A DNA stretch of 64,000 nt from Cyanophora paradoxa CCMP329. Its lineage: Eukaryota; Plantae; Glaucophyta. Made by a program: the position numbers and the translations under genes. Below, piece by piece: positions 1 through 64,000 of the stretch. Under the pieces are notes generated by a model that searched no databases, was not told where the DNA came from, and saw only the letters and a list, made by a program, of their open reading frames with translations. The stretch's first letter is position 1, and each line of letters opens with the position of its first letter. The stretch lies in the NCBI GenBank assembly GCA_004431415.1, contig QPMI01000582.1, positions 62,001 through 126,000 on the forward strand, read 5' to 3'.

Positions 1-1205
1 AGGTATGAAGTGTAGCACGCACAGTTCGACTGCCAATTGTGAATTGTGAACCGACATGTGGCCAGTTACGTTGGATAATAAGTGATGCACCGGGGGCTGT
101 GACAGCGGGCTGGCCAGGTGGATATTCTTTACGAGGTGCTAGGAGTTCGGACGGTAATTGCCACGGAATAGACGATTGCAATGCTGAAGTTGTTGTCACC
201 GTCGGTTTACACATGTGCACATGTACGTCGACGACTGTGAACGTCGTTATTGACGTTCGTTGAAGGTGCCAGACTGCCGCAAAAGGCGCCCCATGGACGG
301 CTGCAAGCGCCATTACAGTTGCACCTCCTGCTAGTCCGGTTACCGTTGCACAGTGCGAGTAACGCAAATGAGACGGTATGTTGAGGAGTTCGAGAGTCTG
401 CGTTATCGTGCCGGCTGATATTACAGATGGAAGCACGTGACGGAGTTTCTGCAGCGAAATCGCTGTTGACGCGCCTGATTTTCTGTGAGTGATGCGTATG
501 CAATGACAATTATAGGCAGGCAAGACGAAACTGACCTTCATGTGATGGTGACGCTTTAAGTATACGATGAAAGCAGAGCACGTCGGACGCAATGTAATAA
601 CCGTTTTTCAGCGGTGCTAGCACGAGAGACTGCGTGAATAATCGTGCCGTTGCAGCTGATTGTCCCATCCAGCCGGTAACGGTTACATTGATGCTGTGCG
701 CGCGTCCCTCATGTGCTGTCACCGCTGCGACACGCGCCCACGCACGATCCAAGCGCAATCGAGCGATACGTTTCTCAATTGCCTGCAAGACATGATGTTT
801 GACTTCCGAAACGAATGAGTTCTATCTGAAAAGGATGACCTGAATTCCGATAGCGTATGCGCTCCGATGGGATCGTTCATCATTGATCCACATGTGGACA
901 CTGGCGTCGCGGTAACACCTATATAATTGATGCGGTTGAGAGAGCAGAAGTTGATAGTACTGCTTCACAAATGCTGATGCTGTGCTATCAATTGATTTAT
1001 GCGTCGCGAGTGCAGATCTGGACAAATGAGAAATGGGGCTTGATTCTGCGCCCTCATGGGCTGTTGGAATTTCGAGTGCAAGCTCGACATTGAGTTCAGG
1101 TCCGCAGAGATCCACTGCAGTGGAGTTCCATTTCCATTCGCGGCACACAACATTGCCGACTATTCCCGGGACGTGGTATCGGCAGGCTGCGTGGAAGGTG
1201 AGCAC
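1..1205 (-). CDS. Helitron cargo gene with G3BP/Bre5-like NTF2 domain (copy 1, partial; upstream exons unresolved)
   Basis: ASAFVKQYYQLLLSQPHQLYRCYRDAS..GIQ|AIEKRIARL..VTVTGWM..RLFTQSLVLAPLKNGYYIASDVL matches the NTF2-like consensus. In-frame GT-AG introns at 783-839 and 475-535. Confidence 0.75.
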
Positions 1206-2893
1206 ATGTCTATGAATCTATGATGACCTGCGTTACGCTTACAGGTTCACGCAAAGCTCGTGACTGTGCCGCCTGGCTTACATGTCGTACTGGCATTGCC
1301 TCTGAGTCACTGGCATGTTCGCGATTGACTGTTTCGAGAATTATCTCAATGACGGGGTGCAAATTTGAAAAATATTTTTGTACCTGCTCTCTTTGCTCTG
1401 CTGCGCTGCACACGGGCAGCATTTGATGTAACAGATGTAGGGGATGCGGGCAGCAACGTTGACTTTGATGGTTGTTCGCGTTCTAAAACCGAGTTAAGAG
1501 TATAGAGTTATGCAATTAACTTACATAATATGTATACCCTTTTCTGTTGCAGGAACCCTCGGAATTGTCATGTCTTCACGCGTAGATCGATTTTCAATGT
1601 CTACATTTTCTCGATCAATGTGAACACGCGGTGGTGATAGAGTGCGTGCACGACGTCTGCGTGCCATCAAATCTGCGTCATGTTCCGATGGTTCTTCTGC
1701 ATTGGGCTCCGGTCTGCGATCATCTCTGACTGGCTCCGTGATGGCCATGGGATGGGCACGGTTCGACACATGCGCTTGTAAATTTTCAGTAATTTGTGCT
1801 CGTGGTTATTTAGAAGGAATTTCAATGCGCACTTGCAGAGGTGGGAATTATGACCATATAGACGAAGAGACAGAGCAACAATATTCCGACTGCAGCCGGT
1901 AATGTCCAGTGAGGTGCTGGGGTCTGGATATGCTCAACATACGGCGCATCCGCAGGGAGGGCAAATGCAAGATTTTTCTGATTCCCTGACAGCGTCAATG
2001 TAATCCATATGCCAGTAATGGATGGAGAAAATAACAGAGCTGCTGTACACCGCACTGGAAATTGTGACAACGACGCAAGATTCGTTATTTACAATCGCGT
2101 TGTTAGACTGCAGATATATGCGTACATATTGACATCCGCGATCGCATTTGTTTAATCCATGTGCAGTATCGTTCATGACGACGGGCGTTTATAATTACGG
2201 CACGCAATTCTGGGAGTAAATACGTCTCAGACAGCGTTTATGAATGTCCGTATTACCGCTTTTATATTCTTACCTCGATAAAGACGGTTTCTTTTTGCGG
2301 ACGTGGACGAATACATGTCGAGTAAAAGTGTCAATGCAAGTCCCAAATCTGCGTCTGTCGCCACGGAAATAGTGCCGGTGTCTGATAAGACAAACGAATC
2401 GGTTTTCTTGAGATGCCATTGGCAGTATCGCTTGAACAGCATGATACCAATTCCTGCACTGACGTCTGTAACGTAATCATGTTCATAAATGCGAGATTAA
2501 ATGCCTGATATAATTGTTGTGCAGGTGATAATGAACGGAGAGTTGCATATAATCGAGACGTGAATTATGGTTGTTATTGCGGTTGCATATACTGGAATTC
2601 CCGATAGTTGTCCGTTTCCATCATCGTGCGGGAATTTGTGGAAGTGAAAATGAGAAGCGATGTATTCTTCGCAGTTCTCTTTTTTTTCAAAGCTATGCCA
2701 ACTGCCTCTGTTGCAAATATGTTATTGTATTCGAGTTCAAGACTGCCAATATCAGTCGCTAAATCCGCGTACCAAGAACTGCAAATATCAGAATAACCAG
2801 TTCGGTACCGTACAGAAATTGTAGAGATGGAGTGCCCATTAAGTTCATGTCTGTGATCGACTGGGTTCAAAAACCGTATTGCGAGTAATGTAT

Positions 2894-3420
2894 GCGGGTT
2901 TATTATAATTATACGGCACTTTCTACCATGCCGTGCAGCATCAATACCCGCGAGGCTCACCTTTTAGCACGTTCAATCCACTCGCGGATGACGACAGGGA
3001 GAGAGGAATTGCTGATGCGGCGCATGAAGTCTCCGATGCGCGTGGTCCGAGCCGCACGACAGCCGCTGCAGCTGCGGCAGTTGCATTTAACGCCCAGCAT
3101 GTGATGCATTTCGAGCCAGGTTGATCGCCTGCTCGCATGCGGCGCGGCGTGGGCGCGCGGAAAGATGTCCGGGTCGGTACAGGAGCGGGTTTATTATAAT
3201 TATACGGCACTTTCTACCATGCCGTGCAGCATCAATACCCGCGAGGCTGACCTTTTAGCACGTTCGATCGACTCGCGGATGACGACAGGGAGAGAGGAAT
3301 TGCTGATGCGGCGCATGAAGTCTCCGATGGGCCTCGTCGGAGCCCCACGACAGCCGCTGCGGCAGTTGGATTTAACGCCCAGCATGTGACGCATTTCGAG
3401 CCAGGTTTATCGCCTGCTGC
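2894..3420. repeat. ~291-bp tandem repeat x~1.8 within the Helitron (also 14130-14655)
   Basis: GCGGGTTTATTATAATTATACGGCAC starts at 2894 and 3185. Confidence 0.9.
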
Positions 3421-4029
3421 AGTCGCGGACGAGGACACGCAGGGGGAGACGGGCGGTGCGGTGCTTGTATCTGCTGTCGGTGGTGTTCGGCGAGGTGGCA
3501 GGCACGGGCCCGCATCTTAAATAGCAGCAATCCTCACCTTCTAGCAGACTCCATGCACGGGCAGAGCGCGACAGTGAGCATGAGACGGGGCAGTGGTGCA
3601 CGTCTGTTGCGGCGCTGGCATGTCGTTCCGGCGTACTTGCTGCGGCGCCACCTGCAGCCACGGATGACGAGAGGCAGCACGGCATGTCGGTGGCGGCGCT
3701 TGCATCTGTTCACAGCGTATACGTAGTTGGGCGACGCGGAGCCTCGGAGACAGCGGGCGTGCAGGGCCAATAGCAGGGCGGGGATGCTAACCTTCTAGCA
3801 GACTCCACGCAATACCGGACGACAATGATATCGCCCGGAACTGCTGTACAATCACGAAGAAGATGCATTTCAAGATGTTTCGCTGGCGTGCACGTTTACG
3901 ACGCCAGCGGACGCGCGCAATCGGCGCATAGAGTCCCGGCTTCTTGATTATACGCATAGGGTTGTGTCCACGAAAAGTTCCACACGTTCGCGTACTGTAA
4001 TTGCAATTCTGCACACGGTATGGATGTGA

Positions 4030-4850
4030 ACGCGTACATATATATGTATATATGTACGTATACGTACGGATGTCAACGCTTACGTATATGTACGTATACG
4101 TATTCGCGAATACGCGCTGTAGATCTAGCGCTAGCTAGCCGGACTTGACAGTGCCGGGTTCAGATTCGCGCTAGACAGCGTTATAGTCACAGTGTGCGCT
4201 CTATAACTTTTGACCGCGGTCTAGCGCTACCTACTAGGCTAGCCGGACTTGACAGTACCAGGTTCAGATTCGCGCTAGAGAGCGCTATAGTACAGCGCCA
4301 GACTGCGCATGCGCCGCTAGTACGGATTGCACGCGTACACTACGCCGGACTGTATATATGTACTGACTCGAACTGGCACTGTCACAGTAGGCGCTCTATA
4401 ACTACGTATAATGGCTGCCCGGCCGGCTCGCTATAGCTATAGCTCCCTTGCAGGACTACAGCATTGCGGTATAGCTACTATTAGCTAGCCTCTGAGCACT
4501 GCCTAGCACAGCGCGTACACTACGCCGGACTGTATATACGTACTGACTCGAACTGGCAATGTCACAGCTAGTAAGCGCTCTATAACTACGTATACTGGCT
4601 GGCCGGCCGGCTCGCTATAGCTATTGCCGCAGTGCTCTCTTGCAGAACTACAGCATTGGAGATTGCGGTATAGCTATACCTAGCCTCTGAGCACTGGCAG
4701 AGGGGCACAGGCGGCACAGCTAGCTATAGTAGTAGACTGATAGTTGGCCCGGTTGGCAGTGCGGCGGCCTGGTTCACGTTTGTAGCTGCTTCGCACTAGT
4801 ATACGTACTGTCTCATCAGTCTGTCTGAGCGCTACTACTAGGCTAGGCTA
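4030..4850. repeat. CTAG/TATAG/TACGTA-rich low-complexity tract with ~107-bp and ~180-bp duplications (also ~15265-16085)
   Basis: CTAGCCGGACTTGACAGT occurs twice; CGCGTACACTACGCCGGACTGTATATA occurs at ~4333 and ~4513. Confidence 0.8.
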
Positions 4851-5160
4851 TTCTCGGAGCTTGGCCGGCCGGTCCACTCGCGAATCGCGATCGGTGCATT
4901 GGCATAACCAATGGATTGCTCAATGGCGATGTTTCGGTTCTGCTCGATCTTTTTTTCATTCAAGATTTGACGACTCAGTGACAAGATCTTGAAGGCTTCT
5001 GTTAATCGCAAGATCTTCAAGGCTTCTGTTAATCACAACTAAATCCGTCATCGAATCGTCAATGGCGCGAGATCGGTGAGATCTTTTTTAATTCAAGATC
5101 TTGACAGATCTTGCCAATGTGTTCGCGAAATTGTTTTTTGTATTCAGGATCTTGGCAAAT

Positions 5161-5742
5161 CTGAGGAAGGGCGCCGGGCTGCTGAGACGGGATATAAGTA
5201 TAATTATATACTCGAAGATCGACCTGGGGCAGATCTAATTAATAATTATCTGGCAGTGCAGATCTCGAGGGCGCGCCGACAGACGTGCGCCGCGGTGCGC
5301 GTCCGTGAAGGATCGAATTTTCGGGGTCACCTGGATTGTTGCGCCCTGTCGCGTCGTCGGAGGTCTCGATGGAGAACTGAGGAAGGGCGCCGGGCTGCTG
5401 AGACGGGATATAACTATAATTATATACTCGAAGATCGACCTGGGGCAGATCTAATTAACAATTATCTGGCAGTGCAGATGTCGAGGGCGCGCCGAAAGAC
5501 GTGCGCCGCGGTGCGCGTCCGTGAAGGATCGAATTTTCGGGGTCACCTGGATTCTTGCGCCCTGTCGCGTCGTCGGAGGTCTCGATCGAGAACTGAGGAA
5601 GGGCGCCGGGCTGCTGAGACGGGATATAACTATAATTATATACTCGAAGATCGATCTGGGGAAGATCTAATTAATAATTATCTGGCAGTGCAGATCTCGA
5701 GGGCGCGCGGAAAGACGTGCGCGTCCGTGAAGGATCGAATTT
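5161..5742. repeat. 216-bp tandem repeat x~2.7 (also ~16396-16977)
   Basis: CTGAGGAAGGGCGCCGGGCTGCTGAGACGGGATATA starts at 5161, 5377 and 5593. Confidence 0.92.
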
Positions 5743-5877
5743 TGAGGAGTTTATTTTTATAATATTGTTGGGAAGGAGGCCCGGGAGGGGCGAGGTTCTC
5801 GCGGCCAGGCGCATGCACAGAGAATCGCTTAAACAGAATCTCGAATGCATATAGCATCGATGTGCGGGACTGCGGAC

Positions 5878-6670
5878 GCGAGGGCGCGCGGAAAGGTCTG
5901 CAGGTCTGTAGAGGATAGAAGTTTCGGGGTCGGCTGGGTCCTCGCGGCCCGGCGCAGCTATTAAGCGTGCGGAAGGCTTCTTCTACATCTCAAATGCTTA
6001 TGCTATTGTTCCGCGCATGCGCCGCGGCGTGGGCGCGCGGAAAGATGTCCGGGCCTGTGCAGGATCGAATGTTTGCGTCGGCTGGGATCTCGTGCTCTTG
6101 CGCGTCTTCAAAGCTTGCGCAAGGCTTTAATAAATTCTGAAATGAATATTGTAGCGATGCGCACGCGTGAGGATGCGAGGGCGCGCGGAAAGATGTTCAG
6201 GTCTGTAGAGGATCGAATTTTCGGGGTGGGCTGGGTCCTCGCGGCCCGGCGCAGCTATAAAGCGTGCGGAAGGCTTCTTCTACATCTCAAATGCTTATGC
6301 TATTGTTCCGCGCATGCGCCGCGGCGTGGGCGCGTGGAAAGATGTCCGGGCCTGTGCAGGATCGAGACTTTGCTATCGGCTGGATTCTCGTGCTCTTCCG
6401 CGTCTTCAAAGCTTGTTGAAGGCTTTAAAAAAAATCTCAAATGAATATAGTAGGGATGCGCACTCGTGAGGATGCGAGGGCGCGCGGAAAGATGTCCAGG
6501 TCCGTCAAGGATCGAATTTTCGGGGTCGGCTGGGTCCTCGCGGCCCGGCGCATCTGCAATGCGTGCGGAAGGCTTCTTCTACATCTCAAATGCTTATGCT
6601 ATTGTTCCGCGCATGCGCGGCGGCGTTGGCGCGCGGAAAGATGTCTGGGGCTGTGCAGGATCGAATTTTT
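5878..6670. repeat. ~298-bp tandem repeat x~2.7 (also ~17113-17905)
   Basis: AGGGCGCGCGGAAAG starts at 5881, 6178 and 6477; the block GGAAGGCTTCTTCTACATCTCAAATGCTTATGCTATTGTTCC is shared. Confidence 0.9.
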
Positions 6671-7119
6671 GATGTCCGGTACCTTCCTGCGCTGCTCCGG
6701 GTTCGAAAAGCGGATTTCGGGAGTGCGCAGGCCCTGCTATGTCCATGCGCGCTCGTACGCATCGTTTGTGCGCTTCGCGGGACCGGCCGGAACCGGCCGG
6801 ATCAAATTTTCGGGCGACTCTTCGCACTGGAGCGTCGAGGGCGCCCGAAATCGAGCCTGCGGCGATGCGCTCGCGTTTGCGCGTCATTCTGTATCGTTCT
6901 GGGGCGTCCCTGGCGCGATTTCGTCGCGGGACCGGGCGGGACCGGGTCCCACCTTCTGACTCGGACTGTGTTTGTCGGAGGTTAAGTACCGGAATTGATC
7001 CAGAGGGAAATTCGATGTTCGCGCGACGTCCACGGGGGAGCGGTCGTCTTAGGGGAGCCAGGACGCTAAAAATGGATCTAGAGGGGTCTGTGGGGGTTCG
7101 GGCAGCTGTGTAATGTCCA

Positions 7120-10100
7120 TCAATCGCGTCCGTGTCGAGGCAGAATTAATATCTCGCCAGGATTGCGGTTGCGGATCGGTCGCATGAAGCCGCGCTGGTA
7201 CGAACGTCTTGTCCGCTTGTCCGGAGGGATGCACGGTACGGTGCGGGCGTGAAACGACGAGTGCCAGATGGGGTAGTTGAGCATATGGAAAGCTGCCTCC
7301 GGCCTGCCGAGTTCGCGGTGGGAGAGCGACTTCCGAATCGCTTTCGCCATCGCGCTCCGTAGGGTGCCTCCCTTCTCGGCCGCCTTTGCGAGCGCAGCGT
7401 ATATGCTCTCCAATGCCTGCGGTTCGACCTGCGGGCGCACAATGAGTTTCAGTACGTTCTACGTCTGTCCAGGGACGCGTGAGCACGGCCGTACCTTCAG
7501 TGCGTACTTGAACATGTACGCTCCCATCGCTTCGAAGTCCGCGACGAGATCGAAGAAGAGGTTGGAGTGCGCAATGCGGGACAGCCACTCGTTGAACAGC
7601 GCCACAAACAAGTCTTCTACTGTGCGTCGCATCGGCACCAGTAGCCTGTCGCCCCGTTGCGCGTTCTTGAGTTCTGGCGTCGACCTGTGCGTTTGTATTC
7701 GTCAGGAATCGTTCCGGGGGCACGTCATCGCAGAACTTGAGCACGCACATGAGTCTCGCGTATCGGGACGCGCGCCCTGGCAGTCCGAAGCGGCACCACT
7801 TCCTCGCCCTCCACCAGGCGTTGTTCAGCTTCTTGACGAGGTCGGCAAGTTCCTGGGCGTCCTTGTCGGAAGCACCGTGGATGGGCTGGCATCCTTCGAG
7901 CAACGGGTTCGTGTACTCCTGAGTCGGCTTGAACTGCGCTGCAGCGGCGAAGAGCTCTTCGTGACGCTTGCGCGTGGAAGATGAATAGTGCTGTGCCTGC
8001 TTGGCCTTCGTCATGCGGCACGTGCCGCTGTGTCGGTGAATGTTGAACGTGAGGATGACCTTCCGGAGAAACGCGGTCGCCCAATCATGACGAAGGGCAT
8101 CGGGCACGTGAAGGTTGTCCTCGACGGCTGGGTCGTCGGGCTTCGGAGGTCGAGGATCTCCGCCTTGACGATGCTGTCAAAGAATTCGAGGTACTCTTTC
8201 ATGTGCTGCTTCTCGCACGTGTCGTACATAGGCATGCCTTCGCACCAGCCGATGAGGTGCCCATGCAACGTCCGCCGCTGCTGCTCGCCGTGACGGATGA
8301 AATGACCTGTCATCTTGTAACCGCCGAACATCGCCCTCGCGCCTTCGGAGTACATCAGCTTGATCAACGCGTTCCAGCGCCGCTGATAGTGACGGACAAC
8401 GATTCCGGACTCCGAGTTCAGGATCGTGTCCTTCTCGTTTGCGCTTAGCGCATCGATTGCGGCCTGGTTGTGGAACCTCTCGCGGTCGATGGCTCTGTAC
8501 AGACTCGCGTCACCGTGATCGTTGAAGCTCATAGTGTACCATATCTGCGGCGGCCGTACGTCTGTGCGGCAGCAATGAGCTGGCCGTGACCGGTCTCGAG
8601 ATGCTGGTGCGATCCCGGCACCTGGAGATGGGCGCGTTACGCAATAATGTGCAAATTGTTGTCAAGGGTGTGCTGCGGACTCACCGCATTCAGCGTCGCG
8701 CGGACGAGGTGGCGCTTAACAAAGTCTACGGTAACGCTGGGGTCATCGACGGCGGTGGTGAGGTGGTCCATGACGTGCGCGGCCGTCACCGGGTGACCGG
8801 CCGCCTCCAACTTGTCGAGCTCGAGACTCTGAATTGCACAGTTGCTCTTCTGGTAAGCCTTGAGGTTGAGATAATCCGTCGCCTGGACGAAGAAGAATCC
8901 GATGTCGGCGACAAGGGCGCGTGCCTTGTCGGACAGCAGGAACCACTTGTTGTACTTGCTGATCGACAGCGGTACTTTGCGTTGATCGAGAGGGTCTGCA
9001 GGGTCGCCTATCCGTCCGTGCCGGCCTGTGTTCAGAAAGGGTCAATGTCGGTCTGCACGAAATCACAAATCGACGGCGGTGCCGGTGCACTGTGCTCACC
9101 GTCTGGAAACGCAAATGGAAATGGGCTGTGCAGTACTCTGCACCCTTGCTGAAATTTAAGTGGACGCGATCGAGGATTGGCAACGTGCGAGTACGTTCGG
9201 CAACATCTTCGCCGAACGCCGTGGCAACGTCGATGAGCCTGTGGTGATACTCGGACTGCACGACTGCGGGCGTCGCCGGCTGTTGAGGCATGTCGAATCC
9301 GGTGGGGTCGCTGTACACTGCGGCCTCTGTATCGACGTCGTGCGCCGTAGCACGTGCAAGCTGCACGAACTCGTCCACGTCCTTGTTGTTGATCTGCGCG
9401 AGCTTGTCGAGGTCGACGAGATCGGAGGGGCGCGTCTGGGCGCGTCCTCGGCTTCGTCCTCGGATCCGGTGTCGCGTGTCGACCTTGCTGTTGACGCGTC
9501 ACGTGTCGGCCGAGCTTCAAGGACGACTCCATGAATTGCTTCAACACGGGATCTCCTACGTCGGTCAACAGGCGACGGGCTCCGGAACTGGCGATTTCGT
9601 ATCCAACGTCGTCGTGCACTTCGGGTTCTTCCGAAACTTCCGCCTCCTCGTCGCTGATTGCTGGCTCGGTTCCCGTCGCCGCGTGCGGTACCGCTGTCAG
9701 GTCCACCGACTCGCCGGTTCCGGGTACGTGGGGCTGGCGTCCGCGCTTGCGGGCGACTCGCGGCGGTGCGGGGGTGCGGTCGCGCAGCTCTTCCTCCGCA
9801 AGTTCTTGCTTCCACGTCGTCTCTTTGGCAGTGACCTCGTCCCAGTAGGCGTCGTCGAGCTTGTCGAATCCGCATTTCTGGTACCACTTGTTGCCGGCCG
9901 CGACGAGCAGCTTCATGACGCTTCTCACCTTGGAAGTGCTGAACTCCCAGTAGTTCGTGAACCTGCGGTCGTGCCCGGGCGCCGTCGGTTTCTCCATGTT
10001 CACGTACATCATCGCGTCTCGCGGCGCGAGGGCTTCATCGATTCGACGAGCTCGGCGGGCTGCGAGTAAACCATGGTGACCTTCGGGTGCGCGGCCTGCT

Positions 10101-10980
10101 GCCGACCGATGCGCGTGGTTGCGATGTTCACGAACGACACGGCCGGACTGCATACGACAGCCTCTGGAAACGTGAGGCCTGCTGCCTCCCTGGCGAGGTC
10201 TTCCGACGGCGGTGTCGGGTGGATGCCGTTCTGTGCGGGATGGTCAATGACCATACTGGAGACCGGTAGAGACACACTCGGACCTCTTTTGAAAGCCCGC
10301 AGATATCGACACCTTGCTCTGCGCGGTGTCTGTGGCACATTGCGCAGAGCAACGGTTTCCGCGGTTTTGACGTTCCGGTTTCCAGCTTGTGCATGTAATC
10401 CTCCGTCTCCTGAATGCGCCGTATCGCGGCGTCGTCGATCCCGTGGGGCTTCAATATGTTGAGGTGCGTCTCGGGGTGGAGATCGTCGATGTAGTCCCGG
10501 ACGCCGCAGCAATCACACGGCACCATCGGCTGGTACAGAGCTGCGGACAGCATTACTGGCGAAATGCACATAACCGAACTGAAATTCACATACTGTACAG
10601 CATGTCGATGATAGCGTCCTTGAGCGCCTCAAGAAACTGCGGAAATTTACTCCGCTTTTTTGCGATTGCGTCAATTACGTCGTGCAGTAGCTCATTCGGG
10701 TGCTCGTAGTCGCTGATCCACGTGTTTACGCATTTCAGTTTGAACGCGAGAGAGCGTTCATTTTTGGCCGAACGGATAGCTGCACGTCTGTCGCGACCCG
10801 CATCACTGTGTAATGGTTTGGTATTCTTCTCGTCCTGGTATCGCCGCGCACGACGATCATGTTCTTGTGACCGTTGGCCGTGTGTATGCTTTGCACGTGC
10901 CTCTGCATCTGCGTCTGCATGTCCTGTCTGTTCAAGTGGACGCCGAGATGCAGACGGTCTTGCAGGTAAATGTTCGCGTC
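7120..10980 (-). CDS. Helitron Rep protein (CxxC pairs, DUF6570-like N-terminal region, Helitron_like_N / HUH-Y2 Rep domain); spliced, 3'-truncated, no helicase; start approximate
   Basis: Motifs in order: CDCCG..LCAMCH; AQNGIHP..LTFPEAVV..KVRSVMKLL..NKWY; FPFAFPDG; motif 1 PQIWYTMSFND (~8520-8552); motif 2 HGEQQRRTLHGHLIGW (~8243-8293); HRHSGTC; CRFGLP; motif 3 AYMFKYALK (~7495-7521); RELGRPEAAFHMLNYPIWHSS. Apparent frameshifts coincide with short C-runs. Confidence 0.85.
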
Positions 10981-11022
10981 GTACAGCGGTGTGCTCGTAA
11001 CAATTACACGGATCAGTATCTG

Positions 11023-12442
11023 CTATAGGTCGCAGGTCCGTTTCTCCATGGAGAAATGTAGGTCGAGGAGGAATAAAAACCGGTATGGTGCCGAGCCATT
11101 CGTGATCGGCAGGAAGAGGACGTGCCGGACGTCCAGCAGGACACCTTGAATTGTGCCTGGAGCGAAGCGGGTACTATCTGTGAAATTCTCGTCGAGAGGA
11201 AGCGCTTCACGTCCAGATGCATGTACTATGCACATGGACAAGGTATGAAGTGTAGCACGCACAGTTCGACTGCCAATTGTGAATTGTGAACCGACATGTG
11301 GCCAGTTACGTTGGATAATAAGTGATGCACCGGGGCTGTGACAGCGGGCTGGCCAGGTGGATATTCTTTACGAGGTGCTAGGAGTTCGGACGGTAATTGC
11401 CACGGAATAGACGATTGCAATGCTGAAGTTGTTGTCACCGTCGGTTTACACATGTGCACATGTACGTCGACGACTGTGAACGTCGTTATTGACGTTCGTT
11501 GAAGGTGCCAGACTGCCGCAAAAGGCGCCCCATGGACGGCTGCAAGCGCCATTACAGTTGCACCTCCTGCTAGTCCGGTTACCGTTGCACAGTGCGAGTA
11601 ACGCAAATGAGACGGTATGTTGAGGAGTTCGAGAGTCTGCGTTATCGTGCCGGCTGATATTACAGATGGAAGCACGTGACGGAGTTTCTGCAGCGAAATC
11701 GCTGTTGACGCGCCTGATTTTCTGTGAGTGATGCGTATGCAATGACAATTATAGGCAGGCAAGACGAAACTGACCTTCATGTGATGGTGACGCTTTAAGT
11801 ATACGATGAAAGCAGAGCACGTCGGACGCAATGTAATAACCGTTTTTCAGCGGTGCTAGCACGAGAGACTGCGTGAATAATCGTGCCGTTGCAGCTGATT
11901 GTCCCATCCAGCCGGTAACGGTTACATTGATGCTGTGCGCGCGTCCCTCATGTGCTGTCACCGCTGCGACACGCGCCCACGCACGATCCAAGCGCAATCG
12001 AGCGATACGTTTCTCAATTGCCTGCAAGACATGATGTTTGACTTCCGAAACGAATGAGTTCTATCTGAAAAGGATGACCTGAATTCCGATAGCGTATGCG
12101 CTCCGATGGATCGTTCATCATTGATCCACATGTGGACACTGGCGTCGCGGTAACACCTATATAATTGATGCGGTTGAGAGAGCAGAAGTTGATAGTACTG
12201 CTTCACAAATGCTGATGCTGTGCTATCAATTGATTTATGCGTCGCGAGTGCAGATCTGGACAAATGAGAAATGGGCTTGATTCTGCGCCCTCATGGGCTG
12301 TTGGAATTTCGAGTGCAAGCTCGACATTGAGTTCAGGTCCGCAGAGATCCACTGCAGTGGAGTTCCATTTCCATTCGCGGCACACAACATTGCCGACTAT
12401 TCCCGGGACGTGGTATCGGCAGGCTGCGTGGAAGGTGAGCAC
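11023..12442 (-). CDS. Helitron cargo gene with NTF2-like domain (copy 2)
   Basis: Near-identical to copy 1 but with -1 homopolymer indels near 11332, 12108 and 12273. The copy-1 reading frame projects onto a stop at 11023, just upstream of the Rep gene. Confidence 0.7.
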
Positions 12443-15400
12443 ATGTCTATGAATCTATGATGACCTGCGTTACGCTTACAGGTTCACGCAAAGCTCGTGA
12501 CTGTGCCGCCTGGCTTACATGTCGTACTGGCATTGCCTCTGAGTCACTGGCATGTTCGCGATTGACTGTTTCGAGAATTATCTCAATGACGGGGTGCAAA
12601 TTTGAAAAATATTTTTGTACCTGCTCTCTTTGCTCTGCTGCGCTGCACACGGGCAGCATTTGATGTAACAGATGTAGGGATGCGGGCAGCAACGTTGACT
12701 TTGATGGTTGTTCGCGTTCTAAAACCGAGTTAAGAGTATAGAGTTATGCAATTAACTTACATAATATGTATACCCTTTTCTGTTGCAGGAACCCTCGGAA
12801 TTGTCATGTCTTCACGCGTAGATCGATTTTCAATGTCTACATTTTCTCGATCAATGTGAACACGCGGTGGTGATAGAGTGCGTGCACGACGTCTGCGTGC
12901 CATCAAATCTGCGTCATGTTCCGATGGTTCTTCTGCATTGGGCTCCGGTCTGCGATCATCTCTGACTGGCTCCGTGATGGCCATGGGATGGGCACGGTTC
13001 GACACATGCGCTTGTAAATTTTCAGTAATTTGTGCTCGTGGTTATTTAGAAGGAATTTCAATGCGCACTTGCAGAGGTGGGAATTATGACCATATAGACG
13101 AAGAGACAGAGCAACAATATTCCGACTGCAGCCGGTAATGTCCAGTGAGGTGCTGGGTCTGGATATGCTCAACATACGGCGCATCCGCAGGGAGGGCAAA
13201 TGCAAGATTTTTCTGATTCCCTGACAGCGTCAATGTAATCCATATGCCAGTAATGGATGGAGAAAATAACAGAGCTGCTGTACACCGCACTGGAAATTGT
13301 GACAACGACGCAAGATTCGTTATTTACAATCGCGTTGTTAGACTGCAGATATATGCGTACATATTGACATCCGCGATCGCATTTGTTTAATCCATGTGCA
13401 GTATCGTTCATGACGACGGGCGTTTATAATTACGGCACGCAATTCTGGGAGTAAATACGTCTCAGACAGCGTTTATGAATGTCCGTATTACCGCTTTTAT
13501 ATTCTTACCTCGATAAAGACGGTTTCTTTTTGCGGACGTGGACGAATACATGTCGAGTAAAAGTGTCAATGCAAGTCCCAAATCTGCGTCTGTCGCCACG
13601 GAAATAGTGCCGGTGTCTGATAAGACAAACGAATCGGTTTTCTTGAGATGCCATTGGCAGTATCGCTTGAACAGCATGATACCAATTCCTGCACTGACGT
13701 CTGTAACGTAATCATGTTCATAAATGCGAGATTAAATGCCTGATATAATTGTTGTGCAGGTGATAATGAACGGAGAGTTGCATATAATCGAGACGTGAAT
13801 TATGGTTGTTATTGCGGTTGCATATACTGGAATTCCCGATAGTTGTCCGTTTCCATCATCGTGCGGGAATTTGTGGAAGTGAAAATGAGAAGCGATGTAT
13901 TCTTCGCAGTTCTCTTTTTTTTTCAAAGCTATGCCAACTGCCTCTGTTGCAAATATGTTATTGTATTCGAGTTCAAGACTGCCAATATCAGTCGCTAAAT
14001 CCGCGTACCAAGAACTGCAAATATCAGAATAACCAGTTCGGTACCGTACAGAAATTGTAGAGATGGAGTGCCCATTAAGTTCATGTCTGTGATCGACTGG
14101 GTTCAAAAACCGTATTGCGAGTAATGTATGCGGGTTTATTATAATTATACGGCACTTTCTACCATGCCGTGCAGCATCAATACCCGCGAGGCTCACCTTT
14201 TAGCACGTTCAATCCACTCGCGGATGACGACAGGGAGAGAGGAATTGCTGATGCGGCGCATGAAGTCTCCGATGCGCGTGGTCCGAGCCGCACGACAGCC
14301 GCTGCAGCTGCGGCAGTTGCATTTAACGCCCAGCATGTGATGCATTTCGAGCCAGGTTGATCGCCTGCTCGCATGCGGCGCGGCGTGGGCGCGCGGAAAG
14401 ATGTCCGGGTCGGTACAGGAGCGGGTTTATTATAATTATACGGCACTTTCTACCATGCCGTGCAGCATCAATACCCGCGAGGCTGACCTTTTAGCACGTT
14501 CGATCGACTCGCGGATGACGACAGGGAGAGAGGAATTGCTGATGCGGCGCATGAAGTCTCCGATGGGCCTCGTCGGAGCCCCACGACAGCCGCTGCGGCA
14601 GTTGGATTTAACGCCCAGCATGTGACGCATTTCGAGCCAGGTTTATCGCCTGCTGCAGTCGCGGACGAGGACACGCAGGGGAGACGGGCGGTGCGGTGCT
14701 TGTATCTGCTGTCGGTGGTGTTCGGCGAGGTGGCAGGCACGGCCCGCATCTTAAATAGCAGCAATCCTCACCTTCTAGCAGACTCCATGCACGGGCAGAG
14801 CGCGACAGTGAGCATGAGACGGGGCAGTGGTGCACGTCTGTTGCGGCGCTGGCATGTCGTTCCGGCGTACTTGCTGCGGCGCCACCTGCAGCCACGGATG
14901 ACGAGAGGCAGCACGGCATGTCGGTGGCGGCGCTTGCATCTGTTCACAGCGTATACGTAGTTGGGCGACGCGGAGCCTCGGAGACAGCGGGCGTGCAGGG
15001 CCAATAGCAGGGCGGGGATGCTAACCTTCTAGCAGACTCCACGCAATACCGGACGACAATGATATCGCCCGGAACTGCTGTACAATCACGAAGAAGATGC
15101 ATTTCAAGATGTTTCGCTGGCGTGCACGTTTACGACGCCAGCGGACGCGCGCAATCGGCGCATAGAGTCCCGGCTTCTTGATTATACGCATAGGGTTGTG
15201 TCCACGAAAAGTTCCACACGTTCGCGTACTGTAATTGCAATTCTGCACACGGTATGGATGTGAACGCGTACATATATATGTATATATGTACGTATACGTA
15301 CGGATGTCAACGCTTACGTATATGTACGTATACGTATTCGCGAATACGCGCTGTAGATCTAGCGCTAGCTAGCCGGACTTGACAGTGCCGGGTTCAGATT

Positions 15401-18369
15401 CGCGCTAGACAGCGTTATAGTCACAGTGTGCGCTCTATAACTTTTGACCGCGGTCTAGCGCTACCTACTAGGCTAGCCGGACTTGACAGTACCAGGTTCA
15501 GATTCGCGCTAGAGAGCGCTATAGTACAGCGCCAGACTGCGCATGCGCCGCTAGTACGGATTGCACGCGTACACTACGCCGGACTGTATATATGTACTGA
15601 CTCGAACTGGCACTGTCACAGTAGGCGCTCTATAACTACGTATAATGGCTGCCCGGCCGGCTCGCTATAGCTATAGCTCCCTTGCAGGACTACAGCATTG
15701 CGGTATAGCTACTATTAGCTAGCCTCTGAGCACTGCCTAGCACAGCGCGTACACTACGCCGGACTGTATATACGTACTGACTCGAACTGGCAATGTCACA
15801 GCTAGTAAGCGCTCTATAACTACGTATACTGGCTGGCCGGCCGGCTCGCTATAGCTATTGCCGCAGTGCTCTCTTGCAGAACTACAGCATTGGAGATTGC
15901 GGTATAGCTATACCTAGCCTCTGAGCACTGGCAGAGGGGCACAGGCGGCACAGCTAGCTATAGTAGTAGACTGATAGTTGGCCCGGTTGGCAGTGCGGCG
16001 GCCTGGTTCACGTTTGTAGCTGCTTCGCACTAGTATACGTACTGTCTCATCAGTCTGTCTGAGCGCTACTACTAGGCTAGGCTATTCTCGGAGCTTGGCC
16101 GGCCGGTCCACTCGCGAATCGCGATCGGTGCATTGGCATAACCAATGGATTGCTCAATGGCGATGTTTCGGTTCTGCTCGATCTTTTTTTCATTCAAGAT
16201 TTGACGACTCAGTGACAAGATCTTGAAGGCTTCTGTTAATCGCAAGATCTTCAAGGCTTCTGTTAATCACAACTAAATCCGTCATCGAATCGTCAATGGC
16301 GCGAGATCGGTGAGATCTTTTTTTAATTCAAGATCTTGACAGATCTTGCCAATGTGTTCGCGAAATTGTTTTTTGTATTCAGGATCTTGGCAAATCTGAG
16401 GAAGGGCGCCGGGCTGCTGAGACGGGATATAAGTATAATTATATACTCGAAGATCGACCTGGGGCAGATCTAATTAATAATTATCTGGCAGTGCAGATCT
16501 CGAGGGCGCGCCGACAGACGTGCGCCGCGGTGCGCGTCCGTGAAGGATCGAATTTTCGGGGTCACCTGGATTGTTGCGCCCTGTCGCGTCGTCGGAGGTC
16601 TCGATCGAGAACTGAGGAAGGGCGCCGGGCTGCTGAGACGGGATATAACTATAATTATATACTCGAAGATCGACCTGGGGCAGATCTAATTAACAATTAT
16701 CTGGCAGTGCAGATGTCGAGGGCGCGCCGAAAGACGTGCGCCGCGGTGCGCGTCCGTGAAGGATCGAATTTTCGGGGTCACCTGGATTCTTGCGCCCTGT
16801 CGCGTCGTCGGAGGTCTCGATCGAGAACTGAGGAAGGGCGCCGGGCTGCTGAGACGGGATATAACTATAATTATATACTCGAAGATCGATCTGGGGAAGA
16901 TCTAATTAATAATTATCTGGCAGTGCAGATCTCGAGGGCGCGCGGAAAGACGTGCGCGTCCGTGAAGGATCGAATTTTGAGGAGTTTATTTTTATAATAT
17001 TGTTGGGAAGGAGGCCCGGGAGGGGCGAGGTTCTCGCGGCCAGGCGCATGCACAGAGAATCGCTTAAACAGAATCTCGAATGCATATAGCATCGATGTGC
17101 GGGACTGCGGACGCGAGGGCGCGCGGAAAGGTCTGCAGGTCTGTAGAGGATAGAAGTTTCGGGGTCGGCTGGGTCCTCGCGGCCCGGCGCAGCTATTAAG
17201 CGTGCGGAAGGCTTCTTCTACATCTCAAATGCTTATGCTATTGTTCCGCGCATGCGCCGCGGCGTGGGCGCGCGGAAAGATGTCCGGGCCTGTGCAGGAT
17301 CGAATGTTTGCGTCGGCTGGGATCTCGTGCTCTTGCGCGTCTTCAAAGCTTGCGCAAGGCTTTAATAAATTCTGAAATGAATATTGTAGCGATGCGCACG
17401 CGTGAGGATGCGAGGGCGCGCGGAAAGATGTTCAGGTCTGTAGAGGATCGAATTTTCGGGGTGGGCTGGGTCCTCGCGGCCCGGCGCAGCTATAAAGCGT
17501 GCGGAAGGCTTCTTCTACATCTCAAATGCTTATGCTATTGTTCCGCGCATGCGCCGCGGCGTGGGCGCGTGGAAAGATGTCCGGGCCTGTGCAGGATCGA
17601 GACTTTGCTATCGGCTGGATTCTCGTGCTCTTCCGCGTCTTCAAAGCTTGTTGAAGGCTTTAAAAAAAATCTCAAATGAATATAGTAGGGATGCGCACTC
17701 GTGAGGATGCGAGGGCGCGCGGAAAGATGTCCAGGTCCGTCAAGGATCGAATTTTCGGGGTCGGCTGGGTCCTCGCGGCCCGGCGCATCTGCAATGCGTG
17801 CGGAAGGCTTCTTCTACATCTCAAATGCTTATGCTATTGTTCCGCGCATGCGCGGCGGCGTTGGCGCGCGGAAAGATGTCTGGGGCTGTGCAGGATCGAA
17901 TTTTTGATGTCCGGTACCTTCCTGCGCTGCTCCGGGTTCGAAAAGCGGATTTCGGGAGTGCGCAGGCCCTGCTATGTCCATGCGCGCTCGTACGCATCGT
18001 TTGTGCGCTTCGCGGGACCGGCCGGAACCGGCCGGATCAAATTTTCGGGCGACTCTTCGCACTGGAGCGTCGAGGGCGCCCGAAATCGAGCCTGCGGCGA
18101 TGCGCTCGCGTTTGCGCGTCATTCTGTATCGTTCTGGGGCGTCCCTGGCGCGATTTCGTCGCGGGACCGGGCGGGACCGGGTCCCACCTTCTGACTCGGA
18201 CTGTGTTTGTCGGAGGTTAAGTACCGGAATTGATCCAGAGGGAAATTCGATGTTCGCGCGACGTCCACGGGGGAGCGGTCGTCTTAGGGGAGCCAGGACG
18301 CTAAAAATGGATCTAGAGGGGTCTGTGGGGGTTCGGGCAGCTGTGTAATGTCCATCAATCGCGTCCGTG

Positions 18370-18398
18370 TCGAGGCAGAATTAATAATTCTGCCTCGA
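18370..18398. other. Perfect 29-bp palindrome at the outer end of the Helitron array
   Basis: TCGAGGCAGAATTA-A-TAATTCTGCCTCGA. Only the left arm plus 3 nt is present at the internal junction (7135-7151). Confidence 0.85.
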
Positions 18399-18833
18399 GG
18401 GAGTGCGATACGGAAATTATTTAGTAGGGGAGATCTCGAGTTGAAAAAAAGGTTAAAAAAGGAATTTCGCTCGGCGGTTTTTGGGTTTGAGAAAGAGGCT
18501 TCGCCTGAAAGAGGCTTCGCCTGATGCATGCGCATGTGCAACCGGTTGAACCGGCCCGGATCCGGATCCGGATGATGGGAACGGATCCCGGAGGTTGCCG
18601 TTGCATGCGCATGTGTGTTCAGTAATGAAGGCATGTACCCCCTAGGCTCCGACTGCCGCGAAGCGAAATTCAAATTCCATTCGCAGGGGCCCAGGCCCCT
18701 GGCACCCCCGGCCCCGGGCCCCGGGGCCCTGCTGAGGGCCGCCTGGGCCGGGGCCGATCCAGGTCCATTCCAGGATCATCCAGCCTGATGAGTGGCAGCC
18801 TCAAGCTTATATATATATGATCAGCGCTATAGC

Positions 18834-19257
18834 TAGGGGCGCTGATCGAACAAAATCGCCGTGTTCAGTGTTTGTTCGTTCAGAAGCCCCCGTGTTCATT
18901 GTTCAGTGAACGCTGTTCGAACTGCGAGCTCCTCGCTTCCCCCCCCCATCCCGGGAGTCCCGCCCCCGAGAGCTTCTCGCGCTTCGCGCGATAAAAGGAA
19001 AAGCCATAGAAGTTGCTAAAACGAATTAATAAGAGCGGATTCAGAGGGCGAAATACCTCTTTCCGACGGTTTCTGACGGTTTCCGTGCCGAAACTTGCCC
19101 GAAAGTGGCCCGAAACTGGGGCCCGGGGGCCCCCCTGCCGATGAAGTCGGTGTTCATGAACAGCGGTTTCTTTGTTCACGTTCGTTCAGTTCAGCAAAAA
19201 GGCTGTTCGTTAACGTTCACGTTCATTCGAACAGTGTTCGTTCAAAGAGCGCCCCTA
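18834..19257. mobile_element. 424-bp non-autonomous hAT-type MITE
   Basis: TIRs TAGGGGCGCT / AGCGCCCCTA; 8-bp TSD GCTATAGC at 18826-18833 and 19258-19265; many subterminal GTTC/GAAC motifs; no convincing ORF. Confidence 0.85.
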
Positions 19258-19469
19258 GCTATAGCCAGCTGCATGCAGGCGGTCCGCGGCGACTCCGCGC
19301 GCGCGGCCGCGCGCGCGGTATTAAACGTACTGCGGTACTACAGTACGGTGCTACCAGTCCTCGAAGCCGCCAGCGCCGGCGCCGCCCGAGCTCGTGCTCG
19401 CCTCGCGATCGCGATCCGAGGCGCGGGCGCTCGGAGGCCGCGGGTTCAGCTTGCTGCCGAGTGCGGGGT

Positions 19470-22400
19470 TCAGAGAGGGCGGGGCGGGGCGGGGCGTGGC
19501 GGGGCGGGCCTGTCGGGGAAGCGGGTGGCGGAGAGCTGGGCGCGGACGTCGAGGGCCATGCTGTGCCGCCCCGCGCGCCACAGGCCCTGCACGATCGCCT
19601 GCGCCGCCCCCGGGACCCCCTCGGGACCGCGCGGGGCGCCGGGCGGGGCGGCGGGGGCTGGGCGGGCGGGCGGGGGCGGGGCGGACGTTGAGGGCGTTGG
19701 AGCCGACGGGGATGCCGCGATCCGCCGACATGCGCGCCACTGCCCCGCACCCGCCATCGCACGCCGGCGGGGGGAGCGGTCGGGCGGGGGCGGGGGGCAC
19801 CGAAGAGGGCCTCGTGGGGGCTGTCGAGGCCGAGGGCCGCGGGGCCGCGAGCAGCAGCGCCGAGTCGTCCACCAGCACCTGCCGGCGCGCCCCTCGCTCA
19901 AGATCCTCGAGGCTCCAAGCGGCGGGGCGCGGGGCGAGCGGGGGCGGGGCGGGGGCGGCGGGCCTTGACGCAGGCCGAGTCGCGGAGGCGGTCGGACTCG
20001 GAGCGGGAGCGGCCGCTCGAGGTGACGGGGCGCGGGTCCTCCGCCGCGCCCCGCCGGCCCCGCTCCGCCTCGTCCGCGTGCTCCAGCACCGTCTCCACCC
20101 GCCGCACAATCGCCGCCGCCTCCTGCAGCCCGCACCCGCCGCCGCCGCTCAGCGCGCGCTGCATGGACGGCTCGCCGGCCGGCGGGGCGCACGCGGGACT
20201 CGCGCAGGCGGGCGAGGGCGAGGGCGGCAGCGGCGAGGACGGGCGGGAAGGCCGGCACGTGCAACTTGCCGTGCTGCGGGGCGGGGTGAGCTGGGCGGGG
20301 CGGGCGGGGCGGGCGGGGCGGGCCTCGACAACGCGGGCGACCTGGGCGGAGTAGAGGGTCGGGTCCTTCGGCCGCGCGTACGCCGCCGCCCGCCCCAGCA
20401 GCATGTAGCTGCCCCCCCTCTCAGCACGCCGGCCCCGCGCGGCGCGGCGCGGGGCCGGGCGGGGTACGGGCGCGCTTCTGGTTGTACTGCAGCTCCCGAG
20501 TCTGCTCGGTGCGCGCCATGATCTGCGCGGCGCCGGCAAGGCAAAGGAAGGGGGCTGTTCGTGAGCGGGGGAGGAAGGTGGACGGCGCAGCGATGCGGGG
20601 GCGGGGTCCCTGCGAACGCACGCGCTCGGCAGCGGCCTGGAAGGCCTCGAAGGAGGCGGCGAGGCGGGCCGCCTGCGCGCCGTCGCGGGCGGCGGGGCGG
20701 CGGGGCGGGGCGGGGCGGGGCGGGGCGGGCGGGCGGGCCTCGGTGAGGTCGGCGACGGAGGCGAAGGCGGGGCGCCCCTCGTCGTGCGCCAGGTGCCGCC
20801 CCCCTCCTCCCCCACGTGCTGCCCCGCCCGCCCCTCACACCCGCCCCCAAGGCCCCCGCCGGCCCCGGCCCCGGCGCACGATGGCGTCCTCGAAGCGCCC
20901 CGCGAGGAGGTAGTGCACGATGGCGCGCGTCACGATCGGCGCCACGGGCACCGTCCGCGCCGCCAGCGCGCTCGTCATCTGCACGAGCTGCGCCGCGCGC
21001 CTGCGGGTCGGCCGCGGCGCGGGGCCGGCGAGGGGCGCGCTGCGCACGAAGGCGGCCGAGTCCTTCCAGTGGCGGAAGCCGGCGAGCTGCGCGACGCGCC
21101 CGGCCTGCGCGGCACGCGCGCGCCCGTCGGCGAGGGGGCGACGCGGTGGCGAGCGGGCGGGAGGGGCGAGGGGGCGGGGGCGGACGAGGTCGGCCCACTC
21201 GTCCTGGAAGGGCTTGAGGGCGAGTCCGGCGGCGAAGAGGAGCAGGCGCCGCCCGCGCGCCTCCAGGGCGGCGCGCTCGGCGGGGGCCATCGAGCTCCAC
21301 GCGCGCTCCGCCCGGCGCTGGTCGGCGGCGTCCATGTCGAGGGCGGCGCGGGGCGCCCGCCGGGGCGCCTCGAGCACGTCGTGCTCGTGCGCCGCCGCCA
21401 GCAGCAGGAACCCGTACTGGCCCCGCCCCGCCCCGCTCGAGCGGTGGCGCGGGGCCGGCGCCGAGGGGCGGCGCACCGAGGAGGCGGCGAGCATGTAGCC
21501 GTGCCGCAGGTCCGCGCTCCCGACGCGCACCGTCGTCGCCACCTGCGGCGCGGCGAGTCGTGCGGCGCGGGGCGGGGCGGGGCGGGGGCGGGCGGACGCG
21601 GGCGCCGGCCTCGGCGGGGGGCACGGGGTGCCCGTCGGGGCCTCGGAGGGCGGCGTCGACGGCGGCGGCGGCGGCCTCGAGCTCGGGGAAGGCGTCGCGG
21701 ACAAAGGCCTCGCAGGCAGCGAGGTCCCGCGACCGCGCCAGGCACTGCACCGTCACGAACCGCGCGATCACCGCCAGGCCGGCGTCCGCCGCCTCCGCCG
21801 CCTCCACCACGAGGCGCATCCCGGCGGCGAGCCCCGCGGGGCCACGCCGGCGAGGCGCAGCTCCTGCAGGGCGCCGCCGAGGTACGCGACGAGCACGGCC
21901 TTCGACTGCGCCCCGCCCGCTCGCCCCGGGGCCAGGGCGCGGGGCACGCCGGCGCATCGCTCGCACGTTGTGCCCGCGGGCCCGCACGGCCGGCGCCGTC
22001 GGGGGCTCGAAGGTGCAGATCTGGCCCCGGGGAGTCGGGGGCGGTCGGGGCGGGCAGGGGCGGGGGGGGGGGGGGGGGGGGGCCGGCTGACCTTGTGGAA
22101 GCGCGCGAAGTTCTCGGCGGGGTCGACGAGCCCCTCCGCCACGCCCCCCGCCACCGCCCCCGCCCGCACCAGCGCCCCCCGCACCCCCGCTTGCATCTGC
22201 CCCGCCCGCCCCTCAGCCAGCCGGTCGCCGAGGGGCGCCGGCGGGGCGGGCAGGGCGGGGCGGCAGGGCGCGCGTAGCAGTGGGCGCGCTCGGCGTTGAG
22301 GTCGTAGCCGCCGTCGCGGCGCGGGTTCTCGTCGCGGCCGCGCCGCAGCGCCGCCTCGGCGGCGTCGACCTCGCCGCGCAGCGCGTGGCCGGCGGCGACC

Positions 22401-23750
22401 TTGCGCCAGTACGCGATGGGGAGGACGCCGCCCTGCGCCAGCGCCTGCGACTCCGCGTGCAGCGCCCTACCCCGCCCCGCGCCGCCCCGCCTCGGCCGCA
22501 CGAACGCGCCGGGCCGGCTCCGCCGGTCGCGCACCGCCAGCGGGGGTCGTTCCTGTCGCAGTAGTAGAAGACGAGCGGCGCGAGAAGCCAGGAGCTGCGG
22601 GGCGCTCAGGCGGGGCGGCGGGGGCGTGGCGGAGGCGGGGCGGGCCTGCGGGGGACGCCGACGCGGGGGGCGAGATCGACGAGGGCCTCGAGGACGTCGC
22701 TCGTCGCCGAGCGGCCGGCCGCCACCTCCCGCAGCGCCCCGTTGTACGAGCGCGTGACTGCCGCCCCGCCTCGGCCGGCCCCCGAGCGAGGGGAGAGGAG
22801 GGAGGAGGGACCGGGGCGGCGGCGGCAGCGGGCGGGGCGCACATGTCTCGGGGTCGTTCTGGTTGGTCTTCGCGGCGATCTCCGCCAGCAGCTTCTCCAC
22901 CTCGCCCGTCTCCCGCGGGTTCATCTGGCCCCGCGTCGGCCCCCGCCGCGGCCGCGGAGGCGGGGCGGGGGCGGGCGGGGCGGCGGCACCACTTGGGCGA
23001 TCGCGGCGATCTTCTGGGCAGCGTGCTCCATCGTGTAGTACGTGTACCCTGCCCCGACCCCGCCTCGGGGGACGCGGCGGCGGCGGGGCGCGGGGCGTCG
23101 CGCACCCTCCTCCTTGTTCCTGCGCGAGCGGAGCGGATCCTCGCCTCTCCTCTGACGCCCGGACTTGCGCATCGCGTCGCTGGCGGAATCCTGCACGCGC
23201 GTCGCCCGGCGCAGCGCCGGGGGGCAAGGGCGCCGGCGGCGGGGCGGGGGCGGCGCGCCTCGATGGCCTCCAGGACCTTGTCCTTGCCCTGATCCCTCTC
23301 CCTGCGCCAATGATCGCGTCCCCTCCGGCGCTCGCCGCGCATGGGCCAGTCCCCGCGCTGCCGATCGCCTTCTCTCCGGGGCTCACGGGCCGCGTCCAGC
23401 TCGACAGGCGCCGACGAAACGTCCGCGTCGTCTGATCGCTGCTCACGAAACGCGCTCGCACCTGCGCGGGCCGCAGAAGCAGTGAGCCGACAGCGGTGGC
23501 GCTACCGGCGGGGCGAGCGCACCGAACGCGCGGCGCCGCACGTCGCTGAGAGCCGTATCTGTGGGTTGCAACGTGCCGAGGGCGGCCGCTACCAGCCATC
23601 GAGGCGAGCGGGCCGACAACGTCAAGCGTACTGCGGGGATCCGCGCTGGGCGGCGGACCGTCAAGATTCGCCCGGGGACGATCCGATTGACTGCAAGAAC
23701 GTCGCACCGGCCGGCCCTCGCCTCAGGGCCCTCTGCAGCGCGCCGAGCAT
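19470..23750 (-). CDS. Multi-exon alpha-helical (degenerate PPR-like) protein, possibly organelle-targeted
   Basis: AAAA-ATG MLGALQRALRRG at 23750. Exon segments RKVAAGHALRGEVDAAEAALRR, RAIVHYLLAGRFEDAIV and AIVQGLWRAGRHSMALDVRAQL. Sense-strand C-rich introns. Exact model unresolved. Confidence 0.55.
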
Positions 23751-23918
23751 TTTTCAGGGGTACGACAGCGTACGAGCGGAAAGCCTTTTCGAGGCATGTC
23801 AGCCGCTGGCGCGCTTCTCGGACATCGCATAGCATCATCTTTGTCTGCGCCGACGGAGAGTCTCGCTTCCCGGCGGTGGCGCGTCGCTTCTTGGTCGGCC
23901 GGCGCGGCGCCTCGGACG

Positions 23919-26883
23919 ATGTTCGGGCGCCTGACATCCGTCTTCGCTGGAGGCCGCGGTCGTTTCCTGGGCGGCCGGCGAGCGACCTGCGTCATCACGG
24001 CATCCTACGTCCCTCCCTCGGCCTCTGGCGTCACCGCCGGGGGCCCGACGCGGGCCCTCGCCTTCGCGACCAGCGCGGCGGTCGCGCCGGCCCTCGTGCG
24101 GGCCGCCGGCCGTGTCGGCGGAGGCGTTGACGTGCCCGCGGTGTCGAGGCGCCCGGCGTCGGCTGGCCGGCGCTCTGTCACGCACGCCGCCGGGGCGCGC
24201 CCTCCGCGTAGGGGCGGCGAGCGGGCGGAGCGGACGGATTACAGGCCTCGCGGCGGCGACGACGATCGCGGCGGGCCCAGGCAGGGTGCGCGGAGAGCGG
24301 TCGTGCAACCCGCCGCCGGCGCTGACGACGCCGCAGGCTTCGCGGAACGCGTGAGGAACCTCGTGAGCGCGGTGCGGGCGCTGGACGAGGCGCGGCTCGA
24401 TCCCTCCTCCATCGTGCGCCGCCCGCCCCGCCGGCGCCGGCCGGCGCTCCGCCCGACGCGGCGGCGGCAGGTGATCGCGGCGCGGGGCGCGCTGGCGAAC
24501 CTCGCGCCGGGGATGCGCGTCCACGTCTACGGCACCGCCCTGCGGACACTCGCGAGGGAACACAACGACACGACCCGCGCCGGCGCCATGGTGCCCCCTC
24601 GCCCCTCGCTCCGCCGCCGCGCCGGGGCGACTGGGGCGGGGCGGGGCGCAGGCGGGGGCGGCGGGGGCGCTGCGGCTGCCGCCGGCGCACTTCTTCTTCG
24701 CGCCGCTGGTGGAGGTGCTCTCGCTGCGGGGCGGCGGGGCGAGCGACGCCGCGTGGCGCGCCTGGCACCACAAGTACCTCGCCACCCGCGACAGCGACAG
24801 CCGCGCCAACCTCCAGTACTGGCGCACGGCGCGCACGCCGCCCCCCCGCCCCCCCTCCCCCCCCCCGCCCCGCCGCTCAGGGCGGGCAGGTGGCGGTGGC
24901 GCACCTGATGCGGGGGGAGGTGGAGGAGGGGCGCGCGGCGGTGGCGCGCGGCTTCGAGGAGGAGCGCCTCCCGGCCTCGCCCCGCGAGCTCGACTGGGAG
25001 CTCGCCCACCAGGCCGTCCGCGCCCCCGCCCGCCCCGCCTCGCCCGGCGCCCCTGACGGGCTGCTTGCCCGGCGGCAGCTGCGGGCGGCGATGCACTCGG
25101 CGCGCATCGCGGCGGAGGCGGTGGCGTGGCGGAGCGGGGGCGAGGGCGGGGCCGGGGTGGCGGACCCCGCCGCCCTCGTCGCCGTCTTCGTCGCGGCGGC
25201 GCAGCGCTCCGGCCGCCCGGGCGCCGACCCCGCCCGCGCCCTCTTCGTCGACTCCTTCCCCCCTTCCTCCGCGAGCACTTCCCCCTCCTCCCGCCCCGCC
25301 CCGCGCCCCGCGGGGGCCCCCAGCGGGGCGCCCCGCCGCCGCCGCCGCCGGAGGCGCGGCCGGCGGCGCTGCTGGTGGCGACGACGGTGGGGCTGGCGGC
25401 GGGGCTGGAGGGGGCGGGGCTGGCGGTGCGGGCGCGGGTGCTGGCGTTCCAGGCCCTCGCGCGGGGCGCCGAGGCCGAGGGCGCCCTCCACGCCGCCCGC
25501 TTCCTCGCCGAGCACCCCGCCCCCGCCCCCGCCCCGACGAGGCCCCCGCCCTCCGCTTCGAGACCGCCCGCGCCCTCGGCCTCACCGCCCTCCACCGCGC
25601 CCTCGCCATCTCCCCCAGCGAGCGCGACACGCTCCTCGCCGAGGCCCGCGCCGCCCTGCTGCGGGCCGCGCCCCTCGCCCCACCCGGGAGGACGCGTTCA
25701 GGCTCCTCACCGCCTCGGCCGGCACGGCGGCCGCCTCGCCGGCGCCGGGGGCCCCCGCCGTGGCGGCCGACCTCGCGCTCGAGCTCGCGGGGGCCCTCCC
25801 GCAGGCCCCCGAGTGGGCCCCCGAGCGCACCGCCGGCCTCCTCGAGACGGCGCGGGCCCTCCTCCACTGCGGCCACCCCGCCGAGGCCGAGCGCATCGCC
25901 CGCTCCGTCCTCGCCGCCGCCCGCGCCCCGAGGCCGAGGCGGCGGCGGCGGCGGCGGGGGTGCCGCCGACGGCGGCGGAGCAGCAGCTGCGGGCGGTGGT
26001 GAACACGTGCCGGCTGGCGCTGGACGAGGCGGCCTTCGCGGGGGCCCTCGCGCGCCTCCAGCTCTTCAAGACGGCCTCCCTGGGCGAGCTCTGGCAGCTC
26101 GCCCACGCCGCCGCCGCCTCGGCCGACCAGCGCGCCCGCGCCGCCGACCTCGACGCCCTCGTCACCGTCCGCCCCGCCCCGCCGCCCTCGCCCCTGCTCT
26201 CACTGACGCCCTCGTGGCCCCGCCGCGGCCGCAGGAGCACCAGGCGGCGCACGGCGGCTTCAGCCCGGTCACCGCCGCCGCCCTCCGCCTGGTCTCCACG
26301 GCGCGCGCCCCCACGCCCGCCCTCCCACAGCGCCCCGCCCCGCTCACCGCCTCCTTCCCTCCCTCCCGCGCGCAGGCGCCGGCGATGTACCGCCCCGGAC
26401 AGGTCCTCGAGGCGTGCGAGACCCTCCTGCAGCGTGCGCGCCGCCCCCGGGCCCCCGCCGGCGCCTCGCAGACGCGGCGGCAGTGTACCGGGAGCGGGGC
26501 GAGGGGCGGACGGGCGCGCAGGAGGCGGCGGAGGCGTCGGCGCTGCAGGCCGGCATGGCCGCCGCCTGCGCGCGCCTCGCCCGCGCCCCGCCCGCGGCCT
26601 CGACCGCGTCCCGATGGCCTTCAAGTTCGCCCGGGCGTGCCGCGCGGCCGGCGTCGCCGTGCCCCTCGCCGCCGTGCGGGAGGTCGTGCGGGGCTACTTC
26701 CGCGTGGGGGACCTCCGCGCCGCCGAGGACGCCGCCGAGGAGCTCGCCGCCCCGCCCCCGCGCCCCGCCCCGCACCCCGACGCCGACCGCGAGCGCGAGC
26801 GCGGCGAGCGCGAGGAGCAGGCGGCGATGCGCCGGCGCCCGACCAAGGAGCGGGCCTTGGCCTGGGAGGAGCACCTCCTCTAG
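23919..26883 (+). CDS. Multi-exon alpha-helical (degenerate PPR-like) protein with Arg/Ala/Ser-rich N-terminal targeting-like sequence
   Basis: MFGRLTSVFAGGRGRF; segments VAVAHLMRGEVEEGRAAV, ARALLHCGHPAEAERIA and VREVVRGYFRVGDLRAAEDAAEEL; TAG at 26881-26883. Confidence 0.6.
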
Positions 26884-27119
26884 GCCCGCCCCGCCCGGCC
26901 CCTCTCCCCTTGCTGTGTCTCTCGAGCTCCTCTCGAACGACTCGGTGGCCCCTCTCTCGCACACCGGAAGAGTGGCCATGATCGCGAGTGGCGCCTCCCG
27001 TCGAGGCGTAAAGCTTTAAGGGCGCCCGAGGCCCCGCCGCGCGCCCCCCCGCCCCCCGCCCTCCCAGCGCCGCCCTCTTCGGCTCGCGCGCCCCCGCTGG
27101 GGGCTCGCTGGCGGGGGGG

Positions 27120-28686
27120 TCAGGGCTTGCCGTTGTACTGGTTCATGGCGTAGTCGACGCCGAACATGACGGCGGCGCGCACGGCGTCGGCGGCGCGCTC
27201 GTACGCCCCCTCCATCACCGCCTCCTCCCCCGCCGCCGCCCGCTGCAGCACGTACGACTTGGGCGGCAGCTTCCCCGGCGGCCTGCCCTCCCCCGACGAG
27301 CCGGCGGCTGTCACCGAGGGGCAGCGGGGGCGGGGCCGGGCGTGGAGGCGCGCGCGGACCGCCCGATGCCGATGCGGATGCGGGGGACGGTCTGCACGCC
27401 GCCCAGCATCGCGATGATGCTCTTGAGGCCGTTCTGGCCCCCGGCCGACCCCTGCGCCAACCGCCCGGAGAGATCGCTGGCTGGGAGGGGGGGGGGGGGG
27501 GGGAGGTACGGGCCTTGGAGCGGATGCGGATGGCGCCGATGTCGGTGTCCATGTCGTCGTAGAGCACGAGGATGCGCTCGGGGGGGATCTGCGCCCCCGC
27601 CCCCGCCCCGCTCGCCGACTCCGGCGCCGCCGCAGGGAGGGGCCGGCCCGGCCGGGGGCGGGCGGGGCCACCTGGTAGTACTTGGCGATGGGGACGACGC
27701 ACTGCCCGCTCGCGTTCATGTACGTCTGCGGCTTCACCTGCCCCCGCGCGCGCCGGCGGGGTCGGTTCGCTTGGCGCGGCGGGGGCGGCGGGGCGGCGGG
27801 GGGCGCGCGGGGCGCGCACGAGGGTGACGGGCACGCCGGCCACCGTGCCCCTGCGCCTCTCATCGGCGGCGCGCAGCAAGGGCCGCCCCGCAAAGCGTTA
27901 CAGCACCTAGCGATGAAGCCGCTGTTTGCCTGCGGGCGCCGCGCGTCAGGCGGCGGCGGGCGGCGGGCGGGGCGCGAGGGGGCGGGGTGCGGCCCCGGGC
28001 GCGGGGCGGGCGGCGCGCCTGCTTGTCGAATTTGAGGCCCTCGCGGGCGGCGAGAACGTCGATGGCGAGGAAGCCAGCGTTGTGCCGCGTCTTCTCGTAC
28101 TCCTTCCTGCGCCCCGGCCCCGCGCCGCTCTGCTCAGCCCCGCGCTGCACCCGCGCGAAGCCGCCAGGCGCGCCCTGGGTTGCCGAGGCCGGCAATGATC
28201 CAGGGCTGCGCTGGGATGCGCGCCGGCGGGCCCTTCGGCTTCGCTGGCTGCTGCGCCTTCGCCTCCTTCGCATCGGGCTTCGGCTTGGGCGCCTCGCCGA
28301 ACCCCTTGCCCGCCGCGCCCGCCGCCGCCTCCGCCCTGCCCCACCCGCGTCGGGGCGCGTGCGGCGGCGCAAACGCTCGTGCGCCCTCACCTCGGAACGG
28401 AGCTGCTCGCGTGCGAGGCTGCGCTCCCGGCGGCGTGGACGGATCGCCGCACGGACGCCGCGCGCGCGCCCTCTAGCTGGAGCAGCACATCGCCAGCACT
28501 GTGGCAGAACGACCACGCCGATCCGAGGGCGAACCGCCGTCGCGGCGCGACAGCCGCTCGCCGATCGGCCGATATCTCGAGCCGCGCGGGCGGGCCGGCG
28601 CACAGTCGCGAGGCCACACGGCCGCACGCGACCCTCGCCGCTGGCGGGAGCGCTGGGCTCGCGTGCACGAAGCTGAGCTGCGCCAT
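27120..28686 (-). CDS. pth: Bacterial-type peptidyl-tRNA hydrolase with plastid transit-like peptide
   Basis: Spliced motifs IIAGLGNPG|KEYEKTRHNAGF, VKPQTYMNASG, LVLYDDMD, GSAGGQNGLKSII, RIRIGIGRP. N-terminus MAQLSFVHAS. Confidence 0.92.
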
Positions 28687-29072
28687 CGTTTGCTGTGCCG
28701 CGGCCGGCTGTCACAGCTGCAGTGTGGCCCGGCGCGCGTGTATCCCCCCGCGTCGGCCTGGCCGGGCCTGCCGCCTGCACTGCCGGGCCTGCATGGCAGG
28801 GGCCTACTTGAATAGCATCGAATATATTCGCGCGTTACATGCTGCAGATCGCTGAACATGATGAAATTTTGCACTCTTCATCGCCGAGTCGGCGAGGCCA
28901 GATCGGCAGCTGCCGCGCCAAGGCGAGAAAATCCGGTAGACTGATATTAATACTTGCAGTCCTAGTAGAGAATATTTAACTAGAGGCGCGACTCCTGCCC
29001 AAGCGGGCCTAGAGAAATAGTGTGGAAAACGACTACGGCCGCAGGGCGGCCCCGGGGGCCCGCCGGCGCCGC

Positions 29073-29950
29073 CTAGTCGAAGCCGCCGTCGAATCCTCCG
29101 TCAAAGCCGCCGTCGCCCCAGCCGTCGCCGCCGTCGAAGGCGTCCGCTGCGCTCGCGAGTAAGACCAGGGCGCCCCGGGCGGGCGCGTCGAGCCGGGGCC
29201 GGCACCGATGGCCATCCCGGCGGCGACGCCGAGAACGGCGCCGCCGACCGCGCCGAACCCGATGCCGTCGTCCCTGGACCCGGGGGCGCCGCGTGAGGCG
29301 GGGCGGTGGGCGGGGGGCGGGCGGCGGCGCGGCACCGCCCGTGGTGGTGGTGGTGCTGCTGGATGACGACAGGCTGCTGCATCATCACCGGCTGGCCCAT
29401 CATCGGCTGCGGCGCGCCCATCCCCGTCGACATCACCTGCCCCAGCGCCTCTTCAGCGGGGGCAACGGCGTCCCACAGTTCACTCGAGTATCGTCGAATT
29501 AGCGACGCACCTGTCCACAGCGACATGCGACCTGCAAGAGAAATGCGTGAGCCGCGCGCTTGTTAGGTCAAGGGAGCCGCGGACCTGCGGGACTCCGGGC
29601 GGCACAGCCAGGACCGTCTGGCAGCGCGGACAGCGGAGCTGCTGCGGCGGCGGCGGCCCGTAGTGCGGAGGCGGAGGAGCGAAATGCCCGGGCGGCGGCC
29701 CTCCGTAATGCGGCGGCGGTGCCCCGTACTGCGGCGGCGGCGGGCCCGGAGGAGGATAACCCGGCGGATGCTGCGGGTACGGCTGGGCTGGCGGCGGCGC
29801 ATGCTGCGCCATGTGCTGCTGCGGTGGATACTGCTGCGACGCCATCTGTGGCGGAGGATGCTGGCGCGGCTGGGCTGGCCGCTGGGCCCCGCCGCCTCCG
29901 CCTCCACCTCCGCCTTTCGGAGGGTCCACCGTCGAAGCTCCGCAGCCCAT
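29073..29950 (-). CDS. Pro/Gln/Gly-rich protein with N-terminal acylation motif and LSD1-like zinc finger
   Basis: MGCGAS start; CPRCQTVLAVPPGVPQ|VACRCGQ|VM via a 21-nt exon at 29511-29531; glycine-zipper-like GFGAVGGAVLGVAAGMAIG; ends GGFD-TAG. Confidence 0.7.
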
Positions 29951-30240
29951 TGCAACCTCAGGGGACTACTTCGAATGTCGGTTAGCGCGCTGCGGCGCAC
30001 TCTACGCCCCACATGGCCGCGCACCTGTAATTGGACTCGGAGGGGCGTTCGAGCTGAGCGAAGCTAGCGCTTGGCTAGATGCTGAGGGCCGAACTCGCCG
30101 CCCACTGCGTCCCGCAATCGAGAGATGACCGCCGTGGACCTGGGGAGGACTTTCCAGGGGGTACCAGACTCCTTGCCTCAGGCGGGACTCTCAGCCTCGG
30201 CTTTGCCCGCTGCATGCTGCTTTTCTGAGCAGCAGCGCAT

Positions 30241-30320
30241 TCTATTCACAAAAGCGAAGCAAGCTTCGCGCATAAAAAGCAGTATAAAACAGCAAAAACT
30301 ACGTTCGCCTAATCTCCAAA
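30241..30320 (+). promoter_or_regulatory. A-rich leader of PABP (putative autoregulatory element)
   Basis: CACAAAAGC..CATAAAAAGCAGTATAAAACAGCAAAAACT directly upstream of the ATG in an otherwise very GC-rich context. Confidence 0.55.
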
Positions 30321-33171
<2,851 letters not shown>

Positions 33172-33854
33172 CCGCCCTCCTCCCCCCGCCCCCGTGTCCC
33201 CCTCCCTGTGTGTCCTCCAAGTCCAGATTAGCGCGCTCGTAGCTCCCTCCGTCCGTCCGCGATCCTAGCTCGTAGTGGCTGCCTGCCGCGGGTTGTGGGC
33301 TGCTGCGCCGGGCGGGCGGGCCGTGGGAGGCCGCCGCTGCGCGCAAGGGCCCTCCCGCTTTGTGCGCCCCCGCGTGTGCACCCGTGGCCGTGTAGACGAT
33401 AGGGTTTTCATTGGGGGCTTTCAAGGTCCGCGCCTTGCGCAGTGGTTTAAGAGGCCCGTGGGGCCCCAGAAGGGTAATTAACAGTAGATTCAAGGCCTTG
33501 AAGCTAGGGTGAGAGCGATCCAGCCTCTCGATGGATATCGGTATTTGGCCATGGTGAGTTTTAGCTGCAGGCTTGCATTTCGCGATTGAATCGTTAGCTA
33601 TAGTGAGGTACCGGTAGGGATTTTTGAGCTTTGTCGGCTTTTTTAGCTTGCATGACTTGCAATTGGCCCGGGGCATCCGCGTGTATATACAGTTGTGCAG
33701 TGTGCGTAAGTTTGTGTGAGGCCCTTAGCTAGGGCGCCCAGGCGCCGCCGTGACCGCTTCCGTAACCGATGGCCGAACGCCGCTGAGCGTCGCCGTCTCT
33801 CTCTCTTGTCGTGAATTCGAACATGTAGGAGCGGGGCCGGCAGCGGGGCGGGGG

Positions 33855-35806
33855 CTATATCCAGCGGTAGCGGCGGAAGAGGAAGAGGAGGAGGAGGGTG
33901 GAGGCGAGGATCTCGGCCACCAGGCCCCAGAAGACCTGCCCCCGCCCCCCCCGCCCTCGCACCGGCCCCCGGCGGCCCGGAGCAGGGCGGGGCGCGGCGG
34001 GGCCGCTCGCGCACGCTGAGGTCCCCGAACGTCGCGTCGGACGTCTGGAACTGAGGGGCGGGGGGCGGGGGGCGTTGGCGGGAGAGAGGAGGGCGGGAGG
34101 GGGCCGGGGGGGGAAGGCGCACCGGGATGTTGATGTTCATGGCGAAGAGGCCCGTGACGAGGATGTGCCACAGCAGCACGATCGAGATCACGCCCGTCGC
34201 CTGCGCCCCGCTGGCTCGCCATGGCGGGAGCTCGGGGCAGGGCGGGGCCGGCGCGCCTTCATGAGCTTGTTCATGGCGAAGGAGGCGCGGGCGATCTCCA
34301 CGTTCATGCGCGCGTGGTAGTTCGCCTGCCGAGGGAAGAAGCCGCCGCCGCGTGAGAGGGAGGGGAGAGAAGTAGGCGTCAGACGGAAGGGAGAGGGGGC
34401 GTGGCTCGGGGCTGCGGGCCTGGAGGGCGGCGAGGGTCTCGCGGCAGGCCTCGAGCTTGGCGGCGCCGTCGGCGACGTGGTCGAGCACGTCCTCCAGGTA
34501 GGCCGCCACGCCCGCCCCCACGAGGCCCCCGAGCCCCGCCGCCCGCTCCCCCAGCGAGGCGAGGGCGTCCCGCTTGGGGAGCAGCAGCGCCTTGAACGCC
34601 GTCACGCGGCGGCGGGCCATCGAGAGGCGCTTGAGCAGCTCGCCCTCGTCGCCCTCGCCGAGCACCAGCACCATGTCGTCCAGCGTCTCCACCTCCCCCG
34701 CAACCTGCCCCAGCGAGGCGCGCTCATGCTCGGGGCGCCAGGGCGCTAGGCGGAGGGAGGGCGGGCCGGCGGCGGGGCGGGCGGACCTCCTCGACGAGGG
34801 CGGCGAGCTGGTCCACCACGGCGTCCAGCAGCGCGTAGGCGATCCAGTCGAGCGGGGGGAGGGTGCGCCCCGCCCCGCGCCCGTACTTCCGCATGCGCTC
34901 CCTCACCTGCGGAGAGGGCGGGGGTGAGCGGGGCGGGGGGTGGGGCGGGGGGAGGGGGCGCCTGCGGGACGAAGTCGGCGGGCTCCTGGTGGAAGGAGAG
35001 GAGGGCGTCGGGGAGGAGGACGAGGCTCAGGTTCGCGGCCTCCTCCAGGGCCCCCTCCACGCGCACCCCCACGAAGTTGACGTACACGTACTCGTCGAAG
35101 TAGTCGATCTCCTCCCGCCTCAGCGGCCGCCCGGGGCGCGGGGCGCGGGGCGGGGCGGGGCGCACGCGGTCCGAGGTCTCGCTGTGGAAGCAGTCCTCGG
35201 TCGTGACGGGGTGCAGCCCGAAGACCCGCTCCACCACCTGCCGTCCCCGCGCTCGCGAGCGGAGAGGCGGGCGCGCATGCCCGTGCGCCCGCGCCGCGCG
35301 CCTGCATGTCGGAGATCGTGGGCGCCTCGAAGTCGAACCAGCGCGGCTGCTCGACCGAGCGCTGCGAGGCGGCGGCGCTCAGGTCGTCCACGGACACCTC
35401 GCTGCAGTCCGTAGGCGAGATGCTGAGGATGCGACGTCCCCGGCCCTGCGCGCCAAGGTCAGTCCAGCCGCTGAGCGCTGAGCGACTCATCCGCGTTGGC
35501 GCCCTCACCCGACCGCTGAAGCGCGTGCCTATCGGCTGCAGCGGAATAAGGCTCTCCGCAGGGCTCGACAACAGCCGCTCAAGGGGCTTGCCATCCTCTC
35601 CTGGGAAAAGGCGGGACGGTGTGAGATGCGACGCGGCGCCGGCGGAGCGGCAGCGGACCTCGCGCCATGTGCAGTTCGACGACGCGTCGCGGCGTAGCGT
35701 GGCCGTGATCACCGACCTCGACGCTGCGGCGAACGTGCTCATCGTGCTCGAAGGTCGGAGTCTTGGCTATCTCCGCGAGGTCGTCCCGCGACACAGAGCC
35801 ATCCAT
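33855..35806 (-). CDS. CorA/ZntB-family divalent cation transporter, paralog 1
   Basis: WFDFEAPT, VFGLHPVTTEDC, IDYFDEYVYV, YALLDAVVD, YLEDVLDH, TM1 LVTGLFAMNINIP, C-terminal FRRYRWI. Confidence 0.9.
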
Positions 35807-36050
35807 CGGACCTCGCTTGCAGCGCCCACCAGGGCGCTCCTGCTGGCGGGGTGCGCTAGCTACAGCTTACGTCTACGGACAGAGCGGGCGAATCTTGCGC
35901 TCCTTCAAAGCGAGCTCTCTTCTTCCCTGCGCCGGTTGATCGACAGCTCCCTGCGCTTGCACGATCAAATTTGCGTACCCAATCGCCGACCATCGCAGCG
36001 CGAAAGCGCCACCAGCGCACTCGCAGGAAGTTGCCGCACGCACGCTCGGG

Positions 36051-38168
36051 ATGGCGGAGGAGGGCGGCGACGGCCCGCACCCGCCCGGCGCCACCCCTGT
36101 GGCGGACGCGGACGACGGCGATGCAGCGGACGCGGAAGCGGTCCAGCTGCATCTGGCGCCCGCCTATTCCGCGCACGGTGCGGCCTCCGTCGCCCTTGAG
36201 GGGGCGTCCCTCACGAGCGCTAGGCCACGCGGTGCTGGAGTCGCTTCTGCCGACCGAGAAGGACCTGAGCGAGCACCGGCCCGTTCAGACGCGCGTACGT
36301 GTGCGCGCCCGCTCGCCTCCCGGCGCCGCGAGACGCGCGCGGCGCAGGAGGCCGGGAAGCGCATCACGGTCGTATCGGAGCGGGACGGCCTCGAGCGCGG
36401 GGTCCACCTGGAGGAGCTGCAGGCGGCAGTGCGGGGACGCTCGCGGGAGGATCCGCGCTGGCTCGACTTCGAGGCCCCCACGCACGAGGACATGCAGGCG
36501 CGCCGCTCGAGCTCGCCCGCCGCGCCGGCCCGACGCCCTCCCGCAGGTCGTCGAGCGCCTCTTCGGGCTGCACCCCGTCACCACCGAGGACTGCATACAG
36601 GGGGACACGACCGACAAGGCCCGCCCGCCCGCCGCACCCCGTCCGCGCGCGCCCGCAGCCGCCGGCACCCCGCCCGCTGAGCGCATCCCCGCCGGCGCAG
36701 ATCGAGTACTTCGACAAGTACATATTCATCACGTTCACGACGCTGGAGGCGGCGGGGACGCAGCGGCTGCCGCGCCCCGGGGAGCAGCCGCCCCGCCCCG
36801 GCAGCGCGCTCCTGCGCTGGGGCAGCAACCTCGTGCGGGGCGTCCGCAACTCGCTCGAGGCGCAGCGGCCGCCCAGCGCCGGCGCGAGCGGGGCCGAGGG
36901 GGCGGCGGGGCGGACCCGGGCCCGCCCTCGCCCCCGGGGAGGAGGAGGACGGGGAGGACGCGCCCGTCAACTTCGCGGTGCCCCCCGCCCCCGGCCCGCC
37001 CCGGGCCGCCTCTCCGCTCCCGCCTCACCCCTCCCCCCAGATGGTGCTCTTCCGCGACCTCCTCCTCACCTTCCACTACGCCCCCGTCCCTGCGTCGCCT
37101 CCGTCCGCCCCGCCCCGCCCCCGCCCCGCCCCGCCGCGAGCCGAGGGCCCCGCGCAGGTCGTCGAGCGCCTCCGCCGCTCGCGGCGGCCCGTGGCGCGCG
37201 GCGGCCTCCCGCCCGTCCACTGGGTCGCCTACGCGCTGCTCGACGCCGTCGTCGACCAGCTCGCCGCCCTCGTCGAGGACGTGCGCCCGCCCCGCCGGCC
37301 GTCCCGCCCTCTGCCCGCCCGCCTCGGACGCGGGGCCGTGTCCCGCGCAGGTGGCGGCGGAGGTGGCGGCGCTGGACGACCTCGTGGTGACGCTGGGCGA
37401 GGGGGACGAGTCGGAGCTGCTGAAGCGCATCGGGGTGGCGCGGCGGCGGGCGGCCCGCCTGCGGCGCCTCCTCCTCCGCAAGCGCGAGGCCCTCCGCTCC
37501 CTCGCCGAGCACGCCCCCGAGATCGGTGCCCCGCCCTCCACTCCCCTCCCCTCCCGCCTCCCACCCCCCGCCCTCCTCGTGACTCTGCGGCCAGCGGAGC
37601 GGGTGCCGGCGGGGACGCTGGTCTACCTCCGCGACGTCGCCGACCACGTCACCTCCGCCCTCCAGAAGGCCCCCGCGCCCCCCCGCCCCACAGGCGACCC
37701 GCCTGACCCCCTGCGCAGCTCGCGGCGGCGCGGGAGACGCTGGCGGCGATGCAGGCGAACTACCACGCCAAGCTGAGCGTCGACATCGCCCGCGCCTCGG
37801 CGCGCATGAACCGCATCCTCAAGGCCCGCCCCCCGCCCCCTGCGCGCCGGCCCGCCTGAGGTGCGGGGTGCGGGGCAGCTCTCGAGCCTGGTGGGGACGC
37901 TCTTCCTGTGGCACACCTTCGTCACCGGCGTCTTCGCCATGAACATCAACATCCCCGTGCGGCCCCCGCCCCCCCGCCCGCCCCGTGGCTAGGGCAGGCG
38001 CCCGCGCAGCCCCTCCCAGAGAGCGGGGCGGGACTGAGAGCGGGGGCGCAGCTGCAGACGAAGGGGGACGGGAGCGACACGCTGGGCCCCTTCTTCGGGA
38101 TCGTGGCGGAGATCGCGCTCTCGACGCTCGCCGGCCTCGCCGCCTTCCGCTACATGGGCTGGATGTGA
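36051..38168 (+). CDS. CorA/ZntB-family divalent cation transporter, paralog 2
   Basis: WLDFEAPT, LFGLHPVTTEDC, IEYFDKYIF, YALLDAVVD, YLRDVADH, FVTGVFAMNINIP, FRYMGWM. Confidence 0.9.
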
Positions 38169-39804
38169 CCCCCGGCCCCTCCTCCCCGCCCCTGCCAGAG
38201 ACCGGCCCGCCCGCCCCCTCCCCCTCCCCACCTCCCCCGCTCCCCCTCGCCGCCCCCCGAGCCCTCCCCAGCCTTTTCGCCCCCCAAGCCGGCTCGCGCT
38301 CCTTCCGCCTTCCGGCCGCTCGAGGCCGGCGCCGCGAGGCCCCCAGCCCCCCAGCCCCAAGCGTAGCCCCCCCCTTCCCCTCCCCGCCCCCTCACCCCTC
38401 CCCCCCTCCCCCGGGGGCCCAGCCCGGGCCCCCCAGCCCCCGGCCCCCCCAGGCGTTCCTATCCCGCCCCTTCTTCGCGCTTCATCCTTCTTTACCCATA
38501 CTCCCGCCCCCCACTGTACGGTGAATCGAGGTGCCACGGTGATACTGTGGCATCAAAATGCCACGCATGTGCCATTCAATGATTAGCTGTAGGGGCCCGG
38601 GGCCCGGGGCGAGCTCGAGACGAGACCGTCGGACTCCGGGACGTCGCGATCGACTTCGAGGCCCCTGAGGCCCTGAGGCCCCGACTCGCGGCGCGATTTC
38701 GAGTTCATCCTGCACTGCATACGGCAGCTGCGACTCCTCCCTGCGAGCTCGACGGGCATGGGGGGGGGACTCCGCGGGCCGAATCGAAGCTCACTGAGTC
38801 AAGCTTAGGTTCGGGACGGGCCCGTCGATGGCTCATGATCAGTCTCGAGCTGTAGCCGCGGGCTTAGCAATGGGCGCCGTAACAAATTTAAAGCCTTGGA
38901 GCATCGATATCCGGATCGATATCCTCAAGCTTAAGGGCATGTCATGATCAGATGCATATGCATGTGCCCACCATGGCATCATGGCATGCATATGATGCCG
39001 GCCACTGGCCGGGGCGCCGTATGCATATGCATGGGCCGGGCCATGCCATGATGGGGGCCGTAGCACTGCGGCAAAGACTTGGATCCGGAGTATATGTTTC
39101 AGTGTATCAGCATCTGGCCATGGATCCGATGATCCGATGATCCTCATGATCCGATGATCAATGGCATGCATATGGCATATAATGGCATGATCATGATGCC
39201 GAACTCACTGTACATGTCACCCGGGTGACCGTGGCACATCATGGCATGGTGAAAGTGTCAATCATATGCACTGCGGCATTGAAATTTGAGACGACGGTTG
39301 CCGCACTGTCATATACTATGATATGCATAGATGTAGAGTGCCACCGTGCCAGGGTTGGTTATTGCAATTGCCAGGTAGGCTTTAAATTTTGATGGGTGAT
39401 CATGATGGTCTTCGAATTCCACAGTCACCGAGCAAGCCGCTGGGCAGCTTCAATGGATTCGTGCACGTGGATCGTCGAACATGCAGCTTCATTGAACACA
39501 GAGACTCCGAGACAGAAAAAGGGTCGAGGAAGAGCGGAGAGCGGGAGATCGCGAGGGATGAGATGTCGGGAGCGGGACGCGCGGGGTCGCCATTTCGGGG
39601 ACGGGGGATGTGGCTGATCGAGAGGGGCATAGGTTGCCGAGGGCGGGCGGGGGAGAGAAGGGCGGAGGGGGAGGGGGGGGGGGGGGAGAGAGAGAGGCGC
39701 AGGTGGGGCGGCGCGGGGTACTGGTAGGGGCGGCGGGGTAGCGGGGAAAAAAGGAGGGAGACGGGGAGGGAAGCGGGGGTCGGGAAGAGGGCGGAGCCGG
39801 GCGG

Positions 39805-42800
39805 CTAGACGCCGGCGCTGCCGGCGGACTCGAGGGAGGCGCGGCGGTTGGCGGCGCCGCTGTCGCGGGAGTAGGAGGGGCGGCGGCCGTCCCGGGACTG
39901 AGTGGGGCGGAGGGCGTCGCTGGGGGCCGAGGAGAGGGTGTCGGCGAGGTCCTCCTCCTCGTCCCCCTCCTCCATCGTGCCGTGCAGGCGCCGCAGCTCG
40001 ACGACGGCGCGCCGGATGGAGACAACGAGGGCCACCCACGAGTACATCCGCTCCGCCGCCACCGACCCCTTCTCCCGCACCTGCGGGCCCCCCGGGGCGC
40101 GTGAGCTGCGGGGCGGGGCGGGGCGGGGCGGGGGTGGCGGGGGGCGGGGGACCTCCTCGGCGGTGAGGCCCTTCATCTCGGCGTCGACGCGGCGGAACTT
40201 GGCCTTCTTCTGCTTCACCGTCGGGTCGTACGCCGCGATCCTCGGCTTCAGCTCGTCGCTCACCAGCTGCCCGGCCCCCCCGCCCCGCGTCGGCCCGAGC
40301 GCGCGCGGGCGAGCGGCGGGGACGGCTGACCTGGCGGATCTTCTTCCAGTCGTCGACGTCGTGGGGCTTGAAGTCGAGGAGGTAGAAGAGGCCGCTCGGC
40401 CCCCATGTTCGCCTCCTCCACCATGAGGTACCCGAAGGCGCGGTTGCCGAGGTGGCCCCCCGTGACGGGCACGATCGTCTTGTCCGCCGCCTCCTCCCCC
40501 TTGGGGACCTTGTCCGTGAAGGCGAAGGCGACGGGGGCGTTGACGAGGCTCTTGAGGACGCCGATCGCCCCCTCGAGCACCAGCATGCTCCGCCGCCGCC
40601 GCTCGGCCCGCTCGTGCGCCGCCCCGAGGCCCTTGGCCATCGCCGCGAAGAAGTCGAGGTCCCAGGGGGTGAAGCCGGCCTTGCCGTGGTCCCCGCCCAG
40701 CCCGTCCATCGCCACCACCCCGATCACCTCCCCCTCCTTGTCCACCATCGGGAGGCACACGTAGGGCCCGTCCGCCCCGTCCGCCCCCGCCGGCCCCAGG
40801 TAGTGCACGGCCGGCTCGGCGCGCACGGAGGGGACGTGCATCGGCTGCGGGGCGGCGCCGGGCTTGACGGCCGCCGTCGCCTGCCAGGTGACCCCCGTGC
40901 CGGGGGGCACGACCTGCCCGACCAGCAGCGCGTCCTGCTCGGCCGGCCCCGCGGCGACGTACTGGAGGGCGCCGCCCTGCGCGGGGTCCACGATGGCGAC
41001 GTAGGCGGCGGTGGCGGTCGTGTGCGCGAGCAGCGCGTCGATGACGAGCTGGTGGAGGGGGTTCAGCTGCCCGTGGCCCTCGTTGTCCGCGATGTACGCC
41101 TCCAGCGCGCGCGCCGCCGCGTGCGTCGCGTCCTCCACCGCCGGCGCCAGCTGCTCCGCCAGCATCAGGATCATGTCCACCTCGCCCTCCCCGAAGGCCT
41201 CCCCGTCCTTGTACACGCTGACCGCCCCGACGCAGCCGCGGCCCTTGCCCGTGGCGTCCTTGAGGGGGACGGTCATGACGGCGCCGCGGGGCGGGCGGCC
41301 GAAGTAGGCGTTCTGCCCGGCCGCCTCGAGGTCGGGCACGAGCGTGTACTTCTCCCGCGCGATCGCGTCAAACTCCGAGGGCGGCGGCGCCGCCGCCTCC
41401 CCCTCGCCCTCCCCGGCCCCCGGCCGCCGCTGCGTCTGGCCGGCCTCCAGCCCCAGCAGCGCCTTGGCGCCCTCGTCCGCCGCGTACAGCCTGCGCCGCG
41501 CCCCGCCGGCCCGTGAGCAGGGCGGGGGCGGGTGGAGGGGCGGGGGAGGGGGCGGGGCGGGGGCGCCTGAGCTGGAAGGGGTGGTCCTGGAGGGGGACCC
41601 ACATGGCGCGCGCCGCCGGGCAGAAGGGCCGCACCACCTCCATGAACGCCGCGTACATCTGCCGCCCCGCCCCGCCCCCTCGACCCCGCCCCGCCCCGCC
41701 CCGGGGCGGGGGTCGGGGCGGGCGCGGACGGTGGCGGGGGCGGCCTTCTTCATGACGAGCTCCTTGACGGCCTGCACGGCGAGGGTGCGCGCCCCCTCGG
41801 CGTGCGCCGTCGCCAGCCCCGCCGCGCACAGCCCCAGCTGCTCCCCCAGCTGCTGCAGCCGCTGCACGTCCTCCGTCGCCAGCGCCGCCGGCGCCGCCGC
41901 CTGCTGCGTCGCGCTCGGGTGCGGCGAGACGGCCGGGAGCCGGCGGGGGCGCCGCCGGCCCCGCGGCGGCGGCCGAGGCGGGCCGGGCGAGGTTCTCCCC
42001 GCCCAGGACGCCGACGACGTCCTTGGAGCCCGGCACGCGGATGGGCGCCGCGAAGACGACCCCGCGGCGCCCGTCCGCCTCCTCCGCCTCCGCCTGCGCC
42101 GGCTTCCCCTGCGCGCCCGCCACGCCCCGTCAGCCCGCGCGAGCCGGTCGCCCCGGCGCGGCCCGCGCACGGTGTCGATGGCGGCGAAGAGCGGGGCGAG
42201 GCGGGTGGAGCCCGGGGGCTCGGCGCGGGCGACGCGGGTGCCGGGGACGTGGCGGCGTCGGCGGAGAAGACGCAGTCGAGGGCCTCCACGGGGGCGCCCT
42301 CCTCGCGGCCCGCCGGCGCCGCCTCGCAGAGGTACACGAAGCCGCCCGAGCCCTTCCCGATGCGCCGCGCCGCTTCCGTCGCCACGCTCCGCAGCTCCGC
42401 CAGCGCCGCCTCGTAGCTGCCGCCCCCCCCGTTGCGCCGGGGGCCGCGGGCCGGCGCGCGCGGGGCCGCACCTGTCGCCCGGCTTGAAGCGGGAGACGAT
42501 GGCCTGCAGCGTCTGCAGCGCCGTCTCTGCGTACCCCGCGTCAGCAGAGGCTCTGGCGAGGCGCGGCGCAGGAGCGGGGCGGCGGGGCGCGCCGACAGCC
42601 TTGATCTCGCGCTGGCGCCGCATGAACGCCTCGTCGCGCTCCCGCCGCGCCCGCTCCGCCTCCTCCTTCTCCCGCTTCCGCCGCTCCGCGAGATCGTGCC
42701 TGCGCGCCGGCGCGGGCACCCCGCCTGAGCGCCCCGCAGGCGCCGCCCCCGCCGGCATGCAGCGGCGCGCACTTCTCCTTGTCCTCGGCGGCCTTGCGGG

Positions 42801-43664
42801 CCTTCTCCTCTTCCTCGGCCTTGCGCTTCTCGGCCTCGGCCATCTGGCGCAGCTCCTCCTCGCGCCGCTCCCGCTCCTCCTCCTCCCTCTTCCGCTCCGC
42901 CTCCAGCCGCTCCTCCTCCTTGCGCCGCTCCTCCTCCTCGATGCGCAGCCGCTCCTGCCGCTCCTCCTCCGCCCGCCGCGCCAGCTCCTCCACCATCTTC
43001 TGCCGCGCCGCCCGCTCGGCTTCTTCCCGCACCCTTGCCTCCTGCGCCGGCGTCAGGCACCAGCCGGCACCCCCGGCGGGGCGGGCACGGGCGCGCCTCG
43101 GCGGCCCGCTCGTCGGCGGCCTGCTTCTCGGCCCAGGAGTGATACTTGGGCTTCGGGTTGTGCCGCATGAGGTACGCGGCTAGCCAGTGCAGAGGCTCGA
43201 AGTGTCGCTTGTCCATGTACGCGGGCGCCGACGCCGGCCGGTCCCGCTGCGGTACCTTCGACTTGATCATTCCGGGGTGGGCGCTCGTCGGACGCGCCCA
43301 GATCGGCGTCGGCTTGGCCCCTGCGGTCGGCACGATGCCCGCCCCATCCACCGTCTTCAGCAGCTGGGCTATCGCGGGCAGGAGCGTCGGGAATAGCTGC
43401 TGCTCCATGAAGGCAAGGGAGCCCGGTGGCAGGTCAGGATTCGCTGCTACAGCTGCAATCGCCGCTGCCGGAAGTGCCGCTGCCGGGGCCCAGCCAGTTA
43501 GAGTCGTTCGGGGAGCACGCGCAGGAGGGAAGGGACGCACCAAGAGCGGCCTGCACTTCGATAGCTTTTGCAGCTGAAGAGGGCCTAGAGCCCACCTGCA
43601 CGGGCGCCCCACCGCTGCTGGGCCGCGAGCTTGGGCCCGACGGCGGGCGACTGCCCGAGCTCAT
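39805..43664 (-). CDS. EFCAB5-like / axonemal-type protein: Dpy-30-like dimerisation region, E/R/K coiled coil, several GAF-like domains
   Basis: FMEQQLFPTLLPAIAQLL..FEPLHWLAAYLMRHNP; EEERRKEEE tract; GAF-like VAAGPAEQ..GTGVTW..YVCLPMVDKEGEVIGVVAMD and VMTVPLKD..VGAVSV; C-terminal IAAYDPT. Confidence 0.65.
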
Positions 43665-44479
43665 CCCGCTAGCTGCAACGCGCTTTGCTGGTCGACCACA
43701 AGGTCCCTGATTCGCACTGACTTCCCGTCCGGGGTTGTTCCGGGCCCTCCCGTTTTGCTCTCTAGCTAGCGCTGTACCCCTAGACACGGGGTGGGGTACA
43801 ACTCAAAGGCAGTTGCTCCGACTCATGTCCAAGCCGGCGCCGGCGAGCAGCAGCATACAAGTATGATACAACCCGACGAGCGGCGCGCAACACACGCGCA
43901 GCATACAAGTATGATACAACCCGACACGCGGCGCAACCCGACGAGCGGCGCGCAACACACGGCGGGCTGGGCGCCCCTCGTGGTCCAATCCCACGAACTG
44001 GAGCCCCAAAGTTGAGATCCGTCTAGCTTGTAGACGTTCTGTCTGCAGCCTGCATGTTTCTCGAAGTACAGACGGCAGCTGAGGTTTGCTCGAGGCGGTG
44101 ATTGCCGCACCATTGCATATTGGGTGCGCGCAGCATTGCGCGTCCGCTTCTCTCGCTGAGGCGGCCGACCCCGCGCCGTGCAGACTCGGGCAGACGTTTG
44201 CGACGCTTGGCGCCGAGAAGCTTGATCGAGAATTTCGAAGCTTGGCGGTCTACCTGAGGAACCACGCCTGCGATGGCCTCCGCCACCCAGAAGCCAACGT
44301 GGCTCGTGGAGAGTGCGCACGTTGCAGTTCCATCCGATGGCGCATGGCCAGGTTTGAGGCCCGGAGTTCGAGCTCGAGCTCGAGTCGCGCGCGGCCGTCG
44401 GCTGCGGCCGCGGCCGGCGCGCGCCGCGGCCCGGCCAGCTGCAGTCTACGTAGCCCTAGATCTAAATGGAAGCATCGAT

Positions 44480-45295
44480 ATGCAGGGCCGCTCTTTAGCT
44501 AATTGAAACGCACAGTGAAGTCTGATGAACTCATGATCAGTCGGCGCGCGCCCCGCAGTGAGCACGGAGGAGGAGCTCGTGGCGCACCTGAACGAGCCCG
44601 GGCTGAAGGTCGTCGAGGCGTACAGCTCCTGGTGCGGCCCCTGCCGCGCCACCGTCCAGGTCCGCCCCGCCTGCCGCCCCTCCCATGTGCACAGTGCTGG
44701 GCCAGCGCGCGCTGGCCCGCCGGCGCCCGAGCGGCGGCCGACGTGTACGCCCGGGGGCTCGCCGCGCGCAGGCGTTGAAGTCGGTGTTCTACGAGCTGGA
44801 GGCGGGCCCGCGGCTGGAGTTCCTGGTGGCGGACTCGAAGCTGGTGCGGCAGGTGCGGGAGGAGCCGGCGCTCGCCGCCTCCGCCCGCCCCACCTTCCTC
44901 TTCTTCCGCTCCCGCGCCCTCCTCGACGCCGTCCACGGCGTCGACATGGTCCGCCCCCGGCCCGCTTGGAATTGATATTTGGAGATTCGATTCGATGAGA
45001 TCTCGCTCACCCACTGACCGAGCCGCTCGTTGCTTCACGTGTGCAGCCCCTGCTGCGGCGGCTCTGCGGCGCCTACCTGCCCCGCGGCGAGGAGAAGGGC
45101 GTGCCCGCCCCGACACCGGAGGCCAGGCACCGCCTCATATGCGCACCCGCCTCATCCCCCTCGCTGGCCATGGAGCGTGAGCCGCTGGACGTGGATAGAA
45201 TTCACCGCCCTTTATGGCATCTTTTTCCGTCGTACATGTATACTTCTATAGCTAGCAATAGGACGCGGCGCCTAGGAAGTACTAATCAAGTCTAG
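44480..45295 (+). CDS. Thioredoxin-domain protein (NME8/dynein light chain-like); ends uncertain
   Basis: STEEELVAHLNEPGLKVVEAYSSWCGPCRATVQ|ALKSVFYEL..RPTFLFFR..VHGVD. Confidence 0.75.
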
Positions 45296-46010
45296 GAGTA
45301 TATCACTGAGTCATGCGTGCACGCATGCGCATGCGCGCGCATGCGCCAGCGCCTGCAGCTGCAACTAGCCTAGTAGCCGTACGCGTCGACGTCGATGTCG
45401 ACGCCAAATTTGATCCGATGATCATGCGCAGGCTGATCATGAGGCCGGTACCGGTGTGAGAAGATTTAGTGTGGGAACTTGGAACAGAAGCTCGATCAAA
45501 CCCAACGCTCGGTGGAAGGGTGGCACAGGAGGACCCGGGAACAGTGGAACACCGGTTCGCGGGTACACGAAATCAGCCAACCAAGCGCTCGTCCTACGTT
45601 AGCATGGACCGATAGCGATGATTACAGCTTCCGAGAGACTGCAGCGTGCCCAGGTGCGCGTGCCCACACAAGCCGTCCAGTTCCCGAGTCTTGATGAGTA
45701 GACGCTGTGCGCTTAGCACCAGGAGGAGAAGGTGTGGCGGCAACTGGAATTAGCTCGTAAGGAGGTGGAGCGCACTTTCAAGGTCCGTGGCCGCCCTGGG
45801 TCGTGCCAGCGTTGTAAGGAGACAGCCCTTCAATGGGAGACTAGCGGGACACATCGCAGCATAGATCACTTGTTGCGTAGCACGGATCGCGTGTAGGTTG
45901 CCCGGGCGGGACGGGCCCGATCTGACACACGAGCAACGCAGGATGCAAAGGCCCCGGCACACCCGGCGCACCAGCCGCCGCAAGCGCACGCCAGCCAGCT
46001 CGCATCGCTC

Positions 46011-47757
46011 ATGACCGTGTCCTCCGCACCGGTAGCCTCGGGCTCTGCCCCCGCCCCCAAGGCGTCAGATGTGTTCGCCATCGCGCGGAGCCGGGCGCCG
46101 GCGGAGGGCCACCGGCGGTCTCCCTTCAACAGGACGAACAGCGCGGGGAACGGGCGCACCTCGCCGGCCGAGCGCCCGCACGGGGACCACGCGGCGGCGG
46201 GCTACGGGTCCGACGAGGGCGGGCACGGCGCCGTCAGCGGGGGCGAGGGCCCCTCCCACGCCTTCTCCGGCGCCCGCTCCGCGTCTCCGCGCGTCACCGC
46301 GGGGCCGGCGCCGGGCCCCGATCAGTTTTCCTTTGTTTCCCGCGCCCCGATCGGGGCGCGCCTCCCGCGGCCGTCCTCCTCGAAGAACCTGCCGGCGCCG
46401 CCGCCGCGCGAGGCGGCGGGGTACGAGCACGAGGAGGGCCCCGGCCCGCCGCGGCAGCCCGCCTCGCGCACCCCCTCCTTCCGCGCCATCCGGGCCTCCC
46501 CCTCGCCCCCGAGTCGGGCCCGGGGCGCCCCCGACCCGGCGTCCCTGCTGCCGCCCAGGCGGGCCGCGGCGGCGGGAGGGGTCGGGGGCGACGACGCCGC
46601 CGGGCCGGGGGGCGGGCGGCGGGGCGGCCCCCGTCGGGGGCGGCGTCGGCGCGGATGACCCTCGTGGAGCGCATCGCCTCCCTCAAGGAGGCCGCCCTCG
46701 CCAACGCCGCCGCCGCCGCCCCGCCCTCCCTCCCCCTCCTCCTCCTCCTCCTCCCTCTCCTCCCCTCCCCGCCATCCCTCCTTCTCCGGCCCGGCGCCCT
46801 ACCCCGGCCTCCCCGCCCCGACCTCCCCGGCCCCTCCCCGCACTCCGCGCCCACCGCCGTCGCCGCGGCCGTCGCAGCGGCGGCGGCAGCAGCGGCGGCG
46901 GCGGCGGCAGCAGGGAGGGGCGGGGGGCGCGGGGCCCGGGGGCGGGAGAAGGACGAGGGGCGATCCGGGCGGCGATGCTGGAGGCGAGCCTGGAGCTGGA
47001 CCTCGCGGACAGCCTCGACCGCATCGCCCTCGAGGAGCTCCTCAAGTCCCGCGACCGCCGCCTCGCCGCCGCCCCGCGCCCCACCCCCGCCCCGGGCCGG
47101 GCCCGCCCCGGGCCACCCGCCCATCGCCCACCGCCCCGACCCCGCCGGCGAGCGCCCCGCCTCGCCGCTGCGGCCCTGGTCCCCGGGGGGCCGCGGAGCC
47201 GCCCCTCTCGCCCCGCCTCGGGGCCTGGGGCGACAGCGAGGTGGACCCGCTCGAGCCGGCGCCCCCGCCCCGCCCGCACGGAGCCGGCGCGGCCGCGGAG
47301 GGAGCCGGCGGGGCGCCCTACTCGGACGTGGCGAGCGCGGCGGCGGCGGCGGCGGCGGCGACCGCGGCGTCGGCGTCGGCGGCGGGCGGCAGGCGGAGGA
47401 GCGCGACCTGCGGGAGCGGAGGCGGGCCAAGAGGCGCCTCGGCAGCGCCCGCCTTCGCGCCCAGGCCGAGCGCGACGCCGCGCTCGGCTCCCCCGGCCGG
47501 GCCGAGGACGGCGCGGCGGCGGCGCAGGGCAGGGGAGGGCGCCGGCGCTGCCGCCCGTCCCCTCGCGGCGAAGCTCCGTCGCCTCGTCGGCGCGGAGCGC
47601 GGCGTCGGCAGCCAGCGCCCCCGCCCGCTCCCCGCACGGTCTCGGCGCCGCCCCGCGCTCCCCGCACGCCCCGCCCTCCCGGCCCCCGCCCCACGCCGTC
47701 GGCCCGCCCCGGCCGCGCCGCTCCGTCCGCCCCGGGCAGGGGGAGGAGGATGAGTAG
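46011..47757 (+). CDS. Low-complexity Ser/Pro/Ala/Arg-rich hypothetical protein, with apparent frameshifts
   Basis: Host-like GC3 codon usage in segments (DVFAIARSR, TLVERIASLKEAALANA, MLEASLELDLADSLDRIALEELLK); no recognisable domain. Confidence 0.4.
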
Positions 47758-47835
47758 TGGTAGCTGCAGGGGGCGAGGCGCGTAGGGCGCGGAGGCGGCT
47801 CGCCGCTCGTCAGTTTTGCCTTCTCGAGCTTTGCT

Positions 47836-49208
47836 TCACTTCGCAAGAGTACTCGGGGGCGGGTCGTCGGGCGCGTCGGGGGCTTCCAAGGCGAGGCGCT
47901 CGCCCCCGCCGGGGGCCCGCCCGGGGCGCTTGAAGGCGAGCCCGCAGCACTGCAGGCCGAAGAGGGGCCACGCCGAGGCCCGCCGCGCCCGCTCCTCCAG
48001 CGTCCGCGCAGCCTCCTCCTCCCCCCCGCCCTCCCCAAAGCCGTACACGAAGTCGCCGAAGATGGGGTACCCCTCGTGCGAGAGCTGCGCCCGGATCTGG
48101 TGCCTGCGGCGTTGCCCGTCAGGCGGCGGAGGGACGGCGCAGGGCGGGGCGGGGCGCGCGTTCGGCCCGTGCCGAGCTCGATCTCGATTTCGAAGAGGGG
48201 CCGCTCGAGCTCGCCGCCGCCGCGGTTGGCCCAGGATGCGGCGGCCTCGGCGGCGGGGCGGCCCCAGCGGCGGGCGACCTCGCCGGGGAGCACGCGGCGG
48301 GAGGCGAGGACGGTCAGGTGGCAGGGGAGCCAGCCCGAGCGGGGCGCCCGCGCCACCCGCTTCGGCGCCCGCGGGCACTCCTCCATCCAGTGCTCCATCG
48401 GCCCCAGGGGGGGACCCTCCGCCCCCGCACTCGCCCCCGCCCCGCCCTCCCCGCCGGCGCGATCAGCCGGGCCCGGGGAGCCCGAGGCCTCCTCGTCCGC
48501 CGGCGTCTCCGGCGCCTCGGCGGCCTCCCCGGGCTCCGGCCCGCACCCTCTGCTGCGGGCGGGTCCGCCTGCCTCTCGCCGCGCACCGCCAGGACCCTGT
48601 ACCGCTTCCGCACCTGCCGCCGGGCCGGCGGTCGGCGCGGGGCGGGGCGGGGCGGGGCGGGGCGGGGCGGGGCGGGGCGGGGGCGCCTTGTGCTTGCGGA
48701 GGAGGAGGTTGAAGCGGGAGAGGAAGTCGCGGGTGCGGGCGAGGACGAGCAGGCCCCGCGTCGGCTGGTCCAGCCGGCTCGTCACGAAGACCGCCTCGCC
48801 GAGCACGGCCGCGACCTGCTCGCACACGTTCTCCCGCGCGTTGTCCGAGTTCGCGTGGCACGGCACGCCCGGCGGCTTGTCCACGACCACGAAGCCCTCC
48901 TCCGCGTGCACGATCGCCGCCCGCCAGTCCACGCGCCCCACGGGGAAGCGCTGCGACGATGCCGATCAGCCGCGGCGCGGACCGCGCTCGCTCGCCCGCG
49001 CTCGCGTGCTGCCGCTCGCCTTCGGGTTGAGGTGCGCTCGCACGTACACCTTCGCCTCGACCTCTCGCTCGGCGTCCTGAGAAGCGAGCCGCTCCTTCCC
49101 CCGCAGCCAGACCGCTCCGAAGTCGATCAGCCACCGCATGCGCTCCTCGGAGACGCCGACCGCATCCGCGATCACCGCCGCCGCGGGCCCCGCGCGGAGA
49201 GTCTCCAC
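47836..49208 (-). CDS. RluA-family pseudouridine synthase (start uncertain)
   Basis: RAHLNPK|RFP, VVVDKPPGVP, catalytic SRLDQPTRGLLVLA, IELGTGRT|HQIRAQLSHEGYPIFGDFVYG. Confidence 0.9.
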
Positions 49209-49528
49209 ATGCCTGATGTCCGCCGCGTTCTCTGATTCCTCCAGCGTTCGGCGCCGCGCTTAGCTAAGAGAACGTTAACACTGGGCCTCCAGCTCGTTGG
49301 CTAGCGCCGTCTATAGCTAGCTGCCTAGAAGCTGGCGATTGTATACCTTGCCGACGGGATTCGAACTGCGGTCAGCCTCGCCCAAGAAGTCGCCGCCTCG
49401 CCCGAACTGCTGTCAGCCTCGCTCAAGAGCCGCCAGACTCGCCAGCTAACAGGCTAAACGCACACGTAGTGACTGGGCTACGCAGCCGCAGCGCAGCCGC
49501 AGCGCAGCCGAATCCACAGCGAGTCGAG

Positions 49529-51693
49529 ATGGCGGCGCGCTCGATCTCGCTGCTCGATTCGTGTAGAGGGTTGCTTTTGGGTTGCATGTGCGGCGACATT
49601 TTAGGCGCTGCGGTCGAGATGCTGCCGGCCGAACAGATCGCGTCCCGCTTCGGGAGGGTCAAGACCTTCCTGACGAATCCGGAGAGGCCGTTCGGTGCGC
49701 CGGGCTCCGCTTTTGCCGCATAAGCTGCGCTCGTCGCACCGAGCTAGCTGCCGCGGCCGTAGCCCGCGCCCCGTCTGCCGTGCTTCCCGCCAGCTGCAGC
49801 CGCGGCGCCGGCTGAGCGCGGCGGCCGCAGGGTGCTACACAGACGACACGCAGATGACACTCGCGCTGGCCTGGAGGTGCGGATACGCCCCCACGGGCCG
49901 CCGCCGGGCGGCCGCTGACGAGGGGCGGCGGGGGCGGGGGCAGCCTGGTGCAGTGCGGGGGCCTGGTGGACCCGGAGCACTGCGCGGCGGCCTACACGGA
50001 GTTCTACCAGGAGTGGCGGGGGTACGGCAAGGGCGCCAAGAAGGTCATGGAGGCTCTCAAGGCGCGCTCCGTGCCCCGCCCCCCACCCGCCGCCGGGCTC
50101 TGCTGAGGGCCGGCGCAGGCGGGGGCGAGCTACAAAGATACGGGGATTATGTTCATCCCGGAGGGCTCCCTCGCCAACGGCGGAGCCATGCGGTACCCCC
50201 CCCACTCCCACCCCCCCTCTCGCCGCTCCCGCTGAAAATTGCGCGGCAGGATCGGCCCCGTGGGCCTCGCCTTCCGTAACGCGCCCCACGCCGTCCTCTA
50301 TCGCGCCGTCCACGTGCGCAGCCCCCTTCGAGTGCGGGGCACGTGGGCCGACGGGGGTACCGGGCAGGACGCGGTGATGTGCACGCACCGGCACGCGGAG
50401 GGGATCGACGGGGCGTTCGTTCAGGCGGCGGCCGTCGCGAGCCTCGCGCGACTCGCTCTCGCCGACGCCCCGGCCCCGGAGGGGGCGCGGCCCCGCGCCG
50501 GCGTTCCCCGCGACTGGGACGTCGAGCTCCGCGTCCGCTGCGAGACCAGGTGGGGTCGATCGACCCTGTACCCCCCGGGCCCCGGCTCCGTCCCGCCCTG
50601 AGACGGGTACAGCTTCGGGGAGACGGTGTGCTTGGCGGGGGACTGGTGCGGCTGGGGTACCGAGACGGCCCTTGAGCTGCAAACGTCCGACGAAGACTAC
50701 CCCCTCTGGCGAACGCGCACCCCCGTCCCCATCGTCCCCGGCCGGAGCATCGAGTGCGGCCTCCCTGCGCCCGGCCCCGGGCGCCGGCGCCCGCCGCTCA
50801 CGGGGGTACAGGTACAAGTACATCGTGAGGGGGGCGGCGGGGGGCGCCGCGCGGTGGGAGGCCTTCGAGGGGAACCGGCGGTACGCCCCCCCGGGGCGGC
50901 CACCGAAGCCGCGGGGCGGGGAGGACGGCGCCGACGAGGGGCCGATCGCCGTCGACGACGGCTGGTTCGGCGCCCGCGAGGAGGGCGCGTGCCCCCCTCC
51001 CTCCCCCGCCCCCCGTCCCGAGCAGCGCGCAGGGGGCACGGCCAAGGGGGACGTGGAGCCGTTCCGGCTGCTGGAGTCGCTGGGGGCGCTGGCGCGCACG
51101 GAGGCGTGCCGCGGGAAGCTCGCCGCTGCCCGCGCCGGCCTCGAGCGGCTCTACGGGCCCCCGGGGGGGCCCCCCCGCGCCGCCCCGCGCCTCTCCACCT
51201 CCGACCGCGCCGCCATCGAGCTCCAGGCCCGCTTTGCCTGCCCCCTGCCCAACACCCCCTCCCCCCTAAGCGGGGCGGGGCAGGTGGCGAAGGAGCTGAT
51301 GGGGGAGTGCGGGCTGCGGGCGGCGGAGGGCGTGGCGGTGGCCCTCTGGGCGCTCTGCCTGCACTGGCGGCACCCCGTCGACTGCCTCGCCGCCGCCGTC
51401 GGCTACGGCGGCGACTGCGACACCACCGCCGCCATGGCCGGCCCGCCCCGCCCCCGCCCCCTCCCCACTCGGCCCCAGCTGAGCCCGGCGCAGGGGCCCT
51501 GCTGGGGACGGTGCACGGGGCGGGGTGGGTGCCGGGGGAGTGGCGGGAGCAGGCGGAGAACACGCGGTGGGGCCTGGACGACGTCGAGGGCCTCGCCCAG
51601 GAGCTCGCAGCCGCCCTCCCCTCCGGCGACCCCCGCCGCTCCCTCTCCTTCCGGCTGCCCCCGGGGCCCGCCCCCGAGGCCGAGATCTCCTAG
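49529..51693 (+). CDS. ADP-ribosylglycohydrolase (ARH3/DraG family) with internal CBM20 starch-binding domain
   Basis: GCMCGDILGAAVE, YTDDTQMT, RGYG, NGGAMR|IGPVG, THRH, GGDCDTTAAMA|GALLG. Insert ~50515-50970: VELRVRCETSFGETVCLAG..WG..AL.L..YPLW..IEYKYIV..RWE..GNR. Confidence 0.88.
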
Positions 51694-51757
51694 CCCCGCT
51701 CCCCTCTCGGCCGCAGCGCTAGTCCGAGTGCCAGTCCCCAAGTGTGCCACAGACGCG

Positions 51758-54700
51758 TCAGGAGAGGGGGAAGAAGGCGGTGGCAAGGACGAAGGGGACG
51801 GGGGCGACGGGGGGCGCCTCGGCGGCGGGGCCGAGCTCGGGGGCGCGCCCCGAGACGGAGGCGGAGAGGGGCCCGAGGTGCGGGGCGGCGAGGTTGCCGC
51901 TGCGGGGGTCCACCTCGTAGGGCACGACGCGGAGGCGCAGGGCGCACTCGCGGGTGGCGAAGGCGGTGAGGGCGAGCTCGTTGGCGGCCCCGGGCGCCGC
52001 GAGGAGGCCCGGGGGCAGGAAGAAGGCCCGCTGCGGGCCCATGGAGCCGACGTAGCGGGCGAGCCAGGTGCCGTTGACGGCGGCGTTGACGACGGCGGGG
52101 GGCGCGCCGCCGGCGGCGTCGGTGACGAGGAGGGCGACGGGGAGGCCGGCCGGGGGCGAGGCGAAGGAGGAGGTCGCCCGCACGACGCCCGCCGCCGGCC
52201 GCAGGCGCAGCTCCCCCTCCGGCTCCGGCTCCGGCGCCTCGAACCAGGCCGCGTCGAAGCCGTCCGTGTTGTACGGCTCGTCGGGGGCCCCCGGGGCGGC
52301 CGGGCGCGCCGTGACGTCCACCCCCGCGATGCTCCAGCGGGCCTCCCGCACGGGGCTCGTGCGCGGGAGCACGTTCCGGGGGTCCCAGCTGCGGCGGGGG
52401 GCCTCTTCAGGGGGGGCGGGGGGCGGGGCGGGGCCGGGGGCACTTGTGGAAGAGGAAGGTGGCGGAGAGGAGGCCCCGCGGGTTGCGCACGTCGTTCAGG
52501 ATCACAGGCTGCCGGCTCATCCCCCTGGCCCCCGCGCTTGAGGCGGAGAGAGGCAAGGCGGGGGAGGAAGGGGCGGGGCGCGGACACGCTGCCGACGACG
52601 ATGAGGAGGGTCTGCGTGGGCCGCTCGGGGGCGAGGTGCGGGGCGAGGTCGTACACGTGCGACCCGAGCCACGAGGGGTCTGCCCCGCCCCGCCCGTCAG
52701 GCGCGGGCGGGGGCGAGGGGGGCCGCTGGAGGGGGGCGCGCCGGGCCCGTTCTTGGCGCCCGGGTGGAAGAAGGAGGTGGAGTAGGTCTCGTGGGAGCCG
52801 ACGAAGGCCCCGTTCATGTACACCGCGCAGTAGTGCCGCACGTTGAGCCGCAGCCGCAGGCCGGCGGAGGCGCCCGGCTGGAACTCGCAGCGGTAGAGCA
52901 CGTGCCCCGAGGTGAAGCCGTGTTCCAGCGGGTCCTTGCCCGAGCGCAGGTGGATGGGGCGCCACGCGACGCGGCCCCAGTCGATCGCCCCCGCCGCGTA
53001 CCGCCCCGGCTGCGGGGGCGCCGGCGGGGCCGCCACCTCCGCCCCCAGCTCGGCGACGCTCTCGGGGCCGGAAGGGGCGGGGGCGAAGGGGGGCGGGGCG
53101 GGGCCGGCGGGGCGGAGGAGGTGGACGCGCTGGCGGCCCCAGGTGGAGACGGAGAGCCCGAGGGGCGCCTCGGGCGCCGGGCGCTCGAAGCGGGCGTGGT
53201 AGGCGCCCCACGCGACCCCCGCGATCGCCCCCTGCGCGCACGCGGGGAGGTCGGGGGCGGGGGCGGGGAGAGGGGGCGGGGGGCGCGGGGGGGCGGACGG
53301 CCTCGTCGAAGTGGGCGGAGAGGGTGAGGGCGTCCTCCTCCCCGAGGCAGAGGACCATCATCGAGGGCGCGGCGGGGCCCTTGCGCACCCGGGCGGCCCC
53401 CGGGGCGGCGAACGTGAGCACCGAGCAGCCGCCGCGGCGCTCGAGGGCGGCCCCCGCGCAGGCCCCCGGTTCGAGCTCGGCCTCCCCGACGAGCGCGAGG
53501 CCGCCAGGAGCGTGCTCGACGACCCAGAGCTCGCCGGCACCGAAGCGGCCGCGAAGGAGGACGGGGAGGGTGGCGAGGGCGAGGGTGAGGTGCGTCGCCT
53601 CGGAGCGGATGTTGGCGGGGATGAGGAGGGAGCGAAGGAAGGGGAGGCGGAGGGGCAGGGCGGCCCCCGGCCAGCCGGCCGCCGCCACCTCGAGCTGCAG
53701 CGTCGAGCGCGAGCCGGAGAGGTTGCGGGCGAGCGTGAAGGCGGCCCCCGAGCGCTCGTCGGCCCGCGCGGGGCCGAGCGCGGCGGCGGCCTCGGGGTCG
53801 GTGCCGGGGACGGGGGCGACGGCGCCGGGGGCGGGGAGGCCGCGCTCGAGGGCCTCGGCCTCGAGGAGGAGCGGGGCGAAGGAGCGGGCAAAGAGGGCGG
53901 CGGTGCGGAGCTTCCGGTAGCGGCGCGTCACCAGCCCGTACTCCCGCACGCACGCGCTGTAGTCGTACGACGAGAAGGCGTCCGGGTCCCCCAGGCTCCC
54001 CGCGTTCGTCCCTGGCGCCCCAGCCGGGGAGGGAGGCGAGGGGTCAGAGGCGGGGGCGGGGGCGGGGAGGCGAGGGGCGCGCACCGCCGTAGAACATGTA
54101 GACGGAGAGGATGGAGAAGCCCTGCGCGAAGAGGCTGTGGAAGAGCAGCCGCTGGTACTCGTCTGCGCGGGAGCGGCTGAGAGGGGGGCGGGGGCGGAGG
54201 ACGGGGCCAGGGGCGGGCACCGGTGAACCAGTCGTAGAAGAAGTCCCAGCCGCCGGCGCAGGTCCAGGGGCAGAACCAGCCGCCCTGGAGCTCGGGGATG
54301 AAGAGGGGCCCCGAGGCGCAGCCGGCCCCGAAGGCCCGGATGTCCCGCTCGAGCGTGTCGACCGAGGGCGCGAAGCCGCGGAGCATCTTGTCGCAGCCGG
54401 CCCAGGAGCGGGGCGTGCCGGGGGCCGGGTGCAGGGGCGGCTCCAGCGCGAAGAGGTAGAGGTCGAAGCCGTACAGGTCCACCCCGTTCTCCGGCCCCGT
54501 CCCCGGGTTCCACGAGCCCCACGGCTGCACGAGGGAAGAAGGGGCGGGACTCAGGCTCCGAGCGAGGGGTGTGGGAGACGAGGGAGGGGGTACCTTGGCG
54601 TCGTTTGAGAAGACGGGCACCGTGCAGCCGGCGGCGCGGGCGTACCTGCAAATCCATGAGCGGGGGAAAAGTGGGGTAGAGGGGGGTACGCAGCGCACGC

Positions 54701-55680
54701 GGTGAGGAGGCGCATCTCCTCGGGGAGGCCCATGGTGAGGCCGAACTTGGACTGGATGAGCTCGTTCTCCACCTGCAGGCCGATGACGCCGTACCCGTTC
54801 GCGCCCTCCTTCCGCGTGATCTCGTGCCGCGCCAGGATCGGGATGATGGCGTCGAACCCTGCCGGCGGGGGGTTACTCGGCTGGGCCGCCGGGGGGCGGG
54901 GAAGGGGCGGCGCGGAGGCGGACACTCGCGGGAGCGGTCCATGAACTTCATGTCGAGGGACTTGATGCCGGTGGCCCACATGTTGCGGATGCGCACGCCC
55001 CGCTCGGCGACGAGCCAGCCGGGGAAGCCGCCGGCCGACGTCTCCGCGCAGATGTACGGGCCTGGCGTGCCGGGCCGGGTCGGCGGCGGGCGGGGGGCCT
55101 GGCGAGGGCGGGCGGCGGGGGCCCACCGGGGGCGGCCATGACGTAGAGGCCGACCTCCTCGCAGGTGCGCAGGAGGAAGTCCACGTCGCGGTTGCCGCTG
55201 AAGATGTACGCGCCCCGCCGCGGCGAGTGGTAGCCCCAGTGGAAGTAGATCCGCACCGCGTTCAGGCCCGCCGCCTGCGCGAGCACGTCAGCGCCGCCGG
55301 CGCCGCGCGGGACGCAGGACGAGCAGGCGGCGCGGCGGGCGGCGCGCCTTGTAGTCCTCGAGGATCGGGCGCCAGCGGGAGCGGTCGGGCACGCGCCTGC
55401 CGGGCGGTCACATGGCGCGTACGTCCGAATTGCAGCAGCGGGCGACGCGTCGAGCAGCCAGCGGCCCACTCCGAGGTCCGCGCGGACGCCGGCAGAGGCG
55501 CGGCCGGCCCCAGCGACGCCGTTACGCGCGGAAAGCGGGAACGGACGAGACGCACCAGTAATGGAATTCGCCGGAGAGGATCAGGACGCGCTTGCCGCGG
55601 ATGAGCAGCGACTTCTTGTCCCAGTCCAGGATGCGGCCGTACTTTTGGCGATCATAGTTGACCGGCGCCTCCGTCGCCAT
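51758..55680 (-). CDS. Glycoside hydrolase family 35 beta-galactosidase, no obvious signal peptide
   Basis: ILSGEFHYWRVP, AAGLNAVRIYFHWGYH, GPYICAE..GGFPGWL, QVENE (acid/base), PELQGGWF (nucleophile), YMFYG|GTN, SYDYSA. Confidence 0.92.
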
Positions 55681-55886
55681 CGCAGCTCGCGGAGTCGTCG
55701 CCGGGCCGAGTTGGCGGCGGCTTGGTCGGCTTGACTTGCGTATCCCCCCGAAGTCCCCCGGCCCCGGCCACCAGCACCAGCCCACGTCTCCGGGCCACGT
55801 ACGGCATCAAAAAGCGCCGCACAAGGTGAACGGAAGTTGCACAAGGCCGCTGCAGTCGCGCGGCGACTAACCGACGCCTGAACCAG

Positions 55887-56704
55887 ATGCCCCAAATCGT
55901 CGTCACGAAGGAGGAGCTGCGCGTGAAGCTCTCGTACAAGGAGCGAATGTGGGCCGCACTGACGGCGAGCACCATCATTGTTCCCCTGAAGCTCGTGGAG
56001 GGCGTGCGAGTCCACCGTGCGCCCGCTCCGAGGCTCCTTCCGCGGCCGTCCGCCGGCGTCACCACTTGCGCGGCTCACTCCGCACGCGCAGCCCAAGAGG
56101 CCGTCGACGCCATGCAGAGCATCCCGCAGGGCGTCCAGGTCCGCCGCGCCGCCTCCGCGCGCTATATGCATGCCGCAGTGCGCCGCTGCGCCCCTGTCGG
56201 CGTCTGCGCCCGATCCTCGCGCCACAATCCCCGCGCGCGGTTGCTTCGCGCCGCGGCCTCCATCGCCTCAGCGCTGTCTGCGATCCAACCGCGCGACGCG
56301 CGCCGCCGCAGCTCGGAGTCGCCCTCCCGTCCAAGTACGTCATCGCGTCCTTCTACCACCCGAGTGCGCCGCTCCGGGCCCGCCTGCCCCGCGCGCCCCG
56401 CCGCGCGCCGCGCGCCGCGCCGCCCACCCGCCGACCCGTCCCGCTCGCCGCAGTCGCGGGGACGCCGCCCGAGTTCTACTGCGTGGCGCGGGAGCCTGCC
56501 CGCTGCCTCGCCCTCGACATGGCCCCCCGCGCCCCCTACTCCAAGCTCATCCTCCAGGCCCGCCCCCGCCCCCGCCGCGACGCGCTCGGAGCCGGCTCCC
56601 GCCTCTGAGGGCCGCGGGCCCGGCAGGTGGACGAGGGGGCGGACGTGGAGGCCATCCGCAAGAGCATCGAGGTCGCCCTGCGCCGCACCAAGTCCGGCTT
56701 CTAG
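55887..56704 (+). CDS. Small spliced protein resembling uncharacterised bacterial PH-like proteins
   Basis: MPQIVVTKEELRVKLSYKERMWAALTASTIIVPLKLVEGVRV..LGVALPSKYVIASFY..EFYCV..CLALDM..PYSKLILQ|VDEG..SGF-TAG. Confidence 0.6.
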
Positions 56705-56825
56705 CTCCACTCCGCCCCACCCGGGGCCCAGGCCCAGCCGCGGCCCGCCCCGCGCCCCCTTGAGCGCAAAAGGAGTTCTCTGCTGAATGGGATGCGAAGC
56801 GAGAGGAAGGCTGCGCTGGGCTGCG

Positions 56826-58901
56826 CTACGAGCGCATGATCTTTGAGGGGGGGCCCTGGTCGGAGTAGAGCTTCTGGGCGGCGGCCTGGGCGGCGCGGGC
56901 CTGGCCCGAGGCCGAGCCCGTGGAGCCGCCCGAGGAGCGCGGGCGCTGCACGGCGAGGATGGACTGCCCGTGCAGCTCCGAGAGGGCTCCCGGCACGCCC
57001 TGCAGCAGCTGGCCCGTCGCCGCTGCCGCCGCCGCCCCCGACGCGCCCCCCTGGCCCCCCTGCGAGGGGCCGGCCGCCGGCGCGGGGCCGGTGGCCGGCG
57101 CGGTGGCAGCTGGCTGGGAGGAGGCGGTGGCGGGGGCGGCGGCGGGGTTCGGCTGCTGCATGGGCTGCCCCAGCGGCAGGCCGTCCTGCGCGTGGCCCTC
57201 AGCGGGGGCGCCGAGGGCGAGGGCGGGGGGCGCACGGGGTTGGCGTGGCCGGGCTCGGTCGCCTTGAGGGAGCGGCGGGGGTACTGGATCGAGGGGCGCC
57301 CGACGGCCGAGGGGTCCGCGAAGGCGCTGCGGGGCGTCGCGCTCAGCACCCCCGGGAGGGGAAAGGGGTGGAGGGATGGGCGGACTTCATGGAGGGGAGG
57401 GGGTCGTTGTCGAAGTAGGAGTGGGCGAGGGCCTGGGCGGCGGTGATGCGCCGGGCCGGGTCGTACTCGAGCATGCGGGAGAGCAGGTCGTAGGCGTTGC
57501 TCTTCTTGTTCAGCCCGGGGATGTTCTCCGAGAGGCGCGGGGGGTACACCGGCCACGACTTGACGGCCTTCCAGTGATCGAGGTCGGCGATGCCGGGCCA
57601 GCGCTTGACGTCGGGCGTGCCGAGCACCTTGAAGATCTTCTCGAGCTGGTCCGACTGCAGCGGGTTGCGCACGTCCTTGTTCTCCACCCCGCGGAAGAGG
57701 GGCGCCGTCGTGATGAGCTCGGCGAAGATGCAGCCGACGGCCCACATGTCGACGGCCTTGGTGTAGTGCTTGGCCCCCAGCAGGAGCTCGGGGGAGCGGT
57801 ACCAGATCGTCACCACGACGCCGTCCCCCGCCAGCGACCGCAGCGGCGACTGGAAGATCCGCGCCAGCCCGAAGTCCGCTGCCCCCGAGCGCCCCTCAGC
57901 CCGGCGCGCCGGCGGCGGAGGGGCCGCGGGCGCCTGCGCGCACCGATCTTGACCATGCCCTGCTCCTTCCCGTCGCCCATCACGAGGATGTTGCTGCGCG
58001 CGGGGGCGAGTCGGCGGGGGCGACGTCGAGAGCTGAAGGGGGCGGGGCGGGGAGAGGTGAGGGGCGGGGGGCGGGGCCCCACCTGGGCTTGAGGTCGCGG
58101 TGGATGACCCAGTTGGCGTGGAGGTAGTTGATGCCGTTGAGGATCTGCCAGAGCAGCGACTTGATCGTGAACTCGCTCGGCCGCTCCCGGTTCAGCGACT
58201 CCCGGTGGTGCTTGATCAGCTCCTGCCCCCGGGGGCCCCCCGCCCCGTCCCCTCACACCCGCCCCCAGCGACCCCGGCGCGCTCCCCGGCGGGCGCGCAC
58301 GAAGAGGTCGTGCTCGGCGTAGTCGAACACGAGGTACAGGGAGCTGTTGTCCGGGTCCAGGAGGACGTCCTGCCGGCCCCGTGGGCCCCGGCCCTGCCGG
58401 CAGCTCCCGGGCGGGCCGGCGGGCGGGGCGGCGCGGACCTGCAGGCACACGATGTTGTCGTGCTTGAGCTCTCGTAGCAGCTGCGCGAGGAGCATGCCGC
58501 CGCGTCGGATGCGGGGCGCAGCGCGGGGTGCGGGGCGCGGGGCAGGGCGCACCGAGACTTCCCGAATGGCGGTCAGCGAGATGCCCTCGCCCTCCTTCCC
58601 CGACTTGATCTTCTTGACGGCCACTTCATTCCGCGGGTTAACCTTCTCCTGCGCACGCCCGCCTAAGCTTCGCAGCGTCCGCGCACTCGCGCTGGGGCTG
58701 CGCGCCTTCGCTTTGAACACGACGCCGTACGTCCCTGCGCAGCGGCCGCGTCGTGAGATTCCCGTCGCTCGCACGCGGACGCCGAGGAAACGGATCAGCG
58801 CTCACCCTCGCCGACCTGCGTGGGCGCGGGCGGGGTCAGGCGAGCGACGAAAGCGAGGGAGCGCGGCTAACCTTGCCAGGAAACACGAAATCAAACTGCA
58901 T
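56826..58901 (-). CDS. CDK8: Cyclin-dependent kinase 8 / CDKE (Mediator kinase)
   Basis: K|VGEG|[54 protein letters not shown]|[41 protein letters not shown]. Confidence 0.93.
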
Positions 58902-59395
58902 TCGTGCGGCAGTCAGTACCTCGAAAGTTCAATAGCTATGCTAAAGCGCAAAGAACCCAGGCCGCGCAGCGCACCTTGGTCTCGACCTGCGCGTGAGAAG
59001 TGACCGAGTGAGGCCGGGCCGGCTCGGCAGCGGGAGCCGTGCGGGAGGGAGCGCACCCGGGGCCTTCGCTTGTTCTTCTCTTCTCGCACGGTCTTGTCCA
59101 TCCCGGCTGCTCGGGCTCCGATCCTCGCCTACCGCATCGCCACCAGCGCCGGCGTTGCTCCAACCGTGCCGGAAGGTCGCTCTCCGTCTGCTGAACGCTG
59201 TATCACCGGTAAAGGGCGTGCTGGAGGTTGGCTGGCAGAAGGTCGGCTTCTCAGACAAGTGGTCGACTCCGGGCGGAGAGATTATCGCGTTCACGGCCGT
59301 GGGCGCGGGCGCACGCGCTCGTGGAAGCGCGATCGAGAGGAGATGAGGATAGCAATAGCTGTACGTAGAAGCTCGAGATAGCAGGCTTCACGAGC

Positions 59396-61553
59396 ATGGT
59401 CAGAAGGCACGACGGCCTGCGCTTCCGGTGCGCCGGCCGCGCGCACGGCGTGGAACGCAAAAACAACACTCCGCGCGAAGCGTTGACACCGCCCGCACAG
59501 GATCCCCCGCATTGCCAGCTTGTCCCTTTCGCTCCGCAAGAAGTACTTCGCATTCTTGGGACTGTGGGCGCTGAACCTCTTGTATTTCGATGGTGCAGTT
59601 CGCTATCCAGCGCTAGCTAATGCCTGCGGCTGCCCGCGAGCGCTCACTCCCGCTGCAGAGATCGTTTACTACACGACGGTTTCAGGGTGCGCGTGGCCTG
59701 CGGCGGCGAGGAGCGGGAAGGAGGTGCAACGCGTTGCCCTCATCGCCGACCCGCAGGCGCGGCCCGCCCACCCACCCGCCCGCCCGCCCGCCCCGCCGCC
59801 CGCTTCGCGGCCGCGGCTGACAGAGTACATGTGGCTCGCGATCGGGGCGCGCAGCTGACGGACAGGTACTCGCGGGACGCGTACCCGCGGACGGGGCCCG
59901 TGCGGGAGGTGGTGCAGCTGTACAGCGACGTGTACATGAAAAAGGCGTTCCGGCACGTGCTGGGCTCCCTCCGCCCCGACGCCGTCGTCTTCCTCGGGGA
60001 CGTCTTCGACGGCGGGCGCCACGCGAGCGACGCCGAGTTCGACGAGAGCCTCGCCCGCTACCAGCGCGTCTTCGGCCAGCAGCCGGCGGGCCGCGCCCGC
60101 GCCCGCGGCGCCCCCGGCCCCGTCCCCGTCTACCACATCGCCGGGTCCGTCCGGAGCGCGCGAAGCAGGGGCAGCGGCGGCTGATGCGGGGGCGGGGGCG
60201 CAGGAACCACGACGTGGGGATCGGGAGGGAGATACGCCCCGACGTCGCCGCGCGCTTCGAGGCCGCCTTCGGGCCCTCCAACCAGTGCGCACACCGCCCC
60301 CTCCCCCGCCGCCCCCTCCCCCTCCGCCCCCTGAACCCTCCTCGCCGGCAGCGTGATCGCGCTGGGCGGGTTCTCGCTGGTGGCGGTGAACGCGCCGGCG
60401 CTGGCGGGGGGCCCCGGGGATCCCCTCCACGACGAGACCCTCGGCTTCGTTCGCCGCCTCTCAGCAGGCGCGACCGGGGTACAGGGTTGGGGCGCCGCCC
60501 CCGCGCCCGTCCCTCACCCCCCGGCCCCCTGCAGAGGCGCGGGGGGGAGACCTGCGCGTCCTCCTCACGCACATACCCCTGCACCGCCCCGAGGGGAGCG
60601 GCTGCGGGGCGGCGCGCCGGCCCGAGCCGCTGCGGCAGTGCGCGGGGGAGGGCTACCAGTGCCTGCTGGAGGAGGGCGTCTCGCGGGAGCTGCTGGCGGC
60701 GGTGCGGCCGCTGCACGTCTTCTCGGGGGACGACCACTTCGACTGCTCCGTGGAGCACGCGGCGGCCGGCGCCCCCGGCCCCGGGGTGCCGGAAGAGACG
60801 CTGGCGACCTTCTCCTGGCTGCAGGGGAACCCCCGGCCGGGGTTCGCCCTCGCGACCCTCTCCCCCGAGGCGCCGCACGTGCGGGTCGCCCGCTGCGCCC
60901 TCCCCAACATGTACACCATCCTCCTCTGGTACGCCCTCCTCGGTGCGTCCCGCCCGCCCCGCCGCCCCCCGCCCGGCCTCTCTTGGCGTGCCTTACTTGA
61001 TGATGGCCGCCTGCAGGGCTGATGACGGCCTTCCACCTGCTGCCGCGCCCCAAGAGCTTCCTCTGGCTCTTCCTCCTCGCCCGCGCCCGCCCGGGCCCCG
61101 CCTCCCCCGCCCCCGCCCGCCCCTCCCGCTCCCCGGCCCCGCCGCCCCCGCCGCCCCCCGCCTCCCTCCTCGTCTCCCCCGCCCCCTTCAAGTCCTCCGG
61201 CGAGTCCGCCGACGGTCCGCGCTCCGCGTTCGTTCCACGCGCCCTAAAGCCCGCCCGTCACGAGCGATTTTGCAGAGGAGGCGGGGCGGGCGGTGAGCTC
61301 GAGCTCGGAGCGGGCGCGCTCGCCCAAGATGACGCACCGGGGCGCCTCCGGCACGCCCCCAGGACTGCCCCTCCCCGTCTTCCAGGAGGCGCGCGCCCCG
61401 CGGCGGCGGCTGCGGGCGCTGCCGCTCTCGCTCCCCGCGCGCCTGGCCGAGGCCGGGTGCGGGCGGGGCGGCGGGGCCGCGTGCCTCGCCTGCAACCTCG
61501 CCTTCGCCTTCTTCACCCACGTCCTCCTCCTCCTCGTCGAGCTCGCTATCTAG
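59396..61553 (+). CDS. MPPE1/Cdc1-like membrane metallophosphoesterase (GPI remodelling)
   Basis: N-terminal TM; ALIADPQ|LTD, DVYMKKAF, VFLGDVFDGG, IAG|NHDVGIG, LLTHIPL, VFSGDDH, TFSW; C-terminal TMs. Confidence 0.88.
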
Positions 61554-61807
61554 CCGCCGAGCACCCTTGTACATGTTCAGAATGGAAGCGCTACGCGTAC
61601 GCACGCGTACGTTCGTACGCCCCGCGGTGATGAACCGCAGTGCCGAATGCTTCCCCCCCTGGGGGTACATCGCGCACGCAAGTGGTACCTGCACTCGGAG
61701 GCGGAGGTCGCTGGCGCGTTGACGGGGGCGGATCCCGGAGAAGGCCCGGTGGGCATCATTCTCGTAGCGGAACGAACCGCACGCGTCGGCGTCGCGGACC
61801 GTGCTCG

Positions 61808-64000
61808 ATGTGGGGTGTACGAGCGGCCGCAGCCGCTGCCCTCAGCGTCGCTCGGCGCGCTCTACCGGCCAGGATAAAGCGGTGGGTGTTGCCTTCCGTC
61901 CCGCTCGACTGGTCGGGCCCTTGACCGCATCCTCCACCTGCAGATGGGGGAGACGCGCATGGTGGATGGCGCTGGATCCGGACGATGGCGAGATCCGTGC
62001 AGCAGATGAACAGAAGGATCCCGCGGACAGCCCAGCGTCACCGGCGAGTTCGGCCGGTGCGCCCTGTTCGGACGAGCCCAGCGACCGCCCTTCCCAAGCT
62101 CACGTACGGCCCGCGATCTCAGCGGGCGACGCCTCGTCACCGCCCAGCAAGCCCGCGGACGGCATGGCCAAGCCGGAGCTTAAGCTGTTCCTGCCGAAGT
62201 GAGACCCCTGCATGCGATTTGGGCGCCCGTGCCGGGCCGACGCGCCGGCGCGCAGCGACGAGGGGCTGAAGCGCTTCTACGTCATCGTATTCATCTTTTC
62301 GACGTACAATATGGTCATCATCCCTTTCCGAGCGTGCGCCCCGCGATCGCCCCGCCCGCCCGCCCCTGCCGCCCGCGGCCGCCAACGCCGGCCGCTGCGC
62401 AGTGCCTTCCTGTACGACGAGGCGCGCCGCGGCCGCTCCCGCCCCTGCGGACGTACAGGCGGAGGCGGGGCGCTGATGGGGGGCGGGGCGGGCAGGCGCC
62501 GCACGGGGTGTACCTGGTGCTGGACTACGCGGGGGACGTCGTCCTCTGGGTGCACCTCTACCTCGGCTTCCGCACCTGCTACCACGACTCCGACGGCATG
62601 TGGGTCGAGGACCCCGCCAAGGCCCGCCCCCGCCCCCGCCCCGCCCCTGCCCCGCCCCCGCCTCGTCCCGACCCCCCGCCGCCCCGCAGATCCGGGCGCA
62701 GTACGTGCGCTCGGCGGCCTTTATCGCGAACCTGATCTCCCTCATGCCGGGTGAGAGCGCCGCGCCCCCGGGCCCCCGCCGGCGTGACGGGCGCCCGGCA
62801 GCGGACCTCTTCGCCCTCGCCTTTGGCTGGAAGCACTACGTCCTCCTCCGGTGCCCGCCGGCCCCGGGCCCCACGCGGCCCCTCTGAGGTGGACGGGGGC
62901 CGGCCGGCAGGCTGTTCCGGTTCGCGCGGCTCCCGTGGACCCTCCGCCTCCTCGAGATGTGGGAGTACGGCGCCGTGCGCCCCGCCCCCCCGCCAGATGA
63001 TCGCCACGAAGCGAGGCAGCGAGACGCCCACGCGCCCGCTCCGCTCGCTTCGCAGTCCTTCTCGAACTACGTGCGCCTGCTGAAGTCGCTCATCATCGTC
63101 GTCCTCATCATCCACTCCATCTCCTGCCTCTACCGCGGTCCGCCCTACCCCTCGCGCCCCCTCAGCGCCCCTCCTTCTCCGCCCTCCGACGCGGCGGCAG
63201 CGGTGGCGCTGGCGGCGCACGACCCGGAGGCGCTGGGGGCGGCCCCCGACGGGCCGCCCCCGGACCTCGCCATGCAGTACATCCTCAGGCCCGCCCGCAC
63301 GCCCCCCCGGGCTCAAGAGCGCTCCGAGCCCCAACGCCCAGCACGCGAGGCTCCTTCCCGCCTCGGCTGTGCCTCCTGACGCCGCGCGCAGCGTGATCTG
63401 GACGATGGGGACGCTCGCCGAGAACGTGCCCCCTCCTCCCCGCCGCCTCATCTGCCTGCGCCCCGCCGGGGCTGACGGGGCCGTGGCGCAGACGGGGAAC
63501 CCGCCCCGCAACCTCAGCGAGGCGGTCCTCACCGCCTTCGTCATGTGCGCGCCCCGGGCCGGTCGGGAGCGCCCTCGCGGAGAGGGGGCGCGACGTGGGG
63601 GCGGGGCGGGGGCAGGTTCCTGGGGTTCTCGATGGTGGCGGCGTTCATCGGAGGGACGTCGGACCTCATCTCGAACATGAACGCCGCCGAGGTCTCCTTC
63701 AAGGAGAAGATGGACATCGTCTCCCAGGCCCGGCCCGGCCCCCCCGCCTCTCAACCCCTCCCGGCCCGGCTCCTCCCGCCTGAGCGGGCGGGGCGGGGCG
63801 CAGTTCATGTCGTACCGGCAGCTGCCGCCGGAGCTGCAGCGGAGGATCGTGGGGTACCTGGAGTACATGTGGCGGCGCCAGCGGGGCATGGACGACAAGG
63901 AGATCCTCGCCGAGCTGCCCCCGCACCTCCAGGTCCCAGGCGGCCCCCGCGCGCCCCGCGCGCCCGCGCCGACCCCGCGGGGCGCGCGCAGGCGGAGATC
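61808..64000 (+). CDS. Cyclic-nucleotide-gated / KCNH-like six-TM cation channel, partial (runs off window; start uncertain)
   Basis: YNMVIIPFR, LYLGFRTCY, IRAQYVRS..LISLMP|ADL, S4 LLR|LFRFARL, IHSISCLY, C-linker FKEKMDIV..FMSYRQLPPELQRRIVGYLEYMW..ILAELPPHLQ. Confidence 0.88.

Follow-up and report, generated by a model that had tools for sequence, protein, structure and literature searches.

Organization of the locus

The window analysed here, a stretch of 64,000 nucleotides of the Cyanophora paradoxa CCMP329 genome, begins with a head-to-tail array of 1.64 units of 11,240 nt. Each unit carries an NTF2-like domain (PF02136) and, about 1 kb downstream of it and in the same orientation, there is a Rep gene of the Helitron type; this arrangement on the minus strand is as the first-pass annotation described it. 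The positions of all features are given in Table 1, where copy A is the domain at the left edge of the window and copy B is its second occurrence in the other repeat unit (11714-12249). The array extends beyond the left window edge and has its right end at 18386, with positions 1-7151 recurring at 11241-18386 at 99.86% identity. Nine single-base changes in homopolymer length and one substitution were found between the units. The GC content of the first 18.4 kb varies from 0.41 to 0.64 compared with about 0.74 in the remaining 45 kb.

The presence of the domain in both copies had been taken earlier as a sign that it is maintained. The recurrence itself was confirmed but the two copies are tandem units which are effectively identical, and therefore they cannot count as two separate signs of maintenance and hold no dN/dS information. 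One lesson of this locus is that two tandem units should not be read as independent proof that a gene is kept.

The right end of the array falls shortly beyond the midpoint of a perfect palindrome, whereas the internal junction at 7151/7152 (7140-7160) was observed to hold its left arm only. The placement of the palindrome at the unit junction and at the array end suggests that the units were put together by a hairpin-mediated join or a template switch. The sequence past the internal junction starts with TC. No canonical pair of Helitron ends, either 5'-TC and CTRR-3' with a hairpin or the asymmetric inverted repeats of the Helitron2 type, could be assigned at the array.

Table 1. Positions of the features of the array, as numbered in the window
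Feature	Position	Strand	Remarks
Copy A exon 1	840-1207	-	candidate ATG 1207-1205; leader of about 72 aa and first NTF2 half
AFVKQYY	954-974	-	within copy A exon 1
RCYRDAS	900-920	-	within copy A exon 1
Copy A proposed intron 1	783-839	-	57 nt, GT..AG, in-frame stop; joins profile positions 37 and 43 collinearly
Copy A exon 2	536-782	-	second NTF2 half
VTVTGWM	666-686	-	within copy A exon 2
FTQSLVLAPLKNGYYIASD	582-638	-	within copy A exon 2
Copy A proposed intron 2	475-535	-	61 nt, GT..AG; aligns the exon 2 frame with that of exon 3; proposed from sequence and frames
Copy A exon 3, start	1-474	-	157 stop-free codons, runs off the window edge; no Pfam, PDB or atlas match
Copy B exon 1	12079-12444	-	assembly lacks three G's, after 12404, 12272 and 12107
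Copy B exon 2	11775-12021	-	second NTF2 half; proposed introns 12022-12078 and 11714-11774
Exon 3	10594-11713	-	373 codons, all open in one frame when the G's missing after 11331 and 11138 are supplied
Helitron-type Rep gene	7152-10593	-	GC3-rich; cut at 7151/7152, ahead of any helicase
Rep introns seen in RNA	10541-10593, 10231-10283, 9025-9098, 8619-8681	-	CT..AC joints on the plus strand, in X1-X3 only
HUH motif LHGHLIGW	8245-8268	-	in Rep
Two-tyrosine motif YMFKYALK	7495-7518	-	in Rep
Internal tandem repeats	5161-5722 and 5829-6669; again 16396-16957 and 17064-17904
Perfect 14+14-nt palindrome TCGAGGCAGAATTA/TAATTCTGCCTCGA	18370-18398	.	right end of the array (18386) shortly beyond the midpoint

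The NTF2-like domain

Each exon piece was taken singly for database searches, family scans and structure look-ups, while the joined model was only translated, its open codons counted and its composition measured. A Pfam scan matched the exon 1 piece (822-1205, minus strand) to positions 2-37 of the NTF2 profile with 26.3 bits (E 1.1e-5) and the exon 2 piece (510-788, minus strand) to positions 43-115 of 116 with 20.3 bits (E 7.7e-4), where the cut-off for this family is 21 bits. The two pieces are collinear on the minus strand and are split by a GT..AG stretch with an in-frame stop, the proposed intron 1, which resembles the RNA-verified introns of Rep in its size and ends. Among solved structures, exon 2 was found to be closest to Rasputin (3UJM, E 9e-4) followed by G3BP2 (0.045), with G3BP1 also among its best matches, and NTF2 proper gave no match to it at E<=1. 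For exon 1, NTF2 (0.042) and Rasputin (0.065) scored much alike. The embedding (atlas) search placed exon 2 among NTF2 clusters with a score of 0.94, on 200 of 256 features. Judged by these matches, the NTF2-like domain is real and complete, it seems to lean towards G3BP and it lies where it was first noted.

Like the domains of G3BP, Rasputin and Bre5 (3UJM, 5DRV and 4FCJ), exon 2 has the F-x-Q-x-x-VLAP...YY..D pattern and exon 1 has the FV+QYY..L helix. However, identity to these proteins is only about 30% and it is a transposase that comes after the domain. In G3BP proteins, an acidic linker leads to an RRM (and RGG) at the C-terminus; no RRM or other Pfam family was found in the exon 3, 4 and 5 pieces, which are followed by the Rep nuclease. 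NTF2 (1OUN/1U5O) and NXT1 belong to the same family, PF02136, and exon 1 shares QYYQL and Y.DAS...W with NTF2. Unlike stand-alone NTF2, which is about 125 aa long, the domain described here comes after a leader of 72 aa, with a long extension on its C-terminal side.

The first-pass annotation had the domain rebuilt by two introns. This is plausible for 783-839, which would join the collinear halves, but 475-535 is not needed for the domain and its role is to link exon 2 to the open frame downstream. A competing acceptor (CACAG) is located at 483, 8 nt upstream of that of the proposed intron 2. Its use would shorten the intron to 53 nt and lead to a stop 20 codons on, so that the product could be a small NTF2 protein of its own, or both forms could be made.

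The NTF2 exons have a GC content of 0.51 compared with 0.74 for positions 20001-64000 of the window. As this composition differs from that of host genes, the domain was not freshly captured out of the GC-rich Cyanophora genome, in agreement with the earlier view. No relatives of the exon 1 (114 aa) and exon 2 (82 aa) pieces were found by a length-limited word-index protein search, which is blind to fusions and long models, nor any of exon 2 in JGI metagenomes and the viral sequences of IMG/VR. The family scan gave no second NTF2 domain upstream of the first or in open reading frames elsewhere in the repeat unit.

Upstream of the domain, the minus strand of copy A holds candidate exons at 1187-1780, comprising an open stretch with a GTAAGC donor at 1242, in phase with an acceptor at 1187, and a further open stretch with a GTAAGT donor at about 1525. 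The joint of 1242 with 1187, if used, would make ATG 1207 intronic. These candidate exons gave no family match.

The Rep gene and the damage to this copy

The Rep nuclease holds both the HUH and the two-tyrosine motif, by which a Helitron-type Rep is recognized. Its piece at 8155-8550 matches Helitron_like_N with E 3.3e-5, and the same family was found in the paralogous gene models P0002 (8e-11), P0003 (2e-10) and P0028 (4e-10). The Rep protein of the locus is 100% identical to the EukProt Cyanophora paradoxa model tig00021433_g21295.t1.

Contigs of the RNA-like runs X1, X2 and X3 and of the DNA run X6 were placed on 8001-14000 at a likeness of at least 95%. Those of X1-X3 cover 8001-10616 almost fully, with four GT..AG introns. 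As the Rep joints are present in X1-X3 and none is present in the DNA run, X1-X3 hold RNA that has been spliced, and the minus strand is the one from which Rep is transcribed. Some of the Rep RNA contigs are 3-4% off the window sequence, and therefore come from paralogs. Over the NTF2 exons and their junctions the picture is different. Expression of the domain, which the proposal of a spliced gene had implied, did not appear in these data, as no X1-X3 contig lies on 10617-14000, an absence that carries little weight with contigs at a likeness of at least 95%. In the expressed copies, the 5' part could be missing or have diverged by more than 5%.

The Rep gene of this unit is damaged at two places. 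A frameshifting deletion of 46 nt was found at about 9511 by comparison with the RNA contigs, which have 45-46 extra letters, and with P0028 (tig00021502_g22056.t1), which is 99% identical near the deletion and has 16 extra residues. The deleted form does exist in the genome since it is seen in an X6 DNA contig. Furthermore, the Rep frame meets a stop seven codons past the cut at 7151/7152, where the next unit begins. No PIF1-like helicase was found in the window, and a tblastn search with six full RepHel proteins matched only 8104-8553. With a frameshifting deletion and no helicase, the repeat unit is non-autonomous. It is a truncated Rep derivative, and the present data do not support an active rolling-circle element at this locus.

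Two additional Rep introns seem likely on the minus strand. One is a 66-nt in-frame GT..AG stretch at 7429-7494, which would remove the stop at 7459-7461. The other, of about 112 nt at approximately 7684-7796, is implied by the models P0001 and P0028.

Missing G's and the frame joining NTF2 to Rep

The X6 contigs were observed to insert one G at 12 sites (8153, 8551, 9122, 9423, 10029, 11138, 11331, 12107, 12272, 12404, 12676 and 13154), which puts the error rate of the assembly in G runs at about one per 500 nt when compared with short-read DNA contigs. At the sites among these where the two units differ, X6 sides with copy A in five out of five. The G at 12404 (equivalent to 1167) is missing from both units. 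When it is restored, ATG 12444 (1207 in copy A) comes to lie in frame with NTF2, about 72 codons ahead of it. Missing G's break the frames, which explains why the public models P0001, P0028 and P0003, and perhaps P0002, start at an internal Met. The lesson of this locus is that G-homopolymer errors in an assembly conceal long frames and shorten gene models.

With the G's restored, and with the four Rep introns seen in RNA and the two proposed NTF2 introns removed, one frame of 1023 codons is open from ATG 12444 to 9158. It ends there because the 46-nt deletion moves the Rep nuclease to another frame. From 12444 to 10594, 617 codons are free of stops and in phase with Rep. Exon 3, which forms the link between the domain and the first Rep exon, has no stop in its own frame compared with 9-18 in each of the other five, and the longest open run over 2000 shuffles of its sequence was 248 codons. 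The part of exon 3 with no known homology (304 codons) has a strong 3-base periodicity that none of 5000 shuffles equalled. Exon 3 has no match in Pfam, PDB or the atlas, and the atlas scores it like a non-protein (recognition 1155). Its last 65 or so codons match the start of the paralog P0002 (residues 5-69, E 7e-7, BLASTP), and an RNA contig splices its end (10594-10616, donor at 10594) to the next Rep exon.

The domain had been regarded as the transposon's own separate gene. That view is not supported once the read-supported G's are included, as one frame runs from the domain into the RNA-verified exons of Rep and NTF2 is accordingly read as the head of the Rep frame. On the evidence of the frames, a separate NTF2 gene is less likely than a module at the N-terminus of Rep.

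The two parts of this frame differ in composition. GC3 ranges from 0.2 to 0.55 between the ATG and about 10800, and from 0.6 to 0.93 thereafter. Homology to P0002, a 60%-identical paralog, begins at this switch, with residue 5 at 10789. In addition, an X6 DNA contig, which comes from another copy in the genome, agrees with the window as far as 10723, beyond which it runs on in 97 GC-rich letters unrelated to it. The AT3-rich module and the GC3-rich Rep therefore have different histories, with the join at about 10,720-10,800, and since the X6 contig departs upstream of 10723, the copies of this Rep do not all share one 5' part.

Relatives and comparison with known systems

An exhaustive representative search with the Rep HUH piece gave 27 matches. 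Pfam was run on 25 proteins, namely 24 of these matches and the cluster member P0028, and NTF2 was found in none of the 25. A word-index search with the paralog P0002 returned only itself. The four Cyanophora Rep models (P0001 and P0002, which are EukProt Cyanophora paradoxa models, together with P0003 and P0028) are without NTF2 and are all N-terminally short. At least three of them begin at an internal Met, while the start of P0002 is uncertain. As they are short in the way that homopolymer errors predict, these models neither show nor exclude an NTF2 domain.

The nearest Rep relatives outside Cyanophora have Helitron_like_N and PIF1 with Exo_endo_phos, OTU or DUF6570. We noticed that P0011, P0012, P0015, P0018 and P0019 carry a C-terminal AP-endonuclease (Exo_endo_phos), sometimes with OTU, which is the Helentron/Helitron2 type. 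Such relatives hint at the lineage to which this element might belong.

Accessory domains known in the RepHel proteins of Helitrons and Helentrons are the OTU protease, the AP endonuclease, a DUF6570 zinc-finger-like region and RPA-like domains. The element described here resembles these systems in its HUH and two-tyrosine Rep, and the gain of extra domains by RepHel is a known theme. It differs from them in that this copy has no helicase and none of the 25 relatives has NTF2. Our literature search found no paper that links Helitrons with NTF2 or G3BP, and it gave only incidental co-occurrences for this pair as well as for Cyanophora with Helitron.

Gene capture by Helitrons and the resulting chimeric transcripts are known from maize and bats. 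As in such captures, a block of other composition is joined to element sequence in one frame. However, the block is fused here to the transposase itself and is not an internal fragment, and its composition rules out a recent capture from the host.

Origin and role of the NTF2 module

The reading we prefer, with a probability of roughly 0.5, is that NTF2 is the head of a 5' module which became fused in frame to a Helitron-type Rep and is preserved here in a copy that is now dead. The module would consist of the leader of about 72 aa, the G3BP-type NTF2-like domain split by its 57-nt intron and some 300 codons which are probably disordered. Fused in frame at the start of Rep, it would form an N-terminal extension of the transposase and not an independent cargo gene, with the AT3-rich and GC3-rich parts joined at the position given above. 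We infer that the two NTF2 introns are used, and the module translated together with Rep, in intact relatives. NTF2 and G3BP domains dimerise and bind FG-nucleoporin peptides; by analogy, the head might serve in self-association, or might help a large transposase to dock at the nuclear pore and be imported. The present copy no longer works, owing to the 46-nt deletion, which lies between the module and the nuclease domain, and to the cut before any helicase, and its unit has been multiplied head-to-tail.

The competing acceptor of intron 2 raises the question of whether the NTF2 domain could instead be a small gene of its own. Starting at ATG 12444/1207, such a gene would combine the 57-nt intron with the 53-nt form of intron 2 to give about 225 aa ending 20 codons past the domain, and Rep would be made from its own transcript, with translation starting further downstream at an ATG such as 11780 or at a Met in exon 3. 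The proximal CACAG acceptor does have more pyrimidines ahead of it, the 53-nt intron has the length of two RNA-verified introns and the distance of CACAG from a TCATTGC element is like the spacing in the verified intron 10231-10283. The Rep RNA contigs stop short of NTF2 and the paralog models start without it, as this arrangement would have it, but a small NTF2 transcript is likewise absent from the X1-X3 contigs. Moreover, a separate gene leaves unexplained why 373 codons after the domain are open and in phase with Rep and why the frame has 93 open codons ahead of the first Met in exon 3, and it requires either that a promoter lie within the NTF2 gene or that the transcripts overlap. We consider a separate small gene rather unlikely for these reasons.

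Two other explanations take the join with Rep as fortuitous or give it a different direction. The AT-rich NTF2 block might be a foreign or old gene fragment that was captured beside a Rep fragment and is not translated, its open frame being due to youth and not to selection. The silence of the region in the three RNA-like runs is in keeping with this, as are its composition unlike that of Rep, the failure of the NTF2 pieces to find relatives in the protein (length-limited), metagenome and viral searches, and the fact that the unit is defective and was amplified as a repeat and not by transposition. What makes an untranslated passenger improbable is that 617 stop-free codons in phase with Rep, with canonical splice sites where they are needed, would not be expected of it. 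It is also conceivable, though quite doubtful, that the 5' half of a Helitron Rep was taken up by another AT-rich element or a satellite-like unit, to which NTF2 would belong. Rep makes up only 3.6 kb of the 11.24-kb unit and is truncated, Helitron termini were not identified, and the rest of the unit differs in composition and holds tandem repeats of 216 nt and 299 nt. However, the join lies in frame at the very start of the Rep homology within one long open frame, and no other part of the unit gave a transposase or Pfam match.

An extension of the fusion reading concerns the intact Helitrons of Cyanophora. We tentatively propose, as a possibility that is less probable than the fusion itself, that in several of their lineages the G3BP-type NTF2 is a selected N-terminal domain of RepHel, or an alternatively spliced product, which acts in nuclear-pore docking, in self-association or as a tie to G3BP and stress granules. 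A role of the domain as a decoy against stress granules, suggested in the first-pass annotation, is not supported by the present analysis.

Helitron transposases acquire extra domains and pieces of host genes. A selected NTF2 head, if true, would add to the rolling-circle transposons an accessory domain that has been described for none of them. If intact copies translate NTF2 as the head of the transposase, this would offer a new route by which a large DNA transposase reaches the nucleus or enters RNA-granule biology. Translation of NTF2 together with Rep in such copies would also provide a domain fusion that can be dated, in which an AT3-rich module met a GC3-rich Rep.

Other features of the unit and its surroundings

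Internal tandem repeats were observed in each unit, one with a period of 216 nt (2.6 copies) and the other with a period of 299/149 nt (2.8/5.3 copies). Open reading frames across these repeats and elsewhere in the unit gave no family match, only noise below threshold. The stretch that separates the array from the GC-rich host DNA holds a small MITE-like element (18826-19265), which has imperfect terminal inverted repeats of 29 nt (GCTATAGCTAGGGGCGCT...) located about 380 nt apart.

What the first reader, a model, noticed from the sequence alone, without database searches (positions are those of the whole stretch)
49529..51693. ADP-ribosylglycohydrolase with a CBM20 starch-binding module inserted inside the catalytic domain
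Seen: all ARH/DraG metal-binding motifs (GD, TDDT, NGGAMR, GDxDT) are intact, and between THRH..AAAVASL and the C-terminal helices sits a full CBM20-like module (~50515-50970) carrying two introns and the typical W, YKY, WE and NR residues. No targeting peptide is evident. Known: CBM20 directs enzymes such as laforin, PWD and DPE2 to starch or glycogen. Inference: reversible ADP-ribosylation, or hydrolysis of an ADP-sugar-like linkage, at cytosolic starch granules. I know of no described protein with this architecture.
Basis: partly seen in the sequence, partly recalled or inferred. Interest (0 to 1): 0.8.

Follow-up and report, generated by a model that had tools for sequence, protein, structure and literature searches.

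The report
ADP-ribose hydrolase with internal starch-binding domain
The glaucophyte alga Cyanophora paradoxa has one gene for an apparently intact ARH3-like enzyme that removes ADP-ribose, with a complete starch-binding CBM20 module inserted in a surface loop; no other sequence searched has this combination, and it hints at ADP-ribose signalling on cytosolic starch granules, which nobody has tested.

Summary
Window 49529-51693 (+) holds one 10-exon gene of Cyanophora paradoxa (EukProt model P0001, 100% identical).

- **Domains:** Pfam finds ADP_ribosyl_GH (E 3.5e-41, two stretches) and CBM_20 (E 1.7e-10, 41 bits) in P0001.
- **Clean insertion:** A profile of 69 homologues stops at position 186 (50478) and resumes at position 186 (51044). 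No catalytic-fold position is lost.
- **One reading frame:** Both junctions lie inside single exons (E6, E8). The CBM20 cannot be a separate gene or be skipped cleanly.
- **Residues kept:** All near-invariant family residues are present, and so are the CBM20 sugar-binding residues W212, Y227, K247, W260 and N266.
- **Fold:** The insert folds (pLDDT 78) as a beta-sandwich that matches solved CBM20s. The ARH core folds at pLDDT above 90.
- **Location:** There is no room for a targeting peptide, and glaucophyte starch is cytosolic.
- **Uniqueness:** An exhaustive phmmer search (top 150 of 2982 hits), word searches, genome and metagenome scans, the ESM Atlas and the literature show no second ARH+CBM20.

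Function is inferred: an Mg-dependent, ARH3-like de-ADP-ribosylation enzyme tethered to starch. The scan lists this same stretch once more under s1-621108, not on other DNA. Its unchecked notes also report NADAR-CBM20 fusions in this genome. I class it as a new variant of a known kind.

The parts
49529..49694 (+). Exon 1: start codon and ARH N-terminus (GD...E motif). Only 9 residues precede the conserved domain.
   Evidence: Pfam PF03747 profile 1-32. Homologue profile 1-56, E 8.7e-17. Aligns to P0002 residues 20-65.
49831..49876 (+). Exon 2: YTDDT metal-binding motif.
   Evidence: Homologue profile 45-70, E 1.4e-7. Read directly from the sequence.
49944..50070 (+). Exon 3: ARH helices with the RGYG motif. 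P0001 uses a GC donor 9 nt upstream instead.
   Evidence: Homologue profile 71-110, E 5.2e-14.
50119..50192 (+). Exon 4: GS.ANGGAMR motif.
   Evidence: Homologue profile 109-137, E 5.5e-9.
50250..50313 (+). Exon 5: ARH helix.
   Evidence: Homologue profile 134-155, E 4.3e-5.
50368..50549 (+). Exon 6: ARH helix (THRH...AAAVASL), a Pro/Ala linker and the first CBM20 strand, all in one uninterrupted exon. This is the N-terminal junction.
   Evidence: Homologue profile 155-186 ends at 50478. The Pfam CBM_20 match starts at P0001 residue 189, inside this exon. No stop codon in frame.
50512..50971 (+). CBM20 starch-binding module (P0001 residues 186-298), with two introns at 50550-50612 and 50754-50811.
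   Evidence: Pfam PF00686 E 1.7e-10, 41 bits. AF2 model pLDDT 78. Foldseek top hits are all solved CBM20s. All 10 Atlas rows shown are CBM20-type folds, 9 of them clusters carrying PF00686.
50613..50753 (+). Exon 7: central CBM20 strands, with W212, Y227 and W230.
   Evidence: Exon alone hits Pfam CBM_20 profile 15-57, E 0.012. Alignment to CGTase domain E and to the GH77 CBM20s.
50812..51226 (+). Exon 8: second half of CBM20 (YKY, WE, NR), a Pro-rich linker and the next ARH helices in one exon. This is the C-terminal junction.
   Evidence: Homologue profile resumes at position 186 at 51044. The helices at P0001 328-359 have pLDDT above 90. No stop codon in frame.
51284..51440 (+). Exon 9: ARH helices and the GGDCDT metal-binding motif. 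It follows a probable in-frame 57-nt GC-AG intron (51227-51283) that P0001 retains.
   Evidence: Pfam PF03747 profile 225-271, E 3.5e-7. Homologue profile up to 277. The intron call rests on donor and branch-point resemblance to intron 9 and on a 41-residue excess over the profile; it is not proven.
51494..51693 (+). Exon 10: conserved ARH C-terminus and the TAG stop. It follows the GC-AG intron 51441-51493. This exon is missing from the public model P0001.
   Evidence: Homologue profile 276-317, E 5e-10.

Best explanation
This is one nuclear gene of Cyanophora paradoxa. It encodes a cytosolic protein of about 523 residues.

Shown:
- The protein is an ARH3-like member of the ADP-ribosylglycohydrolase family, and its sequence looks catalytically competent.
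- A surface loop after the long helix that follows the TH.H motif carries a 153-residue insert: a Pro/Ala/Gly linker, a complete CBM20 beta-sandwich, and a second Pro-rich linker.
- The domain identities, the single-gene architecture, the conserved residues and the absence of a presequence are all tested here.

Inferred:
- The CBM20 holds the enzyme on the surface of the cytosolic starch granules, or on soluble alpha-glucan.
- There the di-metal centre cleaves the ribose C1'' bond of O-linked ADP-ribose. Possible substrates are mono-ADP-ribosylated granule-associated proteins, and perhaps poly(ADP-ribose) or O-acetyl-ADP-ribose.
- The protein would thus be the 'eraser' of an ADP-ribosylation cycle that acts on starch metabolism.
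For: - **Identity and domains:** P0001 is EP00741 Cyanophora paradoxa and 100% identical to the window. Pfam finds PF03747 at E 3.5e-41 and PF00686 at E 1.7e-10 in the same protein.
- **Clean insertion:** The homologue profile is interrupted at one point only: positions 20-186 match residues 1-169 and positions 186-277 match residues 323-455. On the genome this is 50478 and 51044.
- **One gene:** Both junctions lie inside exons. My spliced ORF is 523 aa with a single terminal stop, and GC3 is 0.82-1.00 in every exon, CBM exons included.
- **Catalytic residues:** All family residues conserved at 90% or more are present: D4, E11, Y39-T40-D41-D42, R77-G78-Y79, S108, N111, H144, H146 and G444-G445-D446-x-D448-T449.
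- **Closest structures:** The best solved relatives by sequence are ARH3 (E 7e-12) and then DraG. The ARH core model has pLDDT above 90 and matches ARH3 structures.
- **CBM20 fold and residues:** The model has pLDDT 78 and pTM 0.70. It matches glucoamylase, beta-amylase, STBD1, GPCPD1, CGTase and laforin CBM20s. W212, Y227, W230, K247, W260 and N266 align with the CGTase domain E residues and with GH77 CBM20s.
- **Cytosolic location:** The ARH domain starts at residue 1-10. Glaucophyte starch is exclusively cytosolic (PMC6086201).
- **Permissive loop:** Other homologues carry 27-77-residue inserts without a Pfam domain at the same loop.
Against:
- No orthologue exists in any database searched, so conservation and selection cannot be assessed. 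The gene could be a young, species-specific chimera.
- No starch-binding, activity or localisation data exist.
- A short MSA guided the CBM20 model, and its confidence is moderate.
- Substrate class (Ser-, Arg- or ribose-linked, or a small molecule) cannot be read from sequence. The family includes non-enzymatic members.
- The position of the insert relative to the active site was inferred from the helix length.
Confidence: 0.55

Rival explanations
1. The architecture is the same, but the CBM20 is a sensor and not an anchor. Because it is wired into the catalytic fold rather than attached at an end, glucan binding would switch hydrolase activity allosterically, coupling ADP-ribose signalling to carbohydrate status. 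This is loosely like the glycogen-binding CBM48 of the AMPK beta subunit.
For: The module sits inside the fold, between two helices of the catalytic domain. The exon-7 fragment gives a weak AMPK1_CBM hit, E 0.12.
Against: The linkers are 16 and 24 residues long, rich in Pro, Ala and Gly, and modelled as disordered. That argues for a loosely tethered module. The same loop tolerates unrelated inserts in homologues.
Confidence: 0.15
2. The enzyme does not act on proteins. It hydrolyses a small ADP-ribose derivative (O-acetyl-ADP-ribose, ADP-ribose-1''-phosphate or alpha-NAD) near the granule, or an ADP-ribose unit O-linked directly to the glucan.
For: The closest solved relatives, ARH3, have been crystallised with alpha-1''-O-methyl-ADP-ribose, alpha-NAD+ and an ADP-ribose dimer (entry titles). 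Cleavage of a ribose-O-sugar bond is therefore within the family's chemistry. A CBM brings the enzyme to the polymer itself.
Against: No ADP-ribosylated glucan is known, and no paper links ADP-ribosylation with starch granules in this sense. Nothing in the sequence separates this reading from protein substrates.
Confidence: 0.15
3. The gene is a non-functional or unexpressed lineage-specific chimera, or an assembly artefact, and the protein is not made as modelled.
For: The protein has no other member in its 90% cluster and no orthologue. No transcript evidence was obtained. The public model has errors.
Against: Ten exons give one open frame with consensus splice sites. GC3 is 0.89-0.96 in the CBM exons, as in the rest of the gene. 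Every conserved catalytic and sugar-binding residue is kept. Both junctions are in frame within exons. A decaying or chimeric locus would not be expected to keep all of this.
Confidence: 0.1

Closest known systems
ARH3 / ADPRS (ADP-ribosylserine and poly(ADP-ribose) hydrolase, PF03747)
   Same: It is the best solved relative by sequence (6g1p, E 7e-12) and matches by fold. The all-alpha fold is shared, as are the GD...E, TDDT, GNGGAMR-type and GGDxDT motifs. The nearest metagenomic homologues are named ARH3 by IMG.
   Different: ARH3 is about 350-370 aa and has only a short loop where this protein carries 153 residues including a CBM20. Orthology to ARH3 is not established. Identity to solved ARH3 chains is low (14-17% over the full-length Foldseek alignments, 24-27% over the N-terminal core alignments).
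DraG (ADP-ribosyl-[dinitrogen reductase] hydrolase, TIGR02662)
   Same: Same fold and the same metal-binding motifs. It is matched weakly (E 6.5e-12; PDB 2woe, E 1.9e-6).
   Different: The score of 45 bits is far below the equivalog cut-off of 337, so this is not DraG. DraG has no carbohydrate-binding module.
Laforin, GPCPD1, STBD1, PWD/GWD3 and DPE2: non-amylolytic proteins targeted to glycogen or starch by CBM20
   Same: The logic is the same: a CBM20 brings a non-glycosidase activity to an alpha-glucan. The insert's model matches the laforin, GPCPD1 and STBD1 CBM20 structures. The nearest sequences are CBM20s of GH77 (DPE2-type) and GT20 proteins.
   Different: In the GH77 and GT20 relatives read here the CBM20 is N-terminal, and from family knowledge it is terminal in the named proteins too. 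Here it is inserted inside the partner's catalytic fold. The partner is an ADP-ribosyl hydrolase, and none of the 10 Atlas rows shown (one per family set among the 30 nearest models) pairs CBM20 with that family.
ARH-like subunit of the Chlamydomonas Ycf2/Orf2971-FtsHi chloroplast import motor (8xks_Q, 8xqw_G)
   Same: It is the top Foldseek match of the full-length model (E 2e-8, TM 0.63 by target). It is also an algal ARH-fold protein of 386-394 aa.
   Different: Identity is only 17%, and it was not found by sequence. It is a plastid complex subunit without a CBM20. Whether it is catalytic is unknown to me.

Membership tests
ADP-ribosylglycohydrolase family (Pfam PF03747) | Profile match above the curated cut-off over the whole domain | tested here: met
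   P0001 scores 142 bits against a cut-off of 26.2, E 3.5e-41, in two stretches. Exon 10, which P0001 lacks, matches the family C-terminus.
ADP-ribosylglycohydrolase family (Pfam PF03747) | Di-metal site residues (T-D-D-T and G-G-D-x-D-T) and the N-terminal GD...E glutamate | tested here: met
   T40, D41, D42; G444-G445-D446-C447-D448-T449; D4 and E11. All are at columns conserved at 90% or more in 70 sequences. They align to ARH3.
ADP-ribosylglycohydrolase family (Pfam PF03747) | All-alpha ARH fold | tested here: met
   The AF2 core has pLDDT above 90. Foldseek hits ARH3, MJ1187, DraG and TTHA ARH-related structures.
ADP-ribosylglycohydrolase family (Pfam PF03747) | Mg/Mn-dependent hydrolysis of an ADP-ribosyl linkage | not testable with these tools
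   This needs an enzyme assay.
ARH3 subfamily (ADPRS orthologues) | Orthology to ARH3, closer to it than to ARH1 or DraG | tested here: inconclusive
   ARH3 is the best PDB match (E 7e-12, against DraG at 2e-6). The nearest homologues are named ARH3 by IMG. No tree with reference ARH1, ARH2 and ARH3 was built.
DraG (TIGR02662 equivalog) | Score above the equivalog cut-off | tested here: not met
   45.2 bits against a cut-off of 337.
CBM20 (Pfam PF00686) | Profile match above the curated cut-off | tested here: met
   41 bits against 23.3, E 1.7e-10. Residues 189-270 cover profile positions 4-86 of 97.
CBM20 (Pfam PF00686) | Beta-sandwich fold of starch-binding domains | tested here: met
   The model has pLDDT 78 and pTM 0.70. 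All 50 listed Foldseek PDB hits are CBM20-bearing proteins, TM by query 0.51-0.66. Atlas TM is 0.65-0.74, and 9 of the 10 rows are clusters carrying PF00686.
CBM20 (Pfam PF00686) | Aromatic and polar residues of binding site 1 (two Trp, Lys, Asn) and site 2 (Tyr) | tested here: met
   W212, K247, W260, N266 and Y227 align with the corresponding residues of CGTase domain E and of GH77 CBM20s. Their roles are taken from established CGTase and glucoamylase work, not tested here.
CBM20 (Pfam PF00686) | Binding of starch or cyclodextrin | not testable with these tools
   This needs a pull-down, ITC or SPR.

The most novel reading that the evidence does not exclude
Cyanophora runs an ADP-ribosylation cycle on its cytosolic starch granules, and this CBM20-bearing ARH is one of several granule-anchored 'erasers'. 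Unchecked scan notes report CBM20-NADAR fusions in the same genome. The target could be granule-bound enzymes or even the glucan itself, as O-linked ADP-ribose on glucose. That would be a new layer of control of storage-polysaccharide metabolism.
Probability: 0.12. Interest if true: 0.85.

Novelty: new variant of a known kind. Interest (0 to 1): 0.55.

Why it matters
CBM20 is the module that brings laforin, the glucan dikinases and DPE2 to glycogen or starch. ADP-ribosylation has never been linked to storage-polysaccharide granules.

An intact ADP-ribosyl hydrolase carrying its own starch anchor predicts that ADP-ribosylated substrates exist at the granule surface in a glaucophyte. This lineage is used to reconstruct the ancestral cytosolic starch pathway of Archaeplastida. 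The prediction is directly testable by a starch pull-down, hydrolase assays and macrodomain enrichment from purified granules.

It is also a clean natural case of a whole domain inserted into a loop of the ARH fold that tolerates inserts, which is useful for engineering.

The limits are that it is known from one species and that neither expression nor function has been tested.

Tried and rejected
- **Contig look-up:** The look-up of encoding contigs for P0001 found nothing on record.
- **Protein Atlas by features:** no usable hit.
- **Single exons in Pfam:** exons 3, 4, 5, 8 and 10 gave no ARH or CBM20 hit (four none at all; exon 3 only a chance 4HB_MCP_1 hit, E 0.24), because they are too short. 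BLASTP of exon 10 against P0002 gave nothing. The profile search solved this.
- **Full-length AF2:** it left the insert unfolded because the MSA had no CBM20 sequences. A second job with a CBM20 alignment fixed that.
- **hmmalign in global mode:** it placed the insert after profile position 225. I rejected this in favour of the local alignments, which the confident helices at residues 328-359 support.
- **Joined spliced model:** It was assembled only inside a script to check length, frame and GC3, and was not printed. Full-length work used the public model P0001.
- **Separate or nested gene for the CBM exons:** rejected, because both junctions are inside exons.
- **DraG membership:** rejected.
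- **rDNA as the explanation of the low-GC 11.2-kb repeat:** rejected, with no Rfam hit.
- **Limits of the uniqueness claim:** only the best 150 of 2982 phmmer hits could be inspected. The word searches need shared 5-mers and see only candidates in the 280-890 aa or 398-1267 aa length window.

Full report
**Organism and locus.** The stretch lies in a region of 72-82% G+C. A word search with an open frame of the window returned one protein, P0001 (509 aa, 100% identical), with precomputed Pfam PF03747 and PF00686. Its source entry is EukProt EP00741_Cyanophora_paradoxa_P020289, tig00021244_g19583.t1. The window is therefore nuclear DNA of the glaucophyte Cyanophora paradoxa.

**Gene model.** I read ten exons from the sequence and three-frame translation:

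| Exon | Window coordinates |
|---|---|
| E1 | 49529-49694 |
| E2 | 49831-49876 |
| E3 | 49944-50070 |
| E4 | 50119-50192 |
| E5 | 50250-50313 |
| E6 | 50368-50549 |
| E7 | 50613-50753 |
| E8 | 50812-51226 |
| E9 | 51284-51440 |
| E10 | 51494-51693 |

- Introns are 48-136 nt. Seven are GT-AG and two are GC-AG with the same GCCCGC donor.
- Joined inside a script only, the exons give 1572 nt: 523 codons and one terminal stop. GC3 is 0.82-1.00 in every exon, and 0.93, 0.89 and 0.96 in the three exons that carry the CBM20.
- Exons were searched by reference, and full-length analyses used P0001.

**Independent check of the model.** I built a profile from 69 homologues without P0001 and searched the three forward frames of 49300-51800.

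| Window stretch | Profile positions |
|---|---|
| 49529-49696 | 1-56 |
| 49803-49874 | 45-70 |
| 49942-50064 | 71-110 |
| 50116-50202 | 109-137 |
| 50248-50313 | 134-155 |
| 50365-50478 | 155-186 |
| 50479-51043 | no match |
| 51044-51442 | 186-277 |
| 51490-51615 | 276-317 |

E-values run from 1e-7 to 5e-21. Three things follow:
- The true start is the ATG at 49529, not P0001's internal Met (one search agrees).
- Exon 10 is real, and P0001's C-terminus, which reads into intron 9, is wrong.
- The ARH fold is interrupted at a single profile position without losing any position. On P0001 the insert is residues 170-322.

**Is it one gene?** The N-terminal junction (ARH helix, linker, first CBM20 strand) lies wholly in exon 6. 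The C-terminal junction (last CBM20 strands, linker, next ARH helices) lies wholly in exon 8. Both exons are free of stops. The CBM20 cannot be a nested gene, and exon skipping cannot remove it cleanly.

**The catalytic part.**
- Pfam ADP_ribosyl_GH scores E 3.5e-41.
- In the 70-sequence alignment, every invariant or at least 90% conserved column has the family residue in P0001: D4, E11, Y39-T40-D41-D42, R77-G78-Y79, G107-S108, N111-G112, M115-R116, H144, H146 and G444-G445-D446-x-D448-T449.
- The best solved relatives by sequence are ARH3 of Latimeria, mouse and human (E 7e-12 to 6e-8), and then DraG.
- The DraG equivalog model scores far below its cut-off.
- The AF2 model has pLDDT above 90 over the ARH core.
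- Foldseek matches ARH3 structures, and slightly better an ARH-fold subunit of the Chlamydomonas Ycf2/Orf2971-FtsHi complex.
- The sequence therefore looks like an active ARH3-like hydrolase. Activity and substrate remain inference.

**The insert.**
- Pfam CBM_20 scores E 1.7e-10 and 41 bits; residues 189-270 cover profile positions 4-86 of 97.
- No close relative was available for an alignment. A pattern scan of bacterial and archaeal genomes then gave a Bacteroidales GH77 protein with two N-terminal CBM20s (L001, 36% identity). A word search with it gave five related proteins.
- With this 11-row alignment the insert folds as a beta-sandwich, pLDDT 78 and pTM 0.70.
- Its Foldseek matches are the starch-binding domains of glucoamylase, beta-amylase, CGTase, STBD1, GPCPD1 and laforin.
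- The ESM Atlas search shows 10 rows, 9 of them clusters carrying PF00686.
- W212, Y227, W230, K247, W260 and N266 align with the Trp, Tyr, Lys and Asn of CGTase domain E. They are conserved in the GH77 CBM20s. From the established CGTase and glucoamylase literature these residues form maltose-binding sites 1 and 2. That assignment is knowledge, not a test made here.
- The flanking linkers (about 16 and 24 residues, rich in Pro, Ala and Gly) are modelled as disordered.

**Location.** The first in-frame ATG after a stop is 49529, and profile position 1 aligns to it. A diverging gene begins about 320 bp upstream, so there is no room for a transit peptide. Starch is exclusively cytosolic in glaucophytes (PMC6086201). 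A cytosolic protein with a CBM20 would therefore meet starch.

**Uniqueness.**
- The exhaustive phmmer search against 1.84 billion representatives gave 2982 hits. Of the best 150, only P0001 itself matches the CBM part.
- The hits with unusually long gaps carry no CBM20.
- Several homologues do have domain-less inserts at the same loop (after profile position 185) and at a second loop (after position 225). These loops tolerate insertions.
- Word searches with the junction region and with the CBM region found only P0001.
- A metagenome scan found only CBM20-GT20 (trehalose-phosphate-synthase-like) genes of eukaryotic microbes, at 34-39% identity.
- Atlas architectures with similar CBM20s include LPMO, amylase, glucoamylase, GH77, GT20, laccase and RNase E/G, but no ARH.
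- No paper combines ARH and CBM20 or a starch-binding domain.
- Limits: only the top 150 hits were visible, and the word searches depend on shared 5-mers and on a length window.

**Mechanism proposed.** A Mg-dependent ARH3-like hydrolase is tethered by an internal CBM20 to cytosolic starch or alpha-glucan. It removes O-linked ADP-ribose from granule-associated substrates.

| Status | Items |
|---|---|
| Shown | Architecture, residues, folds, absence of a presequence |
| Inferred | Starch binding, activity, substrate, biological role |

Rivals:
- The CBM20 is a glucan-sensing regulator (0.15).
- The substrate is not a protein, possibly ADP-ribose on the glucan itself (0.15).
- The gene is an unexpressed or non-functional chimera (0.10).

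**Context from the scan (unchecked AI notes).** The same genome is said to hold CBM20-NADAR fusions (s1-509721, s1-525432), a CBM20 formin (s1-626781) and a CBM20 pseudokinase (s1-515536). I could not test these. If they are true, CBM20 is a general granule address label in this alga, and two unrelated families of ADP-ribose-removing enzymes carry it. That would strengthen the starch and ADP-ribose link. The scan also lists this same stretch under s1-621108.

**Verdict.** It is a new variant of known kinds: two known domains in an arrangement seen nowhere else. Interest is moderate to high, held back by single-species occurrence and the lack of expression or functional data.

Noticed in passing
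window 93-17904: A near-identical tandem duplication with a period of about 11,235 bp (for example 93-392 = 11332-11631 and 5084-5383 = 16319-16618, each 100%). It contains satellite arrays of 216 bp and of 149/299 bp (5161-6669 and 16396-17904). G+C is about 45-60%, against 65-82% for the rest of the window. There is no Rfam hit, so it is not rDNA, and no Pfam domain in its five longest ORFs. It may relate to the satellite-carrying element noted 21 kb beyond the window (s1-621040).
   Followed up: partly
window 49529-51693 (public model P0001): The EukProt gene model is wrong in three places. It starts at an internal Met, 19 codons downstream of the ATG at 49529. It keeps the probable 57-nt GC-AG intron 51227-51283. 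It reads through the GC-AG intron 51441-51493 and then splices past the conserved C-terminal helices.
   Followed up: yes
window 51227-51283 and 51441-51493: Two of the nine introns of this gene use GC-AG, both with the identical donor GCCCGC. The gene predictor evidently missed them, so GC donors may cause systematic model errors in this genome.
   Followed up: partly
model of P0001 against PDB 8xks_Q and 8xqw_G: The best Foldseek match of the ARH core is not ARH3. It is an ARH-fold subunit of the Chlamydomonas Ycf2/Orf2971-FtsHi chloroplast import motor (E 2e-8, 17% identity). ARH-fold proteins thus have structural roles in algae.
   Followed up: no
L003:454-972 and L004:417-1382: The nearest CBM20 relatives in metagenomes (34-39% identity, sharing the RWEAFEGN motif) are N-terminal CBM20s of eukaryotic proteins. 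In L004 a GT20 trehalose-phosphate-synthase domain follows the CBM20.
   Followed up: partly
P0032, P0069, P0070, P0078, P0130: ARH homologues from other sources carry inserts of 22-99 residues, with no Pfam domain, after profile positions 185 and 225. These are the same two loops that are expanded in the Cyanophora protein.
   Followed up: partly
window 51761-52372 (-): The converging downstream gene has a weak match to the beta-galactosidase second all-beta domain (PF13364, E 0.0015, below the cut-off). The diverging upstream ORF at 48969-49208 (-) has no Pfam hit.
   Followed up: no
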